From a virus (taxonomy: Duplodnaviria; Caudoviricetes), in IMG/VR virus record IMGVR_UViG_3300031760_000029, positions 18,593 through 82,592 of that record: a DNA stretch of 64,000 nt. One strand, written 5' to 3'. Position 1 is the first letter of the stretch, and the number at the start of each line of letters is the position of its first letter. The notes under the pieces are model-generated. The model ran no database searches and had not been told where the DNA came from. It saw only the letters and a list, made by a program, of their open reading frames with translations. Of this stretch, positions 1 to 64,000 are shown piece by piece. The position numbers and the translations under genes were made by a program.

Positions 1-345
1 ATAATATTTGATTCTTAAACGTTGCTTTGATAACTTAACACATTTATCTTTATTTTTCTCAACATTATCTTTAATCTTATCTAAATATTCATTGGCATTA
101 AATGACTTCAATTTTCTCAGAGTTGTTTTATAATCTTTTGTTCCATAATCAAAAAGTAAGCAGATTACATCCCGCGTACTTTCTTCATTCCAGATCCTTA
201 TTAAATTATTTTCTAATAAATAATCTAGGAACAAACTATTGACAAGCATTGCATCAGTCATGTCAAGTTTGTTCCTAAATCCGTAAGTGTATTCGTATAT
301 AGAGGCTGCCTCTATATTCTTAATCTTTATGCCATATTTAGACAT
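1..345 (-). CDS. YonO-like phage RNA polymerase, N-terminal part (runs off the window edge)
   Basis: Not in the ORF track. GGAGGTGA RBS then ATG at 345; open to position 1. Begins MSKYGIKIKNIEAASIYEY...AMLVNSLFLDYLLENNLIRIWNEESTRDVICLLFDYG, an N-terminus I recognise from SPbeta-like YonO homologues. The catalytic motif is not in the window. Confidence 0.6.
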   Translation of the reverse strand, partial: MSKYGIKIKNIEAASIYEYTYGFRNKLDMTDAMLVNSLFLDYLLENNLIRIWNEESTRDVICLLFDYGTKDYKTTLRKLKSFNANEYLDKIKDNVEKNKDKCVKLSKQRLRIKYY

Positions 346-360
346 TCATTAATCACCTCC

Positions 361-1344
361 TCACGCCACCTGCACGTCATCCAGCATACTCCACAGAATA
401 CGCTCCATGGTTCCATTCAAACTTGTCTCACGCTTTATCTCCATCCAGCAAATAGTATCAAACATACTTGGTACTCGCGGCGTCTTAATTGTCGCGTGGT
501 ATTCACGCTGGTATAGATTGATGTCAATGCCATATAATGACTTCATCATCTTATAAGCGTCGCTCAGCACCATATTCTTTTCACGCCCAGTCTCGTCGCA
601 GACAACCTTAAGTAGTTCATTGATATTTTGCTTCCAACTTACGCCATCAAGATTCTTTTCGGATGGGGTAGTAGTTGCATACTCGTGCAGCAACTCCTTC
701 TGTTCTTTAGTGAGCTCTGTCTTTAGCACTGGCTGCGCGGACTTCTCAACTAGGTCAACAATTAGCTTGTGCTGCTTATTCATAATATCTGAGAAAACTG
801 CTCGGTCTTCACTAATGACTTTAATAGAGTCCGCCAGCAGAGACTTTAATTCATTTACAGTATCTACTAACATTTGAACATCTGTGCTTACTGTCTCTAT
901 GGAATTATCTTCTGTTTTATCAAGAAGAGTAGTGCGAACAGCTTTTGCAATTTCAGACTGCTGTAATAACATACCAATTCTCAATACGGCGCGTTTAGGA
1001 TAAATACGCATTCCGAGATTAGGAATTGTAATTGAAGATCCATCATTGAAATCAAACGTCACAGCGCCTCTTTTTTTAGAAATGTTTTGAACCAACTTTT
1101 GTTGGGTCAAGAAATCGGAAGGATGAATCTTGCGCATCCCGTCGCTCAGAAACTCGTCCATGTTTGCCTTTGTGATTTTACGAATAGCTTCGTCCGTTAC
1201 CTCGTAATAATTCGCTACCATCTGAGTGGTCACAAAGTCAGTGCTGGAAATAGTCATAAGTTTTTTAACCTTCTCAAGTACATATACCTTGTCCATATTA
1301 GCATCACGCAGTTCACGATTTGTTAATAATACTTCGTTTTCCAT
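361..1344 (-). CDS. phage antirepressor-like / DNA-binding protein
   Basis: AAGGAG RBS supports the MENEVLL start at 1344. VTTQMVANYYEV and RAVLRIGMLLQQSEIAKAVRTTLLD motifs are typical of phage antirepressor-like proteins. Confidence 0.6.
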   Translation of the reverse strand: MENEVLLTNRELRDANMDKVYVLEKVKKLMTISSTDFVTTQMVANYYEVTDEAIRKITKANMDEFLSDGMRKIHPSDFLTQQKLVQNISKKRGAVTFDFNDGSSITIPNLGMRIYPKRAVLRIGMLLQQSEIAKAVRTTLLDKTEDNSIETVSTDVQMLVDTVNELKSLLADSIKVISEDRAVFSDIMNKQHKLIVDLVEKSAQPVLKTELTKEQKELLHEYATTTPSEKNLDGVSWKQNINELLKVVCDETGREKNMVLSDAYKMMKSLYGIDINLYQREYHATIKTPRVPSMFDTICWMEIKRETSLNGTMERILWSMLDDVQVA

Positions 1345-1375
1345 ATTTGCATCTCCTTTTTGCATAAATGAACAG

Positions 1376-1759
1376 TTACTCTTGTACCATCCAATGACCA
1401 GGTTCTACCTCAATTAGAAGTGCGTAACAACACAATCTAAGATCTCCATCTAAATCAGCAAACATATGCATGTCGTTACTGTGTGTAATCTGAACTACCT
1501 CCTCGTCCGCTTCCTCGTCATACATTTTTACAGCCGCATAGAATTCATTGTTTAATCCAACAGCGAAGATGGCTGACTCGTGGCATTCGTGTTGATATAG
1601 AAGATATGCCATACTATGAAATAGATCAGTATCTTCTTCGAATACAAATGGTACCTTTTCGCCGCAGTCATCAATGGGACACTTTAGAAAGTTACGCTTG
1701 CGATTTAGACCGTACAATATAAAGTTGTTAATGTAAATTTCATTCTTTGGTTTTGTCAT
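1376..1759 (-). CDS. hypothetical protein
   Basis: 127-aa ORF with GGAGG RBS, co-directional with its neighbours. Confidence 0.7.
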   Translation of the reverse strand: MTKPKNEIYINNFILYGLNRKRNFLKCPIDDCGEKVPFVFEEDTDLFHSMAYLLYQHECHESAIFAVGLNNEFYAAVKMYDEEADEEVVQITHSNDMHMFADLDGDLRLCCYALLIEVEPGHWMVQE

Positions 1760-1767
1760 AGCCCCTC

Positions 1768-2394
1768 CTAATTTAATACAGCGCTTTCTGCCTTGTACTT
1801 TTCAATAAGATCCTCAACATCATCAATTATTCCATCTGAGCAACTGCACGAACAATTGCGCAAGCATTGTATCTCAGCTATTAGCTTATCAAGAATCTCC
1901 GCCATATCAGCCTTTAATCGGACTTCGTAGTCGGTTTTAGAAATTGCAGTACCGTTAGATACACAACTTTCTGATTTGCAAATAGAACATAAACTATCAA
2001 GTGTTTCTCTTTTACCCGTTATAATCCCAAGAATAATATTTCTCTCGTTAAGGCAAGAACCCATGTAAGCCATCTTATCAGCAACATCTTCTGCTATCTT
2101 TTTACGTTCAGCCTTTAATCTTGCTTCGTATGTTGGTTGCACTACATAATTTCCGCAGTTATCAGGCTCTATGTGCGGTGGCATATAAAAAGCACATTTC
2201 GTCCTAACAATGCCTGATTGAAATTCACATCCGTGATTTGAACAGGAATCGCATAAATTATCCGATGTATTATCCTGCTCTATACCATATTCTTTTGCTA
2301 TATCTTCTGGTATTTTTAAGTCCTTATTACCTGTAATGCCTTTCGTAAATTCCGTGAATCCTATTATGGCTTGCTTTGTATCGTCTTTATTCAT
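1768..2394 (-). CDS. hypothetical mosaic Cys-rich protein
   Basis: 208 aa; internal repeated Cys motifs; C-terminal LDKLIAEI...KYKAES module shared with ORFs at 37-40 kb. Confidence 0.7.
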   Translation of the reverse strand: MNKDDTKQAIIGFTEFTKGITGNKDLKIPEDIAKEYGIEQDNTSDNLCDSCSNHGCEFQSGIVRTKCAFYMPPHIEPDNCGNYVVQPTYEARLKAERKKIAEDVADKMAYMGSCLNERNIILGIITGKRETLDSLCSICKSESCVSNGTAISKTDYEVRLKADMAEILDKLIAEIQCLRNCSCSCSDGIIDDVEDLIEKYKAESAVLN

Positions 2395-2397
2395 TTT

Positions 2398-2652
2398 TTA
2401 TCCTTTCATGTTTGCCTTACTTCTCAAATATTCAATAGCCTTTTCATAAGCATTTACACATTCATTTAATGGGCATCCTAAAATACTGTGCAATAAATAC
2501 GGTATTATGGAATCTATACAATATTCTGATAATAGCGTACCTTTTCTAATAACAGTTTCTATTGCTTTTCGATCCTGTTCATCTATCTCCGATCCATTAT
2601 CAAATAGCCGTGTATAAAGATTCTTGTCTATATCAATCAATATCTTCATCAT
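2398..2652 (-). CDS. hypothetical protein
   Basis: 84-aa ORF with RBS. Confidence 0.65.
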   Translation of the reverse strand: MMKILIDIDKNLYTRLFDNGSEIDEQDRKAIETVIRKGTLLSEYCIDSIIPYLLHSILGCPLNECVNAYEKAIEYLRSKANMKG

Positions 2653-2704
2653 TATTCTCCTTGCCTTCTGCCTTGTATGACATTATAGGATTGATACTTA
2701 CATC

Positions 2705-3013
2705 TTATTCCTCGCTTTCTTTAATATACGGCTCTGGTTCATTAGTGTAATAATACATATATGCAACAGCGTTTTTTGCTACAGCATTATTACTCCATTC
2801 CGTCATGTCGTAATAAATATCATCAACCAAAAATATGTTGTCCACATATTTATATGTCACCCATATTCTTCTGTCTTTCGGAAATTCCTTTAATGGATCA
2901 GAAACAGGAATCCACTTCTGTTCCAACGCCTCCCGTATCTGCTTGCAAGTCTTTTCATTCCACGTTTCCTCACAAGCCCGCATTGCAAGTCTATATGCTT
3001 CTTCTCTTGTCAT
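2705..3013 (-). CDS. hypothetical protein (MTREEA...ESEE family)
   Basis: 102 aa; RBS; overlaps the upstream ORF. Confidence 0.7.
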   Translation of the reverse strand: MTREEAYRLAMRACEETWNEKTCKQIREALEQKWIPVSDPLKEFPKDRRIWVTYKYVDNIFLVDDIYYDMTEWSNNAVAKNAVAYMYYYTNEPEPYIKESEE

Positions 3014-3237
3014 GCTCCACCTCCATAGGAATCAAGATAATACATCACAGCGTCTTTATACTCATTGTTTCCCGTGAGATATCTAAGCATATTAACAAAT
3101 GCATCCGCATCCTCATCTGATCGCAGCTGGCCAATTACATAGTCGCAATTGTTGTGCTGGATCATGATCACTGGTTTCTTGCGCTCTGGTATGTGGCCAA
3201 CTATGAGACCGAGATTATTTCTTTTGTAGCCAGTCAT
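3010..3237 (-). CDS. hypothetical protein
   Basis: 75 aa; AAGGAGG RBS directly downstream of the 3279-3306 promoter. Confidence 0.7.
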   Translation of the reverse strand: MTGYKRNNLGLIVGHIPERKKPVIMIQHNNCDYVIGQLRSDEDADAFVNMLRYLTGNNEYKDAVMYYLDSYGGGA

Positions 3238-3273
3238 ATTGCCTCCTTAAAAATCATACACTCGCGTTACACG

Positions 3274-3306
3274 ATTAATTTTAGGACGCGTCACGCGCAA
3301 AGTCAA
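3274..3306 (-). promoter_or_regulatory. sigmaA promoter with CTAAAATTAA box and CGCG-rich spacer
   Basis: Minus strand TTGACT-17 bp (ttgcgcgtgacgcgtcc)-TAAAAT. The -10 box contains the stop codon of the upstream ORF. Confidence 0.7.
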
Positions 3307-4087
3307 CCGAAAAAATGGACAAATCATAAAAATTCTCCCCAGTCTCATCATTTTTGCGCTGACAGTAGTCGCGGATCTCTTCCATAATAACAGGATCGTA
3401 TGTATGGCCTGCCTTCACACGGTTATACATCTGGGTCATGCGACGCTTGATATTGGAAGCTTTGGTTACGCGGCCATCATTTCCACGGGCTTGTCCCTGC
3501 ATGATAATAGCCTCTTTATCTTCAAAGCGCCCGTATGTGTTTGTCGCGCCAACCCCCCTATATACATATATCAATGACATTTTCTCCAGGATAGAAAGGT
3601 AGCGCGTAATAATTGTTGCGTCATTGTCGAGAATACCAGCCAGTGATTCGATACTCCAGTATGCGCACTTCTTCTCAATATTTATTGTACTCAAAAAAAT
3701 GAGATAGTAGCGTATTACTGCGTTTGGACAACTGGTTTCACGCATTATGCGACGAATATCATCAGCACCAACTTGAACAAAGTATTGATAATTTGAAGAA
3801 TTAAACGAATCGCGCAAGATTATATAATGCTTACGATCGACTCGTTCACCCTTTAAATATCCAGCTTCTAATAGGTTGCGTATAGAATCCGCAATATTTG
3901 CCACCATATTTTGAGTATAAACATAATCCTCTTTCATCTGATATGCAATCTGAGACGCATCTATCATAGATTTGGATTTATATACACTATACGTTTCCAT
4001 AAGAATATAACACCAGACCGTAACATCCATATGTGTACACCCCTGATCTCTTATTAATTCCTGTGGAACAAAAATGGGATTGCGCAT
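3281..4087 (-). CDS. winged-HTH protein, possible replication initiator or regulator
   Basis: GGAGG RBS supports the MRNPIF start at 4087. Two HTH-like segments (SQIAYQM...IRNLLEAGYL; SIESLAGIL...RYLSILEKMSLI). Lies next to the origin-like region. Confidence 0.5.
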   Translation of the reverse strand: MRNPIFVPQELIRDQGCTHMDVTVWCYILMETYSVYKSKSMIDASQIAYQMKEDYVYTQNMVANIADSIRNLLEAGYLKGERVDRKHYIILRDSFNSSNYQYFVQVGADDIRRIMRETSCPNAVIRYYLIFLSTINIEKKCAYWSIESLAGILDNDATIITRYLSILEKMSLIYVYRGVGATNTYGRFEDKEAIIMQGQARGNDGRVTKASNIKRRMTQMYNRVKAGHTYDPVIMEEIRDYCQRKNDETGENFYDLSIFSVDFARDAS

Positions 4088-4095
4088 TATACCTC

Positions 4096-4152
4096 CTGAC
4101 CTATTGGTCACCAATAGGTCAGACTGGGGAGTGTGTCCTATTGGTAACCAAT
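4096..4152. promoter_or_regulatory. paired palindromic operators or iterons CCTATTGG-TNA-CCAAT
   Basis: Perfect 12-bp inverted repeat ctgacctattgg-tca-ccaataggtcag (4096-4122) and a second copy cctattgg-taa-ccaat (4137-4152), immediately upstream of the wHTH start. Confidence 0.6.
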
Positions 4153-4169
4153 CGAAAAATACATTTCAA

Positions 4170-4231
4170 ACTAAATAACATACATATAACTAAATAACAT
4201 ACATTTGAGTAATTTACTTCGTAAATTACTC
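4170..4231. repeat. 16-bp direct repeat pair plus 11-bp inverted repeat
   Basis: ACTAAATAACATACAT at 4170-4185 and 4189-4204; gagtaatttac-ttc-gtaaattactc at 4207-4231. Confidence 0.8.
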
Positions 4232-4427
4232 TCGTGGAGTTGGGTTCGGTGAAATTATATCCCCCGTGAAATCGAAAGTCAACCATTTAAATTTGGAATT
4301 TGTTGGTGAGTGGAATATGTGAATGGGTGTCTGAGACATCTCAGAATCTCTTGTACGGGGTTTTAGATTATCGGGTGGGAAAATATTAATTATGGATGCG
4401 GAATTGAATGTGGGGCATTCTGAGAGG

Positions 4428-4486
4428 AAATAAATATATATATTATTTAATTATAATGTGAAAAATGTGGATAAGTATGTGGATAA
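4428..4486. other. candidate replication origin core: AT-rich tract plus two DnaA boxes
   Basis: TGTGGATAA (reverse complement of the consensus TTATCCACA) at 4466-4474 and 4478-4486, directly after a nearly pure A/T tract at about 4428-4465, at the point where gene orientation switches. Confidence 0.5.
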
Positions 4487-4878
4487 GTTATTAATTTTGG
4501 TGCGGATTGCGCGATGTGGGTGTCGATGGGGATCTGGGAATGCGATTGGCTGGAGAGCGCGGTGGGAGTGGGGATGGGGGAGGAGGAGATGTGGGAGGGA
4601 GAGTGTACTGGATTACGTATATTGGTGTATGAAAAAGCGATCTTGATATACGATATGCCGTAATATAAATGTGCGGTATGCCGAATATAATTCGTGGTGT
4701 GTGAATGAAACAGCTAGCTGCAGAACGCGCGGTTTGGCGGGTTTTTTCGCTATAAATACCCCCGCAACATTAAATAGTTATTTATTCACATAATAGATTT
4801 TACGATACAATGTCACCAGTAGCACATAACACCACTTGCGGCGCGACCGACCCCCGTATCGGCGAGGAAGGATACAAC

Positions 4879-6027
4879 ATGAATGCAACCATCACATCTT
4901 ACGGAATGAAAAAAGTCCATGGCGAGTACACGCCCGCCAACTACAACCATGACACAAACGCCACGATAGGCGTCCACATGGAAACATCTATACTTATGAT
5001 GGATGGTGAAACTGTACTGGAATGGGTCGCGCGGGCGTCCATCCACCATGCAATCGCGACATCTATCATCCGCACCATGGCGCGCGGGCGCGACCGTAAC
5101 GCCGCAACCTGTCAAAATATTATCAATCATGGCGGGCGGTACGATGCTATTCGCGGGCGGTTTACATGGAATGATGCGATTTACGAAGATGTCGCGACAT
5201 CCGTATTCATGGCAATCATGGACTTATACGGGCGCGGACTGGTATCCTACAATGACGGTCGCTTGGAATTCGGTACATATGAGAATAGCAAGGGCGAGAC
5301 AAAACCTGCCTACAATCTAATCTATAAAGCGGTGCGGGATTGCTTTTCAGAATTCGCTACCGATTATGATACAAGCGGGAAACTGGTTGCCTATGATGCT
5401 ATGGTCATGGATGAAGACCACACCGACCACACCGAAACACGCGCGGCGAATTCATACATGACCGATGTTGCGCGGGCGTATGATGGCAATATGGACAATG
5501 TATTAAACCGCCAGGACGTTTCCGAATTCCTGGAGTATATGCGCGCCAACATGGAACACGCCACATTCGATGCTTGTTACACCGTATTTTGTGGATTGAT
5601 ATGTGGTGATAAACAATCTGAAATAGCGCTTGCAATGGGAGTCTCACAACCTATGGTTGCAAAACGTATTCACAAAATCCGCACCATGTACGCAGAATGG
5701 ACGGGCGCGGTCACCATTTTGCGCCATGCGAATAGTTTTGAGAGGGGGCGCGCTAATGGTGCCAATTATAGCGACCGCGTGCGCGGCTCTCACATGGTAC
5801 CGACCGCCCGCAATGACGCGCCGCACGGAGACATGACAACATCATTCTACAACTTCAGAACGCTATTCCAAAACCGCATGGTCAGAATGGACGGGCAGGA
5901 CGTGCCGCACATCACGCCGCATCATAGCACACTTGCAAGCGCGCCCGAATTGACAACCTACGAAAAAGCACTGAAAAGCGGTTTTGACCAGTACAAGCGC
6001 ACTGGAAAGTGCGAATATATCGGATAA
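4879..6027 (+). CDS. sigma-factor-like protein with sigma70 region-4-type HTH
   Basis: GAGGAAGG RBS supports the MNATIT start. GDKQSEIALAMGVSQPMVAKRIHKIR is an HTH of sigma region-4/LuxR type. Confidence 0.5.
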   Translation: MNATITSYGMKKVHGEYTPANYNHDTNATIGVHMETSILMMDGETVLEWVARASIHHAIATSIIRTMARGRDRNAATCQNIINHGGRYDAIRGRFTWNDAIYEDVATSVFMAIMDLYGRGLVSYNDGRLEFGTYENSKGETKPAYNLIYKAVRDCFSEFATDYDTSGKLVAYDAMVMDEDHTDHTETRAANSYMTDVARAYDGNMDNVLNRQDVSEFLEYMRANMEHATFDACYTVFCGLICGDKQSEIALAMGVSQPMVAKRIHKIRTMYAEWTGAVTILRHANSFERGRANGANYSDRVRGSHMVPTARNDAPHGDMTTSFYNFRTLFQNRMVRMDGQDVPHITPHHSTLASAPELTTYEKALKSGFDQYKRTGKCEYIG

Positions 6028-6044
6028 AAATCAATTAAACGCAT

Positions 6045-6080
6045 GGCGGGCGCGGTTTTCGCGCCCGTCTATTTTTTTTT
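6045..6080 (+). terminator. intrinsic terminator
   Basis: ggcgggcgcg-gtttt-cgcgcccgtc hairpin followed by a long T run. Confidence 0.8.
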
Positions 6081-6211
6081 CATTTTTTGGTTATAAAATC
6101 GGCCGGTCGGCGCGTTTATGTATGTAAGATGGTTTTCATGGTCGATTTTGAAAAATGTTTCATTTTTCGGTTATAAAATCGATTCTGAAAAGCGTTTATA
6201 CATGAGAGATG
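6078..6211 (+). repeat. two imperfect copies of a 54-bp element, offset 80 bp (probable promoters or operators)
   Basis: GGTTATAAAATCG-N10-GCGTTTAT-NN-ATG..AGATG at 6089 and 6169. Confidence 0.65.
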
Positions 6212-6229
6212 AAAAATCATTTTTCATCA

Positions 6230-6492
6230 TTCAATACAGGGTCAAAACACGTAAGCACTGTGCAGGCTCTAGGTAGATATCCTAGTAAGCATTGGTTCTG
6301 TGAGTGATTGAAAGATGGTCTATCGTCTTTCACGCGTGGCATACAGGACGCGGGAAGAGTTCCTGATGCAGAGGTCTACGCCATACTAAGTGCGCGCACG
6401 CGCATGCTACGACGTGGACGCGAGATTGGAGCGTTATCCAGTTACGATACGTCAATTAGCGCCCACCCTGGGGCTTCCTGGGGTGGGCTTTT
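6230..6492 (+). ncRNA. candidate structured non-coding RNA ending in an intrinsic terminator
   Basis: GC-rich interval with no convincing ORF and nested helices (ctagg/cctag, gaaagatg/cgtctttc, gcgtgg/ctacgc enclosing cagga/tcctg, gacgt/acgtc). Ends in a 12-bp hairpin (6461-6488) followed by TTTT. Confidence 0.45.
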
Positions 6493-6675
6493 CATTACCA
6501 GACCCATTGCGGGCCGATTTGGGGGTGATGACGGGTGAGGCTGATATTCTACTGGGCGAAGAGCAGGTGGGGTAGCAACCACCGACACGTGCCGCGTACC
6601 CGTGGTTACCCTGAAATCGGCTCACAATGGTGTGAGCCACGATTCAGCGCGACATGGCGCAGGAAGGACAAAATC

Positions 6676-7482
6676 ATGGCTAACAGTAATCTGGCAACTA
6701 TCAAATCTGCAATCGTCAAGGCTCGCGAGGAGCACAACAGGCACGCCCTGAACAAGAAGGACTTCGAGGATCAGGGGCTGACAGAGCAGGCTTTCGAGCA
6801 GTGGTGCGAGTACATCAAGGAGCTTCGCATTGTGGCGGTTGAGTATGTCAATCTCACCGAGCAGATTGACGCTACCGACCGTCAGATCGAGACTGCACGG
6901 CGTAAGGTCTGGGCTGCGTGGCAGGACGTACTCAAGCATGGCACTGACAAGGATTTCGACCCGCACTTCTTCATCCGCAAAGAGGACGCGACCAAGATTG
7001 GTCACTGGGCTTCTTTCACGACGATCGATACTGCGGTGGGTCGGATGGCGACGAATAATTCGCTGACCGAGTTCCGCAAGAGGGTTGAGATTCTGATTGG
7101 CATCCGCATGGCTGGTAATGAAATGCTCGACGACGACAAGCGCGACCTGATCGCTGCTTACGAGGGTGCGGTACGGAGTATCACGAACTGCAACAATCTG
7201 CTCGACGGTTACAAGCGCGGCGATCAGCAGGTGGTCGGACTCCGGAAGCGGCTGGATGGCGCTAAGGCAGTCGAGCGCAAGCGGCTGGAGCAGGTAAAGA
7301 AGTACGGGATGACCGAGGAAGAGGCTGAGGATTTCCTCGCGGATGTAAGGGAAACCATCAAGGACCTCGACAAGCAGGTCAAGGATACTGAGAAGACCCT
7401 CAAGGAAGCAATCAAGACCCGCGACGAGAAGCAGAACGACTACAACAACGTCAAGGCAAAGCTCAGGGTCATCGGTATGTAA
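6676..7482 (+). CDS. hypothetical coiled-coil protein
   Basis: AGGAAGGA RBS supports the MANSNL start; strongly biased codon usage; helical, charged C-terminus. Confidence 0.8.
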   Translation: MANSNLATIKSAIVKAREEHNRHALNKKDFEDQGLTEQAFEQWCEYIKELRIVAVEYVNLTEQIDATDRQIETARRKVWAAWQDVLKHGTDKDFDPHFFIRKEDATKIGHWASFTTIDTAVGRMATNNSLTEFRKRVEILIGIRMAGNEMLDDDKRDLIAAYEGAVRSITNCNNLLDGYKRGDQQVVGLRKRLDGAKAVERKRLEQVKKYGMTEEEAEDFLADVRETIKDLDKQVKDTEKTLKEAIKTRDEKQNDYNNVKAKLRVIGM

Positions 7483-7646
7483 GGCAAAGCGCCAAGCGGG
7501 GCGCTATATAAGTGCCTACGGTGTCAAAACTGTAGGCACTATTCGCCGCACAACTACGACGCAAGGCATACGGGGTGGTTCCCGCTTCGCGTTGGATAGC
7601 GGTATGTAATGTATATACACAAGGGAAACAGAAACGAGGTGATGAC

Positions 7647-7784
7647 GTGGTAGTAATACGAATGTTAACGCCTTGGCGATATAACGTGTACAAGGCAAAC
7701 AAACTCATCAACGCGTTCACTACGCTTACACAAGCGAGACAGTGGACGTCACAAAACCACTACGACTACATCGTGAAGTGGTAG
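7647..7784 (+). CDS. small hypothetical protein
   Basis: GAGGTGA RBS with GTG start. Confidence 0.5.
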   Translation: MVVIRMLTPWRYNVYKANKLINAFTTLTQARQWTSQNHYDYIVKW

Positions 7785-7796
7785 AAAGGAAGAGAA

Positions 7797-7973
7797 ATGG
7801 CACTGATCGACCGCAAGCGCAACGGAAACGGAGACGAGGTTTCACTCTACGGAGACGCAGACGGAAACTACCTCGTAACCAGTAAAGGCAAAGGGGATCC
7901 TTATGCGTTCCCGCTTTGCGAAGCAAACTGCTACAATGACGCAAGGGATTTCTTCAAGCTCCTGCTCGCTTAA
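7797..7973 (+). CDS. small hypothetical protein
   Basis: AAGGAAG RBS; MALIDRKRNGNG...FFKLLLA; 58 aa, not in the ORF track. Confidence 0.6.
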   Translation: MALIDRKRNGNGDEVSLYGDADGNYLVTSKGKGDPYAFPLCEANCYNDARDFFKLLLA

Positions 7974-8031
7974 GACAGGGAAACGCCGTTGGCTGTCAAA
8001 GGCAAACGGCGTACTCGGACGCAAGTCCAAA

Positions 8032-8060
8032 TTGACACTATTAACCCAACCTGCTACAAT
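8032..8060 (+). promoter_or_regulatory. sigmaA promoter
   Basis: TTGACA-17 bp-TACAAT. Confidence 0.75.
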
Positions 8061-8087
8061 TCCGTAAGGGAAAGGAGGCGCTACGGA

Positions 8088-8435
8088 ATGAACGACCGAC
8101 CATTAGGTGACATCATTTACGATCCAACTCCAACGCTGCTCGATCCGCCTTACCGCAAGAGTGACATTGCGGCAAACGAATGGAAAGAGGTGCGTGGTCT
8201 GTTGGAAAAGCTCAGAGACGAAGGCAAATTGACCTTCACGGCTGACGATGAGGAAACGCCGTATGAGCTACACACATTTCAGGTGCATTGGATATTCAAC
8301 GACACTGGTGATTGCGAGTTAGAAGCGAAACGAGTAGCGGAAATATTATCTCGAGTCACCACTCTAATCACGGACGAAAAGGATTCATCTTGGTGGCAAC
8401 TATCACGCAAGATATATATACCGTCTGATGATTGA
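8088..8435 (+). CDS. hypothetical protein
   Basis: GGAGG RBS supports the MNDRPL start. Confidence 0.7.
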   Translation: MNDRPLGDIIYDPTPTLLDPPYRKSDIAANEWKEVRGLLEKLRDEGKLTFTADDEETPYELHTFQVHWIFNDTGDCELEAKRVAEILSRVTTLITDEKDSSWWQLSRKIYIPSDD

Positions 8436-8483
8436 CATTATAGCGCCAAAGGGAAACCTGAGGCGCTATCTTTATGCCTACAC

Positions 8484-8531
8484 GCACTAAAATTAGTGCT
8501 TGACAAATAGATAATTGCAAACTAAAATTAA
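8484..8531 (+). promoter_or_regulatory. sigmaA promoter with two CTAAAATTA boxes
   Basis: TTGACA (8500)-17 bp-TAAAAT (8523); boxes at 8487 (inside the palindrome gcactaa-aa-ttagtgc) and 8522. Confidence 0.75.
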
Positions 8532-8554
8532 AATCCCAACGGAAAGGAGTACAA

Positions 8555-8710
8555 ATGTTCGATATCATTTTCGCCGTAGCCTACGGCCTGTTAATGTTCT
8601 ACCTGGCGTTCTTTATGACGCCAGACCTGGCACTCATAACGATCATCATTGTTGGCGGCATTGTCCTTGTGACGTCCGTCAAGGCAATTCGCCGCTTGGT
8701 GAAAGGATGA
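8555..8710 (+). CDS. small two-TM membrane protein
   Basis: AAGGAG RBS; MFDIIFAVAYGLLMFYLAFF...IIIVGGIVLV; not in the ORF track. Confidence 0.6.
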   Translation: MFDIIFAVAYGLLMFYLAFFMTPDLALITIIIVGGIVLVTSVKAIRRLVKG

Positions 8711-8714
8711 CGCA

Positions 8715-8993
8715 ATGAAAGACGTAATCATCACAATCGCGATCTGCATCACTCTGCTTGCAATCACTATGCAGATCACCAAGGCAGACGAATATCCCGC
8801 TACGATGCTGGTGACGGAACTCGAATATGCAACCGACACGGTTGTATGCGAGGACGGCAACGGAAACCTGTGGGAGTTCAAGGGAATCGAGGACTGGATG
8901 GTAGGCGATAGAGTCGCCGCAATCATGTCCACCAAGGGAACTAAGTCGATCTATGACGACGAATTCGTCATGGTGAGATATAACGCAAACTAA
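8715..8993 (+). CDS. small secreted or membrane-anchored protein
   Basis: N-terminal hydrophobic helix; 92 aa. Confidence 0.65.
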   Translation: MKDVIITIAICITLLAITMQITKADEYPATMLVTELEYATDTVVCEDGNGNLWEFKGIEDWMVGDRVAAIMSTKGTKSIYDDEFVMVRYNAN

Positions 8994-9015
8994 CACTAAT
9001 AAGGAGGGAAAAGAA

Positions 9016-9339
9016 ATGGCAAATTGGTATTCAAACAAGAAATCAGCACAGAAGAAGGATGACGATTTCAAGTACGAGATACTGGAGGAGTGCGGCACAA
9101 TCAGCGAACGAAACAACGGATACGAGCTGAAGTTACGGTTGATCAAGTGGGGAGACAATGACCCTAAGTACGACATCCGTCTGTGGAAAACAACAGAAGA
9201 GGGCGGAGAGAAACAGTTCAAGGTAAATACGTTCACTGGAGATGAAATGCAGAATCTGCTTAAGATCCTCAAGAAAATAGACGAGCAGCCCGCAAATAAG
9301 CAGCCGCGTGTGGCAGGAGCAAAGCGCTCCAGAAAGTGA
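9016..9339 (+). CDS. PC4/YdbC-like ssDNA-binding protein
   Basis: ILEECGTISE..GYELKLRLIKWGDNDPKYDIRLW matches the YdbC/PC4 family pattern. Confidence 0.7.
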   Translation: MANWYSNKKSAQKKDDDFKYEILEECGTISERNNGYELKLRLIKWGDNDPKYDIRLWKTTEEGGEKQFKVNTFTGDEMQNLLKILKKIDEQPANKQPRVAGAKRSRK

Positions 9340-9347
9340 GGGAAACA

Positions 9348-10028
9348 ATGAGTCGATACACTTGTCTTGAGTTAGAACCAAATAGCAATACTGTAACTGG
9401 TGTCGTAACAGAGTTGGAAATCAATCGAGAATACAAGGTAGGCGACTACATCTGGGTAAAAAGGATCAATACTGTTGAGCATCTGAAGGTTATCCGTGTA
9501 GATGGGAGATATTACAACGGAAAGGTTGTAGCCTAATTTTAATCCGCCCTAGTGTCAGAGCCAGGGCGGGTAATCGCTCCAATAGTGGAGTACGGTAGGG
9601 AAAATTAAATCCATGTTTTATGGGGAAAGGAGAGCGAAGATGATCACAAAGGCACAGGCAAAGGAATTCTACCGCGACCTCTGCGGCACCGTGTATGGAA
9701 ACGCAGACACCAATAGTCAGGGGATCATGTCTGCGGCTCTGATTGCAGACCACATGAAAATGCCCATCGAAAAGGCAAACGACTTCCTGTGGGCGTGCGC
9801 AAAGTACGGTATCACCGAGAGACAGGGAGGAGCGTGGGTAGTATGACACTTGAGGAGTTGCTGTACACCGTAAATGATTCCACTTTCGTTAAGATCTTTT
9901 CTGCCGAAAATGGAAACGAAATCGCCGCGTATGACGGCAAGGATAGCATACCCGAATCGCTTGACCCGCTTGAGGTCACTGACATTTTCGTCGACGGAAA
10001 TGCACTTTGCATCGAGGTGAACATATGA
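9348..10028 (+). CDS. three small hypothetical ORFs (about 9348-9536, 9640-9846, 9843-10028)
   Basis: Each has an RBS or a coupled start; 60-70 aa. Confidence 0.55.
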
Positions 10029-10302
10029 AGGGATATTACAACTCGTATTCCTATATGGGATACATAGACGGAGAGTACATGGAGTTCGCAACGGATTCTG
10101 AGTATGAAGAGTATGTTGAGGTAATCGCAATATGAATAAGTATTATCTATCAAAGCGAAAACTGGATGCTGACTGGGATGCATGGATTGAGAATAATCCG
10201 CATAAACACGGATGGTTTTTAAAGGTAGAACGGTTCCTGTTTGTGTACAAGGTACTCGAATACGGTTGCAATTAAATCACACTTTTATGGGAGGGAAATG
10301 CC

Positions 10303-10746
10303 ATGGTAACACTGTTAATCGGATTACCCGCTTCGGGCAAGTCAACCTATGCGGCAGAAGAGGGATCCTTGGTTCTGTCTTCCGACAAGATTCGTGAGGA
10401 ATTGTACGGAGACGAATCAGTTCAGGGAAATCCCGCGAAAGTATTTTCCATCCTGTATGGGAAGATGGAAGAGGCAATCAATGATGGAGCGGAACATATC
10501 ATAATCGATGCCACCAACATCAATAAGAAAGACCGTGCAAAGGCAATTGAGATTGCCAAGAGTGGCAATCATATTGTTCGTGCGGTCGTGATGGATACGC
10601 CGATTGCGGTTTGTATTCGCCGCAACGACGCAAGGAAACGCAAGGTTCCTGACTTTGTGTTCGACAGAATGCTTAAGAAATATGAGGAACCTACGCTGAG
10701 CGAGGGTTTCGACATCATTGAGAGAAAGGAGTGGTCAGCGAAATGA
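10303..10746 (+). CDS. polynucleotide kinase-like P-loop protein (AAA_33)
   Basis: GLPASGKST Walker A, LSSDKIR, IIIDATN and R-x2-R-x-R lid motifs of the T4 Pnk kinase domain. Confidence 0.85.
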   Translation: MVTLLIGLPASGKSTYAAEEGSLVLSSDKIREELYGDESVQGNPAKVFSILYGKMEEAINDGAEHIIIDATNINKKDRAKAIEIAKSGNHIVRAVVMDTPIAVCIRRNDARKRKVPDFVFDRMLKKYEEPTLSEGFDIIERKEWSAK

Positions 10747-10855
10747 CAGATGTAATTATAGCCTTTTTGACAATAAGTATAAGCGAAATGGTAATATGTT
10801 TGGGAATTGCAACGTATTACCGATGCAAGCGTGGAGAAAGTGAGAAGTAAGCGAA

Positions 10856-11793
10856 ATGAATACAAATAAAATTTTACTTGATAACACAAAAACGACCGAA
10901 GAAAAAGTATATCTTATAGCGAAATCCATAAAGGATTCTGGTCGATCAATAGATAATGATTTATGGTACGCAATACTTGACCTCAAAGATAAAAATTTTC
11001 CGACAATGGGAAATGATATTGATTATTTTGCAAAGGCAGAAAGCGAGGTTAAGAAATGAAATGTCCGTATCAGACTAAAGTAATTCACAAACCCGAATAC
11101 ACAGATGAATATGTAAAAAGGTTTGCCGAAGATGTAACAGAATTTTGTGAATGTGTAAAAAGCGAATGTCCATTTTATTACACATCATTAGCACGTGAAC
11201 ATTGTCGTAAGGCAGAAAGTGAGGGGTGAGCGAAATGAATATCTATCAGGTGTTTCACAAGTACGATGTTGATGGCGGCTTTGGTGATGCGGTCAAAACG
11301 GAATCGTTAGAGGCAACGTTCTCGACAAAGGAAATGGCAGAGAAATTCAAGGCAGAGTATGAAAATCCTCACGTTTATGATCGACCGTATCAGCCACTAT
11401 TTTGTGGCACTCTTGAGATTCGTCAGATCGAACTGGACGATGAAGAAGAATTCAATAAAGAGGACATGTGGTGGTGGGATGATGAGGAGGGCGAGCAAAA
11501 TGAGTAAGGCATATCTGCTTATGAGTGATATCGATAATGGTGCCAGTGGTTATGAAAAAATTTGTGGTTTGTACACCACAAAAGAAAAGGCAGAAGAGGC
11601 GGCTAAAACATGGATTCCTGAACGTAAAGGAAAGCAAGTAGTAATAACAGAGATGGATGTTGATCCAGATGACGTGCCTTACCATCTGGAAGGTAAGGTG
11701 CTTCGTACATTTGAAGAGTGCATACAGTATTCGGATATGCGTCCTGATTATTTATTTCATTATCTTTACGTAAAAGAAATGGAATTACAGTAA
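10856..11793 (+). CDS. run of small hypothetical ORFs (10856-11059, 11056-11229, about 11235-11507, 11500-11793)
   Basis: Translationally coupled; two end in KAESE, which encodes the next RBS. Confidence 0.6.
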
Positions 11794-11952
11794 AAGAAAG
11801 GAGATCAGCATGAGAAAGACAAGAAGTTGGAAGCACACAACGAAGAACCGTAAGCAGTACGGAAATCGCGACGGAGAGCGGGCAGTATGGAAGGAGATTA
11901 TGCTTAACAACGAAATGTATCTGGTGGAACTCGACGATGAGGAGGAGTAAGC

Positions 11953-12690
11953 ATGGACTACACATACTTCATAGATTCCGATGGAAAGCTAATCCGAACA
12001 CGGATAGAGCAGGATGATGAGCCTTGGGATCCTCGGTATGACTGCGATGGAAACATCGGTCACATGATGTGTTGGTATTCGAACTATAACCTGGGCGACT
12101 ACAAAGATAACCACTACGATAACCCACATGACTTCCTGTTTTGGCAGTTGGGTGAGGAAAAGTATGAGGACGCAACCATTCCGCAGATGCTTAAAGCACT
12201 GGAGCGCAAGGGATATTACTTCATCCCGCTTGCGGTTTACGAACACAGCGGAATCACAATGTGGTGCGGCTCTCGATGGAGTCACTTCGATGCACAGTGG
12301 GATTGCTCGGATATCGGGTGGATCTACACCACAAAGGAAGAGGTCTTAAAGAGTGGTTACCGTATCAAAGGTAAGCGCGGATATCTTAAGACCACCGAAA
12401 AGAACTGGCGCAAGGTAGCGCAGGAGACGTTGGAAGCGGAAGTGAAAACGTATGACCAGTATCTGACTGGTGAAGTGTACGGATTCATGAGCGAAGTGTG
12501 GGATGGAGAAGATTGGATCGATGAGGAGTCTTGCTGGGGTTTCTATTCCGACAAGTGGGGAGATGAACTGGCAGAAGAAATCATAAGGGATTTCTATGCA
12601 AGCCCCAAATTCATAAACGAAGAGGAAGCGGAAGAGAAACAGCGGGAAGATGCGATAATGAAACAAATCGAAACTATAGTTTGCATTTGA
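11953..12690 (+). CDS. conserved phage hypothetical protein
   Basis: 245 aa; GGAGGAG RBS; aromatic- and acidic-rich. Confidence 0.75.
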   Translation: MDYTYFIDSDGKLIRTRIEQDDEPWDPRYDCDGNIGHMMCWYSNYNLGDYKDNHYDNPHDFLFWQLGEEKYEDATIPQMLKALERKGYYFIPLAVYEHSGITMWCGSRWSHFDAQWDCSDIGWIYTTKEEVLKSGYRIKGKRGYLKTTEKNWRKVAQETLEAEVKTYDQYLTGEVYGFMSEVWDGEDWIDEESCWGFYSDKWGDELAEEIIRDFYASPKFINEEEAEEKQREDAIMKQIETIVCI

Positions 12691-12705
12691 TAAGGAGGAA
12701 TCGAA

Positions 12706-13245
12706 ATGAATGACGTAATCAACATCCCGAGCACAAGGCAGACCAAGGGCGAGTTCGCAATCTCTTATCAGCAGGCAGGACGCGGCGGTTGTATTCCGAT
12801 TGTCAACGGAAAAGAAGAGCGCAGTCTGATGTTCGGTTATGCAAGCGAGACTGATAAGGCAGCCTGCATAAAACTGCTCGAGGAGGCACTGATTGCAACA
12901 AACGGAGACATCTACGAGACACGCAGATATCTCATGAATGCGGTTGAGGTAGCCGCAAATCACATTCGTCCGAATGAGGCGCTGACTGTTGATGGAACAG
13001 AAATCCTCATTGACTACGGCAACCGTTCCGCTTATGAGGGAGCGAGGGAACTTGCTAACCTTGACGATATTGATTGCGAACTGCCGAACGAAGCAATCAA
13101 GGCACTCCTTATCAACCGCGTCCAGCTTGTGCTCGCTGATAGGGAAGTGATTGAGTACTACGACGAGGATGAGGAAGATGACTACGACGAGGACGATGAC
13201 GAGTACTATGACGATGATGATGAAGATCTTGAGTTCATCCAGTAA
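12706..13245 (+). CDS. hypothetical protein with long acidic tail
   Basis: 179 aa; ends DEDEEDDYDEDDDEYYDDDDEDLEFIQ. Confidence 0.75.
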   Translation: MNDVINIPSTRQTKGEFAISYQQAGRGGCIPIVNGKEERSLMFGYASETDKAACIKLLEEALIATNGDIYETRRYLMNAVEVAANHIRPNEALTVDGTEILIDYGNRSAYEGARELANLDDIDCELPNEAIKALLINRVQLVLADREVIEYYDEDEEDDYDEDDDEYYDDDDEDLEFIQ

Positions 13246-13353
13246 GCACTAAAATTAAAGCCCCACGCTACCACAGGTGGGGCATGAAAAAGAAAATAAT
13301 CCCACATTTTGTGGGTGTAAATAAAACAACTGTTTGATTGAAAGGAGATCCAA

Positions 13354-15426
13354 ATGAACAAAGAAGAGAAGGCGGCACTTGTTAAGAAGTATTGCAACGA
13401 GAATACTAAGCCCAAGCAAGATTTATGCCCTGAGGTAAATCAGTACATCCGCACGTCAAAGGGATACGAGATTTGGAACTCCAAAGATTTAAGCAGGGAG
13501 CCGATTAACTTTGACCCTACAAGATGGAGCGACGTAAGAGAATGCGGTCTCAACAATGTGGTTTGCGTTCGCAATGAATACGAAGGTCTTTACATCGAAT
13601 ACCACGAGGATATGGATACTCTTGAATTCGCCCACATCTTCATGGATGGCGGCAGAGGTAAGGCAGGCGAAGCGAAAGAATGGTACTACGGAAATGGCTG
13701 GAATTATTCCCGCTACTTCATCTTCCGCAATGATCCGAATGCATACAGCAATACTGGTATTCTTACTGGCAATACCCACTACTCAAAGGATTTACTGAAG
13801 GAAATGAAGACATGGTCACGTCGTAGTTTGGTAGGAGAAGAGAACTACGCAGAGTTTAAGAAGTTTGCTCCAGATTCAAGCGAACTCCGTGAGTACAATC
13901 ACTGGTACAGCACACCACTCGCTCAAATATGGCAGTATGCACGGTGGTATCAAATGGAGTTCATAAAGCGAACTTCGAGTAAGACATTTAATGATCTTTC
14001 TGCTTACGAATTAGATGATATCACGCCGCTTCCGTCGAAATCTGTGGTGGATGATAAGAAAATGATTTACTTCCAAAAACTTGACGACAAATATGCGGTT
14101 CTTCGTGTATTCAGATATGGATACAGATATGAGATTAATTCAGACAAAATAATAGAAGAAATGCGTCTGTTTGTGTCTGACAAAGGTAAACCTACCGTCA
14201 TGGTGAATGATGGATACTGGAAAATAAAGGCGAGTACACCTTGGGCGGCGCAAGGAGCAGCGGTGATTATCAATGCAAGTGATATTCAGGAATGGAAGCC
14301 ATTAAAATATATCATGCCTTGTATTGAGGATGATATAAATATTCAGAATTTTATCAATTATCTGCGGCATCCGATTGTTGAACAGTTGTCAAAGGCTGGT
14401 TATGTGAATGTTGCAAAAAAATTGATGTATTGTGATGAGATTGCGTCAAATATGAAAACCTTCTTCCTTGTCGAAAAGGAAACAAAGCAGCCGATGTTTA
14501 AGTTGCTTGGTGTTAACAAGTTCGTACTTAACGCAATGGAGTGTCATGACGGGAACCTCAAGATTGCAAGAGAGATTAAATATTTTGTGGGTGGTTTCGA
14601 TGCGACAGAATTGTCACAGGATGTTTGTGATTACATCGCGAACTATGTTGACAGTGGCAGATACGGCAGTAACAGCATTACAACCTTAGTTCCTGGACAT
14701 AGATATGAGTACTGGCGCAGAGATAGTCGGTATAGTACGCCACTTACAGATGACGAAAAGAAATGGATTCTTAAGTTGTTCAAGATGGAATCCAAACAGA
14801 CTGGTTGTATTAGTTTGTTTGATGATGTTATCTCGACATACAACAGAATCAATAACAAGCCAGACATCGATCTCTACAACGTAAAGAACTATGACGACAT
14901 AAACAGATTACATGATGCTCTTGTTGCTCTTAAGGTACAGGAAGATAGAGAACGGCAGGCATTAAGAGATGCGTCAGAAAGAGAACGGCAGGAACTGCTT
15001 AAGAAGAAGTTTGAGAAACTTCAGGACGAACGTATCAAGAAATACGAGTATGAGGACGGAGACTTCTGCATCAGAGTCCCCCACCAGTTAGATGAAATCA
15101 CAAAGGAAGGTATTGTGCTGAATCACTGTGTTGGCGGATATCTTGATAAGCACGCTCAGGGAATCACGAATATCCTTTTCCTGAGACGTAAGGCAGATGA
15201 GAATATTCCGTTCTATACCATCGAGATTTGTGATGACCATGTGATTCAGATTCACGGTAATCACAATCGTTGGCTCGGGAATAATCCTGAAGCGGTACCG
15301 TTCGTATACAAGTATCTTGAGCAGTTAGGAGTTAGGTACGATAAGAAACTTCTGCTGAACAAGGGAGCTGGCTATAGTGCGGGAGACGAGGAGTTGCCCG
15401 AGAGTTACTTACAGGAGGCTGCGTAA
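13354..15426 (+). CDS. PcfJ-like domain protein
   Basis: C-terminal EITKEGIVLNHCVGGY...ILFLRR..DENIPFYTIEI....VIQIHG is the PcfJ-like signature. Confidence 0.8.
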   Translation: MNKEEKAALVKKYCNENTKPKQDLCPEVNQYIRTSKGYEIWNSKDLSREPINFDPTRWSDVRECGLNNVVCVRNEYEGLYIEYHEDMDTLEFAHIFMDGGRGKAGEAKEWYYGNGWNYSRYFIFRNDPNAYSNTGILTGNTHYSKDLLKEMKTWSRRSLVGEENYAEFKKFAPDSSELREYNHWYSTPLAQIWQYARWYQMEFIKRTSSKTFNDLSAYELDDITPLPSKSVVDDKKMIYFQKLDDKYAVLRVFRYGYRYEINSDKIIEEMRLFVSDKGKPTVMVNDGYWKIKASTPWAAQGAAVIINASDIQEWKPLKYIMPCIEDDINIQNFINYLRHPIVEQLSKAGYVNVAKKLMYCDEIASNMKTFFLVEKETKQPMFKLLGVNKFVLNAMECHDGNLKIAREIKYFVGGFDATELSQDVCDYIANYVDSGRYGSNSITTLVPGHRYEYWRRDSRYSTPLTDDEKKWILKLFKMESKQTGCISLFDDVISTYNRINNKPDIDLYNVKNYDDINRLHDALVALKVQEDRERQALRDASERERQELLKKKFEKLQDERIKKYEYEDGDFCIRVPHQLDEITKEGIVLNHCVGGYLDKHAQGITNILFLRRKADENIPFYTIEICDDHVIQIHGNHNRWLGNNPEAVPFVYKYLEQLGVRYDKKLLLNKGAGYSAGDEELPESYLQEAA

Positions 15427-15623
15427 TGGAATTTGCATACGATGGAGTTCAGTTTCATCTGAACTCCAATCCTTGGAAAAACGAGTACGAAGGGAAGTAC
15501 GTGCTGACTTATTACAACGATGCACGAGGATGGAACATGGCACTTGCTACGGTGGATAGCAAGAAAGAAGCAATGGAAAAAGTGAAGCAAATGAAGAAAG
15601 ATCATGTTGGGCCTTGGTTATAA
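15426..15623 (+). CDS. small hypothetical protein
   Basis: Coupled to the PcfJ-like gene through TAATG. Confidence 0.6.
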   Translation: MEFAYDGVQFHLNSNPWKNEYEGKYVLTYYNDARGWNMALATVDSKKEAMEKVKQMKKDHVGPWL

Positions 15624-15818
15624 GGAGGTAAAAGATGTACGAAGCAAGCAGTGATAGCCAGGAAAACTGGAACACAATGGAAGAGATCATTCGGGATTAT
15701 GGATGGGATGGGATGGACGTCCTTAAGTACCTGACAGACTGGCACGGAATGCAGTTGCTGGATAAAGCATTCATGGAAAACTTAATTGACTGCGAACTGT
15801 GATTGAAAGGAGAGCGAA

Positions 15819-16610
15819 ATGTCTAAGAGAATGTCTATTGAGGAATACGCACGGAAGGCAGCTGAGAAACTTGGTGGTGAGTATAAAGAAGTTGAAAAGG
15901 CAAATGGAATTATCAAACACGGTATTGTACTTCCCTCTGACAGTGAAATGCATCCGACTGTTTATGTGGACGATGATTATAAGAACAGGGTACGGTATCC
16001 AAGTTTCGTTAAAAAAGTACAGGAGGGATTAAGAAACTTTGTTCCAACGAAGAATCCAATCAATGACATTGCTGATTACGATGGCTTTGTCAAGGCAAGA
16101 CTGAGGGCACGGTTATACAATTGCAAGACAAATGCTGATGTATATATCAGTGCTGCTCCATATGGATTCGATGATTTGATTATCATTCCGTATGTTCAAC
16201 TTGACGATAATGCATCAGTTAAGGTAACCAACGAACTGGTGCAGATGTGGGGCAAGGAATACGACGAGATTATTAGTACCGCATTGGAAAATTCAAAGGA
16301 TTTTGAATTAACACCTATGTATGAAGTACTTGTATCACTTGGCTTCCCGCTTCCTGAAGATGATATCCCTTTGTATGTTCTATCTAATAAAACAAGGATA
16401 TGCGGAGCAATTACCGCAGTAACACAGCGGGATATGCTGAAAGAAAGATTTGGCGAATACAAGGTAATTCCGTCCAGTATTCACGAGGTGCTTATTTTAC
16501 CTGGCGATGAAGATACAGAAATGGATGAATTAACAAGTATGATTACCCATATCAATGAGAAAGAAGTGAGTCCCGAAGAGAGACTGGGTAACCACGCATA
16601 CCAGTTTTAA
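15819..16610 (+). CDS. DUF5688-family protein
   Basis: LYVLSNK...GAITA and VIPSSIHEVLILP motifs. Confidence 0.75.
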   Translation: MSKRMSIEEYARKAAEKLGGEYKEVEKANGIIKHGIVLPSDSEMHPTVYVDDDYKNRVRYPSFVKKVQEGLRNFVPTKNPINDIADYDGFVKARLRARLYNCKTNADVYISAAPYGFDDLIIIPYVQLDDNASVKVTNELVQMWGKEYDEIISTALENSKDFELTPMYEVLVSLGFPLPEDDIPLYVLSNKTRICGAITAVTQRDMLKERFGEYKVIPSSIHEVLILPGDEDTEMDELTSMITHINEKEVSPEERLGNHAYQF

Positions 16611-16626
16611 TCGAAAGGAGAGCGAA

Positions 16627-16872
16627 ATGGCAGTATTTGATACGCTGGAGCACATGGAAACGGTCGAGAATGACGACCATTACACAATCATCGAGGAGTT
16701 TCCCGAGATTGATTACACGCTCATCTACCGCCACACATCTTTCCAGCCTTTTGTTGCGGCGTGGAGACTTAACAAAGAGAAAAGTTACTGGGCGCAAGGT
16801 CATTACTTCCAGTCTTCCATTGAAGCAATCAAATGGATATGCGGGAAGTACAGAGATGAGGGGGCGGCATGA
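16627..16872 (+). CDS. hypothetical protein
   Basis: GAAAGGAG RBS; 81 aa. Confidence 0.65.
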   Translation: MAVFDTLEHMETVENDDHYTIIEEFPEIDYTLIYRHTSFQPFVAAWRLNKEKSYWAQGHYFQSSIEAIKWICGKYRDEGAA

Positions 16873-17057
16873 CAGAGTTAGATTACTGGAGAGCAGAGCA
16901 TGACACATCAAGCTCCTATGAGGAGATTCCAATAGAAATTCCTTGCGATGTAGTGGATTTCGATGGTCAGCACCACTGTCCATTTATAGGACAGACAAAC
17001 GAAAGCGAATTATGCAGAGTGATGTGTGGTCTTGGTGTTGATGAATAGGAGGTAATT

Positions 17058-17429
17058 ATGTACAAGGAAAAACTCGAACCTCAGTATGACAGACGGAAAT
17101 CTTTTTACGGTAAGGCACACGTTATCCATTACGATGACGGCAGTATTGCACTGCAGTCTTACAGCACAATCGTTGCAGTTATTGTGAACGGAAATGTGAT
17201 CCGCACATGGGGCGGATATTCGGACACTACACAGAGACACGTAAATGACTTCTTGTATCAGAACAGACACAGAGATCTGATAGGGAAAAAGAACTGGGAG
17301 AGAATGCCCAGTTACTACGAAAAAGATTGGGATTACATGACAGACGAAGAGAGAGCAGACGCGGCGGTACAGGCAATGAACGAAGCAATGAGTAACGAAG
17401 AGATGGATTTCTGGGAGAAGGTAGCATGA
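17058..17429 (+). CDS. hypothetical protein
   Basis: GGAGG RBS; QSYSTIVA...YSDTTQRHV, a common small phage protein pattern. Confidence 0.7.
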   Translation: MYKEKLEPQYDRRKSFYGKAHVIHYDDGSIALQSYSTIVAVIVNGNVIRTWGGYSDTTQRHVNDFLYQNRHRDLIGKKNWERMPSYYEKDWDYMTDEERADAAVQAMNEAMSNEEMDFWEKVA

Positions 17430-17974
17430 AACTCGAAACCATATTAAAGCAAAATCAAGGGAGAGTCGCAAAGATAGGGGCTGGCACTTGCTTCCTGTAT
17501 TGCGACACTATCACCGAGGATACAAAGGATATTCTCAATCAGATGGCCGCAAATAGAAGGAGTATACGGTCGTCCGAACTAAATTGGAAAACGGAACGTC
17601 TGCGGAACTTTGAGAAGTGGTGGAAGAACGAGAGAGAAAGGAAGATGGATGCATTCCGCAAAGCGAAGGAACAGGATCAGGAATATGCCAAGCGGTATAA
17701 GGTAAAGCCGCAGATAACAAAGACGGTTAAGGCATACAGCAAAGAGCTGACCCAGCAGAAGTTGGCCATCAAGGAAGCACTGCAAAAATATGTTAAGTAC
17801 GAAACAAAGTACTTAGCGAACTGGACGAGATACTCGTTCAGAGAGGTAAAAGAAATCTATGAGAGCGCTGATGAGGACGCAATCATCATCATCTTCGAGG
17901 GAGATGAAACTGGGCAGTATTGGACAAGTAAAGAATATAGGAGAGCACACAAAAAGGAGGAACTTGCAGCATGA
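17426..17974 (+). CDS. hypothetical protein
   Basis: 182 aa; coupled starts and stops. Confidence 0.7.
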   Translation: MKLETILKQNQGRVAKIGAGTCFLYCDTITEDTKDILNQMAANRRSIRSSELNWKTERLRNFEKWWKNERERKMDAFRKAKEQDQEYAKRYKVKPQITKTVKAYSKELTQQKLAIKEALQKYVKYETKYLANWTRYSFREVKEIYESADEDAIIIIFEGDETGQYWTSKEYRRAHKKEELAA

Positions 17975-19011
17975 ATGAGATGACTATCAGCAACTATGGC
18001 GCACCGAGTGTCAACAGAACCTATTCCCGCAAGACGTTGTTCGAAGGGAACGGCAAGAAGTTACTGTGGGATGGACTGGGAACGGATGTTACTCAGGCAC
18101 ATAGCGCAAAAGCAGTGTGTCAGTTGGCTGGTTTGGATTACTCGGTGTATACGGAGCCGATTTACACGGCAGACGGTATGAAGATCCCTAACATGGTAGC
18201 CACTCGGCGCTATGACAGAGTTGGCGAAACGGAAGTGCCGTCAACAGTCTACGGTGCGGTGACTAACCGCTACCATCCCGTACAGAACACGGCAGGTTTT
18301 GAGTTCATTGACGCACTGTTTGGTCACAATGGATTCCAGGTCGAAACTGCTGGACAGTTTGACGACGGAAAGATTGTGTGGATTGAGGCAAAGCTGCCTC
18401 AGCGAAACATGGTTGGTGAGAAGGTTGATCCCTATCTGGTATTTACCAATCGCCACGATGGTAAAGGGAGCGTGAGAATCTTCCTCACTCCTGTTCGAGT
18501 CATCTGCAAGAATACTCTGAACTATGCAATCAAGGGAGCGCAGAACAGATCCTTCAGCGTCAAACACACCAGTTCGGCACAGGCAAGACTGGCTGCCGCA
18601 ATTGAAACCATCGAGAATTACAATCACTATCTCGGTGCAATGGAACAGACAATCGAAAAGCAGAAGAGAATTCTTCTGCAGGACAAGCACGTTGATACAT
18701 TCCTTGAGAGAATGTTCCCCGTCAATGACGAGATGTCTCCGAGGGAGTACGACAGAGTGCTGGCGAGCAGGCAGGAAGTCAGGGATATCTACAAGACAAC
18801 GGAAGATCTTGATGGATATGAGAACAGCGGATTCAAGTTTGTGAACGCAGTCTCTGACTGGGCGACACACCACACACCTTCAAGGCAGACGAGAAACTAC
18901 CGAAGCAACCTGTTCCAGAAGACACTGGCAGGCAACAATTACATTGATGTGGCATACACAATGGTTGATGAGTTCAGTGAAGCAAACAAGATGATCACCG
19001 TGGCAGCCTAA
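17971..19011 (+). CDS. DUF932-family protein
   Basis: WDGLG..V..A.S....C.LAGLDY, YHPVQN..GFEF, ETAG.FDDGK.VW, NRHDG and TPVRVICKNTL motifs. Confidence 0.85.
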   Translation: MNEMTISNYGAPSVNRTYSRKTLFEGNGKKLLWDGLGTDVTQAHSAKAVCQLAGLDYSVYTEPIYTADGMKIPNMVATRRYDRVGETEVPSTVYGAVTNRYHPVQNTAGFEFIDALFGHNGFQVETAGQFDDGKIVWIEAKLPQRNMVGEKVDPYLVFTNRHDGKGSVRIFLTPVRVICKNTLNYAIKGAQNRSFSVKHTSSAQARLAAAIETIENYNHYLGAMEQTIEKQKRILLQDKHVDTFLERMFPVNDEMSPREYDRVLASRQEVRDIYKTTEDLDGYENSGFKFVNAVSDWATHHTPSRQTRNYRSNLFQKTLAGNNYIDVAYTMVDEFSEANKMITVAA

Positions 19012-19027
19012 CACAAAGGAGGGAATC

Positions 19028-19474
19028 ATGTCATACAGTGAGCTTAAGAAGTTTTATGACAAGACGAGATTAGATTACTTCATGATGGCAATCACCCATC
19101 TGATGGATATTGGATGGAGAAACGCAAAGAAGATTACGGACGAAGAAATTGAGAAGTGTGAAGGAAACGGACTGATGACAAAGGGCTTCGTTCAGTGGGT
19201 TCAACGGACGGCAAGAGATATTACACAGATAGCAGATGGGCCAGCCGAATTGATCCAGTTCTGTGAAGCACAGGATGTGTTTGATATACAGAATTATGCT
19301 GAGACTGTCAACCGAAGTACACTGGAACAGGTGGTGCAGAACACACAGGAATATCTGTTCAATAAAGGATATAACTACGATGACATGAGATACATTTGGG
19401 ATCTTGATGATTACGAAATGGAATTGCTTGGATTTGTAAACGAGGACGATGAAGATGAACTCGAGACAAGCTAA
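19028..19474 (+). CDS. hypothetical protein
   Basis: 148 aa; RBS; acidic C-terminus. Confidence 0.7.
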   Translation: MSYSELKKFYDKTRLDYFMMAITHLMDIGWRNAKKITDEEIEKCEGNGLMTKGFVQWVQRTARDITQIADGPAELIQFCEAQDVFDIQNYAETVNRSTLEQVVQNTQEYLFNKGYNYDDMRYIWDLDDYEMELLGFVNEDDEDELETS

Positions 19475-19590
19475 GAAGAAACGAAAGAAAGATGAATGGT
19501 TCATTGTATCATTCGTAAATAATTACAATGCGTTGAGAAAGGAACGCAGATACGAACACGAATACTTCCACAAAATGAGGAGGAAAGGAA

Positions 19591-20577
19591 ATGGCGAAAC
19601 AGATTGTTGGATTTGACCGTAAGACAATTTCATGGAACTGCAATCAGATAGTGAAGATGATGGAGAATGCTTCGATTCGCTTTGATTCAGCGGTTCAGAG
19701 GACGCTGGTCTGGGATCAGTCACGGAAGTCGCTTCTAATTCATTCGCTTATCACTGGAATGCCAGTTCCTGCATTCTATGCGGTTCGTGGTGCTGACAAG
19801 GTATACGACTTCCTTGACGGAAAGCAGAGATGCAATGCAATCCGTGAGTATGTCAAGGGAATGTATTCACTAAAAGATGTACCGCCAGTTCTGTATGACG
19901 ACGGAAGCGAAGAGGATATCAACGGAATGTTCTTCAGTGGTCTGTCTGAAGAGATGCAGGACAATATCAAGTCGTATTCATTGAATATCAACTACTTCGA
20001 TGAACTCGAAGAGGAACAGCAGGAAGAGTTGTTTTACAGGATCAACAACGGGAAACCTCTTACACAGATTGAACAGTCCAGGGTTCGCTGCAATGCACTT
20101 CCGCAGATTAAGGTTCTCGGACACCATCCTGTATATGACTTCTTGACTGACAAAGCGAGAGCGAGATACACGGACGAGGATTTGGTTACGAAGTCATTTG
20201 CAATCCTCAATATGGAGACACCGTGTTTGGACACTAAGGAAATCCGTCCATTCATGGAGAAGCTGGTGATTAACAAGGCAGACCACGACAAGATGTGGAA
20301 GATTTACGACAACATTAAGAAGATGCACGACGAGATGATTGAGAACGAGGCGGGCACGCCAGCCAAGAGATTGTACGTCAAAACACATTTTCTCTCTATT
20401 ATTCCGTTTGTTGCGGAACACGGGAAGCAGACAGAATTTCTCCAGCACTTCTTCAGTGGTGAGAGGATGACGATTTCGAAGAAATACAATGATAATGCAA
20501 CTGCTGGTGTTGGCCATGTTCCAGCGGTAAAGGCAAGGCTCGATGCAATCGAGGCCGAGTGGAAGAAATTCCACTAA
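19591..20577 (+). CDS. DUF262 (ParB-like/GmrSD N-terminal) domain protein
   Basis: VQRTLVWD...SLLIHSLITGMPVPAFY and LDGKQR, plus ELFYRINNGKPL. Confidence 0.8.
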   Translation: MAKQIVGFDRKTISWNCNQIVKMMENASIRFDSAVQRTLVWDQSRKSLLIHSLITGMPVPAFYAVRGADKVYDFLDGKQRCNAIREYVKGMYSLKDVPPVLYDDGSEEDINGMFFSGLSEEMQDNIKSYSLNINYFDELEEEQQEELFYRINNGKPLTQIEQSRVRCNALPQIKVLGHHPVYDFLTDKARARYTDEDLVTKSFAILNMETPCLDTKEIRPFMEKLVINKADHDKMWKIYDNIKKMHDEMIENEAGTPAKRLYVKTHFLSIIPFVAEHGKQTEFLQHFFSGERMTISKKYNDNATAGVGHVPAVKARLDAIEAEWKKFH

Positions 20578-20623
20578 ACAAGAGAAGCGGGGCAGTCAAT
20601 CGGCTGCCCCAGGAGGGAGAGAT

Positions 20624-21023
20624 ATGGGCTTTTATTATGTTTATGCAGAAGATGATCGTTTGGTTGGAAGGTATGAAGATTTAGATGATGCAATTAAGAT
20701 TGCTGAATCTAAGCCGTATGCATGTTGGATTTGGAACAGCTACGAAGATAAAATAGTGTGGAGCAATCTGTAGGAAGGAGAGAAATATGGATACCATTAC
20801 ATTTGATGGAGTCAAGTATCCAGTACGGCTTATGGATTCCGATGAGTTTGGAATAGTGTATGTTGGTATTGAATCAATGGAGGATGCGATGCTTGATGAT
20901 GAGTGTGACTTAATAAATGAAGAGGCAGAGGCAATTGATTCGCAGATAATGTTCTATGTCCCTGATGAGATCATTGATGATGAAGGGAAGGTAATGTCGT
21001 ATCTGAATAGACACTTAGGATGA
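20624..21023 (+). CDS. two small acidic ORFs (20624-20773, 20787-21023)
   Basis: Strong RBSs; they precede the first junction site of the array. Confidence 0.65.
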
Positions 21024-21037
21024 AAGGAAAGTTTTAA

Positions 21038-21430
21038 ATGAATATGAATCTCAATATGAAATGGAATGATTATCCGTCAGCATCATTATACTTATGGAAC
21101 GGATATACAATCTTTCGGATTGCTGAGGGAACTGGAGATAATCTGACAAAAGAAGATGAAGAGGCTGGATATAAAGACTACTGGATGACCGAGTATGCCT
21201 CAGAAGGAGATTCTAACGGCGGCATGTGGCTGGAAACGGAATATATCAGCGATATTGATTACACTATTCAGGGAGTCCTCGATAGACTTATGGAATGTGA
21301 TTTATGGGAAGACAACTGGGAAATCATTGACGAAGATCTTGGCATTGATTTGATGAATGCTATGGATAAGTATTGGTTTGCAAAGGGAGAAATGAAGAGA
21401 TTGGTGGAGAAAGCAAATGGACGGGGATGA
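21038..21430 (+). CDS. small acidic hypothetical protein (cassette-like)
   Basis: 130 aa, D/E-rich; follows site 21021. Confidence 0.7.
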   Translation: MNMNLNMKWNDYPSASLYLWNGYTIFRIAEGTGDNLTKEDEEAGYKDYWMTEYASEGDSNGGMWLETEYISDIDYTIQGVLDRLMECDLWEDNWEIIDEDLGIDLMNAMDKYWFAKGEMKRLVEKANGRG

Positions 21431-22530
21431 TACATTAAAATTTCTCGAGGATTTGGAAAAGGAAACAACAAACAAGAAGCTACGGAATCTGCTGCACTGT
21501 CTTATCTCTTCCAGTCCAAGTCTCGACTTGGCATGTGGAGATTGGAACGACAGGGAGTATTTCTATGCAGAAGAATATGGTGAACTGGTTGAAGATACGG
21601 CAAGAGAACTGGAAAACATTATGGGAGTTCGAAGGAAATAAAAGAAAGGTTTTGTGAGGTAAAAATCATGAAAGAATATAGATTTCGTGTTGATTTGTGT
21701 GGCGGTTATACTGATGGTTTTATTACGGTAAAGGCAGATGATGAAGGTAATGCATACGACAAGGCAACAGAATATGTTGGCAAGAAATTATATGAAGCAT
21801 TTCCTGAATTAGACATAGAATATAACGTTGAAGTATATGAAGAGTATGATACGGAAGAAGATGAATAAAAACAACATTTCAAGGGAGGAAGCAATGCAGA
21901 GACATTTATACTTCGTTAAAATCCAGGGTCGGAAAGCAGTATACGATATCATCATAGCTGCTTTTAGTGAAGCAAATGCACGAGCAGTTGCAGAAGAATA
22001 TTTTGAAAATATAGCAATGGAAGTGAGGCCATGTACTTTAGAAGATATAGATAACGCAAAAGATAAAAGGATTATGCATATGAGTCACATAATGACTCCG
22101 TTAGATAGAGAAGTGGCTGAAAGATATGGTATTAAATAAAACCAAGATATTTCAAGAGAGGTAAATATATGGACGAGAAGTCACGGCTTTATGATGAAAT
22201 AAGCAGAGTGCTGACGAATTACGAAGAGTATGTAAATGGAACTGGAGATGACAGTGAGATCTACGAGAGAGCTGCAGATATGTATTCTGTTTTGGTGGAT
22301 ATTCAGAACCAGTGGGAGACGGTAATTACGGCACAATAAACCGAACATTTCAAGGAAGGTAAAAGAGAATGACCAAAGCAGAAATCATTAAAGAACTTCA
22401 TAGTTGTGGTGAGATGTGGGCAAATAATTCGTACTCAAAAGAATATCTGGAAAAGTATCTTGAAAAATACAAAGAAGCTACAAAAATGACGATTGAAGAA
22501 TTATATGCAGCGATTAAGGCAAAGAAATAA
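21417..22530 (+). CDS. five small cassette-like ORFs (21417-21641, 21668-21868, 21894-22139, 22169-22339, 22369-22530)
   Basis: Each ends at a junction site; 53-81 aa; all but the first (which overlaps the previous ORF) have their own RBS. Confidence 0.65.
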
Positions 22531-22556
22531 AACCAAGATTTTATAAGGAGTGGATT

Positions 22557-24443
22557 ATGGTAGCTACAAAAACAGATGGATTACTTACATATACTGGTTT
22601 CAATCCAGTAGACAATGGAAAGATATGGATCACAGAAAAAGGGAATTATACATATGTACATAAACAAAATAATGAATGGTCTGTATCGTATGTTCCTATT
22701 GCAACGTATGATTTAGCATATTTACAAGAAGCAAAACGATGTAGATATGTAGTGCCATCATACTCAATAGAAAAACGAATTATAGATGGTGAGACAGCAT
22801 ATCATTTTTGGAAAGGAAAGGACTATTGGTTCTTTGACAAAGATGAAGCGATAAAATTTATTCTCGACAATTGGAGCGAATGAAACAAGGTTTTTAAGGG
22901 GTGCAATATGACAACAATAGAGATACTTACAGCTCTAATTAAAGAACTTGCAGCAAAGAATGGTTTCCCAGAGGATAGAATCCAAGTGTTCTGTGATGAT
23001 GATGGCAAAATAGGAATCGATATAGATAACGGAGATTGGAGTAATTGTTTATCATACGATGAAGCCGAAGATCAGATATACAACCTGTTTAAGGGAATTG
23101 AATTGTGTAGTAAATGAAATAAGATTTTGATAGGAGATATTTATGAGAATATATGATATCAAGTGGGATGTAGCAGATAGTGACCACAAGATTACTCTAC
23201 CTAAAGAAGTAATTATCTCAGATCCTGATGAGGCAAAGATAATTGAAAATATGTATGATGGCGATATGGCTTATTATCTTTTTGATGAATACGGATACGA
23301 TGTTAGATCGTTTAGAGTAGATCAGTAAAATAATGTTTTTAAGAGAGGTAAATTATGGTAGCAGTATGTAGACCGCTTGAGGGAATTACGATTAATACAG
23401 AAGTTGAATATGTATTAGATGATGATGGCGAAATTAAAGAGTTTGAAGATGTAGAAACAGCGGAGGAATGGTTAAAGGAACACGGAGTTACAGAAGAGAT
23501 CATGGAGTATCTGATGTTTGTTAACGCAGAAAACGGAGAGTTAATAAAATAACTTTTTGATAAGGAGGGACGGATATGAAGGGTAGACGAATCAGACAAA
23601 TCAATAATTTAACTATTCGCTACACTGATTTTTATCAGTATTCTGTATGGACTCCAGATGGACGATGCTGGGAAGACAGGATGACTTATAGCGAAGCTGT
23701 TGAGTTTTGTAAAAATACAAAGGATTTTGTAAATGAAAGCTGAATTTAAAGGAAGCTGACTATGGCATATATCTTAAAAGAATCGTGTGGAACGTGCAGA
23801 CAAGATCCTATGGAACTAAAAGAGAGACAGGATTGTTTGGTGTATGACGAAATGGAATGTGAAGCAAAGGATTGTAATGAATGTTTCATGGTTGAAGAGG
23901 AAGACAAAAATGCATACATTGATCAAAGAATTGTGTGAGGAAAATGGGGTTGAATATAGCGAAAAGCTGTTTCGGGAAATACATTTTAGATGCTCTGATC
24001 TTGAAAAGGATGATGTAACCGAAAATATCCTGGCCTGCCTTGATTACATTAAAGACAACGGATTGGACGCGCTGATAAACGAGATGGATGACTGTAATAT
24101 CTGGTCATACATTTGTTGATAAAACGGTTATTCCAAAGGGAGGGCGAAAGCAATGAAACATGAAGTAACTCTGTCGATTGAAAGTGTGCGGGCTGTTGCA
24201 AATGGAGAAGAATATGACAGTTGGGGAGAGGTCCAGGTATGGAATGGAAAGATAGGTGCCGAGTATAATCTGTGTTTTAATGGGGAAAATTGCAGCGCAA
24301 TATATTTAATGGGAGAAGATGATGATGGTTATTGGGACACTGATACTAGTACATTTGAACACTATGAGATAGATCCTGACGATCCTAAATGGAAAGAGAA
24401 TTTAATCGAAGCGATGGAAAAATTTGTAAAAAATAATAGCTGA
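22557..24443 (+). CDS. small cassette-like ORFs (22557-22883, 22908-23117, 23143-23328, 23355-23552, 23576-23743, about 23762-23935, about 23910-24119, 24153-24443)
   Basis: Mostly single ORFs between consecutive junction sites; mostly acidic. Confidence 0.65.
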
Positions 24444-24535
24444 ATACATACAATATATTGCACAAAGACAAATCATAGAATCAATATACTGTATACAAAA
24501 TGCCAATAAAAGTAACGTTTAATTGGAGATGAAAC

Positions 24536-26225
24536 ATGTTGAAGAAGAAGACGGATAATGGCACGATCTCGGCAACGTCATTTGAAACAATGAATGAGAA
24601 GGGAATTGCAGTTGGTTTGTATGGAGAGATGAGTGTAGTGAGCTTTGAGAGCAATGGAAAAGGATTGATTCTTCTGATTAACGACGACATGATCGAGCAG
24701 TTTAGAGTGAATGTGTTACATACAGATGCAAATTGGAACGCGAAGTAAGGGAGGAGAATAAAATAGCATGGATAATGCAATTGTAAAGGAAACACGAGAT
24801 ATATGGTGGAATGAAATTACAAACATCATTTATTGCTCCGAATCGTGTGAAAATGCAGCAGAAGAAATCCTTGAATATCTGGAGGAAGAGGGAGCATTTA
24901 CGGTAGTGGATGATTAAGGGAGGACAAATTATGAGTAAGAGATATAAGGTGCGAATCGTTAGCAAGCGTAGCTCTATTGACCATGACTACTACACTGGAA
25001 ACAAGGAGGTACGGTCTTACGTCTGGGACGAACCAGACAAAAAAGAGGAGCTGTTTCTATAGAAACCCAACACTTTTTTGAGATACGTAAGGTAATAATA
25101 GATATGATACAAAGTGATTCATAGGAGGGAAATATGACAGAAATGATTGGGGTAAATACAAGTGCTGGTGTGCTAAGAGCTTATAAGAGTGCAGATCCTG
25201 GTCAACCAGGTATTTGTGTAGTATTACAACCCAAAGGATATGATTGTGAAATAGATATGTCTTATGTATCTGTATATGAAGATCCAGAATATAAGACATA
25301 TATGAATGAAGAACCTGAGGATGTATCGATTATGACATATGGAAATCCGTATAATGAAGACTACACAGATAAGGTAATGATTAGAAGAAATGATGTTGTG
25401 AATGCGTTAAATTATGAGGGAGAATAAGATGAAGGATGATATTTACAAGGGATGTATGTTGATCGGACACAGATTCAATCAAAAATATAGTACAGAAGAA
25501 ACAGATGATTGGAGTGGATCGGAAGAGTGTTCTACCGTAGCGAGATTAACATATACCCTGATGGATACATTGAACGTCAGCATGGAGAAAGCACTAGATA
25601 TTGTAATGGAAATCGCTATGAATCAAGGCTTCCGAAAGGTTGAAGAACATATGTGGGATGACTACTGCAGAGGTTTTCTTGCTGGTCAGATCATCGGAAT
25701 GCCAACCAAAGAGAATCTAAAGAAGGTAAATGAGGCAGAAGAACTTTGGTTGGATGATAGATATGGAAAATATGGATACTATCAGGAGGTCTTAGAAGAA
25801 GTTAGTAATAAAATGTGATTTTGATGGAGGATAAAAATGGATAACTTAAAGGAAACATTCTTACGGCGTTATATAGATACGATTGATGCATATTTGAATT
25901 ATAAGGGAAGCGGCGAAGGTCACAGAGCCATCATGTATGTAATGGAAGAATATAAAAAGATAATGGTTGAAACGTTCGGAATGGAAGAAGATGCGGTAGA
26001 AAATATATATATGGATAAATATAAGGAGAAATACAGATGAATGAGGAAAAAATAATAGCTAAACATTATGGTTTAAGACTTTATGATCTCAGCGAAGATC
26101 ATGGACGCACATGGATGGATAGATGGTTATATGATTATGAGGCAAATCAGTATGCTGCCGAATGTTTTGTAGTACGGGATCACGAAAGAATGTACATCAT
26201 TGGTTCTAATATGTATGGAGGCTAA
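24536..26225 (+). CDS. small ORFs at the distal end of the array (including 24536-24748, 25134-25427, about 25429-25818, 25837-26040, 26037-26225)
   Basis: RBS-supported, co-directional. Confidence 0.6.
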
Positions 26226-26339
26226 ATATGAATAACAAGGGAATGGGAGTGTTAGAGATTTTGGTGGCTATAGCAATAACAATTGCACTTGCAGCATTTG
26301 TAGTATACGTATTGTAATAAATCGAGCGTTTGGACGAAA

Positions 26340-26369
26340 GAGAGTCGAGCGTTCGGCTCTCTTTTTTTT
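26340..26369 (+). terminator. intrinsic terminator closing the small-ORF array
   Basis: gagagtcga-gcgt-tcggctctc followed by T8. Confidence 0.8.
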
Positions 26370-26392
26370 GTACTCAAAAATAAGGAGGCCAT

Positions 26393-26869
26393 ATGAAAAC
26401 ATACAAACTGTTCAGAGTTCGCAATGGAAAGCTGTTCCCGCTTTATGTTGAAGCAAACAGGGAGATGGAAGTTGGTAAGTGGTTACGGTCTGGATGTGGG
26501 GCGAAGGTAGATGACACACATGTAAAGGCAAGTGGATGTGGAGGGAAGTTAAGTCTTAGGAGTGGTTTTCATAGCACGAAGATCCCGTTCACAGATTGGA
26601 TTGGCAAGAAGTCGGAAGATGGAACGCTGCTGCAGAGGGAAGATACAGTTTGGTGTGAGTGTGAAGTAAAAGGGAATGAGGTTGAAAGCCCTGGGAGATA
26701 TGGATATAGAGAGATTCCTAAGAATAAGTGGTATTACTTTCGCACAAACTCAAAGCAAAAGGATCCTTGGATTATTAGCGACTGGCTGAAAATTAATCGG
26801 ATTTTAAATCACGATGAAGTGAAGAATATTTGTGCTGCAAATGGAATTGTTGCTCAGGCAATGGCTTAA
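26393..26869 (+). CDS. conserved phage hypothetical protein
   Basis: 158 aa; YKLFRV..GKLFPLYV...RSGFH...WCECEV pattern. Confidence 0.75.
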   Translation: MKTYKLFRVRNGKLFPLYVEANREMEVGKWLRSGCGAKVDDTHVKASGCGGKLSLRSGFHSTKIPFTDWIGKKSEDGTLLQREDTVWCECEVKGNEVESPGRYGYREIPKNKWYYFRTNSKQKDPWIISDWLKINRILNHDEVKNICAANGIVAQAMA

Positions 26870-26881
26870 GGAGGAAAAGAG

Positions 26882-27580
26882 ATGGCAAAGGAACTTAGTT
26901 TGGCGGCAGAGCAGAACAGAGTTAAGAAGCTTTTGGATGCAAGAAATGCTAATTTGGCATGGGTGGAAGAGTTGCATGTTAAGCTGCAGCGTGGAAATAA
27001 GAAGACTGGAACGAATTGTTGGACGGTATCTCTTATGCCAGTGATTGATTGCGGAAACTGTAGTCAGTGCTCGCATGGTTGCTATGATCTTCGAAATGAT
27101 ATGATTTATCCTGCAGTGATCGAGGATCGAGCAAGGAATTCTGCGATCCATAAGGTAAATCCTGAGAGATATTGGAGAGAGATTGATCAGCAGATTAAGT
27201 TGAACTATGTACAGGAACTAAGATTAAATGTAGGAGGTGACTTGACGGACGATGATTTCTATTATGTGAAAGCTCTTGGTGAAGCGAACCCGAAGACACA
27301 GATCCTGTTCTTTACGAAGAACTACAAGGGAATCAACAAGTTTCTGTATGATAATAAGTTTCCTGAGAATGTACATGCAATCATGAGCGCTTGGCAGAAC
27401 ATGGAAATGGAAAATCCGCATAATCTCCCCTGCAGCCACGTGCTGTATGAAGACGGCAGAACGACTGCTCCTGAGTATGGTGCTTACTATTGCAGCGGGA
27501 ATTGCAGTGAATGTGCATTCGAAGGTAAAGGATGTTGGACGTTGAAGAATGGAGAGCATGTAATTTTCAGAGTACACTAA
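26882..27580 (+). CDS. Gp88-like Cys-rich protein
   Basis: GNKKTG, CGNCSQCSHGCY, RLNVGGD, LFFTK and CSGNCSEC motifs. Confidence 0.7.
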   Translation: MAKELSLAAEQNRVKKLLDARNANLAWVEELHVKLQRGNKKTGTNCWTVSLMPVIDCGNCSQCSHGCYDLRNDMIYPAVIEDRARNSAIHKVNPERYWREIDQQIKLNYVQELRLNVGGDLTDDDFYYVKALGEANPKTQILFFTKNYKGINKFLYDNKFPENVHAIMSAWQNMEMENPHNLPCSHVLYEDGRTTAPEYGAYYCSGNCSECAFEGKGCWTLKNGEHVIFRVH

Positions 27581-27645
27581 TCACCCAGGAAGGGAGTTGT
27601 AGTCATATATTGCAGCTCCCTTTCCAAACCAAGAAAGGAGAAAAG

Positions 27646-27969
27646 ATGACACTTAGGGAAACGATGGCACTGTTAATTTCTGAAGGAGTAGAGCTTAAGA
27701 GCAATGATGGAAATGTAGGATTCAAGATTAAGAATGCTGATACATCGATTGTAGATGTTGATATGCCTAATCGTGGTAGAAATGCATTGTTTAGAAATGG
27801 AGCGAGAACTGTAGGAGATGTGGTGGATTTATTCAACAGAGGCAGCGGCAAAATGAAAGGAGTGGGAGAGAAGACGCTGCGAGAGACGAAGCAGGCATTG
27901 ATCGAATGGAATTGGAGTATGATGACGCAAATGGAACAGAGAGAGTATCTGAAGACATTGTTTGTATAG
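27646..27969 (+). CDS. stand-alone RNA polymerase alpha-CTD-like protein
   Basis: SIVDVDMPNRGRNALFRNGARTVGDVV...KGVGEKTLRE resembles alphaCTD (I.EL.LSVRS.NCL.RA.I.TVGDL...NLG.KSL.E). Confidence 0.65.
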   Translation: MTLRETMALLISEGVELKSNDGNVGFKIKNADTSIVDVDMPNRGRNALFRNGARTVGDVVDLFNRGSGKMKGVGEKTLRETKQALIEWNWSMMTQMEQREYLKTLFV

Positions 27970-28200
27970 AAACGGAGATATATATTGTGAATGGAATAGT
28001 AGATATGATGGCACATGGAAAATACTTTTTTATTACAGCAGAAGATGGATCTAGATATTTCTCTCCATTTTCTGAACTTGAAAGAAAAGTAAAAAAGATG
28101 ATACACAGACATTCGAATGTGGTTTTTGACATTAGTAATGATCTTGTGCCAAATGGAAAGCTTCCCAAAGCTATTAATGTTAGTGTTGTAATTTAAGGAG

Positions 28201-28407
28201 GTGTATACTACAATGAAGAAGACATGGACACCAAGGGAATTTGCGAAGATGCTTAAGAAGAATGGATATGAATATGATAGAAGCAATGGAGATCATATGA
28301 CTTATAAGAATGAAAATGGACGGCCAATCACTTTTAATGTGCGGGGTGGATTGAATCGGATGGTCGCACTACGGTTGATTAAGGAGTATGGATTGATTGT
28401 GGCATAG
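28201..28407 (+). CDS. hicA: HicA-family toxin-like protein
   Basis: REFAKMLKKNGYEYDRSNGDHMTYK with the catalytic G-x-H. The start may be at 28213. Confidence 0.75.
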   Translation: MYTTMKKTWTPREFAKMLKKNGYEYDRSNGDHMTYKNENGRPITFNVRGGLNRMVALRLIKEYGLIVA

Positions 28408-28418
28408 GGAGGTGCGAT

Positions 28419-29174
28419 ATGTTTGGATTTGTTTATTTATTTGGTCATTTAATTGGAGGTACTGTAAGTAGTTTAAAAGGTATATCTCAAAATGCAGAAT
28501 TAAGAGATCACGGAAAGAGATTATATGAACAAGGTAAAAATCCGTTTGCATTTTATGTTGATAGAAAAGGTGTCACACGGTTAATAGAAAATGATGAACC
28601 AGCAAGCATTGAACACGATTATTTAACTGGTGATGTTTGGTTATGTTATGGGACGCCACAAAGAAGACAAAGAAATCTATCGGAAGAATGGAGATGGAAA
28701 TATTACAAAGCAATTAAGCAGAATCCAATTGGTCATAAGACAGTAATAAATGACATTATGATCAGATATCAGCCAGACGAAAATTCAGTTAAATCGGATG
28801 AGAGTAATATGTGGAACGAATTATGTTACGCTTATGGTCAATGGTATAAAGATATCAGAACTGCTGATCTATATATTAAAAGATCTGTAACATGTAAAGA
28901 TGGTAGAAGAAGACAGTTCTATATGATGATTACAAATGGTAATCTGGTCCGTATAACAGAAGATGCATATGATCAGGATATTACGAATAATACTTTTGAT
29001 GAAGATATGTTAAAGGAAACAATTAAAGAGTTTAATTCTAACAGAGTTATACCCAAGAAAACAGATCTTTGGTATGAATGGGAAAATTTCTATCTTGATT
29101 CTGCGCATGATTATGCTTTGCCTTGTAATCAAGACGAAAGAGAGATGATGGGTGAATTAGCACCAAGATTTTAA
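28419..29174 (+). CDS. hypothetical protein with N-terminal hydrophobic segment
   Basis: 251 aa; AT-rich; starts MFGFVYLFGHLIGG; not HicB-like. Confidence 0.7.
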   Translation: MFGFVYLFGHLIGGTVSSLKGISQNAELRDHGKRLYEQGKNPFAFYVDRKGVTRLIENDEPASIEHDYLTGDVWLCYGTPQRRQRNLSEEWRWKYYKAIKQNPIGHKTVINDIMIRYQPDENSVKSDESNMWNELCYAYGQWYKDIRTADLYIKRSVTCKDGRRRQFYMMITNGNLVRITEDAYDQDITNNTFDEDMLKETIKEFNSNRVIPKKTDLWYEWENFYLDSAHDYALPCNQDEREMMGELAPRF

Positions 29175-29184
29175 AGGAGGCAAC

Positions 29185-30126
29185 ATGAGTGGGCGAGCTG
29201 AAATGGATAAGAAAAATGATAAATGGATAAATGAGAGAAAAGGTAAATGCTCTCAATTCGTCTCCGATTATATTGATAGTATCGATGGTGTAAAAACATC
29301 TGCCACCAGAAAGCAATATTTGTATTATCTGATGGATTTTGAGAAATATATTAAGAAATTAAATGTTGATATATGTAAAGTAAAACCATTTCATGTTGAA
29401 AAGTATCGAAATTGTCTAACTAAAAATGGAAATAAGGCAAGTATCGTTAATGGAAAACTGTCTGCGATTATTTCTTTTTACAATTTTCTAATCAAAAATG
29501 GATTTGTAGACAAGAATCCATGTGATAATGACATGAAATTAAAAATTGCAGAAAAAGAATCTGTTGTATATATGACAGATGAAGAGATTCATAAGTTAAA
29601 GGAAAATATCGTTTCATGTAAAAATAGGCATAGTGATAGATTTGTATTAAGAGATTTATGTATAGTTCAACTTGGATGTGCTACTGGTTTGCGTGTTTCT
29701 GCTATTGTTAATATAGATATTGATGATATTGATTTTGAGCAAATGACAATTAAAGTTGTTGAAAAGGGAAATAAAGTAAGGACGATATATATTGGCGAAA
29801 ACACAGTGAATAGTATTAAGAACTGGCTAAAAGAAAGAGTTATAACCGTTCGAAACAAGGAAGAGAGAGCTTTATTCATTGGTAATCATGGTGGTCGTAT
29901 GTCTGCTTCAGCTGTACGAAATCTATTGAAACATGATGCGGGCGAGTTTGGTAAGCATATCACTCCTCATAAAATGCGTTCAACATGTGCCATGAAACTA
30001 TACGATAAGACTGGAGATATTTATTTAACAGCACAGCAGCTCGGGCATGCTAATGTGAAAAACACCATGATATACGCAAAAGCAACAGAAGAGAAACGAC
30101 GTATGGCCGCAGATTTGTTAGATTGA
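29185..30126 (+). CDS. tyrosine recombinase (XerC/D-like) with intact catalytic residues
   Basis: TGLRVS (R), EKGNK (K), PHKMR (HxxR), LGH (H), TMIY (Y); N-terminal SAM-like domain. Confidence 0.92.
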   Translation: MSGRAEMDKKNDKWINERKGKCSQFVSDYIDSIDGVKTSATRKQYLYYLMDFEKYIKKLNVDICKVKPFHVEKYRNCLTKNGNKASIVNGKLSAIISFYNFLIKNGFVDKNPCDNDMKLKIAEKESVVYMTDEEIHKLKENIVSCKNRHSDRFVLRDLCIVQLGCATGLRVSAIVNIDIDDIDFEQMTIKVVEKGNKVRTIYIGENTVNSIKNWLKERVITVRNKEERALFIGNHGGRMSASAVRNLLKHDAGEFGKHITPHKMRSTCAMKLYDKTGDIYLTAQQLGHANVKNTMIYAKATEEKRRMAADLLD

Positions 30127-30139
30127 ATGGAGGGGCGCA

Positions 30140-30310
30140 ATGGAACTGAAAACAATGTGGTCTGAATTTTATGGAGGAACTATCACAGTGAAAATATGCA
30201 AAACCCTGGATGAGATTCCAAGCTCTGCGCGTTATAAATACGATGATGACGAAACAGAGTTGTCAATTTACTGTGATGATGACGATCAGTTTTATGGAGT
30301 TAAACTGTAA
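30140..30310 (+). CDS. small acidic hypothetical protein
   Basis: GGAGGGG RBS; 56 aa, not in the ORF track; followed by a perfect TAAAA-gaaggt-TTTTA site at 30357-30372. Confidence 0.55.
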   Translation: MELKTMWSEFYGGTITVKICKTLDEIPSSARYKYDDDETELSIYCDDDDQFYGVKL

Positions 30311-30397
30311 TGTATTACAATTATCATGCCAATTATAATTTAATATGTAGCGATGTTAAAAGAAGGTTTTTATTGACAAAGGCAAAGACTGGCGTAA

Positions 30398-30445
30398 CAA
30401 AATTAACGTCAAAGCATTGACAAACGATTTGAAATATCGTAAATT
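30398..30445 (+). promoter_or_regulatory. sigmaA promoter with upstream CAAAATTAACG box
   Basis: TTGACA (30417)-17 bp-TAAATT (30440); a second TTGACA lies at 30373. Confidence 0.6.
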
Positions 30446-30466
30446 TAAGGAAAGGAGGACAGAACG

Positions 30467-31657
30467 ATGACTAACAGAGACGAGTTATGCGCAGATCTTC
30501 AGAAGATTCTTGAACGAAATAGCAGTAATGATACAAAAGTAAAAGAGTATATTAAAACGATCGGAGATAATCATGCACTTCCAGTATCTAAGATCTTTGA
30601 CTATGTAACGGTAAGGGAAGTCATTTCTGTCCTCGATGACACGATGTTGTTTTGTATATGTGAGGCGGTCGCCAATGATAAACTTCCTCAGTTTTTTAAT
30701 AAGGAAGAGATTGCTTCGTATTCGAAATGGAAATATGTAGATACAGATAAATTTACTATTCCACATACATTTCAGAATGTGCTTGCGGTTGGAGACGATC
30801 AGTGGATTACTATAACGAGTGCAAAGGAATTGATTCGTATGGGCAATTCCCAAGTGCTTCGCTATAACGCAACCACCCAGCGCCCGCTGCAGATCGTTCG
30901 TCACGGAACAATCGAAACGTATATCCCTTACTATAATAAAAGTGCTGGCGACGCCATAAGGGAGTCGTATACCTCTGGTAAGTACATTCCTAACTTCATT
31001 ACAATCAATGTCCCAGATACACATATATGCGAATACAATGCAGAGGAAATGAGTCTGCGTGTTGATGCACCATATTTTGATCTGATTGATGGATATCATA
31101 GATATCGTTCTCTACTTTCAATATGTAGTAGTGACAAAACATTTGATTATCCTATGGGCCTGCAAATCATGAATTTTTCTGAGGGTAAGGCAAAATATTT
31201 CATCTATCAAGAAGATCAAAAGACAAAGATGGCGAGGTCATCTTCAAAAGCAATGGACGTATATGCAACGCAAAATAGGATTGTATCCAGGTTGAATGCA
31301 GATCCTTCGTTTATTCTTTGTGATAACATTAATCAGAACACAGGAGTTGTAAATTCTGCTGATCTTGGAGTTGCGATTGCTAGATTGTATGCAAATGGAG
31401 ATATTATAGAGATCACAAATGAGATCAAGGCTGGTATAGAAACGTTAGTCCAAAAGAAACCAGGACTGCTCGATAAGAAATGGGATAAGAAATATACATA
31501 TACCATAGTATTTATGATCAAGTACCACATCCCTATGACCAAAGTAGATGGTGTCTATAAGAAAGTTCTGTCTAACAATATGTTTAACGGTGATACAATT
31601 ACCAGGGCAGATACAAGAAAAATGAATGACATCTTAGGTAAGAAAGGGGGTGTATGA
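30467..31657 (+). CDS. DGQHR/DndB-like (ParB/Srx-fold) protein, SPbeta YopQ-like
   Basis: YIPNFITIN, FDLIDGYHRYRSL and AKYFIYQEDQKTKM motifs. Confidence 0.7.
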   Translation: MTNRDELCADLQKILERNSSNDTKVKEYIKTIGDNHALPVSKIFDYVTVREVISVLDDTMLFCICEAVANDKLPQFFNKEEIASYSKWKYVDTDKFTIPHTFQNVLAVGDDQWITITSAKELIRMGNSQVLRYNATTQRPLQIVRHGTIETYIPYYNKSAGDAIRESYTSGKYIPNFITINVPDTHICEYNAEEMSLRVDAPYFDLIDGYHRYRSLLSICSSDKTFDYPMGLQIMNFSEGKAKYFIYQEDQKTKMARSSSKAMDVYATQNRIVSRLNADPSFILCDNINQNTGVVNSADLGVAIARLYANGDIIEITNEIKAGIETLVQKKPGLLDKKWDKKYTYTIVFMIKYHIPMTKVDGVYKKVLSNNMFNGDTITRADTRKMNDILGKKGGV

Positions 31658-32576
31658 TATGTTTAACACAGAGAGAAAAGAAAAATTTATAGCAGAGAAT
31701 AATAATTTTGCAGAAAAGGAACTATACGAAAAGAGAATTCGTTTTCTTTTTTCTCAAACTGCTGGGCTAGAAGAAGAATATGGAAAAGATCTGTGTGATT
31801 TCTCGTACAATGAAATTATCGACTATTACAAGGCGTTGACTACTGCATCATTGGATCGACTAATTGTTACAAATAATATATTTACTACATACGGAGCTTG
31901 GTGTCTAAAGAATGGTTATGTTCAAGATGGACTTAATCACTATGCAGAAATTACATCGGATGTGTTGAATACATGTATAAATCTTGGGCATCAAAGAGAT
32001 TTATTCATACCTAGATCGGAGTTACTTAACGCGATCAGGGGATTTGGCAACAAATATGAAGAGGTAATTGTTCTTGGATTGTATGAAGGATTAGATTTAA
32101 TTGATTTGCAGAATCTGACTATTAATGATATCAATAGTCATAAATATGAAGTAAGATTACAAAAAGAAAGAACGTTGACTGTATCAAAAGAACTTATCTC
32201 TACTATGATTGAATCTGCAGATACGTATGAAGTTGTACAAATGGATGATAGAAAGAGAAAATTGTATGATGATTACAAAAAGGATTCTCCGTTAATAATC
32301 AAATTGTTTAAAGAAAGATCTATGGATGATCGTACATCACAATTATTTAATATTATGAAGAGAATCAAGGCAAATTACGGATACTCCTGGTTGAGTGCGG
32401 CAAACCTTCCAATGATTGGTTCAGCCAATATGTTATTGGAGCTTTTGCAAAAAGAAAAGGGAAAGACAGCTGAGGAGGTGGCAAACGAACACATTGCTGA
32501 ATTTAAGTTGAGATATGGACCATATTGGAGATACGGAAAGAGGATGAAATTGAAGTTTGGATATCTTTATGAGTAG
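31650..32576 (+). CDS. MrpR/YopR-like repressor with a degenerate integrase fold
   Basis: MFNTERKEKFI, LEEEYGKDLCDFSYNEIIDYY and YGAWC....NHYAEI. The catalytic Arg position reads LYEGL, consistent with an inactive recombinase fold. Follows the YopQ-like gene as in SPbeta. Confidence 0.65.
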   Translation: MYDMFNTERKEKFIAENNNFAEKELYEKRIRFLFSQTAGLEEEYGKDLCDFSYNEIIDYYKALTTASLDRLIVTNNIFTTYGAWCLKNGYVQDGLNHYAEITSDVLNTCINLGHQRDLFIPRSELLNAIRGFGNKYEEVIVLGLYEGLDLIDLQNLTINDINSHKYEVRLQKERTLTVSKELISTMIESADTYEVVQMDDRKRKLYDDYKKDSPLIIKLFKERSMDDRTSQLFNIMKRIKANYGYSWLSAANLPMIGSANMLLELLQKEKGKTAEEVANEHIAEFKLRYGPYWRYGKRMKLKFGYLYE

Positions 32577-32592
32577 GCTTGGTGCCTACTTT
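32572..32592 (+). terminator. probable terminator hairpin
   Basis: agtaggc-ttggt-gcctact followed by a short T run. Confidence 0.45.
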
Positions 32593-32604
32593 GCAATATG
32601 CCGA

Positions 32605-32677
32605 CTAAATTTAAACGTAAATTTGTATTTAAAACCACATGATATGCCTTGACATAATCGAACATGCGTTCTATTAT
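32605..32677 (+). promoter_or_regulatory. sigmaA promoter with upstream CTAAATTTAAACG box
   Basis: TTGACA (32649)-17 bp-TATTAT (32672). Confidence 0.7.
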
Positions 32678-32730
32678 TGTGGTGTAAGAACTTTTGAGTA
32701 ATTCATCTTGTATATAGGAGGAAATGCGAC

Positions 32731-33009
32731 ATGGGTAATGAAGCGATGGTTACAAAGGTAAATGAAATTCTGGCTAATCTGATTGACAGAGATGTCGCGA
32801 CAATCTTGCGGGCGGAATCTTGCAAACAGATCATACAGGGTGGATATGTAACCATAAGAGAACATGAAAATAAAGTAGACATTATATATGAAGATACTGA
32901 TACTTTTCTTGAGTTTTCTAAGGCCGATGTAAAAGAGGTAGAGATCGACGACGAGACCTATACTCTTATATTCGACGGCATTGTCATCACATTCTCGTGT
33001 GATGACTAA
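32731..33009 (+). CDS. hypothetical protein
   Basis: GGAGG RBS; 92 aa. Confidence 0.7.
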   Translation: MGNEAMVTKVNEILANLIDRDVATILRAESCKQIIQGGYVTIREHENKVDIIYEDTDTFLEFSKADVKEVEIDDETYTLIFDGIVITFSCDD

Positions 33010-33026
33010 AAAATCTCATTAAAACC

Positions 33027-33102
33027 CAAAATTAAACATTGACACGCGTCGCGTACGCGTGTTATTATATTAGCATACGAACTAAAATTAACGCGCAACG
33101 CG
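33027..33102 (+). promoter_or_regulatory. sigmaA promoter with palindromic CGCG-rich spacer and CTAAAATTAACG box
   Basis: TTGACA (33039)-18 bp-TATTAT; inverted repeat acacgcgt-cgcgt-acgcgtgt (33042-33062); box at 33082. Confidence 0.7.
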
Positions 33103-33126
33103 TAAATGAATGAAAGGAGTAGTAAC

Positions 33127-34239
33127 ATGAGGTACAATTTTGTAGGTAAAGTTGAGGCAAAGGAAGACAAGTACTTGCGGGAGAATAAGGGTGGCTCCGT
33201 GACTCTTAATCTGCAGTGCGTAGCCGCGCAAAACAATCGCGCATTCCTTGAGATGTTCGGGATGAAGCGCGACACGATCCAGACTTTTAATACGGAAAAC
33301 GAGAAGATCGAGATTGATTGGAAGGATCGCGAGGATGAGGATGTCGTTAAGCAGGTGGCTAACTTCCGCAAGTACATCATCACGCTGAACGGAAAACGTC
33401 ACGAGTATATCTCTGAGTGGGATTTCATCCAGTTTGTTGTCGAGAATATCGATGAGATTCGCGGTAAGGAATTCACAATCACTGGCCAGGTACAGAAGAA
33501 TGATTATGATGGCAAGATTACAGACCGCTTCAAGATTCAGAATATGTATGAGGTAACTGAGGAAAAGAAACATCAGCTGCGCGTCAGTGGAGAATTCTTC
33601 TTCTCTGCAGATGGTGTTGACACTGCTGATTGGAAGAAAGAGCGAAAGGTAATTTTCAACGGTTATACAAGGGAATACATGGATAAGGATCATCCGAATT
33701 GCTACGTTCCTAAGACGATTATCTTTGACTGCTCGAAGCTTGATTTTGATAATGAGAGCCACATCGAAATTCTTAAGCTGCGTCTTGAATTGATGGGCCT
33801 GGAGTACGATGAGGATGAAGATAAGATCAAGGTAGCTCTGAAGAAGAATACTTATTATGCCCAGAACGTAATTCTGAATTATGTGAATGGTGCGGAAACT
33901 GTCGAATTCGACGAGAGTCAGCTCACTCCTACGCAGCTCAAGATGGTGAAGCTCGGGGTAAAGAAGGCAGAAGACTTCCGCCCTGCAGGACAGATCTTTG
34001 GTGAGCGTGTGCAATTGTATAAGCTCGTCGATTATGATCTTCGCGGAACATATCAGGATGGTCTGGTCAAGCTGAATGAAAAAGCAAAGGAATTTGAGGA
34101 GAATATTTATTCTCAGATTGCAGATGAGAGCGAGGATGATCTGGATGAGCTGCCTTTCAGTAAGAAAATGAATCCTCCTGAGGAGAAGAAGGTAAAGAAG
34201 CAGGAAGATGACATTGACGAGAGCAATTTGTTTGATTGA
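33127..34239 (+). CDS. ssDNA-binding-like replication protein
   Basis: GAAAGGAG RBS; beta-rich; acidic tail DDIDESNLFD; position before AAA_24 as in SPbeta-like phages. Confidence 0.55.
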   Translation: MRYNFVGKVEAKEDKYLRENKGGSVTLNLQCVAAQNNRAFLEMFGMKRDTIQTFNTENEKIEIDWKDREDEDVVKQVANFRKYIITLNGKRHEYISEWDFIQFVVENIDEIRGKEFTITGQVQKNDYDGKITDRFKIQNMYEVTEEKKHQLRVSGEFFFSADGVDTADWKKERKVIFNGYTREYMDKDHPNCYVPKTIIFDCSKLDFDNESHIEILKLRLELMGLEYDEDEDKIKVALKKNTYYAQNVILNYVNGAETVEFDESQLTPTQLKMVKLGVKKAEDFRPAGQIFGERVQLYKLVDYDLRGTYQDGLVKLNEKAKEFEENIYSQIADESEDDLDELPFSKKMNPPEEKKVKKQEDDIDESNLFD

Positions 34240-34252
34240 GAGGTGACTAAGA

Positions 34253-35401
34253 ATGGGAAAATTTGGTAAAAAACATGTTATTGATCTGAATCCTTTAAGT
34301 TTTCAGATTTGTCTAAGTGGGCTCGGTGGTATCGGCAAGACCACTCTGGCTAAGGAAGTTTGTGAAAAACTTGTTGGAGAGAATGGATATATACATTTTA
34401 ATATCGGACGTGAAGGTGGTGTGGATGCAATTTCAAACATTGTGTCTGAACCAATTGAAGATTGGGAAAAGTTGGAAGAAGTTGTTGATGACATCGTCGA
34501 AAATAAAGATAGTGATTATCCAGATTTAAAGGTTGTTGTTTGGGATAGTTTGGATGAATTAATTCGACTCGGAGAAGCGGAAACTATTCGTTTGGAGAAT
34601 AAAAAGAATCCAAGTGAAAAAGTTGACTCGATTTTAAAGTGCAGAGGCGGTTTTGGAAAAGGACAGGATTTCTGTATCAATATGATTCTTGATTGTATGT
34701 GGGCATTAAAAAATGTAGGCGTGAATTCGTTTATCATAGCACACACAAAAAGATCAGATATTATTGATCCTGTTTCTCAGGCCACATATTCCCAGTTGAC
34801 GGCTGATGCTCAACAGAGATATTTCAATGCAATTCGAAATAAGATGGATATCATTGCTGTTGGATATATTGATAGGGAAATTGCACAGGAGAACACTGGA
34901 CGTAAAAACATCGTGACTAAAAAGGATATTACGATCAATAAGGTATCTTCTGAAACAAGAGTAATTTCTTTCAGAGACGATAGTTACAGTATAGATAGTA
35001 AGTCTAGATTCGCTGATATTGCTGACAAAATTCCTTTTGATTCGGACGAATTCATTAAAGCAATTCAGGACGCAATTAAGGCCGAGAATGAAAAAAGTGG
35101 ATTATCTTCTGCTGAGATAAAGAAAACTCAGGCAGCTAAAGATAAAAAGATGAAGGAAGATGCGTCTGCATATTCTAAGAAAGCAAAAGAGAATCATGTA
35201 GACACCGATCGCAACGACGAACTGGTCGCACAGATCAAACCTTTATATAAAGCTGCGGAGCAGGAAACCAAGGATGCAGTAAAAGAAATCATGGCAGAAT
35301 ATGAAATTAAATCCTTCAAAGATGTCTCCGAGACACCCACAGTAGCACTTGAGAAGATCTTATCGATTCTTTCTGAGAAGATCGTATCGATTCTCTCGTA
35401 A
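34253..35401 (+). CDS. AAA_24 (Sak4-like) ATPase
   Basis: GLGGIGKT Walker A, VVVWDSLDEL Walker B, FIIAHTK. Confidence 0.8.
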   Translation: MGKFGKKHVIDLNPLSFQICLSGLGGIGKTTLAKEVCEKLVGENGYIHFNIGREGGVDAISNIVSEPIEDWEKLEEVVDDIVENKDSDYPDLKVVVWDSLDELIRLGEAETIRLENKKNPSEKVDSILKCRGGFGKGQDFCINMILDCMWALKNVGVNSFIIAHTKRSDIIDPVSQATYSQLTADAQQRYFNAIRNKMDIIAVGYIDREIAQENTGRKNIVTKKDITINKVSSETRVISFRDDSYSIDSKSRFADIADKIPFDSDEFIKAIQDAIKAENEKSGLSSAEIKKTQAAKDKKMKEDASAYSKKAKENHVDTDRNDELVAQIKPLYKAAEQETKDAVKEIMAEYEIKSFKDVSETPTVALEKILSILSEKIVSILS

Positions 35402-35422
35402 ACCTCCTTTCTATATATATGC

Positions 35423-35457
35423 AGAAGGGAGCGGGGAAACCCGTTCCCTTCTCTTTT
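35423..35457 (+). terminator. intrinsic terminator
   Basis: agaagggagcggg-gaaa-cccgttcccttct followed by cTTTT. Confidence 0.8.
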
Positions 35458-35468
35458 GGGTAAAAAAT

Positions 35469-37193
35469 ATGACAGCAGAACAATTGATTAAGGTAGCCAT
35501 GGATATGGGCTACGCAGATGAAAAACAGACACGATATTACATTGATCGCTATCCTAAGGAGGATTATGACGAATGGCAAGATATCCGTGACTTATACAGA
35601 ATGTGGGAGCCGCCTTATAGATGTGTGAAACGATCCCAAGCACATAAAAATTTCGTCGAGGTGGGTAAATGAGTGCCGAAGGATTCAACAGACAATTTAG
35701 GCCGAGACGTATCCGATCAAACGGAGATTTTATCGTGGTACATTATGATAAAAATAAAGTTGAACCACAAGATATTGTGGATTTTTTGGACAGAATTAAG
35801 GGTATCCCAGAACGAAATCGAGGAACAGTTTTTGTAGTGGAGCCAGAGGGGATTTATTTTAAAAGGAGATCATAAAATGTACGTAAATTCAACAGCAAGA
35901 CGCGATTATGATGAGATGATGTCTTTTAGTCGTAGGGTTAAGAAGTTCCGCGAGAGTCTGAAACCAGGGATGACACTTAAGGTTCATCCGTCAACTGATA
36001 GCCAGACATTCGACAAGAAGACAAAGCTTGCCAAGGTTGTCGAAATATACAAACACTATGTACATTTGCAAGATGATGATGGGTTCAATTACGGACCTAC
36101 ATACCAAACTCTTTTAATGTGGGGTAACAATTGATGAAGATTGAAAAGTATATTAGCTCGGATAAAAACAGAAAACACAAGATGTTGTATGCGGTATATA
36201 CCAATGACGAGTCCAAGGCGTTGCGGGCCGTGAAGGATATTCGCAAAATGAAAGAAGAGTATGAAGTACGACCTGGGTATGTATCTGGGAAAGATCTGTG
36301 GTGGGATCCGAAATACGGCAAAAAGAAAGTAATGGTTGTTTCAGTAAAATGATTATTACTGCTGCCGAGTGTCATAGCTTGGTGGCGGATTGGTGCAAAA
36401 ATTGCACATTATAAATTGCAAATGAGGGGATTGTTATGAAGTGTTGTTCAAATTGTAGATTTGGAACATATTATCCAGATGATTACGTGTATTGCGGAAA
36501 ACTTGAGAGTCCTAAGTATTCGCTCATTTTAGACCAGGATGATAAATGCAAAGAATGGAAGTCAACTTGTTTGTGCGGATCGTGCAAACAGGTTCGTGTG
36601 ACTAATGAAGGTGAGTGGGAAGTATACGCTTGTGATTATATGACGAATGTTGATCCTTCCGATGAAGCGTGTGAACATTTTGAAAGAGGTGATAAAGATG
36701 GATTGTTGTGAGAAATGTAAATATTTCAGAGTATTGAAACACAATTTTGAAATAGGTAAAGGTTTTGAATTGTCACATGCTTGTGTTTTGTATGCAGAAG
36801 ATTCTGAATCATTCATTATAGAAGTCACACCGCAGGATATGTGTGAAATGTTTACGGAGGTTAATAATGGGTAACTGGGATGTCGAGTTAGATCAATATA
36901 AAGATATGAACGATGAAATGTTAATAGAACAAGTAATTAAGTATTTTAAAAGATCGTTAGAAAGCAGTATGCGTGCATACAATAACCCGCATATATATGG
37001 CGAAATTAAGGATTTGTCAGAATTTGATATCAAGAATTTAGCTTTATTTGAAATTTATGCGTATCAGAGGGCTATTGCTGCGATAGAAGCCGTGGAATGC
37101 TTGACAGAGTACCTTAATAATCCGAATAGCGGGGAAAATGGATTAGTACACATTGACGATGTGCGCGGAGTTATGGAGGGATATCAGGCATGA
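35469..37193 (+). CDS. run of small hypothetical ORFs (35469-35672, 35669-35875, 35877-36134, 36131-36352, 36436-36711, 36698-36874, 36867-37193)
   Basis: Coupled ORFs; two are Cys-rich (CCSNC, CCEKC). Confidence 0.6.
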
Positions 37194-38013
37194 GCGATGA
37201 AATGACAAGAGAACAGGCAATCGGAATTATTACATTACACCGCGAGCATTGGCAAAGGCTTATGAAAGGCAACGTATGTTCGAAGCAGGAAGGCGAAGAA
37301 TCAATAGCGGCATTTGATGTAGCACTTGCCGCACTATCAGCAGTACTGTGTAAGAATGCTATCAGCAGAGAAAGTGTATTATCCATTATCGAAGAAAACC
37401 AAGAAGATGATGCGGATGAATGGATGGACTATCCGTGGAAGGTTACACCTAATCTGTTGATGGATGAGATGCGGAAATTGCCGCCCGTCACACCGAGCGT
37501 GATTGATGATATCAAGGCAGAGATAAAGCAAAAGCGCGAAGAGAATAGAAACGGTGAATATGACAAAATCTTTGAACTGTGCTTACTAATCATTGATAAG
37601 CACACAAGCGGAAAGGAACAAGCATGAGCGAGGAAATGACAAGAGAACAGGCTCGTGACACATTACGAAACGCCGCATGGTTGGGCACTGACGAGGACAG
37701 AGAACGTATTGAGAAAGCGGTCGAATTACTTTGCGGAGAACCGTGCGAAGAAACTATCAGTCGACAGGCGGTTTTGGATTTAGCGGTAAAAATCGAGTTG
37801 CCCGACAGTCAGACGTTTTTCTGCATTAGTCCCGAAGATGTAGAAGCGTTACCACCCGTCACACCACAGCCAAAGACAGGGCATTGGATAGAGTGTGAGG
37901 AAGAAGTAAAGTGCTTTTGTTCTGAATGTAAAGAAATATCAGACTATCCAACACAGTTTTGTCCTAACTGCGGCGCGAAGATGGTTGAGCCACAGGAAAG
38001 TGAAGAAGCGTGA
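37190..38013 (+). CDS. two mosaic paralogous proteins (37190-37627, 37624-38013)
   Basis: Shared MS.EMTREQA, ISR..VL and LPPVTP modules; the second ends in a CSEC...CPNCG zinc ribbon. Confidence 0.7.
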
Positions 38014-38435
38014 AAACTAAAACATATTTTCATGGTGATGGACATTCTAAATGGGGCATATGGAATAATATGCGCAAGGAGTTTCAATTTGGAATATGCG
38101 AAGATACGCCGCTACTAGCAGAACGAAAATTGCGTCAAAAGATAGGTAATGACGCAAGAAAATGGCGGTTTGAAGTAAAACAATTACCATGCGCTACAAG
38201 GAAGAAAGCGAGGTATCGGATGGAGATTAAGAAGTTGACGGAATATAAAGGAGCGTCGCGTTTTGGAAATTGCATAGAATGCGGAGAGATGGAATCAGAT
38301 AAACATAGATTATACAGATTGCAGTTTAAGGGCGTTTCCATTTGCTTATGTCCCGATTGCTTTAGAACAGTCAGAGCAAAGATGAATGATGCGATTTTAG
38401 ATGGATATATAGGCAAGGCAGAAAGCGAGGGATAG
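38010..38435 (+). CDS. hypothetical protein, probably an in-frame fusion of two small genes (internal RBS and ATG at 38220)
   Basis: The second half, MEIKKLTEYKGASRFGNC..C, is paralogous to 57131-57325. Confidence 0.6.
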   Translation: MKTKTYFHGDGHSKWGIWNNMRKEFQFGICEDTPLLAERKLRQKIGNDARKWRFEVKQLPCATRKKARYRMEIKKLTEYKGASRFGNCIECGEMESDKHRLYRLQFKGVSICLCPDCFRTVRAKMNDAILDGYIGKAESEG

Positions 38436-38616
38436 GCATTGGTAAATGCAGATATGATCTGTCGGAAGATTGTCACAATAGAGATTGCCTTGATTGTGTG
38501 CTTGGAAAGATACGGGCGGAGATAAATACACCAAACAGAGGGACTTGTGATTATTTTATCGTGGATAAAATCGAAGAAATCGTTCACAAGTACAAGGAAG
38601 AAAGTGGGGAACACTA

Positions 38617-40257
38617 ATGTCAACCGTATCCAAATATGAATGGAATATGTACCAAAAGCAAAAAGAATACAACGCACAAAAAGATAACAACCATTTTATC
38701 AATGAGTTTCGTAATAAGTCTAACGAAACTTTTGAACTTGCAAACAAAATAATTGAATCATTAGATACTCTTAAAAAAGTAACAAACAGCGAGGAACAGG
38801 CATGACAAGAGAAGAAGCAATATGTATAGCCGAAGAATTTAGTGAATGGCTTGAAGATATAGCTGAAAAGTATGGGTGGGATAAGGATGATGTACAGGTT
38901 TTAATAAAACAGTTTTTGCTGTGTGAGGTCGAAGGATGACAAGAGATCCAATATAACTCACTATTAAGGAGCTGCATGAAAGCGATGGATGAGGAAAATG
39001 TATAAGAACTATATAGCGGTGTGGTCAGTAGATGAAGAAATGAAAAGAGGTAATAAAAACTCTATTCATACTTTCATTGATACCGACGGTGATAAACTTC
39101 CTGTGTCTAGTAAACTTCACAGAGTAAGTGACGAGACGGTTAGAAAAATATGGGAATTGATTAAGGCAGAAAGTGAGGTAGAAGAATGATCTTAACACTT
39201 ATATTTATTTTTATGCTACTTTTAGGTCTTGTACTTATTTGGATTGATGATAATACGAATGCAGATACAGATATAAGTGGAGTAGTTCTTACTGCATTTG
39301 GTTCTGTTTTTCTTATTATTGCCATCATAGTAATTATTATAACACATGCATGTGCCGATCATACCATAAAGCAGAATCAAATAAATTATGAAGGATTATG
39401 TAAAAGATACGAAATTTCTAAATCTGAATATGAAGACGTATCTAAATCTGATGTAATAGCTGATATAACCTCCTGGAATATGGAGGTTTATAACACAAAA
39501 TACTGGACAGAAAATCCGTGGACGAACTGGTTCAATCCGCGAGAGATCGCTAATAATCTAGAGTATATTCCATTAGATGAAGAAAGCGAGGAATAGAAAT
39601 ATGCCAGATGCAGAAATTGTAAAAAACGCCTTGAAGTATTTGGTGAAATTAAGAATTGATAATGGTGAGTATGGATATGCTGGTGATAATCCAGATGATT
39701 ATGTCTCATGGAAATATGTGCTTCAGATACTCGATCTTATGCCATGTGATAAAGTGGCCGACTATGGATTGTGTGGATTATGCGCAGATCAAGGCGGTTG
39801 TGGAGCTTGTGTTGCAGAGACGAGGAAAGAGTTAGAAGAAGAATTTGGTATATTGTTTTCAGATGAAATAAAGAATGATGAGGAAGAGTCCGTCCTTGAT
39901 AAGATAAGAGCCGAGATTATTGAAAAAGACAGAAACGTAAAAGCCATAAGAAGTGATTGCTGTTGCTTTTTCACCGCAGATGAAATTTTAAATATTCTTA
40001 ATAAGTACATGGTAGAAAGTGATGAATAAGCGAGGATAAAAAAGATGAAGCCAGAGGATAATTCTAAGTTTGATGGATATATAGACCGAATAACAGTTAA
40101 TGGTAAAACTTATCGTTTAAAATGTGTTATTACAGAGGTGTATCCGATGTCTTGTCCTAAATGTGGTGGTAGAGTTGAACTAAAATATGGGCATGGTAAA
40201 TGTGAGTATTGTGGAACAAATTATTCAACACAATTTAAATTACAGGAGGATAAATAA
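38617..40257 (+). CDS. run of small hypothetical ORFs (38617-38805, 38989-39189, 39186-39596 with N-terminal TM, 39601-40029, 40045-40257 zinc ribbon)
   Basis: RBS-embedding ESE ends; co-directional. Confidence 0.6.
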
Positions 40258-40605
40258 TGAGAAATTGCCATAATTGTGGAGCACCAATTGCGAGGCATTG
40301 AAATGAACTATTATATTACAGTTGACGGCGCAATCGCAGTTATATTCATCTTGTTAGGTACTGCGGCACTTTTTAGTATGTTTGCAGAAAAATTTGCTAA
40401 GGATGATGATCATGAAAAGTAAATGTTTATTATTTTTGACAATATCGCTTTTTTTGTTGATGTTTATATATCTAATTTTCAACATCGACAAAGATGGAAA
40501 GATTGTGTACGATGGCGGATTCTTTCGTATTATGCAGCAAGATGAAGATCAGTATATGGAAATATACGATGATGGAGCACCAAAAATTATCGAGGGGGAT
40601 AACTA

Positions 40606-41763
40606 ATGTTAAACGAAAACAAGGAACGAGAGCTTGCGTATATAGTAGTAGTTGACAATGTCGAACCAATTGATGGTTACGACAAGATTGCTTATGCAAC
40701 GGTTGGCGGCTGGCACTGTGTCGTTGGTGCAGATATGAAAGCTGGAGATAAGGCGATTTATTTTGAAATTGATTCTCTGTTGCCGAGCACGGATCAGAGA
40801 TTTGCATTCTGCGAAAAATATCATTACAAGGTGAAAACCCAAAAATACTGTAAGGGATCTAGAATCTCACAGGGCTTGTTACTTCCGATTACAGAGTTTC
40901 CTGAGTTTGTAGATGCTGAAGTGGGAACATTTGTTACTAAGCAGCTTGGTGTTACCTATTACGATCCAATGGACCGTGCAAGGAAGAGTAAGGGCGAATC
41001 AACTCCTCAGTATAAGAACTGGTTTAAGAGATGGAGTAAGAGATTTCCATTCAAACAGTTGTTGAGTACAAGGATTGGTAGAAAGGTTTTATTTCCGATC
41101 TTTACCGTTAAAAAGAAAAAGCGCGTTTGGCCAGACTTTATTCCGAAGACGGATGAAGAAAGAATAAATAACTGCTGTTATGTATTAAATGATAAGACAC
41201 CATACGAGGTGTCGGAGAAGGTCGACGGTTCAAGTAGCAGTTATGGCATCAGACGTGGTAAGCATGGCAAGTATGAGTACTATGTATGTTCTCGTAACGT
41301 AGTATTCCCCAGCGCCGATCAAACGTCGTATTATGCCAAGAATATTTGGTGGGAGATGTATGAAAAATATAACATCAAGGATTTTTTAACAGATTTCCTT
41401 GAGAAGACTGGTGCAGAGTGGGTATATCTCCAGGGAGAGACGTTCGGTGATGGAGTACAGAAGCGTGATTACTCTATCAAGTGCAGAGATTTCAGAGCGT
41501 TCGTCCTGTGTACTTCGCAGCGTGTCAGATACTCGTATGCGGAAACCAAGGAGATACTTGATCAATATAATATTCCTACAGTGCCGATTATTGACACGAA
41601 TTTCATTCTGCCAGATACCGCTGATGAGTTAATCACATATGCTGCTGGTCCATCTGCTATTGATGGATTGCCGAGAGAGGGTATTGTCTTAAGAAGTGTA
41701 AATGATCCGACAAAGAGCTTTAAAGCCGTAGATCCAGCTTATTTACTGCGTTTCCACGGATGA
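40606..41763 (+). CDS. ATP-dependent RNA ligase (DRB0094/Rnl2-like, N-terminal OB-like domain)
   Basis: RELAYIV.V..VEPI.G.DKI; motif I EKVDGSS; QGETFG; motif IV REGIV; motif V SFKAV. Confidence 0.85.
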   Translation: MLNENKERELAYIVVVDNVEPIDGYDKIAYATVGGWHCVVGADMKAGDKAIYFEIDSLLPSTDQRFAFCEKYHYKVKTQKYCKGSRISQGLLLPITEFPEFVDAEVGTFVTKQLGVTYYDPMDRARKSKGESTPQYKNWFKRWSKRFPFKQLLSTRIGRKVLFPIFTVKKKKRVWPDFIPKTDEERINNCCYVLNDKTPYEVSEKVDGSSSSYGIRRGKHGKYEYYVCSRNVVFPSADQTSYYAKNIWWEMYEKYNIKDFLTDFLEKTGAEWVYLQGETFGDGVQKRDYSIKCRDFRAFVLCTSQRVRYSYAETKEILDQYNIPTVPIIDTNFILPDTADELITYAAGPSAIDGLPREGIVLRSVNDPTKSFKAVDPAYLLRFHG

Positions 41764-41779
41764 TAAAAGGAGAAGAAGT

Positions 41780-42016
41780 ATGAAAAACGAAGAAGATTAT
41801 TTATACGAAATATTTAAACAAGCCGAAGAAGAAAGAAAAAAGAAAAACATAAATGCATTTATGTCTGGTCTCAAAGGTGGATTGGTATGTGATTTAGATG
41901 AGGCGTATTCATCTGGCGATTCTGTTAAATATAACAGATTGGTAACAAATATAAAGCAGCAGGGTATGCGTATTTATAGGAATTCAGATGGTAAGCATAA
42001 AATAAAAATAGTGTAA
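41780..42016 (+). CDS. small hypothetical protein
   Basis: RIYRNSDGKHKI motif shared with 48014-48220. Confidence 0.7.
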   Translation: MKNEEDYLYEIFKQAEEERKKKNINAFMSGLKGGLVCDLDEAYSSGDSVKYNRLVTNIKQQGMRIYRNSDGKHKIKIV

Positions 42017-42031
42017 CGAAAAGGAGAGTCT

Positions 42032-42526
42032 ATGGCTCGAAAAGTGAAATGTGTTGATACAGGTGAGTATTCCACATCAGATGTCGCATATCGGGCCACG
42101 AACGGTAAATATTGGTCGTCCGTGGCCGCGTATAACCACCACCAGGATCAGATGGAATGGTTTCATAAGTGTGTCAATCTGATAATGGGTGAGCTTGGGT
42201 ATGATGAGAATTTTATACCAACCCTTATTATGAAGAATCTGAAGAGATACGAAAAAGTTGGTTATGATGTCGCATATGACACCATCAACCACGTACACGA
42301 TTCAATTGTGTGGGCACTACAAAATAAGACTTTTATTAAAGAGTTTAATAAAATCACATATGTGTTTCGGATTATAGACAATCATGTACTTGATGTATAT
42401 GAGGAAAGAAAACGAGATAGGGAACAAAAGCGGATAAATGATGGGATGATTGTTCCCCAAAATGATGAGATAAATAATAGAAAGCAGGAGACGCATGACA
42501 TTAGCAGGTTTTTGGCGGAGGATTAG
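42032..42526 (+). CDS. probable helicase loader (SPbeta YorH-like)
   Basis: MARKVKC N-terminus; directly before DnaB. Confidence 0.5.
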   Translation: MARKVKCVDTGEYSTSDVAYRATNGKYWSSVAAYNHHQDQMEWFHKCVNLIMGELGYDENFIPTLIMKNLKRYEKVGYDVAYDTINHVHDSIVWALQNKTFIKEFNKITYVFRIIDNHVLDVYEERKRDREQKRINDGMIVPQNDEINNRKQETHDISRFLAED

Positions 42527-42529
42527 CCT

Positions 42530-43975
42530 ATGGATTATGAGAAGTTACCCAAAGAGTTGACGGAGAAGCGCGAGGTTATTGAATGTAACTTCGTGCTTTC
42601 ACTTTATAAGGATGTGACGCTGGTTGACGATTACAAAAATGTGGTCAATGGCGAAGATATTCTTACAGAAGACGGCATGTATTACTATGGATTAATTCAG
42701 AATCTTCGCAGAGCTGGATATTCCGTGGCAGACAATATGAGTATATACGAGTATCTTGAAGATAAGAAAACTCTTAAAAAGGAATTCGAGAAGCGCGGCG
42801 GGTTCGGATCAATACAGGAAATTACTGGACTACTTACTCTTGAGAATCTTGACGTGTATTATGATGAGTTATGTAAGAGTAACTTACTTATCAGATTGCA
42901 CGACAAGGGTTTCAATGTGTTGCAGAACTTAAATATGTTCAAAGAAATGAGCGCCGAAGAAGTATACGACTATATGGAGTTCCAGTTGGCGGATACTTCT
43001 GTCGGAAAAATCGACAAAAGTCAAGTGGTTGATTTGACAAAAGGATACGATGCTTTCATTAAAGAATGGGATGAAGGGAATGACGTTGGTTTTAAGATCG
43101 GATTATCTATGCTGAATTATCAACTTCTTGGGATTCACAAAAAACATTTAATGTTGCATCTCGCTGGAATAGGACAGGGTAAAACCACAACAGCTATTGC
43201 TTGGTATGTTATTCCAGCAATTAAAAATGGGGATAGTGTAACAATTATTGCAAACGAACAAGGAGAATCAGAGTGGAGACAGATGTTATTGTCCACAATA
43301 ATTTTCAATGAAATAAATAGATATGTTAAAGGTCTTGATCGTCATAAAATGATTATAGGCAATTTCACACAGGAACAAAAGGATATAATGTATGAGGCTG
43401 AAAACTGGTTAAGCCAACAGCCAGGGAAGGTATACTTTATTGATACGCAAGATTATGATGTTAAGAGCATTAAGAAGCATATTGCAAGACAGTCTAAGCT
43501 CGGATGTGGTCTGTTTATTATTGATACAATGAAAATAACAGACGATCTCGAAAAAGCTTGGGCTGTTTTCAGTGAGGCTGCCAAGGGATTGTTCCTTGCA
43601 GCAAAAAAATATGATGTGGCAATTGTGGCTACTATGCAGTTATCTCCAGAAGCAATGCAACGCAAATATCTGGATTTAACTTGTATCGGAAAATCTAAAG
43701 CAACAGCAGAGACTGCAAGTACTGTAGTTATGTTCCGTTCTCTTGCAAGATCTGAGAAAGAAAAGATTGAGGCTTACGAATATGATAAGGATAATAGAAA
43801 GATAAAAAGGAATATATCACTTGACCCAGATAAGGATTATATTATGATATTCACACCTAAGAATAGATACGGAAATATTTCGCCGCAGATCATTGTGGAG
43901 CGTAATATGAGTTTCAATTCTTATAAGCAGATTGGATGGTACGAATGTGAATTTGATCAATTCCGAACAAGATGA
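42530..43975 (+). CDS. dnaB: DnaB-like replicative helicase
   Basis: AGIGQGKTT Walker A, IIANEQ, LFIIDTMK Walker B, ATMQL and PKNRYG. Confidence 0.85.
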   Translation: MDYEKLPKELTEKREVIECNFVLSLYKDVTLVDDYKNVVNGEDILTEDGMYYYGLIQNLRRAGYSVADNMSIYEYLEDKKTLKKEFEKRGGFGSIQEITGLLTLENLDVYYDELCKSNLLIRLHDKGFNVLQNLNMFKEMSAEEVYDYMEFQLADTSVGKIDKSQVVDLTKGYDAFIKEWDEGNDVGFKIGLSMLNYQLLGIHKKHLMLHLAGIGQGKTTTAIAWYVIPAIKNGDSVTIIANEQGESEWRQMLLSTIIFNEINRYVKGLDRHKMIIGNFTQEQKDIMYEAENWLSQQPGKVYFIDTQDYDVKSIKKHIARQSKLGCGLFIIDTMKITDDLEKAWAVFSEAAKGLFLAAKKYDVAIVATMQLSPEAMQRKYLDLTCIGKSKATAETASTVVMFRSLARSEKEKIEAYEYDKDNRKIKRNISLDPDKDYIMIFTPKNRYGNISPQIIVERNMSFNSYKQIGWYECEFDQFRTR

Positions 43976-43976
43976 C

Positions 43977-44013
43977 TTGACAACGCGACTCACACGCGCT
44001 AAAATTAACGCGT
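43977..44013 (+). promoter_or_regulatory. sigmaA promoter with CTAAAATTAACG box and CGCG repeats
   Basis: TTGACA-17 bp (acgcgactcacacgcgc)-TAAAAT. Confidence 0.8.
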
Positions 44014-44032
44014 ACACACGAAAGGAGCAACG

Positions 44033-45160
44033 ATGGTATACTTAGATAATGCAGCAACCACGCGGGTTAGACCAAAAGTCGCGGACGTGATGGACGCGTG
44101 GACGCGTAGTGATTATGGATTCGGAAATCCAAGCAGTCCTTATGAGATTGGACGCGACGCGCATCAAGCAATTTATCGCGCAAGATGTCATGTGGCAAAT
44201 ATGATTAATGCAGATCCAGACGATATCTTCTTTACATCTTGTGGATCAGAGGCGAACTCTTGGGCAATCGATGGACTGTATTGTATCGAAAATGGTGGCG
44301 CGGTATTGATGTCCAACATCGAACATCATTCTATTCTGAATAATAGATGTAAAAAGAAACTGATTGGCGTTGATCACAATGGACGTATTGATCTGCAGGC
44401 TCTGGAGGACAACATCGAAGCAGACACTCCAATTGTCGCGATTATGATGGTCAATAATGAGATCGGAACTGTTCAGGATATTGCAACTCTGGATGAGATG
44501 TGCCTTGACCACAACGTATTTCTTCATATGGATGCGGTACAGGCTCTTGGGCACATCCCGATTGATGTGAGTAAATTCAGCGCTATCAGTTCGATTTCAA
44601 TGAGTGCGCACAAGATTGGCGGACCCAAGGGTGTTGGCGCATTATGGATACAGAGAGATGTGCAGCAGCTTTATCATTCGCTTATTCACGGAGGCCAGCA
44701 GGAACAAGGAAAGCGCGGCGGAACAGAAAATATTACTGGCATTATCGGGTTTGGTGAAGCATGTCATGAGACATATTTGAATATGCCATACGAACATGCG
44801 AAATACAATGACTTCAAGAATCTATTCGTTAGTGGATTGAGTAGTAAGATTGATGGTATTGAATTCAATCGCGGTGTTGATGATATGTTTGTTCCCAATA
44901 TCATTAGCACCAAAATTAAAGGGGTAAAAGCGGAAGAACTTATTGAATATCTAAATGTTGAACACGTGTATGTATCCTCTGGATCTGCTTGCAATACAAG
45001 TGATAATGAACCTTCGCATGTACTAAAGTCGATTGGATTATCTGATGAAGATGCTAACAGCACAATTCGCGTGTCGTTTGGATGGGATACAGAAGCAGAT
45101 GATGTAAAGAATGGAATTAATGCGATTGTGCGTGGAGTTGAGCTATTAAGGAGCAGATGA
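44033..45160 (+). CDS. iscS: cysteine desulfurase (IscS/NifS family)
   Basis: YLDNAATT, FTSCGSEA, EHHS, VNNEIG, HMDAVQ, SAHK (PLP lysine), RGGT and SSGSAC (catalytic Cys). Confidence 0.93.
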   Translation: MVYLDNAATTRVRPKVADVMDAWTRSDYGFGNPSSPYEIGRDAHQAIYRARCHVANMINADPDDIFFTSCGSEANSWAIDGLYCIENGGAVLMSNIEHHSILNNRCKKKLIGVDHNGRIDLQALEDNIEADTPIVAIMMVNNEIGTVQDIATLDEMCLDHNVFLHMDAVQALGHIPIDVSKFSAISSISMSAHKIGGPKGVGALWIQRDVQQLYHSLIHGGQQEQGKRGGTENITGIIGFGEACHETYLNMPYEHAKYNDFKNLFVSGLSSKIDGIEFNRGVDDMFVPNIISTKIKGVKAEELIEYLNVEHVYVSSGSACNTSDNEPSHVLKSIGLSDEDANSTIRVSFGWDTEADDVKNGINAIVRGVELLRSR

Positions 45161-45260
45161 TGATGTACACGAATACGCAATTGTTGCGAATGATCAATAA
45201 GCCGAAGAAGAAGACTTGGAAAGAACGTATTAACAGATTTCTTAAAGAAAGGGGTTTACG

Positions 45261-45506
45261 ATGAAACAAATTTATGTTGCAGATGACGGCAAACAGTTCG
45301 ACACGGCAGAGGCTTGCGAGATGTACGAAGCCAAGAAGAACAGAGTAGAAGAAGAGCGTAAGAAGAAAGATATCGAACGCAAGAGACGTCTGAAGGAAGT
45401 CAATGATGCTTATGATAAGTATGAGGAACTGGCTCGAAAGTATTACTATGATTACTCTGATACTGATTCTTCTTGGAATAGTTTACTATACACTGTGCTT
45501 AAGTAA
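45261..45506 (+). CDS. small hypothetical protein
   Basis: YVADDGKQFDT...C..YE; 81 aa. Confidence 0.7.
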   Translation: MKQIYVADDGKQFDTAEACEMYEAKKNRVEEERKKKDIERKRRLKEVNDAYDKYEELARKYYYDYSDTDSSWNSLLYTVLK

Positions 45507-45517
45507 GAGGTATGTGA

Positions 45518-46567
45518 ATGATTAATGCAGTCGAGCTTCAAGAAAAGCTGACTGGCGACCCGCAACTGATAATCAAAGTGTTAATCGAACTTGGATTTGA
45601 TGAGGAGCATATTGTATATCATGAGCAAAAGGGATTAATTACATCAAGACGCCCAGAAGATGGGGCTGATAATCCCCAGGGCTTCCTTATATATGTTGAC
45701 ACTACGCGATACATGTTTACAACACGTAGCGGATCTGGCAACTTGTTCAGCCTTGTTATGGATATGAGAGGTGTTACATTCCCAGAATCTCTTAATCTCA
45801 TAGCAGGCTGGATTGGTTTTAAAGGTAGCCAAAACATTCAAATCATACGACCATTTGGAGGATTTTACAGAAAACTTACACCACAAGATGACATACTGGA
45901 TACGGACTTACCAGTATATAGTGAGAATAATCTTCCAGATGTTACTGCAGGTGTTAGTAAACTATTCCTCGATGACAACATATCACTTACAGTGCAGGAA
46001 GCATTCGAGGATAGGTTCGATCACGAGAACAATGCAATCTTGATCCCAATCAGAAACTCTCACGGGCAACTGGTTGGGATCAAAGCTCGAAATAATGAAA
46101 AGAATCCAGAAGATGGTAGACGGTATTGGGCGAGCTTACCTTTTCAGAAGACACATGTGGTATACGGGTTAGATAAGAACTATCAAAACATCATTCAGAA
46201 AGACACGCTTATTATTTTAGAAGCAGAAAAAGGGGTCCAGCAAGCATATAGTTTCGACTGCAAGATATGTGTTGCGATCATGGGTCACTCTGTATCTAAG
46301 GTGCAGGCCAGGATTATCAAGTCTCTAATGGTGCGCAAGGTAATCGTGGCATTAGATGAAGGCATTTCTGAAGATGAAATACGAGAGCAATGTCGCCAGT
46401 TACAAGTAGACCTACCGTTTTTTAAGAATAATGTATATTACATTTACGGCGGAATGCCTGAAGGATCAAAGAATTCTCCAACAGATTGTGGGAGAGAAGT
46501 GTTTCAAAAACTTATTAAAGAGAATTTAAAGAGGTTCGAATGGAACGAGAAGCAGATAAGCGATTAG
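45518..46567 (+). CDS. DNA primase (TOPRIM)
   Basis: ILIPIRN..GQLVGIKAR, VYGL, IILEAEK and VALDEG. Confidence 0.85.
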   Translation: MINAVELQEKLTGDPQLIIKVLIELGFDEEHIVYHEQKGLITSRRPEDGADNPQGFLIYVDTTRYMFTTRSGSGNLFSLVMDMRGVTFPESLNLIAGWIGFKGSQNIQIIRPFGGFYRKLTPQDDILDTDLPVYSENNLPDVTAGVSKLFLDDNISLTVQEAFEDRFDHENNAILIPIRNSHGQLVGIKARNNEKNPEDGRRYWASLPFQKTHVVYGLDKNYQNIIQKDTLIILEAEKGVQQAYSFDCKICVAIMGHSVSKVQARIIKSLMVRKVIVALDEGISEDEIREQCRQLQVDLPFFKNNVYYIYGGMPEGSKNSPTDCGREVFQKLIKENLKRFEWNEKQISD

Positions 46568-47655
46568 AAGAAATAAGGGCGAGTGGAAAGACTATCTATT
46601 CTATATCAAGATTAGATGCTATTAACAGGTGCTTGTACGAATCGTACATAACGTACATTTTAGGTGAGCGTGGCGGGGAGAACGTATACAGCGCACTTGG
46701 GGGTAGGACACACGATGTGCTTGAAGGGATTACAAACGGAACACATACAGAAGTGGATTTGCTGCCAGCAATGCAAGCTGAGTTAGACAATTTGGATGTT
46801 CTTGGTCTGGAGTTTCCGAAAGATCGTAGTGGTAACGATACAATTCGTCAGCACTGGATTCAAGATATGACGCATTTCTGTGTGACATACAAAGCTCCTC
46901 GCGGAAAGAATCTTAAGGCTGAGGAATTGATTATCTATGAGACGCCTGGTGGCAATTATTTGCAAGGATATATTGACTTACAGAATATCCGCAAAGATGG
47001 ATCGATTGATATTTACGATTACAAAACGTCAAGCATGTATACCAATAGCGCGATTGCAGAGCATGCGAGACAGCTGATTGTGTATGCTCTTGGTCTTGAA
47101 CAGGCTGGCAAGCAAGTAAATAGCGCTTCGTGGATCTTCCTTAAGTATGCAACTATCTCTTATATGGGGAAGAAATCTTCTCGCAGCAAAGAAGAAACAC
47201 TAATTACGAAGGATTTGGAGCGCTGCAAGATTGGTCAAGAGATGGCTGATAAGGTCGAATTAGATCTGATCAAGACTGGAATGGACGAGATAGACGCTCA
47301 GATTGTTGTTGATAAGTTTAAGAGGTCTGGATATTTCGGTGATTTGCCAGAAGAAGTTCGAGATAATTACAAGCTGAAGCCTTGTGTTGTCTCTGCGGAT
47401 ATTGGAGAAGAAGCAAAGAAAGAATGTATTGAATACATTGATTCGACTATTGCTAAGTGGGAGAGTCTGAGCGGCAAAGGTCAGGATTATCCTCCGAGGA
47501 AGTTTACAAAGACGACAAAGACGGGCAAAGAAGTAGGGGATTATTTCTTTTGTACTAACTTGTGTCCACATTTCAAGCGTTGTGGTTACATTCGCGATTA
47601 TCTTGATCAGATTAATAATGGGAAAGAACAGAGTAATGACGACGACTTATTTTAG
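46540..47655 (+). CDS. PD-(D/E)XK nuclease, Cas4/AddB-like with 1+3 Cys pattern
   Basis: YSISRL...C; GYIDL; IYDYKTS; QL.VY; C-terminal CTNLCPHFKRC. Confidence 0.8.
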   Translation: MEREADKRLEEIRASGKTIYSISRLDAINRCLYESYITYILGERGGENVYSALGGRTHDVLEGITNGTHTEVDLLPAMQAELDNLDVLGLEFPKDRSGNDTIRQHWIQDMTHFCVTYKAPRGKNLKAEELIIYETPGGNYLQGYIDLQNIRKDGSIDIYDYKTSSMYTNSAIAEHARQLIVYALGLEQAGKQVNSASWIFLKYATISYMGKKSSRSKEETLITKDLERCKIGQEMADKVELDLIKTGMDEIDAQIVVDKFKRSGYFGDLPEEVRDNYKLKPCVVSADIGEEAKKECIEYIDSTIAKWESLSGKGQDYPPRKFTKTTKTGKEVGDYFFCTNLCPHFKRCGYIRDYLDQINNGKEQSNDDDLF

Positions 47656-47673
47656 ATAGAAAGGTGAAAGATA

Positions 47674-49492
47674 ATGAAGTATTTTGACATTACAGAACAG
47701 AAATTCTGCGATATTCTTAGACAGCTCAAAGAAGCCGATGAACTCAAGTGTGAAGTGGATGATTTGATTCGTAAGCACATTCCAGAAGGTCATGATTTCC
47801 TAAGTGGTTACGGAATGTCAATTGATCATGAATGTGCGGTTGTTGATCTTCTTGAATTACTTACTCATGACAAAGGCGAATTGATTTCTTGGTGGTGCTG
47901 GGAGAAAGATTACGGAGAGAGAGAAGGTTTTGATGCTATGGATAAAGATGGAGATCCTATAGATCTCTCAACGCCAGAACTGTTATACGCATTCTTGCTG
48001 CAGGAATATAACAATGATAACGACGAGTGACATAGAGCATAAATTGAATTATTTGTATTCACATGGATTTAATGAGTATTCAGAACATTTGGAGATGGTT
48101 AAGGAGCTTGGATATAAGGTGTTCAGAAATTCAAAAGGGGAACACAAAATACAATTAGGTTCTGATTACTTGAAAGAAGCTTTTGGTGGTGTATTTGGAA
48201 ATTTATTTGGAGGAGACTGAGATGAGTTGGTACACTTCATTCTACCTAGCTATACAAGACAAGGATGGCAAGATCAGACCGTATGGCCCGTATAGCAGTT
48301 TAGGCAACAAGATGTGTCCGATCATAGAAACAAGCAGATCGTTTACAAGTGATCTGAAGGATTATTTTAATAAGATACCAGATGATGCCTGGACCCCAGA
48401 ACTTGAAAAAGAATTTTCGTACACTGACTTTGACGGCGAAAAGACAAGAAGTGACTATATTGGCTATCTTCCTCTTTCTCAATTACCTTCTGGTGACTTT
48501 ATTAAAACGGGGTACTTTTTAATTGACGAGATTGATAGATATGTTAAATCTCAAACAGATGACGAATGGTACTTTGATGGATTTAATGATGTATTAACTC
48601 CAGAGGCGTATATCAGGATGGTCGAAAATGAGATGAAATTCGGGAGGCCACAGAAGAAGATTGATGAATTTGGAGAAGAAGTTACTCCTCATAGTGCTTC
48701 TGAATATGCGTATTTCGCGTATCCAGAATATCAATGCAAAGAGTATGAAACATTCTTAATTCGTCAAGTAGCCAGTATGCTTGATGATTATAATGATGTT
48801 CCTGAAGGTTGCCAGTTAGTTGTTTTAAAAAATGAGGGATAAGAAATGAGAACACAAGAATATATTGACTCCTTAGAAATTGAGAATGATGCACTTCATC
48901 TTCATATTGCAAAGCTGGAAGAGATTATCTCTGACATTGTAAACAATACGTTTGAGGGTAATACGTCTCTTGATACGGTGGTCATTCAAAAGTATGGATG
49001 TCCTCCAGTAATTTATAAGAACGGAGTTCTTAAAGGAACGAAGAATGCATCTGCGGTTAGTCTGATATTCAAGACGAACGAGGATTACGATTGGCAACCT
49101 ACAAATTTAGTGATCGAGGAGGGTATGTAATGAGTGGAGAAGTAAGATTTATTGTAGATAAGGAGCATGGTGTTGTTGTTTGTAAACTGACTGGATGTAA
49201 AGATATTGCTGTATCAAGACTTGATAAATACATGCCGAATTATGATTATTATCTAATGGGTAGTCCGTATTGGCTTAACACGGACATCAAAGATACGTAC
49301 ACAGGAATTGCGAGATGTATGCCAGATGACGAGTGGGACGAAGAGTACGGTAAGAAATTGGCACTTCTTCGTGCCAAACAGAAACGTGGTAAGGCCGTCA
49401 ATAAAGTATTGCATATGGTTATGAATCAGATGGCTTGCGAAATGGATGACCTGAGAAACTACGGTATTCATAAGATTCCAGAGGAGATCTAA
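47674..49492 (+). CDS. hypothetical ORFs (47674-48030, 48014-48220, 48222-48842, 48846-49130, 49130-49492)
   Basis: Coupled, RBS-supported. Confidence 0.65.
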
Positions 49493-50172
49493 TGGAGAAA
49501 CTCAAGGTATTCTTTCTGGTCTTAGACATAGTGATCGTGATTACTGAGGTTTGTATATTCCACATGGTGGCAAAAGCAGACGAGATGATGGTTCAAGATC
49601 AGTCTTCTTTACTCGAATCAGTAATGTATGAGAATCAACCTGAGCTTGAGATAATACCAGGCATTGAAGAACCAGTGGAGGTATACCCCAGTAAATTACC
49701 AGACGTACCACTTGGGTACAGAAGATATATTCCAACGGATGTTCCGATTGAAGTATGGTTGGCTGCAGTCAAGTGGGGAATGATTTATGATCTGTCACCT
49801 AACTTCTTAAGCGCAATTGGATGGAAGGAGACGAGATGGTTAAATGTAAAGAGTAAGAGTGGATTATATTGGGGAGTGATGCAGATCCATCCAGCTTCCC
49901 ATAAGCGCAGAATGGAGAAACTTGGCGTCACAGATCTTATGGATATAGATCAGAATATGCATGTTGCAGCGGATTATTTAAGAGAGTTGTTGAATGAAGA
50001 AAACGATAGCGCGATTGCACTTATGAGATATCATGGTGAACCACAATCAAACATTACTCGTTATTTGTCGTCTGGAAAAATGTCATCATACGCTGCAACA
50101 ATACTAAAATTAAGCGATGAATTGGAAGAAAAGCATGAAATCGAAATGGAAGAAGGAGGATTTGTGGAATGA
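49492..50172 (+). CDS. lytic transglycosylase (SLT domain) with N-terminal TM or signal
   Basis: LSAIGWKET (catalytic E), GVMQI, DQNMHVAADYL and ALMRYHG. Confidence 0.8.
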   Translation: MEKLKVFFLVLDIVIVITEVCIFHMVAKADEMMVQDQSSLLESVMYENQPELEIIPGIEEPVEVYPSKLPDVPLGYRRYIPTDVPIEVWLAAVKWGMIYDLSPNFLSAIGWKETRWLNVKSKSGLYWGVMQIHPASHKRRMEKLGVTDLMDIDQNMHVAADYLRELLNEENDSAIALMRYHGEPQSNITRYLSSGKMSSYAATILKLSDELEEKHEIEMEEGGFVE

Positions 50173-51789
50173 CTGCGATGGAAGTATTGAATACATTTCA
50201 GGATATTAATCAGAGACTTGCAGAAATGGTAAATGGTGATGCACCCACGCGTCGTCAGAGACATAAGGATGTAATTGAATTGGTTAGTAAACTTTGTGCT
50301 GCCATCATGGAATCTCAGCAACCTTCCAAACAACAGACCGAACTTGAGGTGTGGTGATGGATACTGGATTACCTAAGGTTTCTTCTGTTGAGTTTGATAC
50401 TGGTCCAGCATATCCAATGCCAACAACCAGAATTGATGACTTCAGACAACCTTTGAATAATGCAATTGCAAGATATAAATGCAAGATGCAATTGCCTTGC
50501 GGAAGATGTGAATTGACGAAGGAGTTATGCACCTATGACTACAAATAAGATCAAAATGACAACAAACAAAGAGCATATCCAGAGCATGAACACGGAAGAT
50601 TTAGCTCGGTACTTAGCTCGCATTAATGATAATGGATACTCAGTACAGCAACTGATTGACTGGCTCGGATCGATTTATATGTCTGATCGCATCGATGTTA
50701 AAATTCCTGGCCGCAAATATACTGGCGATTTCGAAGGTGAGGCACACAGTTGGGATGAAGCATACAAGCGAGAAATGAATTGGTTACGAGAGCACGGATA
50801 CCTTGCGCAAGACAACATTGACGAACAGGGCAAGGGGGCGATCTCATGAAGCGCACAATTATTGGCAAATATTTAGATGCATACTTCTTAGGATCTGAAA
50901 ATGAAGCTAAGAAAGTGTATGTGCATCCAAGATATGCATGGCAGATATGGGAAGTCGAAGATGCCTTATATGGATATATGTGCGACCAGAGCGAAGAAGA
51001 ATTTGCGGAACAATCTGGTGGTGACGAAGCGTACTGGCGTGGCTCAGAAGGTACAGTACTTGGTACTCCAGATACTCCTTGTGTAATTCACGGAAAGGAA
51101 TTGAATGTATGGGATGATTTTGATGAAAATCTCTCATCATATCAGACCTTGCTTGATTATTTGAATCACATGGGAATTAGCACGGAAACAAATCTGATCG
51201 CCGCATTCAAAGATCTCGCTAAGTGGAACAAGATTGGCGTTGAGGAATTGCTGAATACTTATGAGGGTTCAAAAGATGAAGGATGATTTACTCGATCACG
51301 GGTATAACGATTACAAGCCAGGTCCATTTGATGGTGACTGCGTTACAAGGTGTTATCAAAAAGCTTTTAGAGATGGTGATGATCGGAAGTATTTTCTGAC
51401 ATGGCACGAATGGGATTTCAGTAAATACGCAGATCCCAGACATCCAGAATTATTAGATCATACCTTCGAGGGCGAAACGCAGTTAACAACTACAGATGGT
51501 GATGTAATCGATATAACTTTTCTATCTGGATGGGACCGTGAAAAGGCTGAGAAATTTATGGAGAAATTATTTGATACTGGTTGGTTTAAGAAATACGACC
51601 ATGACTATGAGGAGGAGCAAAATGCTTAGAAGTATTAGAAGAAACGCGGTGAAGCACGCAATGAAGAAACAAGGCATGCAGCAGATGTGTAAGCGCACAG
51701 GCCAGCGCGGGCATGGCAGCAAGACCATTTATAAAGATGATAGTGGTCAGAAGAGTTACTTTGCCGCCCAGTGGCGCAATTATAGGTGA
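50169..51789 (+). CDS. hypothetical ORFs (50169-50357, 50351-50548, 50535-50849, 50846-51286, about 51276-51629, about 51622-51789)
   Basis: Coupled small ORFs. Confidence 0.55.
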
Positions 51790-52529
51790 CGCGGGTAGGA
51801 AAGAGACGACAAAATAATCGCGGACGTTGGATGACGATAGTTAAGTACATAGATCCGAAACACATTGAGGTTAAATTCGATAGTGGTTATATAACCGAAA
51901 CATCATACGCACACTTTGTAGAAGGAAGTGTAAAGGATCTACTTGAACCTACAGTGTGCGGAGTCGGCTATGTTGGTGGCAAGAAGTATTCAAGATCAAA
52001 AGATTCCAGAGCATATAGTTCGTGGATGCATATGATCTGGAGATGCTACGGGGATAACGGTCAAGATTTATCATATAAAGATTGCGTTGTATGCGAAGAA
52101 TGGAAAAACTTTCAGGTATATGCTCAGTGGTTTTATGATAATTATTATGAAGTACCTGGGTGTCTAATGTCAGTAGACAAAGACCTAATATCTCAGAATT
52201 CTCGTACATATTCACCATCTACCTGTTGCATACTTCCAGATTGTATCAATTCAATGATTATTACTCAGCCGCGCAAGCAGAAGCAAAGTCAGTATTATGG
52301 CGTTCTGTATTACAGCAATAAGCGTAGTCCATACGGTGTTAACTACTATACAAAAGAAGGATACAAACGTAAGAAGATGTTCCGTACAGAGCATGATGCG
52401 TACGATTTCTTTGTCGTCGAAATTGAAAACAGAATAAAAGCAAAAGCACAAGAGATTAAACAATACTTACCAACAAAAATCTTTGAAGCTATTATGGCAT
52501 TCTCATACAAAAAGGCGGTGGCGGTATGA
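51786..52529 (+). CDS. putative homing endonuclease (HNH-like with C-terminal AP2-like DNA-binding region)
   Basis: CGVGY.G, W..M..RCY, C.VCEEW.NFQ.YA.WF and DKD....SRTYSP.TCC..P..IN. Confidence 0.65.
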   Translation: MTRVGKRRQNNRGRWMTIVKYIDPKHIEVKFDSGYITETSYAHFVEGSVKDLLEPTVCGVGYVGGKKYSRSKDSRAYSSWMHMIWRCYGDNGQDLSYKDCVVCEEWKNFQVYAQWFYDNYYEVPGCLMSVDKDLISQNSRTYSPSTCCILPDCINSMIITQPRKQKQSQYYGVLYYSNKRSPYGVNYYTKEGYKRKKMFRTEHDAYDFFVVEIENRIKAKAQEIKQYLPTKIFEAIMAFSYKKAVAV

Positions 52530-52665
52530 CGTTACATGAAGCAATTAAAGTAATCAATAAGTATTTAACGGATAATAATGGCACTCCTGAGTTCCGAGCA
52601 GCATTATTTCAGGCGCTGGAGTATATGAACAGAGCAGATAGAAGAAAGAAAATTGTTTACGCTGG

Positions 52666-54446
52666 GTGAATGGTATGACGAACGAAGAATTAAAAGAAGA
52701 AATAGAATGTTTAGTTATGGATCAAGATGAATTGAATCATATTATTGTGCTCGAAGGCGATGAATTTGCAGATGGATGTATTGGCATAACAGATGATAAT
52801 CATCTAGTTTACAGTTACGACAGATTGGTTGATTCTCTTGCCGAAGCATATGAGAAAAATGGTATGGAAGATCCGTATGTGGCAGCTATGGAATTCATAG
52901 ATTATAACACAATAAGAAGTCTGCCATATATGAGATCTGAAGGATACGAACCAATAATCATTCACGAGTTTTAAGGAGTTATATATGAATATTGACGAGA
53001 ATACACCGAACGACATAGAAGATATTATTCCGATAGCATGTACTATGATAGTTAATTCAGAACAAAAGATTGAAGAACTTCAGGATGAGATAGAGGATCT
53101 TCGTATCAAATTGAAAAAGGCTCGTAAGGCTAAGAAGAGATGGAAGAGAATAGCATTAGCAATGTCAAAAGGAGAAAATATGGATAAGCCAATTGTTGGA
53201 GACATATTGTATACAAAAGATGGTATTAAATGCATTGTTACAGAGGTTGGGTGTGAGTCATTCTTTGTGAAACCTTTGAAACCGTATGGTGGAATCGAGG
53301 ATAATTTGTATATCTTCTCAGATATTGGAAAGACGTTGTTCAAAAACAGAAACGGATTTGACGAGGGTGAACTATGAGCGACAAAATAACTGCTACAGAT
53401 TATAAGAAAATCGAGGCTCGCGAGAAGCGCAAGAAGGAACGAAAGTATCTGAAGCATTTGAAGGATCTGGTTGAAAGTATTAATCCGTTTCATAGCAGCG
53501 CTGGTTCATATGATAAGAAGCATCAATTTACCAACGATCCAGAGAATATTGCTTTCTATCGAAAGATTTGGAGAAGTAAGCGCAGCAAGTATATCAAGAA
53601 GCAGTGTAATGATAAGGTTCGACGAGACGAAGAAGAATTATATCAGCGCGGTGCGTACAAAAAAGTTGGTGACTTTTGGTGGGACTATCTATGACTTACA
53701 AACGAGCTTTGCAGTTGTTAGAAATTGAACGTGAATGTGTCAGTCGCGGTTACACTTGTGATCGCGACTGCGCTAATTGTGAACTGGTTCAGGATACTGG
53801 CGAACTACTTGAAATGTATTCCTGGGTGATGAAGAAGTTGCACGAAAGAACGTCAGTGATGTATGGAGGAGAATGCGATGATCGACGAATTAAATGATTG
53901 CATATACAAGGTTCGAGAATTGTTTGATATGGCATTTGATTATAATCAGAATGATAAATTCCGAACAGAACTATCTCAGAAGTGTACAGATTATCTTGTA
54001 GATGTAGAGCAAACGCTTGCAGCAATTAGAGATAAGTTGGAGGAAGAAATATGAAAGTAGAGTTAAATATTGATGAAACACAGTTTAAGGAATTGCTGGA
54101 AGGACATCTATCCCAGCTATCAGAAGATACGATTAAAGATATCATCGTTGAAAGTATTCGTGGATATTTTTCTCAAAATAATTATGAAAATATCGAAAAC
54201 TTGTTTATTGAAACAAAAGCGAGTTATGGCTTCCGAGAAAAATGTGCAAGTCCTTTTCTTCAAAGACTTGTAAGAGATTGTGATTATTCCAAATTACAGG
54301 ATGTACTAAATGCGGCTATTGAAAATCTCAAAGAAAACAATGAAAGAATCTTAAAAGATATGTTCATTGAAGCAATAGCTAGTAAGATGACAGATACTTA
54401 TGGATTTAGAGATGGTATTCGCCAAGCATTACGTGAAATGAAATGA
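52666..54446 (+). CDS. hypothetical ORFs (52666-52974, 52985-53377, 53374-53694, about 53691-53897, about 53875-54054, 54051-54446)
   Basis: Coupled, RBS-supported. Confidence 0.6.
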
Positions 54447-54484
54447 AAGAAATGAATTTAATTAATAAAAGGAGAGAAATAAAT

Positions 54485-55075
54485 ATGAATGCAACCAATT
54501 TTATGAACAACATGTTTGGAAAGATTGCACCTGGGATGTGCAGATTGTCTATGAATGGAGAAATTGCAGTAAAGACAAGTAATGGTTATAAAACATATAA
54601 CTCTAAAACGGGGCGATTGACTAATTGCAGTAATTTTGTATTTGATATTGGAGAAGACTTTTTCTTTTTGATTCCGACAAACAAGGTTAACAAAGGAGAC
54701 ATTATTCTTGTTGGAGGAAAGCCGAAATGCGTAGTCGAAGTCAAAGAAAATGCCATTACGGTTATTAATTATGAAGATTCCACCATCGATACAATTCTGC
54801 CAGAACGCCATGTGTTTATGGGGAATACGTATTTTTACGGTAAAATTATAAGCATGTTCGGTGACTCTTTTAAAAACAGTAAAAAAGGTGGCATGAATAA
54901 TATTTTTAAGTATATGATGATGAGTGAGATGATGAAGGGGAATTCAGGTACAACAGGAAATCTGCTTCCACTTATGATGATGGGTAATGGCGGTTTTGAG
55001 AATATGTTTGACGGCATGTTTGATTTTGATATCGATACAGATGATGCCGAAGAAGAAAGTGAGGATGAAGAATAA
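54485..55075 (+). CDS. unknown protein with Met/Gly-rich C-terminal region, first gene of the vWA module
   Basis: AAGGAGAG RBS supports the MNATNF start; YMMMSEMMKG...LLPLMMMGNGG; coupled to the vWA gene through TAATG. Confidence 0.75.
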   Translation: MNATNFMNNMFGKIAPGMCRLSMNGEIAVKTSNGYKTYNSKTGRLTNCSNFVFDIGEDFFFLIPTNKVNKGDIILVGGKPKCVVEVKENAITVINYEDSTIDTILPERHVFMGNTYFYGKIISMFGDSFKNSKKGGMNNIFKYMMMSEMMKGNSGTTGNLLPLMMMGNGGFENMFDGMFDFDIDTDDAEEESEDEE

Positions 55076-55938
55076 TGGGTTGTGGAAGTTGGGATACAAA
55101 AACATTTGCTAACTATGTAACATCTAGCGCTGTTACTCGTGGATATACTGCGAAATTGGATTCTTTGGGGAATGTTGTAACCACTGCAACAAATCAAGAT
55201 ATGTTTAAAAATACACATATCGAACATGAACTCGACCCCATGAATGTCATGAGAGAATGCAGAGATTCAGAAGAACATCCTAATACATTTCCGATAATTC
55301 TAGGTTTGGACGTGACTGGGTCGATGGGACAAGCAGCTGTTGAAGTAGCTAAGGCACTTAACAAAATTATGACTAACTTGTACGACAAAATTACAGATGT
55401 GGAATTTTGTATTATGGGGATTGGCGATCTTTATTGTGATTGTTCTCCAATTCAGATTTCACAATTTGAGTCAGATATTCGTATTGCGGAGCAACTTGAT
55501 AAAGTCTGGTTTGAATTCGGCGGCGGTGGAAACTTTAGTGAATCATATACTGTTGCATGGTATATGGGATCTAGACATTGTGATCTTGATTGCTGGAAAC
55601 GTGGAGAAAAAGGAATTATCATCACAATTGGAGACGAGCGATGCAATCCATATTTGCCGATGAATCAACTCCAAAAGTTAACAGGCGACACTCTTGAAGG
55701 TGATGTTGAAACGAAGAACCTTTATAATGAAGCTTCTCAAAAATTTGATATCTATCATATTCAGATTAATCATGGGAGAGAATGGGATATTGATGGCATC
55801 AAAAAGTCATGGGAATTCATTGAAGATAATTATTATGAATCTAATATGGATAATATTGCTGATACAATTATCAATATCATTACCAATCATGGAACGCAGA
55901 ATATTACTGCAACTAACACTGAAGGAATTAGTTGGTAA
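55075..55938 (+). CDS. von Willebrand factor A (vWA) domain protein
   Basis: MIDAS LGLDVTGSMG; GGGGN.SESY; IITIGDE. Confidence 0.8.
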   Translation: MGCGSWDTKTFANYVTSSAVTRGYTAKLDSLGNVVTTATNQDMFKNTHIEHELDPMNVMRECRDSEEHPNTFPIILGLDVTGSMGQAAVEVAKALNKIMTNLYDKITDVEFCIMGIGDLYCDCSPIQISQFESDIRIAEQLDKVWFEFGGGGNFSESYTVAWYMGSRHCDLDCWKRGEKGIIITIGDERCNPYLPMNQLQKLTGDTLEGDVETKNLYNEASQKFDIYHIQINHGREWDIDGIKKSWEFIEDNYYESNMDNIADTIINIITNHGTQNITATNTEGISW

Positions 55939-55959
55939 ATAAGAAAGGACACGATCAGT

Positions 55960-57120
55960 ATGACTACAAAGGTTAAAGTTGTTATAGGAGCTTCTGCTGG
56001 TGATGAGGGGAAGGGTTTAGTTACAGACTATTTTGCAGCTGAATCTTCTCGATTATGCAGAACATGTCTTAATGTGTTATCTAACGGTGGTAGCCAGCGT
56101 GGTCATACTGTGACAGTCCCTAATGGAACATCTCATGTATTCCATCATTTTGGAGCAGGAACATTTGTTGGGGCAAAAACATATCTTCCATCATATTTCA
56201 TTGTTAATCCTATGAATTTTGCGAAGGAATATGATGAATTAATAACCATTGGTGCAAAATGCTGTCCGATATTTATTAATAAAAATTGCCCACTAACTAC
56301 ACCGTTCGATATGTTGGCAAATATGATGATTGAGGAATCTCGTGGATCAAATCGCCATGGAAGTTGTGGATGTGGAATCTGGGAAACAATTTTGCGAAAT
56401 GGTATTACAGTTGGAGAGTTCGCAGCAAAATCGGAAGAAGAGAAGATTAGGTATCTTGAGTTTGTGCGTGATAATTATTTTCGTAATAGAATTAGTTCAA
56501 AAGGTATTAGCGGCTATACAAAATGGGACGACATTATTTACTCTGCTAATCTTATACCAAATTATATTTATGATTTCAATTTGCTAATCAGCAACTCAAT
56601 ATTTACTGATGATTCTATCATGAGGGTTTATGATGACATTATTTTTGAAAATGGTCAAGGGCTACTATTGGATCAGAATATAGAGGGATACGGCAAAAAT
56701 ACTACTCCAAGTAATACTGGATTACAAAATCCATCAGAAATGATAAACAATTTGCCAAATGATGTAGATGTAGAAGTGGTATATGTAAGTCGCACCTATC
56801 TTACTCGACATGGTGTTGGCAGATTTGATACTGAATGTGAAATGGATGGAATAAGTAATCATATTACTACTGATAAAACAAATATCTGGAATGAATGGCA
56901 AGGAAATTTGCGTTATGGGATTTTGGATTTGGGTAATCTGGAAACTAGAGTGTTAAAAGACTTTACTAGCTATGGGCATCTTGATTGGAAAATAAGTTTC
57001 TTTTTTACACATTATAACGAAAACAATAGTATTTGTTTGAATAGCATTGTTAACAATTATAATACTTATATTTCAGATGGCAAAACAAGAAATAATATTC
57101 AATCAAAGAATATTTCATGA
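55960..57120 (+). CDS. divergent adenylosuccinate-synthetase-like ligase
   Basis: GDEGKG, GGSQRGHTV, GSCGCGIWET, FENGQGLLLD and YLTRHG.G. The Asp-binding loop is replaced by TNIWNEWQGNLRYG and the C-terminus is short. Confidence 0.8.
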   Translation: MTTKVKVVIGASAGDEGKGLVTDYFAAESSRLCRTCLNVLSNGGSQRGHTVTVPNGTSHVFHHFGAGTFVGAKTYLPSYFIVNPMNFAKEYDELITIGAKCCPIFINKNCPLTTPFDMLANMMIEESRGSNRHGSCGCGIWETILRNGITVGEFAAKSEEEKIRYLEFVRDNYFRNRISSKGISGYTKWDDIIYSANLIPNYIYDFNLLISNSIFTDDSIMRVYDDIIFENGQGLLLDQNIEGYGKNTTPSNTGLQNPSEMINNLPNDVDVEVVYVSRTYLTRHGVGRFDTECEMDGISNHITTDKTNIWNEWQGNLRYGILDLGNLETRVLKDFTSYGHLDWKISFFFTHYNENNSICLNSIVNNYNTYISDGKTRNNIQSKNIS

Positions 57121-57130
57121 GGATAATGAA

Positions 57131-59534
57131 ATGGAGATACAGAAAGCAAATACATTAAAAGGTGCGTCAAGATTTGGTTCTTGTGGTGAATGTGGAAAAG
57201 GAACAAGTGATGGAATTGAAATGTGGAGAATACAATTTCCACATTATAGCATGTACTTATGCGAAAAATGTCTAAAGAGAGTTGGGTATGTTTTAGGAAA
57301 ATATGCAGAGTCAATTAAAGAATAATTCTATGAGGCATATATGTACGATATTATTAAAACAGCAAAAGAATATTGCGATATTAAAACATGCCCGTTTTGT
57401 GGTAATGACGAATATATTATGATTCGTCATAATATTACAACGTCTATAGATCAATACGGAGACAAAAACCCTGATTGGTGGGAAATAGAATGTTATAAAT
57501 GCCGTTGTACTGTAAAACATGATACTGAAAAAGATGTAATTGTTAGATGGAATAGTAGAAAAGATTGATTTAATAGGAGGTATTTATGATAACCATATAT
57601 AATCAGTCAAATAAACGATGTTGGTTGTATGATGGATGTCCTTGCCGAACTGCTGGATGTTGGGGAACACCAGATGAAGGATGCCCTGTTTATAGGTATT
57701 TTAAGCAATTAATTGAAGAAAGAGAAAAGGAACAGATTAAAAGTTGATTTGATTGGAGAGAAGATGACAAGAGAAGAATTAGAACAGGGAAGACATAGAC
57801 GTAATCCAGATAGAGTATACGGATATTTCTGGTCTTTCTGTGAACAGAATAGCTGTTGTGAGGATTGCGATAAGATCATTCGTTTTGGGTGCAGCGTCAA
57901 AAGAATAATAGAAGAATGGCAGACAAAGCGGATCTTGAGGATATGCAAATAAAAGGTTATTTTCATTGGGGAAGAAAGATGAGAATTAAATTTGGAAATA
58001 AAATAATAGAATTCGATCATGCGTGTCAATTGGGTGGGGCCGATAGATTTGTAGAAGTATGGTCTACGAAACATAAATATACAATCGATTGCGAGACGAA
58101 CAATTGTGCTAGATGGTTAATGTCTACTTTATTGACAGATGGATATTTCGATGCATCTGGAGTAGATTACGACAATAGCAATGATCAGACTTGGATTGAT
58201 TACTGTAATAATAAAACAGATGAACAAAAAGTGTTCGTATCATGGATTAATCAAGATATTACCAAGATTGTTTCACAAAGATAATATTTACGAATATTTC
58301 TTGAAATAATTTTGATAATGCTACAATACCGATAGAGAATAAATACATCTTTTTCATTAGAGGATTATATATGTGTGTATTATGTGAAAATAAAATATAT
58401 ACAAGAAATGAGCTTGATCACTGGTTAATAGCATCTTCTTATGATGATACTCTGCCACACAATATTATATACAAAGATAATATTAATCATTATCTATTTA
58501 GCTGCGTTGGTGATGATTACTATAATAGAGACACTATAACATTAATTAATTACTGTCCTGTATGTGGCGAAAAGTTAGGAGAATAAAAATGAAATTAAAA
58601 GACATTGTAAAAACACAGGATCAAATTTTAAATGATGGTAATTCTGTAGAAAACAACATGATTACTGGCAGTGATATTGTTTGTATTGGACATTTCGGAA
58701 ATGTAGTGAGTCTTGATATTTGGACAAAGTCATGTAGTTTATATCATGATTATAATAACACAGATAATATTGGCTGGCAAATTAAAGCATTAGTGGAATT
58801 ATTTGACTTGACGGATGAAGATGGATTTGTTTTGAGTAGATTCAAAAATATTCCTTGTAGAATTGTACTGGAAGGTTCTGGTGGATGGGGAAGTAAGGTC
58901 ATTGGTTTCGGACATTTTATGAAAGACAAATTCGTATATAAAGATGACTTTGCGAAGATCATAGAATAATTAGAGAGGATAAGCAAATGAAGAACTGTCC
59001 TAACTGCGGGTCTCCAATAGATCCGTACAGAGTAAAGTGCGAATATTGTGGCACGATGTATTTTGACTGGGCCACTTGGTTGCGAGATGGAGAGCCATGT
59101 TATATCAATTATTTTGTTGGTAATAATACTACCATAACTACTCGTGCAATACCACATTTGGAAGCATTGGAAGTAAGTAGTGAACCAACATATATAGATT
59201 ATATAGACAACACCACTCATCGTTTTCTAAGTAGTAAATATTGCGATATGCGCGTTAATTTTTCTTGTATTTCCGATCCGTCAGATAATAGTTTGTTTAA
59301 GGTAATGGAGGAATAATGAAAACCAAGACGGTAGTAATAAATAATGGTGTCAACGGTAATATCGATAATGTTGACAATGTGGTTGTATATGGTGGTGTCA
59401 TTGGCGATATTAAAAAATGTGAGAATGTATATATTATTGGCGGAGATGTTTTGGGCGATGTCAATTCTAATGGTATGGTATTTGAATGCGACAAATTGCC
59501 CATAATTGGCGACCCAATACAACTTGCTCGATAG
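57131..59534 (+). CDS. run of small hypothetical ORFs (57131-57325, 57341-57568 Lar-like zinc ribbon, about 57761-57952, about 57979-58284, 58371-58586, about 58589-58969, 58987-59316, 59316-59534)
   Basis: Many carry CxxC pairs; 59316-59534 has a GD/GN-V repeat suggesting a small beta-helix. Confidence 0.55.
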
Positions 59535-59543
59535 TCAGAGGAT

Positions 59544-62500
59544 ATGATAATGCAGAACAATTATGTGACATATCACCTTCATAGTAGTAATTCTTTATTA
59601 GATTCTTGTACAAGTTATCAAGAGTATATTGATTACGCTGCTTCAATTGGGCAGAAAGCAATATGTTTCACGGAACATGGAAATTTGTACCAGTGGTTTG
59701 GAAAGAAATTGTATGCCGAATCAAAGGGATTAAAGTATTTGCATGGCGTCGAATGTTATCTAACTGAAAGATTTAAGAATCCAGATGATAAAGATGACAA
59801 GAATATTCGCGACAATTATCATACAATACTAATTGCACGCGACTGGGATGGATTTGTTGAATTAAATAATCTGGTATACAAGAGTTCTCGGCCAGATCAT
59901 ATGTACTATAAGTGGCGTTTATCTTTTGATGAGTTTCTTGAGATTAGTGACCATATTATCAAAATATCCGCCTGTGTACAGAGTCCACTTAACAGATACA
60001 GACAGAATGTTAAGGCGCGTGGTATTACAGACGCTGATAAAAAGATGATGACAAGGCTGCTGCAGCATTATGATTACTATGAAATCCAGTATCATAATAT
60101 GCAGGACCAGATTGAGTTCAATCAGTATCTATACAGAATGTCACAGAAATTTCATAAGCCATTAATCGCGGCTACGGATACGCATAGCTTGAATAAATAT
60201 AAGGCCGAATGCCGCACAATGCTACAGTATGGTAAGACGGATGGTGCCTGGGGTGACGATGAGAATGAGTGCGATCTGACGTACAAAACGTACGATGAAT
60301 TGGTTGCGGCATTTGAAGAACAGAATTCTCTTCCTATGGATGTTGTTCTTGAAGCCATTGAAAATACAAATAGGATGGCTGATTCTGTCGAAGAAATTAA
60401 GATTGATACTCATAACAAATATCCAATTCTTTACGGAGAGCGCGACGAAGAGGTATTGTGGGATATTATCAAGAAGAATTATAAGGAGAAGCGGAAGGCT
60501 GGCATTATCTCTGATGATAAGCAGTACATAGAGAATATCAAGGAGGAAATGCGAGTATTTAAGAAGATTGATATGATTGGATTCATGTTATTCATGTCTG
60601 AGATAATGACATGGGCGCGTGAAAATCATATTGCAACAGGATTTGCACGTGGTTCTGTTGCGGGTAGCACAGTGGCATACATGGCGAATATAACAGATGT
60701 TGATCCTATTAAGTGGCATACAATATTCTCCAGATTTGCGAACGAGAACAGGGTTGAGGCTGGAGATATTGATACAGACTGGTATGAAGATGACAGACAA
60801 AAGGTCTATGACTATATCATTAATCGGTTTGGCTCTGATAAGACTGCATATATCCTGGCCATGGGTACGCTAGCTGATAAATCTGTAATAGATGTGATTG
60901 GCAAGGCGTTCAGAGTTAAGGCTGAGCGCACAAATACAACAACAGAATATACACTGGAGAAGATCAAAGATATTAAAAAGGAATACGAAGAAGATCCAGA
61001 CAAGGCCAAGCATGATTATCCAGATCTATTTTATTATTATGATGGATTGCTTGATTGTATTGTATCTCAGAGCCAACATCCTGCTGGACTGATAGTCAGT
61101 TCTGTCAATCTAGTGGATAATTGTAGCGGTTTTTATGGCTCTGATGGACAGGTTATCTTACCGCTTGATATGGATCAGTGTCACGATATGGGACAGATCA
61201 AGTATGACATTCTTGGCCTCAAGTCTGTTGGTGTAATTGACAAGGTATATAAAATGCTTGGCAAAAACTTCCCACGTGCTGATGAAGTGGATTGGGATGA
61301 CCAAGAAGTGTATGACGATATAGCAAATGATCATACAGCGATCTTTCAGTTTGAATCTGATTACAGTGGTGATTGCTTGAAGAAGATGCATCCAACCAGT
61401 GTTGACGAACTGAGTCTGGTAAATGCATGTATCAGACCATCTGGTGAAACGTACAGAGATGATTTGTTATCCAGAAGAGTTCATAAGAATCCTTCTGAAA
61501 TCATAGATAATATGCTTAAGACGAATCTTGGTTTCTTGGTATATCAAGAGGACACCATTGCATTCCTTCAGCAGATATGTGGATTCTCTGGATCTGAAGC
61601 TGATACAGTACGACGTGCCATTGGTAAGAAGAAAGAAGAAGAGGTTAATGCTGCACTTCCTAAGATACTGGATGGGTACTGTGCAAAGTCTGATAAGCCG
61701 CGCAAAGAGGCTGAGGAAGAAGCAAAAGAATTTCTTGATGTTATTGCTTCGTCAAGCGCGTATCAATTTGGACGAAATCATAGTATTGCATACAGTATGT
61801 TGTCTTACATGATGGGGTATCTGAAGTATCACTATCCAGTACAATTCTGCACAGCGTTCTTGAATTGTGCTAAGAATGATGATGATATTCAGAACGGTAC
61901 GAAGATAGCGCAGAGTAAAGGCATTGCAATTGAGGGTATCAGATTTGGATTTTCGCGTGGTGAATACTCGTGTGATCCAGATAACAAAATCATCTATAAA
62001 GGAATTGCATCAATAAAGTATATGTCAAACCAACTTGCAGAAGAATTATATTCGCTCCGTAACTACAAATATGAGACATTTACGGATCTTTTATATGACA
62101 TTACTGACAAAACATCATGTGATAGCAGACAGTTGGATATCCTGGTCAAGCTCAATTTCTTTGAGGAGTTCGGAGATATTAATGATCTCCTTGCTCAAAT
62201 TGAAAACTACAGGAAGTTACGCGATAAAAAGACGCTAAAAGTATCAGATTTGGATACATTTAGCTTAGATTTGACACGTGTGAAACCGTTTGCGGAAAAA
62301 ATCACAGAAAAACAGATAAAAATTTCTGACATGCGGCCATTAATAACCGACATGAATGCGCGTGAAAACCGACACGAAACGTCACTTATTGATCGAATAC
62401 GTTACGAGAACGAATTACTGGGATACATTTCGTTGACATTACCAGACATTGCGGAACATTACTATTACATTACGAAGATTACTGGCAACGCATCACGAAT

Positions 62501-62741
62501 GGTTTCACTGTATCAGCTGAAGACTGGCAAGACGGAGAAGTATAAAGTTCGCAAGGCTTACTTCGAAAAGAATCCTCTTGAGGAAGGTCAGATAATAAAC
62601 GTGATAGAAATTACAGAAGATTATAAATGGCGTTGCATAAACAGCGCTACGACGGGCAAAAAAGAGTTCGAAAGAACCGATGAAAGAGAGTTTTTATTGA
62701 CACGCTACAAAATTTTGAAAAAATCAAAAAAAAGGTGTTGA
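59544..62741 (+). CDS. dnaE: DNA polymerase III alpha subunit (DnaE)
   Basis: PHP domain (YHLHS, FTEHG, GVECY, ATDTH), RGSVAGS, catalytic DIDTD, HPAG, YDILGL, YQE and FGRNHSIAY. No intein seen. Confidence 0.95.
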   Translation: MIMQNNYVTYHLHSSNSLLDSCTSYQEYIDYAASIGQKAICFTEHGNLYQWFGKKLYAESKGLKYLHGVECYLTERFKNPDDKDDKNIRDNYHTILIARDWDGFVELNNLVYKSSRPDHMYYKWRLSFDEFLEISDHIIKISACVQSPLNRYRQNVKARGITDADKKMMTRLLQHYDYYEIQYHNMQDQIEFNQYLYRMSQKFHKPLIAATDTHSLNKYKAECRTMLQYGKTDGAWGDDENECDLTYKTYDELVAAFEEQNSLPMDVVLEAIENTNRMADSVEEIKIDTHNKYPILYGERDEEVLWDIIKKNYKEKRKAGIISDDKQYIENIKEEMRVFKKIDMIGFMLFMSEIMTWARENHIATGFARGSVAGSTVAYMANITDVDPIKWHTIFSRFANENRVEAGDIDTDWYEDDRQKVYDYIINRFGSDKTAYILAMGTLADKSVIDVIGKAFRVKAERTNTTTEYTLEKIKDIKKEYEEDPDKAKHDYPDLFYYYDGLLDCIVSQSQHPAGLIVSSVNLVDNCSGFYGSDGQVILPLDMDQCHDMGQIKYDILGLKSVGVIDKVYKMLGKNFPRADEVDWDDQEVYDDIANDHTAIFQFESDYSGDCLKKMHPTSVDELSLVNACIRPSGETYRDDLLSRRVHKNPSEIIDNMLKTNLGFLVYQEDTIAFLQQICGFSGSEADTVRRAIGKKKEEEVNAALPKILDGYCAKSDKPRKEAEEEAKEFLDVIASSSAYQFGRNHSIAYSMLSYMMGYLKYHYPVQFCTAFLNCAKNDDDIQNGTKIAQSKGIAIEGIRFGFSRGEYSCDPDNKIIYKGIASIKYMSNQLAEELYSLRNYKYETFTDLLYDITDKTSCDSRQLDILVKLNFFEEFGDINDLLAQIENYRKLRDKKTLKVSDLDTFSLDLTRVKPFAEKITEKQIKISDMRPLITDMNARENRHETSLIDRIRYENELLGYISLTLPDIAEHYYYITKITGNASRMVSLYQLKTGKTEKYKVRKAYFEKNPLEEGQIINVIEITEDYKWRCINSATTGKKEFERTDEREFLLTRYKILKKSKKRC

Positions 62742-62766
62742 CAAAGACTAAAATTAAACGTATACT
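62738..62766 (+). promoter_or_regulatory. consensus sigmaA promoter of the RNA array, with a CTAAAATTAAACG box in the spacer
   Basis: TTGACA-17 bp-TATACT. Confidence 0.85.
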
Positions 62767-62786
62767 GATACCATAATTAAATATGT

Positions 62787-62885
62787 GCGCGGGATGTAAC
62801 TATTAACTTAACCAACATGAAGCGGCCACGGATATGGCGTCCTCTAGGTGAGAAAATAATGACAGACCTCTAACTATCCCCGCGC
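62787..62885 (+). ncRNA. candidate small structured RNA (about 100 nt)
   Basis: Terminal helix gcgcgggat/atc(c)ccgcgc; internal gcca/tggc hairpin; first element after the promoter. Confidence 0.4.
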
Positions 62886-62888
62886 CGA

Positions 62889-62959
62889 AGCCCTTTAGCA
62901 TAACAGTAGTGCAACGGCCTTTGACGCCGTTTGAGGTGGGGCGGCACCACCAAGGGCTG
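62889..62959 (+). tRNA. tRNA-Gln(UUG) with non-canonical T-loop
   Basis: agccctt/aagggct acceptor; gcat/gtgc D-stem; acggc-CT TTG AC-gccgt; ggtgg-GGCGGCA-ccacc; no encoded CCA. Confidence 0.8.
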
Positions 62960-63032
62960 TGCCTAGAAAGGTTTTTATAGCCTTTTGGGGCTGAATAGTA
63001 GCATCGCGAGCGTGGCGCGTCCTGCGCCACGT

Positions 63033-63150
63033 GCGTGGTAGTACAAAGGAAGTACACGGCGAATTATTATTGGTATTGATGGGAATTCAAGTGTTATTTG
63101 GTACTGTAGGTAAAAAGCCGTAATCTCCAGTTCAAGTCTGGAGCCACGCA
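63033..63150 (+). ncRNA. tRNA-like RNA 1 (6-bp acceptor, 6-bp T-stem, 56-nt region in place of the anticodon loop)
   Basis: gcgtgg/ccacgc; TA; gtac/gtac; acggc...gccgt; ctccag-TTCAAGT-ctggag; A73. Confidence 0.7.
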
Positions 63151-63308
63151 TGATTTTCATATCTGGAGCTCGTAACAGAAACAACATCGTCACCTGCAAG
63201 AGCGACGTATCCCATAGGTGAAAGACTTAAGTCAGTTGGTGGGATGCCTCCTTTCTGCTACTATGATGTCAATTATGCGTCAAAAATAGCAGAAATTGAT
63301 ATAAATAC

Positions 63309-63438
63309 GGATGGTAGTGTATAGGTAGCACGCAGCAGTTTTGGAATCTATCTCGACTATGGGGAAGATCTTTGTTGGATATTTGATACTATCTTGGAAC
63401 TGCTGCTGAAAACTGAGGTTCGAATCCTCAGCCATCCA
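63309..63438 (+). ncRNA. tRNA-like RNA 2 (6/6 fold, extended anticodon arm, 65 nt between the 5-bp stem halves)
   Basis: ggatgg/ccatcc; TA; gtgt/gcac; gcagcagtt...aactgctgc; ctgagg-TTCGAAT-cctcag; A73. Confidence 0.7.
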
Positions 63439-63441
63439 TTT

Positions 63442-63515
63442 CGAAAAGTAGCACAGTTGGTGAGTGCACGCGCCTTATAAGCGCGGGGTCGTAGGTTCGA
63501 GTCCTACCTTTTCGA
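63442..63515 (+). tRNA. tRNA-Ile(UAU)
   Basis: cgaaaag/cttttcg; gcac/gtgc; cgcgc-CT TAT AA-gcgcg; gtagg-TTCGAGT-cctac; A73. Confidence 0.88.
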
Positions 63516-63650
63516 TGTGTGGGAGATTTGATAACAAATACATCGACTCCCTGTGGATAAGACCAAGTATGTTGATGGCGCATAAATACAGAAAACGGTC
63601 TCCACTAACAAATTGATGGATGTGTCGTTTGGGTCACGTAAACCCAACAT

Positions 63651-63791
63651 GGATGGTGGCGGAAAGGGTAACGCGCAACTGTTAGGATACTTTTCCAGAC
63701 GTGCTAGCGGCAAACAGTTCTGTTGGCGTTCTGTTAATGACTTGGCCGATCATTAATAGAACCATGTAAGGTTCGAATCCTTACCCATCCA
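63651..63791 (+). ncRNA. tRNA-like RNA 3 (6/6 fold, Leu-like D-arm, enlarged anticodon arm, 13-bp extra arm)
   Basis: ggatgg/ccatcc; TG; gcg/cgc; aactgtt-29 nt-aacagtt; gttctgttaatga/tcattaatagaac; gtaagg-TTCGAAT-ccttac; A73. Confidence 0.65.
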
Positions 63792-64000
63792 CACTCCTAA
63801 GAGCACATGTATCCTAGGAACGGCAGCGTTTGAAATAGCGTATGTCGGAGTGCTCGGGCGTGAGCTGAACCACGGATGTCGGCCTCTTCTTCGCCTAGAA
63901 GAGTGAGCAGTTGGTGAGTCGACCGCTAACTGATGGCGAGACAATGCACTGACAGGTGCGGTTTCCACGTTAGTTTAGAATCTCCTACGACTAGATGTAG
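63792..64000 (+). ncRNA. start of a further structured RNA, possibly running off the window edge
   Basis: cactcc/ggagtg or gagcac/gtgctc helices; ctcttct/agaagag; cagtt/aactg; gcac/gtgc; no ORF. Confidence 0.4.

Follow-up and report, generated by a model that had tools for sequence, protein, structure and literature searches.

Introduction

Among the closest described counterparts of the locus analysed here are the cassettes of T4-type phages known as PeSL (promoter-early stem-loop; Arbiol et al. 2010, PMC2839356; PMC4122927). Judging from the available part of these papers, PeSLs and the J elements of our locus are both motifs that recur between the small ORFan genes of hypervariable early regions, and both extend from the stop codon of the preceding gene to the Shine-Dalgarno (SD) sequence and start codon of the following one. 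When relatives are compared, insertions, deletions and replacements fall at both motifs, and homologous recombination between the motifs is the explanation put forward for both. As described there, PeSLs consist of sigma-70 promoters plus terminator stem-loops, whereas J elements have neither a promoter nor a stable stem and, unlike PeSLs, a core of just about 16-20 nt. J elements form ordered, position-specific types with unrelated cargo; the available part of PMC2839356 does not mention them for PeSLs. The lineage differs as well, since our locus belongs to a temperate ruminant-gut phage with an MrpR-like gene.

The linkers of the Susskind-Botstein modular theory and the boundary sequences of lambdoid phages are short conserved crossover points between exchangeable modules, and J elements resemble them in this. 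In comparison to lambdoid linkers, each J module is one tiny gene, and the linkers make up a series of ~12 types in fixed order that is common to phages whose shared flanking proteins are just 28-66% identical.

Integrons (IntI, attI and attC cassettes) were reported in phage genomes (PMC9892861). Integrons and J arrays both consist of promoterless units that mostly hold a single ORF and all point the same way, with a short repeated site at each boundary, and in both cases a tyrosine recombinase is encoded in the same genome. However, the J phage has no IntI-type integrase, and its recombinase gene lies apart from the array. Folded attC sites have a size of 57-141 nt, and no attC-like site of this kind is present in the J array. 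Unlike attC sites, J elements do not change their order and stay in place as the cargo changes. Xer/dif and heterospecific lox/FRT sites share with J a 6-nt centre between inverted, AT-rich inner arms, and differences in this centre could confer partner specificity. The arms of known Xer/dif and lox/FRT sites comprise 11-13 bp, while just 3-6 symmetric bases are conserved in J, and J events are imprecise or occur between unlike centres.

The MrpR protein of SPbeta binds a repeated 15-bp element (SPBRE), with reported peaks in promoter regions (PMC10516654). SPbeta and the phage studied here both have an MrpR or MrpR-like gene and a repeated short element, but J elements are located between cistrons.

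Results and Discussion

The J motif is enriched at the junctions of one gene array

We analysed a window of 64,000 nt from the IMG/VR record IMGVR_UViG_3300031760_000029. The initial annotation had described 14 palindromic sites between tiny ORFs of this window. The motif T[AG]AAA-N6-TTTNA gave 27 strand hits in the window versus 4.65 +/- 2.69 in shuffled sequences (maximum 13). With gene calls made in this analysis, it was present at 10 of 22 junctions in the 20.6-26.3 kb region but at only 1 of 106 other plus-strand junctions (Fisher p = 3e-8), and at none of the 28 junctions of the minus-strand late genes. The array motif is clearly not random. Strict plus-strand matches between 21021 and 25809 number eleven instead of 14, each at a gene junction; three close variants add to these, with the right arm TTTTGT (21639), an 8-nt spacer (22137) or the left arm TAAAC (22337). 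The match at 21021 probably arose by chance, because its 'spacer' is the SD sequence itself. The motif had not been seen at junctions of the ORF-dense 35-40 kb and 57-59 kb regions; it is not fully missing outside the array, where copies at a junction or in a leader exist at 13322 and 57950.

The two bases preceding the left arm lay outside the search pattern and are nevertheless conserved, with A in 51 and 42 of 54 copies, respectively. The core reads AAT[AG]AAA-N6-TTTNA. The proposed palindrome is weak: only AAA/TTT is symmetric, and arm position 2 did not covary with right-arm position 4. The view that the left arm is kept independently of the stop codon was confirmed. It is coding at 23545, 23734 and 25809 and lies in a 92-nt gap at 24507, and in relatives it often follows a true stop (e.g., TAA-TAAAAG, TGA-TAAAAT).

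Organization of the array

Ten consecutive junctions (21641-23762) with uniform gaps of 18-29 nt form the core of the array. Each is composed of a stop codon, AAT[AG]AAA, 6 nt, TTTNA, an SD sequence and ATG, while the remaining junctions of the phage are ATGA overlaps or stop-GAAAGGAG. The cargo comprises ten tiny plus-strand ORFs (53-108 aa; 21668..23938) that are mutually unrelated and mostly acidic. They matched no Pfam or PHROG family except for one weak PHROG match of unknown function. No promoters were found in the array, and a single intrinsic terminator (26336..26365, plus strand) ends the operon that holds it.

All J elements of the array are on the plus strand, and their spacers assign them to types. 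J1 (21637..21654; type a, spacer GAAAGG) is located between a 74-aa and a 66-aa ORF and has an exact 17-nt match at position 7320 of the related locus L013, where the flanking genes are unrelated. J2 (21864..21881; type c, ACAACA) forms the leader of the 81-aa gene F1, and type c also precedes F1 in L013. J3 (22135..22154) is a hybrid with an 8-nt spacer (CCAAGATA): its left 18 nt correspond to type e (L013 8727-8744), its right 20 nt to type b (within L013 7782-7813), and two additional bases are present between the two halves. J4 (22335..22352) is of type d3, with the spacer CCGAAC and the left arm TAAAC. J5 (22526..22543; type e, CCAAGA) lies upstream of the 108-aa gene F0 and has an exact 17-nt match at L013 8730. 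J6 (22879..22896; type f, CAAGGT) has counterparts in L013, L042, L045, L075, L002 and L009. It is followed by J7 (23113..23130; type b2, TAAGAT) and J8 (23324..23341; type g, TAATGT), whose spacer is present in seven arrays. The left arm of J9 (23543..23560; type h, TAACTT) lies within the final codons of a 65-aa ORF, and its 19-mer ATAAAATAACTTTTTGATA is common to L002, L009, L013, L042, L045, L070 and L075. J10 (23732..23749; type k, GCTGAA) is coding, specifying the residues N-E-S before the stop.

Further J-like elements are found on the plus strand. The leader at 24507..24522, inside the 92-nt gap, has no adjoining stop codon, and the same is true for the leader of a PcfJ-like gene (13322..13337), the first gene after a promoter region. 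At the outlying junction 25809..25824 the left arm is part of the coding sequence.

Junction types keep their order while the cargo differs

J junctions fall into about 12 sequence types. When the order of these types was compared in about nine to ten independent metagenomic arrays, 174 of 181 ordered pairs agreed, while 40 of 42 same-slot ORF pairs lacked homology; slot g->h alone contained seven unrelated ORFs. Cargo families turn up in different slots, and a type can be duplicated within one array, as is type e in the window. Between the window and L013 the junctions have exact matches of 12-20 nt (shuffled maximum 10), and only 1 of ~10 ORFs is homologous (z = 86; all other pairs z <= 3.5). 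The shared flanking proteins have 28-66% identity. Such matches indicate that the junctions are shared by descent. Since the junction order is shared and the genes in between are almost always unrelated, the arrays of this ruminant-gut phage and its distant relatives look like fixed slots with swapped cargo.

The same 17 nt of type k are coding in the window and non-coding in L042 (10087-10124). In type j the first or the second TGA serves as stop depending on the locus, and the reading frame of type e differs between loci. As judged from these alignments, J cores are conserved at the nucleotide level, whether coding or not. The motif could in principle merely reflect a context of stop codons, AT-rich spacers and SD sequences, considering that the left arm often includes the stop, the right arm abuts the SD sequence, and the GC content of the array region is low (35-37%). 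We give this view next to no credence: shuffles and junction controls reject it, the sequence is kept across different reading frames, and it is contradicted by exact junction matches of 17-20 nt across phages with unrelated flanking genes and by the conserved order of types.

Genes are gained, lost and replaced at the junctions

Contigs of related phages (85% likeness, not one strain) revealed gene-sized gains, losses and replacements at junctions, with varying break positions. The homology block of F1 begins with the J2 left arm at 21864 and extends to about the next J, and the F0 block includes its leader in five loci. A one-gene deletion of 227 nt has J2 as its right end; it crosses in the left arm, with AATAAAA as microhomology, and joins J elements with different spacers. 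In another case (run X4), J4 is the left boundary of a 527-nt replacement, and between J4 and J6 two genes are exchanged for 198 nt. Because J elements resemble each other, alignment ends resolve these crossovers no finer than 'within J'.

Not all events involve J. One relative lacks a single gene (24745..24915, plus strand) between two TAAGGGAGGA repeats, which consist of stop plus SD sequence; the shorter side of this joint is 35 nt, making it weak evidence. Contigs of two independent runs (X2, X3) lack the gene for a 97-aa protein (25134..25428, plus strand), with start codons at both ends of the missing segment. The suggested comparison of breakpoints with relatives placed gain and loss at junctions, but the breaks were varied, imprecise and also present where there is no J. 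The proposed cassette-like nature of the array is supported by single-gene gain, loss and replacement in relatives and by junctions that are conserved while the cargo is not.

Short homology or site-specific recombination

Our favoured reading, to which we give about even chances, is that J elements are intercistronic linkers acting as short-homology exchange points for slot cargo, through general recombination functions. J elements, which usually abut the SD sequence, separate the tiny accessory genes of a promoterless early operon, and the fixed order of the ~12 types along the array would create slots. Slot cargo would be gained, lost or replaced by crossovers within or beside the linkers, which are nearly identical over ~17-30 nt. 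The work would fall to general recombination enzymes of the host or the phage rather than to a dedicated site-specific recombinase. On the mRNA, J would close one cistron and serve the next as its AU-rich leader.

The phage encodes proteins consistent with such exchange. An AAA_24 ATPase (34253..35401, plus strand; E = 6.5e-20) is a candidate for phage recombination functions, because its family includes the Sak4-type phage annealing proteins. A PD-(D/E)XK nuclease (46540..47655, plus strand) is its possible exonuclease partner. On the other hand, the exact cores of J span only about 17-20 nt, no more than the shortest length over which homologous recombination is usually efficient. Passive homology alone does not explain identical cores amid widely diverged genomes, unless exchange is very frequent or the cores have an additional function.

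The combination of common arms with 6-nt spacers that differ by type is likewise what one would expect of spacer-specific tyrosine-recombinase sites, and the initial annotation had considered J as core sites of such an enzyme in an integron-like system. If only like-spaced sites recombine, co-infecting phages could swap slot cargo and leave the array unscrambled, as in a natural recombinase-mediated cassette exchange. The inverted A/T arms around a 6-nt spacer, the kept order of ~12 spacer-defined types despite changing cargo, and an Xer-like tyrosine recombinase (29185..30126) on the same strand 2.8 kb past the array terminator fit this view, and recombinases are also encoded in L001, L002 and L016. 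We regard it as unsupported and unlikely, since the symmetry is limited to 3-6 A/T bases without covariation, and on the right the motif runs into the SD sequence. Recombinases of phages with identical J types share only 25-33% identity, and L017 has a recombinase but no J junctions. The 227-nt deletion links unlike spacers, the J3 hybrid is imprecise with its two additional bases, cargo families change slots, type e is duplicated within the window array, and clean gene deletions occur without J, at TAAGGGAGGA repeats or from ATG to ATG. A second repeated junction sequence, unrelated to J, is used in further accessory gene blocks of this phage, which also speaks against a precise site-specific mechanism. 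The integron analogy is not supported either: the recombinase, most likely the phage integrase, scored 64 bits against the 265-bit cutoff of the integron-integrase model, the order of J is fixed, and J does not travel with cassettes.

RNA signals and operators

J elements are strictly in sense orientation and always located between stop codon and SD sequence or in a 5' leader. They might mainly be cis-acting RNA signals of the early operon, with exchange as a by-product of their conservation; we consider this possible but rather unlikely. Such a signal might act on translation, as an operator or enhancer, or be cut by a processing endonuclease, and in this way coordinate accessory-gene expression, comparable to the targets of T4 RegA and RegB or the RNase III sites of T7. 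The stop-less copies at 13322 and 24507, the lack of J at late genes and a slightly weaker folding energy at translation starts (p = 0.025) are in agreement with this. However, a signal common to all cistrons leaves the ordered, type-specific spacers unexplained. There is no stable structure, the array matched no Rfam family, and SD and start-codon accessibility was no better at J genes than at other genes. That late genes manage without J also counts against a translational role. In L016, J is up to about 15 nt away from the SD sequence, and in L017 F1 works with the junction TAAATG instead of J.

The phage also encodes an MrpR-like protein with an N-terminal core-binding domain (31650..32576, plus strand), and the order integrase, about-400-aa gene, MrpR is repeated in L001. 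By analogy to the repeated 15-bp SPBRE bound by SPbeta MrpR (PMC10516654), J could represent DNA operators for this putative repressor. This is very unlikely, as SPbeta MrpR peaks lie in promoter regions, J is found inside an operon without promoter-like sites, and operators do not need ordered sequence types. The 10-mer CTAAAATTAA, found at promoter-type gaps, is a better candidate for an operator or promoter.

The junction motif clusters in the array of tiny early genes

The initial annotation had described T[AG]AAA-N6-TTTNA sites that cluster at the gene junctions of the array and are no generic by-product of AT-rich DNA. Both statements hold. Counting both strands, 27 copies of the motif are present compared to 4.65 ± 2.69 in shuffled sequences. 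All plus-strand copies between positions 21021 and 25809 (n = 11) lie at gene junctions, and the motif occurs at 10 of 22 array junctions versus 1 of 106 other plus-strand junctions (p = 3e-8) and at none of the 28 late-gene junctions; the observation as a whole is stronger once relatives are included. Ten consecutive junctions (J1-J10, 21641-23762; gaps of 18-29 nt) form a coherent core with the layout stop codon, AA(Y)(M)A.., TTT(N)A, (A)GGAGG, 5-9 nt, ATG. Elsewhere in the phage, genes are joined by ATGA overlaps or by GAAAGGAG directly after the stop codon. The copy at 21021 is probably a chance match, since its centre (the N6 spacer) is a Shine-Dalgarno (SD) sequence. Two matches outside the array (30357-30400 and 62681-62725) are A/T tracts directly 5′ of TTGACA (GTTTTTATTGACA) and, judged from their sequence, represent promoter upstream regions rather than junctions.

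Promoter-like sites are fewer than in shuffled sequences (26 versus 44), and none was found at the head of the array. None coincides with a junction element (J element), and a role of J as promoter was rejected on this basis. Near the array, only one plus-strand terminator hairpin lies between genes, the array terminator at 26336-26365; an Rfam search of the array returned no RNA family. Folding energy at the translation starts of J junctions is slightly weaker (p = 0.025) with unchanged accessibility of the SD sequence. A function as three-frame stop linker was ruled out as well (12 observed versus 13.7 expected).

As an alternative, the sites had been considered as operators for the MrpR-like repressor. 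Such operators would correspond to the MrpR-bound element (SPBRE) of SPbeta. The MrpR binding peaks reported for SPbeta are located in promoter regions (PMC10516654). J elements are not found at such locations, and this idea therefore fits poorly. A better candidate for an MrpR operator is CTAAAATTAA at promoter-type gaps. It is the most over-represented 10-mer and occurs seven times on the plus strand of the contig; six of these copies fall in the window (8522, 13249, 33082, 43999, 50104 and 62748). The four in-window copies that were read (8522, 13249, 33082 and 43999) sit in long intergenic gaps, and those at 33082 and 43999 follow TTGACA by about 17 nt. This 10-mer is probably the −10 region of a phage early promoter, or a repressor operator.

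Relatives share an ordered series of linkers but not the genes between them

Relatives were reached via homologues of two cargo genes, F0 (108 aa, 22557-22883) and F1 (81 aa, 21894-22139), in metagenomic contigs, and then via a 19-mer of junction J9. This 19-mer gave 83 matches in metagenome contigs, mostly in unrelated AT-rich sequence; arrays were present only in loci L042, L045, L070 and L075. In three unrelated contigs (L018, L051 and L058) it lies within a repeat that recurs at intervals of about 342 nt and has no SD context; this repeat resembles the tandem or interspersed repeats of another element. The exact J9 20-mer was not found in IMG/VR, single-protein and F1-alignment searches of IMG/VR and species genomes revealed no relatives, and a search of GenBank phages at the DNA level for close relatives gave no match. 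Two loci obtained via GP88 (L007 and L008) contain one motif match each and were set aside as too distant.

Twelve motif junctions were found within 3.1 kb of L013, 13 within 5 kb of L042 (part of a 142-kb contig), and 12 within 3.2 kb of L045. Flanking proteins common to the window and its relatives are 28-66% identical. Junction pairs of the window and L013 share exact runs of 12-20 nt (maximum in shuffled sequences 10), while F1 is the sole homologous ORF (z = 86; remaining pairs z ≤ 3.5). The junctions group into about 12 sequence types, named here after their centres: a, GAAAGG; b, GTAAGA/TAAGAT; c, ACAACA; d, CGAATA; e, CCAAGA; f, CAAGGT; g, TAATGT; h, TAACTT; i, GCAGAG; j, GTTGAG; k, GCTGAA; and m, GAATAC. 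With L013 as reference for the type order, and left out of the count, the order is concordant in 174 of 181 ordered pairs from nine arrays; L042 alone contributes 76 concordant pairs and no discordant one.

The genes between the linkers behave very differently. Of 42 pairs of ORFs from the same slot (the interval between two J types), Smith-Waterman comparison showed 40 to be non-homologous. The z-scores range from −1.3 to 3.7, except for a pair from L013 and L075, which is among the two homologous ones and reaches z = 57. In slot g→h, each of seven arrays carries a different ORF (53-105 aa), and the seven are unrelated. L002 and L009 have kept the type-f leader, but the start site is decayed and the gene is gone. 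Since the linkers are conserved and ordered while the cargo is unrelated, exchange takes place at the linkers. We rate the J arrays as a form of motif-mediated modular shuffling.

A further relative (L016:1900-5120) has different J types, e.g., AATAAAACCTAATTTTTATT, a 7-6-7 inverted repeat that is present twice. In this array the distance between J element and SD sequence reaches about 15 nt, and types are repeated.

The J core is conserved as nucleotides

For an analysis of the arms, 54 copies were aligned, taken from this phage and from relatives. Of the palindrome proposed initially, AAA and TTT arms around a 6-nt centre were recovered; symmetry goes no further than these bases and an adjacent position that is partly A/T, and no covariation links the A/G at arm position 2 to the variable base of the right arm. 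The two bases 5′ of the left arm, which were outside the search pattern, are A in 42 and 51 of the 54 copies (AAT[AG]AAA). The right arm is followed by T or A and then by the SD sequence. From the conserved flanking A residues and the fixed side of the SD sequence it follows that J is a real, oriented and asymmetric element.

The left arm is also conserved independently of the stop codon, as had been suggested. It lies inside coding sequence at 23545, 23734 and 25809 and inside long gaps at 13322 and 24507, and in relatives it is often found 3′ of the true stop codon (TAA-TAAAAG, TAA-TGAAAA, TGA-TAAAAT). In the window, type k is translated as N-E-S-stop, whereas in L042 it is non-coding; for type j, either the first or the second TGA serves as stop codon, depending on the locus; and type e occurs in two reading frames. 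Conservation of the J core is at the nucleotide level, irrespective of how it is read.

Cargo genes

The flanked ORFs encode 53-108 aa, mostly acidic proteins. They are not paralogous to one another, and for this reason an origin of the array from tandem duplication of one gene was ruled out. Searches with ten cargo ORFs gave no Pfam family, and no PHROG family except for one weak match of unknown function. One cargo family can fill different slots: F0 occupies slot e→f in the window, whereas L001 and L002 carry it in slot h→j, and F1, which is 89-93% identical among relatives, even occurs without any J in L017, where the junction is TAAATG. Many of the traded genes encode acidic proteins and may have a counter-defence role. 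F0 homologues of 67% identity are also present in L003-L006 (e.g., L003:4218-7638) between a DNA methylase and an ArdC-like gene, with a plain SD sequence and a terminator and without J, a context that resembles a conjugative element.

Exchange events and their possible mechanism

Contigs of four ruminant-gut sequencing runs were aligned to positions 20500-26500 at a likeness of at least 85%. They stem from related phages and not from the same strain, and their cover is incomplete, the uncovered parts being uninformative. A loss of 227 nt (21637-21863) removed exactly one gene with its leader; AATAAAA is present on both sides. In another event two genes (22351-22877) were replaced by 198 nt between J4 and J6. 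The junction at 21020 contains an extra 236-253 nt in three runs, and 25803-26034 was replaced by 958 nt. Two losses did not involve J: gene 24768-24917 was lost between two TAAGGGAGGA repeats (stop codon plus SD; the shorter side of the joint comprises only 35 nt), and in two runs gene 25134-25427 is missing, the loss extending from its start codon to the next one. The joints listed for these assembled contigs include no back-joining one, as would be expected of the mini-circles that arise by recombination between two PeSL-type motifs (see below). In the loci retrieved, blocks of homology stop within or next to J elements, as seen for the F1 block (21864 to 22145-22162), and F0 is combined with a type-h leader in five loci. 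Most break points can be resolved no finer than to within J. The gene-sized changes at junctions agree with the expectation of the initial annotation; the few breaks that can be resolved go against exchange confined to the 6-nt spacers, which it had envisaged.

Could the J elements be sites of a dedicated recombinase? Their 6-nt centres would then determine the choice of partner in a natural recombinase-mediated cassette exchange, and about 12 orthogonal docking sites would allow co-infecting phages to swap single slots, probably with counter-defence genes as cargo, while leaving the rest undisturbed. The geometry and the ordered types fit this reading. However, the 227-nt deletion joins J1 and J2, which have unlike centres, with the crossover in the left arm, and J3 is a hybrid of 18 nt of type e (left) and 20 nt of type b (right) with two extra bases in between. 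Moreover, the recombinases of loci that share J are only 25-33% identical to that of the window, and L017 has a recombinase but no J. Considering also the short arms, the earlier interpretation as tyrosine-recombinase core sites is not supported, and we regard a dedicated enzyme as unlikely.

The window recombinase itself scored 64 bits against the integron-integrase model TIGR02249 (cutoff 265) and 35.9 against PRK15417 (cutoff 435). Its best models are Xer, all below their cutoffs, with XerA and XerD as PDB matches. It begins 2.8 kb past the array terminator, with other genes intervening, and nothing convincing was found when attP-like inverted repeats were sought near it.

We favour exchange of the cargo by short-homology recombination, which would be carried out by general or phage functions; the enzymology is what we infer. 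This is favoured because the resolvable events are imprecise or connect unlike centres, because repeated translation signals other than J likewise show clean changes of single genes, and because a second junction sequence, unrelated to J, recurs in this phage. It is also in line with a recombinase that is Xer-like and not IntI-like, far more diverged than J, and present in the J-less L017, and with the AAA_24 protein (AAA_24 being the family of Sak4-type annealing proteins) and the PD-(D/E)XK nuclease encoded by the phage. For homologous recombination 17-20 nt is short, and passive homology does not account for cores that stay identical. Identical cores could be explained by a very high exchange rate in a shared gene pool, or by an added function of J, possibly as RNA signal or as dedicated-recombinase site with centre-dependent partner choice.

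The second junction sequence, AAGGCAGAAAG[CT]GAGG ... ATGACAAGAGAA, is found in other accessory blocks (11033-11229, 38415-38440 and 39163-39190); AAGGCAGAAAG[CT]GAGG comprises the end of the upstream gene and the SD sequence, followed by an ATGA overlap. Five genes start with ATGACAAGAGA (37202, 37636, 38802, 38936 and 57764).

Comparison to known systems

Like an integron, the phage array consists of promoterless single-ORF units in one orientation, and its cargo is exchanged; to this extent the cassette-like view of the initial annotation was appropriate. The analogy does not extend to the enzyme, since an IntI-type integrase is expected and the phage recombinase fails the integron-integrase models. 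Integrons have an adjacent integrase, attI and a cassette promoter, whereas here the recombinase is distant and the array head lacks a promoter-like site. Integron attC sites are imperfect palindromes that fold and travel with the cassette, while J elements are 16-20 nt with A/T arms and weak folding, and keep their order although the cargo changes. Core sites of the dif/lox kind have inverted arms of about 11-13 bp around a centre of 6-8 bp and a co-conserved cognate recombinase. J shares only the 6-nt centre, its arm symmetry being too short, and has no co-conserved recombinase.

The closest described system appears to be the promoter-early stem-loop (PeSL) of T4-type phages. In the part of the PeSL literature consulted, it is likewise a repeated motif at ORFan junctions of a hypervariable early region, with indels and replacements ending at the motif. 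As described there, PeSL includes a sigma-70 promoter and a terminator stem-loop, both of which J lacks, and J is much shorter; an ordered series of types is a feature of J that this part of the literature does not mention for PeSL.

Phage accessory regions turn over quickly, and to our knowledge the T4 PeSL case is largely the only one for which clean single-gene exchange has been explained. Here about twelve linkers of 16-20 nt persist in order across phages with 28-66% flanking identity, while nearly all intervening genes differ. The J arrays thus provide a concrete and testable instance, resolved to single genes, of the "linker" idea in modular phage evolution, and metagenome searches with pairs of J types would harvest the entire traded pool of tiny early genes. 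If a dedicated enzyme did exist, the J types would be an orthogonal set of recombination sites of biotechnological interest.

Genomic neighbourhood of the array

The window represents bases 18593-82592 of a single 82.6-kb contig that lacks a terminal repeat; our gene calling gave about 158 genes. The first 22.7 kb of the contig form a minus-strand block, followed by a long plus-strand block of more than 120 mostly small genes. The complete stretch was found in one run only, a bovine gut metagenome from which this DNA may originate, and partial stretches in other ruminant gut samples. Upstream of the array (13354-20577) PcfJ-like, DUF932 and GmrSD_N (ParB-like nuclease) proteins are encoded; PcfJ and DUF932 are typically encoded in leading regions of conjugative plasmids. 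A GC-rich hairpin without T-run (GCGGGGCAG...CTGCCCC, 20577-20624) is located immediately 5′ of the SD sequence of the first small gene of the block, and may act as RNA stabiliser or processing site. Genes for a GP88-like protein, the Xer-like tyrosine recombinase (29185-30126) and the MrpR-like protein (31650-32576) follow downstream. Directly 5′ of the operon terminator, an ORF with a good SD sequence (26228-26317) encodes a hydrophobic peptide of 29 aa. The gene for the GP88-like protein forms a pair with a gene for a 158-aa protein, and this pair adjoins the accessory array in most relatives; the order of the two genes, each 67% identical, is reversed between the window (26393-27580) and L002:2537-3728.

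Follow-up and report, generated by a model that had tools for sequence, protein, structure and literature searches.

The window, a 64,000-nt stretch of a phage metagenome contig, carries three real tRNA-shaped elements (RNA1, RNA2 and RNA3), each with an acceptor helix, a D arm and a T arm, and RNA3 is one of a large family of phage RNAs, tRNA-Leu-like and anticodon-less, for which no counterpart was found in Rfam or the literature searched and which is without a published name. The three are probably non-decoding RNA genes that are co-transcribed with two real tRNAs from one strong promoter and matured by host enzymes. The original prediction had placed tRNA-like RNAs at these three sites, and the UA or UG connector, the GG-bearing D arm and the 7-nt UUCRAxU T loop were recovered in each, together with a long structured region in the place of the anticodon arm, where large inserts had been described (folds, z −3.3 to −3.6). 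The array was compared with that of a close metagenome contig, L327, which is 81-90% identical to the window contig outside the RNA3 indel. Acceptor and T-stem lengths are given below as acceptor/T stem in bp. The following features were delimited:

62738-62766, plus strand: sigma-70-type promoter (TTGACA, 17 nt, TATACT; 11/12 matches), site kept in L327
62889-62959, plus strand: tRNA-Gln(UUG), 7/5, with an odd T loop GGCGGCA (46 bits)
63032-63150, plus strand: RNA1, class I tRNA-shaped RNA (fold −35 kcal/mol, z −3.3), present in L327
63032-63038 and 63041-63055, plus strand: RNA1 5' strand and, after a UA connector, D arm (fold)
63056-63121, plus strand: RNA1 irregular long hairpin of ~22 bp (fold)
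63125-63143 and 63144-63150, plus strand: after a 3-nt linker, RNA1 6-bp T stem with UUCAAGU loop, then 3' strand (fold)
63308-63438, plus strand: RNA2, class I tRNA-shaped RNA (Rfam tRNA 32.6 bits; fold z −3.6), kept in L327
63308-63314 and 63317-63331, plus strand: RNA2 5' strand and, after a UA connector, D arm (fold)
63332-63408, plus strand: RNA2 extended arm with a 9-10-bp proximal stem (fold)
63413-63431 and 63432-63438, plus strand: after an AAAA linker, RNA2 6-bp T stem with UUCGAAU loop, then 3' strand (fold)
63441-63516, plus strand: tRNA-Ile(UAU), canonical 7/5 (71.7 bits), identical in L327
63517-63649, plus strand: spacer present or absent jointly with RNA3, first part of the 275-nt cassette 63517-63791
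63650-63791, plus strand: RNA3, anticodon-less tRNA-Leu-like RNA, 7/6 (covariance model R1, family covariation, fold)
63650-63656 with 63785-63791, plus strand: RNA3 acceptor (fold and covariation)
63657-63674, plus strand: RNA3 UG connector and GCG/CGC D arm, the arm itself at 63659-63674
63675-63727, plus strand: RNA3 variable centre
63728-63762, plus strand: RNA3 long variable arm, with U48 at 63765 (fold)
63766-63784, plus strand: RNA3 6-bp T stem with UUCGAAU loop
63962-64000, plus strand: 5' portion of a fourth tRNA-like element that the contig end truncates, complete copy in L327

RNA3 was matched over 63648-63793 (59 bits, E 4.5e-13) by the covariance model R1, which was built from 19 sequences with RNA3 left out, and it carries the Leu-type D arm with UG and GCG/CGC, the covarying pair 1:72 and the 6-bp T stem of the family; no RF00005 match was obtained at E up to 10. 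Rather than an interrupted tRNA, RNA3 is a body of the class II tRNA-Leu type without any anticodon arm. As in class II tRNA-Leu (RF00005), 7 nt precede U8-G9, a 3-bp GCG/CGC D stem bears a Leu-type loop, and U48, a long variable arm and a UUCRAAU T loop are present, whereas the absent anticodon arm, the 6-bp T stem (13-bp stack) and a variable base after the helix set it apart. The extra arm, predicted to have 13 bp, folds with 13-14 bp at 63728-63762. The same model gave a homologue in a related MAG contig (L007, 66.6 bits) and unannotated copies in Enterococcus phage EH-TP1 (81.1 bits; at ~26.6 kb of PQ571301) and Leuconostoc phage phiLN34 (63.8 bits; ~139-238 of NC_024388). Over 75 unique members the 19-nt Leu-type D arm, U48 and the elbow are near-invariant and everything else varies, the frame (acceptor, D arm, T arm) being conserved and covarying and the centre hypervariable. 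Four members of 176-178 nt have visibly similar centres and acceptor stems that are all different, and in the shortest, of 82-91 nt, a hairpin with a 4-nt loop takes the place of the anticodon arm. The family is retained even in 28-kb phages, and in small siphophages its member is located between the early genes and the terminase genes. Clustering of 1088 neighbouring ORFs from 117 loci revealed no conserved partner gene beside the members: no cluster was common to more than 4 of 33 acceptor types, and the top ones were terminase, DUF1642, DUF3310 and unknowns.

The coaxial helix of all three RNAs had been predicted to split 6/6, with the RNA3 A at 63791 as an unpaired A73. The 6-bp T stem was found in RNA1, RNA2 and RNA3 alike, but the 6-bp acceptor fails for RNA3: the base before the predicted start pairs with that A (U63650-A63791), and since this pair covaries (1:72 in 75 unique members: U-A 33, G-C 24, A-U 10, C-G 3, mismatch 5) the stack is 7+6 = 13 bp, not 6+6. 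The T stem opens with G63766-C63784 after U63765, and C63792 is the unpaired 3' base; correspondingly, the outer T pair is G-C and the preceding base U, each in 73/75 members, and the base after the helix is A in 45, U in 26 and C in 4. When 19 representatives were aligned, 99.7% of cells were paired versus 34-44% in slid registers, and their covariation score was matched by 0/500 shuffles. A D-arm pattern scan blind to stem lengths yielded 69 resolved unique RNAs, 61 of them 7/6; at the same loci, unique canonical-length tRNAs were 7/5 in 496 cases and 7/6 in 9, and long tRNA-likes were 7/6 in 73 and 7/5 in 58. The canonical 7-bp acceptor with a 5-bp T stem does not occur in RNA1-3. A 7/5 reading would leave a single connector base 5' of the D stem in all three; it also sets U opposite C in RNA3, as had been pointed out, and does the same in its family. 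For RNA1 and RNA2, 7/5 with a U.G pair is less likely because of that single connector base and because the Rfam tRNA model itself deletes position 7. These two RNAs share the 6-bp-T-stem geometry on class I bodies, and they may be either 7/6 or 6/6, because of the two contigs, the window contig and L327, one has U-A at the end pair and the other C.A. A 6/6 class in the predicted form is thus replaced by a 6-bp T stem as the unusual feature, with a 7/6 stack in the RNA3 family. A search of a review of non-canonical tRNAs gave no hit for the 7/6 arrangement, which most members of the largest gathered family have, and none of the hits in it showed a T stem of 6 bp.

RNA1 and RNA2 fall outside the RNA3 family because they have 4-bp D stems with 7-nt loops. 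Model R1 did not match RNA1 and gave a local T-arm match only to the window RNA2 (15.4 bits, E 0.16) and a full-length match to its L327 copy (30.3 bits, E 1.9e-5); the GGAUGG/CCAUCC helix noticed earlier as common to RNA2 and RNA3 is present in both sequences. For RNA1 no significant Rfam match and no RF00005 match at E up to 10 were obtained, and a hit to the Streptococcus sRNA SpF41 was not significant (22.1 bits versus a cut-off of 52). RNA2 reached 32.6 bits against the RF00005 gathering cut-off of 29 bits, but a 63-nt insertion and deletion of model position 7 were needed for this score. RNA1 differs from its L327 copy by 4 substitutions with the base pair kept at each, and the distal part of the RNA2 arm differs between the two contigs; with a single close relative, the two arms are backed by only 4 and 1 pair-preserving changes, respectively. 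T-arm pattern scans of IMG/VR returned no relatives of RNA2 and ordinary tRNAs only for RNA1. When arms and spacers were searched by BLAST against ~330 fetched loci, L327 was the sole match, and against GenBank phages the tRNA-Ile was the sole match.

No terminator was found inside the array, and the promoter at 62738-62766 is predicted most likely to drive all of it. In L327 the end of tRNA-Ile is joined directly to sequence 3' of RNA3; RNA3 is a gained or lost cassette, since L327 lacks both RNA3 and its spacer. The position of tRNA-Gln is taken in L327 by a different, canonical tRNA-Gln. The neighbouring Gln and Ile tRNAs are ordinary 7/5, as predicted, and were the sole finds of ARAGORN without its intron option, which missed RNA1-3; Rfam gave the same two tRNAs and, with the insertion and deletion described above, RNA2. 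Spacers 62780-62888, 63151-63307 and 63792-63953 are 92-96% identical to L327 over matched stretches, and the arms of RNA1 and RNA2 are 93-95% identical. The fourth element is complete at ~1313-1406 of L327, with a 7-9-bp end helix, two hairpins and a T arm (UUCGAAG loop), and a GG-bearing D arm is absent from that copy. A search of the phage genome for antisense targets gave no match that exceeded chance; the best, 14 nt of RNA3 against the interior of a coding region at 22446-22459, had E 0.02 over 8 queries.

RNA1-3 appear to keep the half of tRNA that maturation enzymes read, namely the acceptor helix, the T arm and an elbow-forming D arm. Judged from the sequence, they would be transcribed, excised and finished like tRNAs by RNase P, RNase Z and a CCA-adding enzyme (no gene for the last was found in the contig, ~half a genome), and would so acquire the predicted 5' end, a CCA end, defined termini in general and tRNA-like stability. 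The missing anticodon would exclude them from translation, the 13-bp stack probably assisting. The working part would be the lineage-specific central arm or, in the shortest members, the bare frame, either of which would bind some protein or RNA. Such non-decoding RNAs agree with one branch of the original prediction, a tRNA-mimic scaffold or carrier processed by RNase P/Z: the frame is conserved and covarying, the centre is hypervariable, and no anticodon arm can be rebuilt in RNA1 or RNA3. The minimal members without obvious cargo fit a frame role better and count against a carrier role. Against the preferred reading as a whole count the tRNA-Leu D arm, which is kept more strictly than processing alone requires, and the lack of a conserved neighbouring protein among family members. 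It is rather doubtful that the anticodon-less frame with its 6-bp T stem (13-bp stack) defines a phage RNA class of its own that is widespread and whose geometry is read by a dedicated host or phage factor. If it were, the frame would be more than a convenient processing handle and could, for example, shield or trap in a tRNA conflict between defence nucleases and phage repair enzymes.

The intron branch of the original prediction, in which an endonuclease and the phage ligase and kinase would remove the inserts to give working tRNAs, is extremely unlikely. The predicted RNA ligase and kinase are indeed encoded in the contig (domains PF09414 and AAA_33, respectively), ARAGORN, when run with its intron option, calls RNA1 and RNA2 intron-bearing tRNAs, and unexplained tRNA introns have been reported in Lak phages (PMC6784885). 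However, the ARAGORN cut points and anticodons are arbitrary, and its call at RNA3 begins 41 nt upstream, with the RNA3 acceptor and D arm inside the 'intron'. In the folds, arms of 66-77 nt (RNA1 and RNA2) or several hairpins (RNA3) stand in place of a 5-bp anticodon stem with a 7-nt loop; as had been predicted, a canonical arm can be rebuilt for neither RNA1 nor RNA3, and the proposed excision of 63346-63397 from RNA2 does leave a UU-UGG-AA loop, but the stem that carries it then has 8 bp. Minimal family members end in tetraloops at this place, the T stem of 6 bp departs from the canonical form as well, no tRNA-splicing endonuclease (PF01974) was matched in the contig (~50% of the genome), and no intron family, group I included, or ribozyme family in Rfam matched the inserts. 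It is hardly credible that the three are decaying, functionless pseudo-tRNAs: phage tRNA arrays do contain degenerate copies, and the tRNA-Gln with its poor T loop and the D-armless fourth element could be taken as such, but the 75 unique members covary strongly and hardly differ at tertiary positions, every RNA1 substitution preserves its pair, and the family is maintained in genomes as small as 28 kb, all of which argues against decay.

A decoy or competitor role is possible, though on balance unlikely: the tRNA frame, Leu-type in RNA3, would occupy a host factor that binds tRNA bodies, such as a defence nuclease that targets tRNAs, a synthetase, or an enzyme of modification or surveillance, with an RNA that can neither be used in translation nor be cut in an anticodon loop. 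The almost invariant Leu-type D arm, U48 and elbow and the shortest members, which barely exceed the frame, are consistent with it, and the ligase and P-loop kinase of the contig resemble the phage pair for repair of cleaved tRNAs, T4 Pnkp and Rnl1. Leucyl-tRNA synthetase, to which A73 is important, is disfavoured as a target by the variable base 3' of the helix; RNA1-3 lack the anticodon loop, on which recognition by known anticodon nucleases depends, RNA1 and RNA2 are built on other frames, and no partner was identified. That the tRNA-like folds are processing punctuation only, RNase P/Z cut signals that free spacers or neighbouring mRNAs, is improbable. The spacers are as well conserved in L327 as the RNA1 and RNA2 arms (92-96% versus 93-95%), and the siphophage position between early and terminase genes would suit such a role, but an acceptor/T minihelix alone suffices for cleavage, the two real tRNAs already supply cleavage sites, and punctuation would not account for the strictness of the D arm, for the variable arm or for the conserved cargo domains. 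Very unlikely, too, are Y-RNA-like modules whose extended arm docks a phage Ro60-like protein. A DUF2828+DUF7788 (vWA) gene at a related locus, L003, is immediately preceded by two long tRNA-likes that have a promoter of their own, and one of these two RNAs matches YrlA weakly (22.3 bits, E 0.24); yet these RNAs are 7/5 with unrelated arms, the window contig (~half a genome) has no match to Ro60/TROVE (PF05731) or DUF2828 (PF11443), and RNA1-3 have no YrlA match even at E 10.

The tRNA clusters of T4 and T5 have for decades been known to encode stable tRNA-like RNAs, which carry no annotated function, and T5 RNA1 and T4 species 1 and 2 (rnaC, rnaD) are, like RNA1-3, non-tRNA RNAs inside a phage tRNA cluster. 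T5 RNA1 (AY543070 30501-30644, annotated as 'tRNA-like stable RNA with unknown functions') surrounds a large central insert with a D arm of the tRNA-Leu type, a T arm and an end helix and is matched by R1 (29.7 bits, E 2.7e-5), but its T stem has the normal 5 bp (7/5), versus 6 bp in RNA1-3 and most family members. T4 rnaC has at its 3' end a T arm and then an acceptor-like strand, and both T4 species differ in that the D arm is missing. A non-canonical acceptor/T division is shared with tRNA-Sec (8/5, 9/4), whose total is likewise 13 bp, and with allo-tRNAs (8/4, 9/3; PMC5389517, PMC7609411). Those tRNAs lengthen the acceptor, shorten the T stem and decode, whereas RNA1-3 have an acceptor of 7 (or 6) bp, a T stem lengthened to 6 bp, no anticodon arm and no 6-bp D stem. 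YrlA-type bacterial Y RNAs likewise fuse a tRNA-like module to a protein-binding stem, but their termini are in the Ro-binding stem and a loop caps the acceptor helix (PMC4201824), while RNA1-3 have their termini in the acceptor helix; the YrlA model RF02553 had no match at E up to 10 within 62700-64000. The Lak megaphage genes with 'enigmatic' introns are also over-long phage tRNA genes with inserts of unexplained nature; their tRNA type, anticodon and intron were predicted with the eukaryote settings of tRNAscan (PMC6784885), and they differ from RNA1-3, which have no rebuildable canonical arm, in having predicted anticodons.

The survey indicates that uncultured Bacillota phages of the gut and rumen commonly carry tRNA-like RNAs, that one array can hold several tRNA-like frames, and that such RNAs are gained and lost as cassettes. 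RNAs on a tRNA frame would be natural counterparts of the engineered 'tRNA scaffolds' used for RNA expression, and the unannotated copies in small cultured Leuconostoc and Enterococcus phages make the family directly accessible to experiment.

The window takes up the final 64 kb of a phage contig from IMG/VR (82.6 kb, estimated to be about 50% complete). This contig breaks off within a tRNA array that is preceded by a promoter and lies just downstream of a DNA polymerase III alpha gene; a terminator was looked for inside the array of the window and none was found. Relatives retrieved via the polymerase gene came from rumen and gut metagenomes, and further ones from MAGs labelled Bacillales, Coprobacillaceae, Bacilli and Lachnospiraceae. 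With ARAGORN and with Rfam at curated cut-offs, the array yielded only tRNA-Gln and tRNA-Ile(UAU), both with the ordinary 7/5 geometry (base pairs in end helix/T stem) that had been predicted for them.

Features of the window
~10306–10692, AAA_33 kinase
~41200–41730, RNA-ligase domain PF09414
59544–62741, DNA polymerase III alpha gene
62738–62766, near-consensus promoter (TTGACA, 17 nt, TATACT)
62889–62959, tRNA-Gln(UUG), 7/5
63032–63150, RNA1
63308–63438, RNA2
63441–63516, tRNA-Ile(UAU), 7/5
63650–63791, RNA3
63962 (approximate start)–64000, fourth tRNA-like element, cut by the contig end

The T loop of the tRNA-Gln(UUG), GGCGGCA, is non-canonical in that UUC is missing, and the score of this tRNA is low (46 bits); at the same site the close relative contig L327 has another tRNA-Gln(UUG), a canonical one.

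Folded singly, RNA1, RNA2 and RNA3 all adopted the originally predicted frame (z −3.3 to −3.6 versus shuffles), which consists of an end helix, two connector bases, a GG-bearing D arm, a long central region and a T arm with a 6-bp stem and the loop UUCAAGU or UUCGAAU; the three tRNA-like RNAs are thus borne out as to D arm, T loop and 6-bp T stem. With relaxed Rfam thresholds RNA2 reached 32.6 bits (tRNA cut-off 29), in an alignment that skips model position 7 and accommodates 63 extra nt in the anticodon arm, while RNA1 and RNA3 matched no Rfam family even at these thresholds. The three are best read as non-decoding RNAs on a tRNA frame, putatively matured by host tRNA enzymes. The original prediction was largely right except for its headline, a 6-bp acceptor stacked on a 6-bp T stem (6/6): the unusual feature is the 6-bp T stem, and the stack is 7/6 for the family of anticodon-less tRNA-Leu-like phage RNAs to which RNA3 belongs.

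This family was collected by scanning IMG/VR with the T arm of RNA3, which returned 57 loci; 19 unique RNAs (81 to 177 nt in total length) combined the T arm with a D arm of the tRNA-Leu type (UG, GCG stem, loop resembling GAAUGGGUAGA) and with an end helix that varies freely. In 17 of these 19 the predicted discriminator pairs with the base preceding the predicted 5′ end. A second scan used the D arm only, was therefore blind to stem lengths and matched at least 115 stretches; among the matches listed, 61 of 69 resolved unique RNAs had the 7/6 arrangement, in which U8 is preceded by 7 nt, the end helix has 7 bp and the usual 5-bp T stem is extended by one pair towards U48. When 19 representatives were aligned, 99.7% of cells paired; sliding the register by 1–3 columns lowers this to 34–44%. 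Two-sided changes occur at 10 of the 16 pairs.

Composition of the stack in 75 unique family members
Pair 1:72: U-A 33, G-C 24, A-U 10, C-G 3, mismatches 5
Pairs 2–6: free covariation
Pair 7:66: G-C in 75/75
Outer T pair: G-C in 73/75
Base preceding the T stem: U in 73/75
Base after the end helix: A 45, U 26, C 4

A covariance model (R1) was built from the 19 aligned representatives, RNA3 not among them.

Matches of R1
RNA3, window 63648–63793, 7/6 register: 59 bits, E 4.5e-13
Homologue in related MAG contig L007: 66.6 bits, E 4.4e-15
Locus L004, first copy: 70 bits, E 5.3e-16
L004, second copy: 46.2 bits, E 1.1e-09
Enterococcus phage EH-TP1, unannotated: 81.1 bits, E 6.2e-19
Leuconostoc phage phiLN34, unannotated: 63.8 bits, E 2.7e-16

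Because pair 1:72 covaries in the family and R1 matches RNA3 in the 7/6 register, RNA3 is 7/6 and not 6/6: 13 pairs are stacked, the terminal one being U63650–A63791. RNase P measures along the acceptor/T stack as a rigid ruler (PMC4919913), and the mature 5′ end of RNA3 could therefore lie one base further in; covariation in the family nevertheless shows the seventh pair to be under selection, wherever that end falls.

In these two cultured phages, the EH-TP1 member lies at ~26.6 kb of PQ571301 (L331 2398–2531), with the terminase small-subunit gene following ~2.4 kb downstream, and the phiLN34 member at ~139–238 of NC_024388 (L334 1446–1545), near an HNH endonuclease gene and the genome end. 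Unannotated 7/6 tRNA-Leu-like members were also found by BLAST in the cultured Leuconostoc phages LNTR2, LNTR3, CHA, CHB and P974. Clustering of 1088 nearby ORFs from 117 loci gave no recurrent neighbour of the family.

RNA1 and RNA2 have class I bodies with 4-bp D stems, 7-nt D loops, 3–4-nt variable regions and a 6-bp T stem opened by C-G. Their sole relative among the fetched loci was L327, a contig of rumen type and 2.4 kb in length. The C-terminus of its polymerase shares 98% identity with that of the window, and its array 81–90%. RNA1 differs there at four positions inside the RNA, with pairing kept at 4/4 (A-U to G·U, G·U to G-C, G-C to G·U, G·U to A-U); RNA2 keeps its 9–10-bp proximal stem while the far end of the arm is rearranged. 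The pair equivalent to 1:72 is U-A in the window and C·A in L327 for RNA1, and C·A in the window and U-A in L327 for RNA2, so that both RNAs are compatible with either 7/6 or 6/6. A 7/5 reading with a U·G pair was also tried; it is less likely because only one connector base remains before the D stem.

In L327 the end of tRNA-Ile abuts what in the window comes after RNA3, and 63517–63791 (spacer and RNA3) is therefore absent there. Beyond the window end L327 continues with the fourth tRNA-like element (complete copy at ~1313–1406), a hairpin and protein genes. This element combines an end helix and two hairpins with a T arm (loop UUCGAAG) and lacks a GG-bearing D arm. The array spacers 62780–62888, 63151–63307 and 63792–63953 are 92–96% conserved in L327 over the matched stretches, compared with 93–95% for the RNA1 and RNA2 arms. 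They contain hairpins and D-arm-like strings (CAGUUGGUG) and may be further processed RNAs or tRNA remnants.

Run with introns allowed, ARAGORN called RNA1 and RNA2 as intron-bearing, with arbitrary cut points and anticodons; its call over the RNA3 region begins 41 nt upstream, so that the acceptor and D arm of RNA3 fall within the "intron" and the RNA3 frame is missed. As predicted, no canonical anticodon can be rebuilt for RNA1 (no deletion gives a 5-bp stem with a 7-nt loop), and the UGG loop of RNA2 sits on an over-long stem of 8 bp. The RNA ligase and kinase attributed to the phage are indeed encoded (PF09414 domain, AAA_33 kinase); the contig, about 50% of the genome, gave no match to a tRNA-splicing endonuclease, CCA-adding enzyme, TROVE or DUF2828. 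In RNA3-family members of 82–91 nt, the D arm gives way immediately to a hairpin of 4 or 5 bp closed by a 4-nt loop, and next comes a short variable-arm hairpin; longer members have structured centres unrelated to one another. Four members of 176–178 nt have visibly similar centres although all four end helices differ, and the centre thus looks conserved in at least some members. The RNA3 centre (63675–63727) and its 13–14-bp variable arm (63728–63762) had no match among the other fetched loci.

The tip loop of the long RNA1 arm (63085–63091) is the 7-nt AUUCAAG, identical in L327. As an anticodon loop it would give U33, UCA and A37; to decode, it would have to lie about two helical turns closer to the elbow, and the likeness is probably a coincidence.

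The 7/6 geometry is specific to long tRNA-likes. Among unique sequences from all fetched phage loci, a sample enriched for the RNA3 family by its mode of collection and therefore not giving population frequencies, canonical-length tRNAs were 7/5 in 496 cases and 7/6 in 9, and tRNA-likes >95 nt were 7/5 in 58 and 7/6 in 73, the outer pair being Watson-Crick in 56 of these 73. T5 RNA1, annotated as a tRNA-like stable RNA of unknown function, has a Leu-type frame as in the RNA3 family and scores 29.7 bits with R1 but, unlike most of the family, has a normal 5-bp T stem. The last elements of T4 species 1 RNA are a T arm and an acceptor-like strand. In tRNA-Sec and allo-tRNAs the acceptor is longer and the T stem shorter (PMC5389517, PMC7609411), the opposite redistribution of the branch to that in RNA1–3. 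A term search of a review on non-canonical tRNAs returned no 6-bp T stem, and no description of the RNA3 family was found in the literature searched; among published over-long tRNA genes of phages, those with Lak phage "introns" come closest (PMC6784885).

A divergent adenylosuccinate-synthetase-like gene (55960–57120; PF00709, E 2e-31) lies within a small operon of the window, preceded by an ORF without a Pfam family. Related locus L003 holds two long 7/5 tRNA-likes (12353–12616), which have a promoter of their own; immediately downstream of them is a DUF2828+DUF7788 (vWA) gene (12751–14295). In the first of the two, a normal 5-bp stem bears a loop of 8 nt (UUUUCAUU), and the variable region carries an insert of ~55 nt; a Ro-like partnership is possible in the L003 lineage, and no tie to the window was found. 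Another long tRNA-like group recurs in L074, L077, L124, L073 and L090 (e.g. L074 2409–2515, minus strand), with the 5′ strand UUGAUUA and a GUGU/CACA-type D arm; its T stem is separated from the 3′ acceptor strand by a single additional base, which is mostly unpaired.
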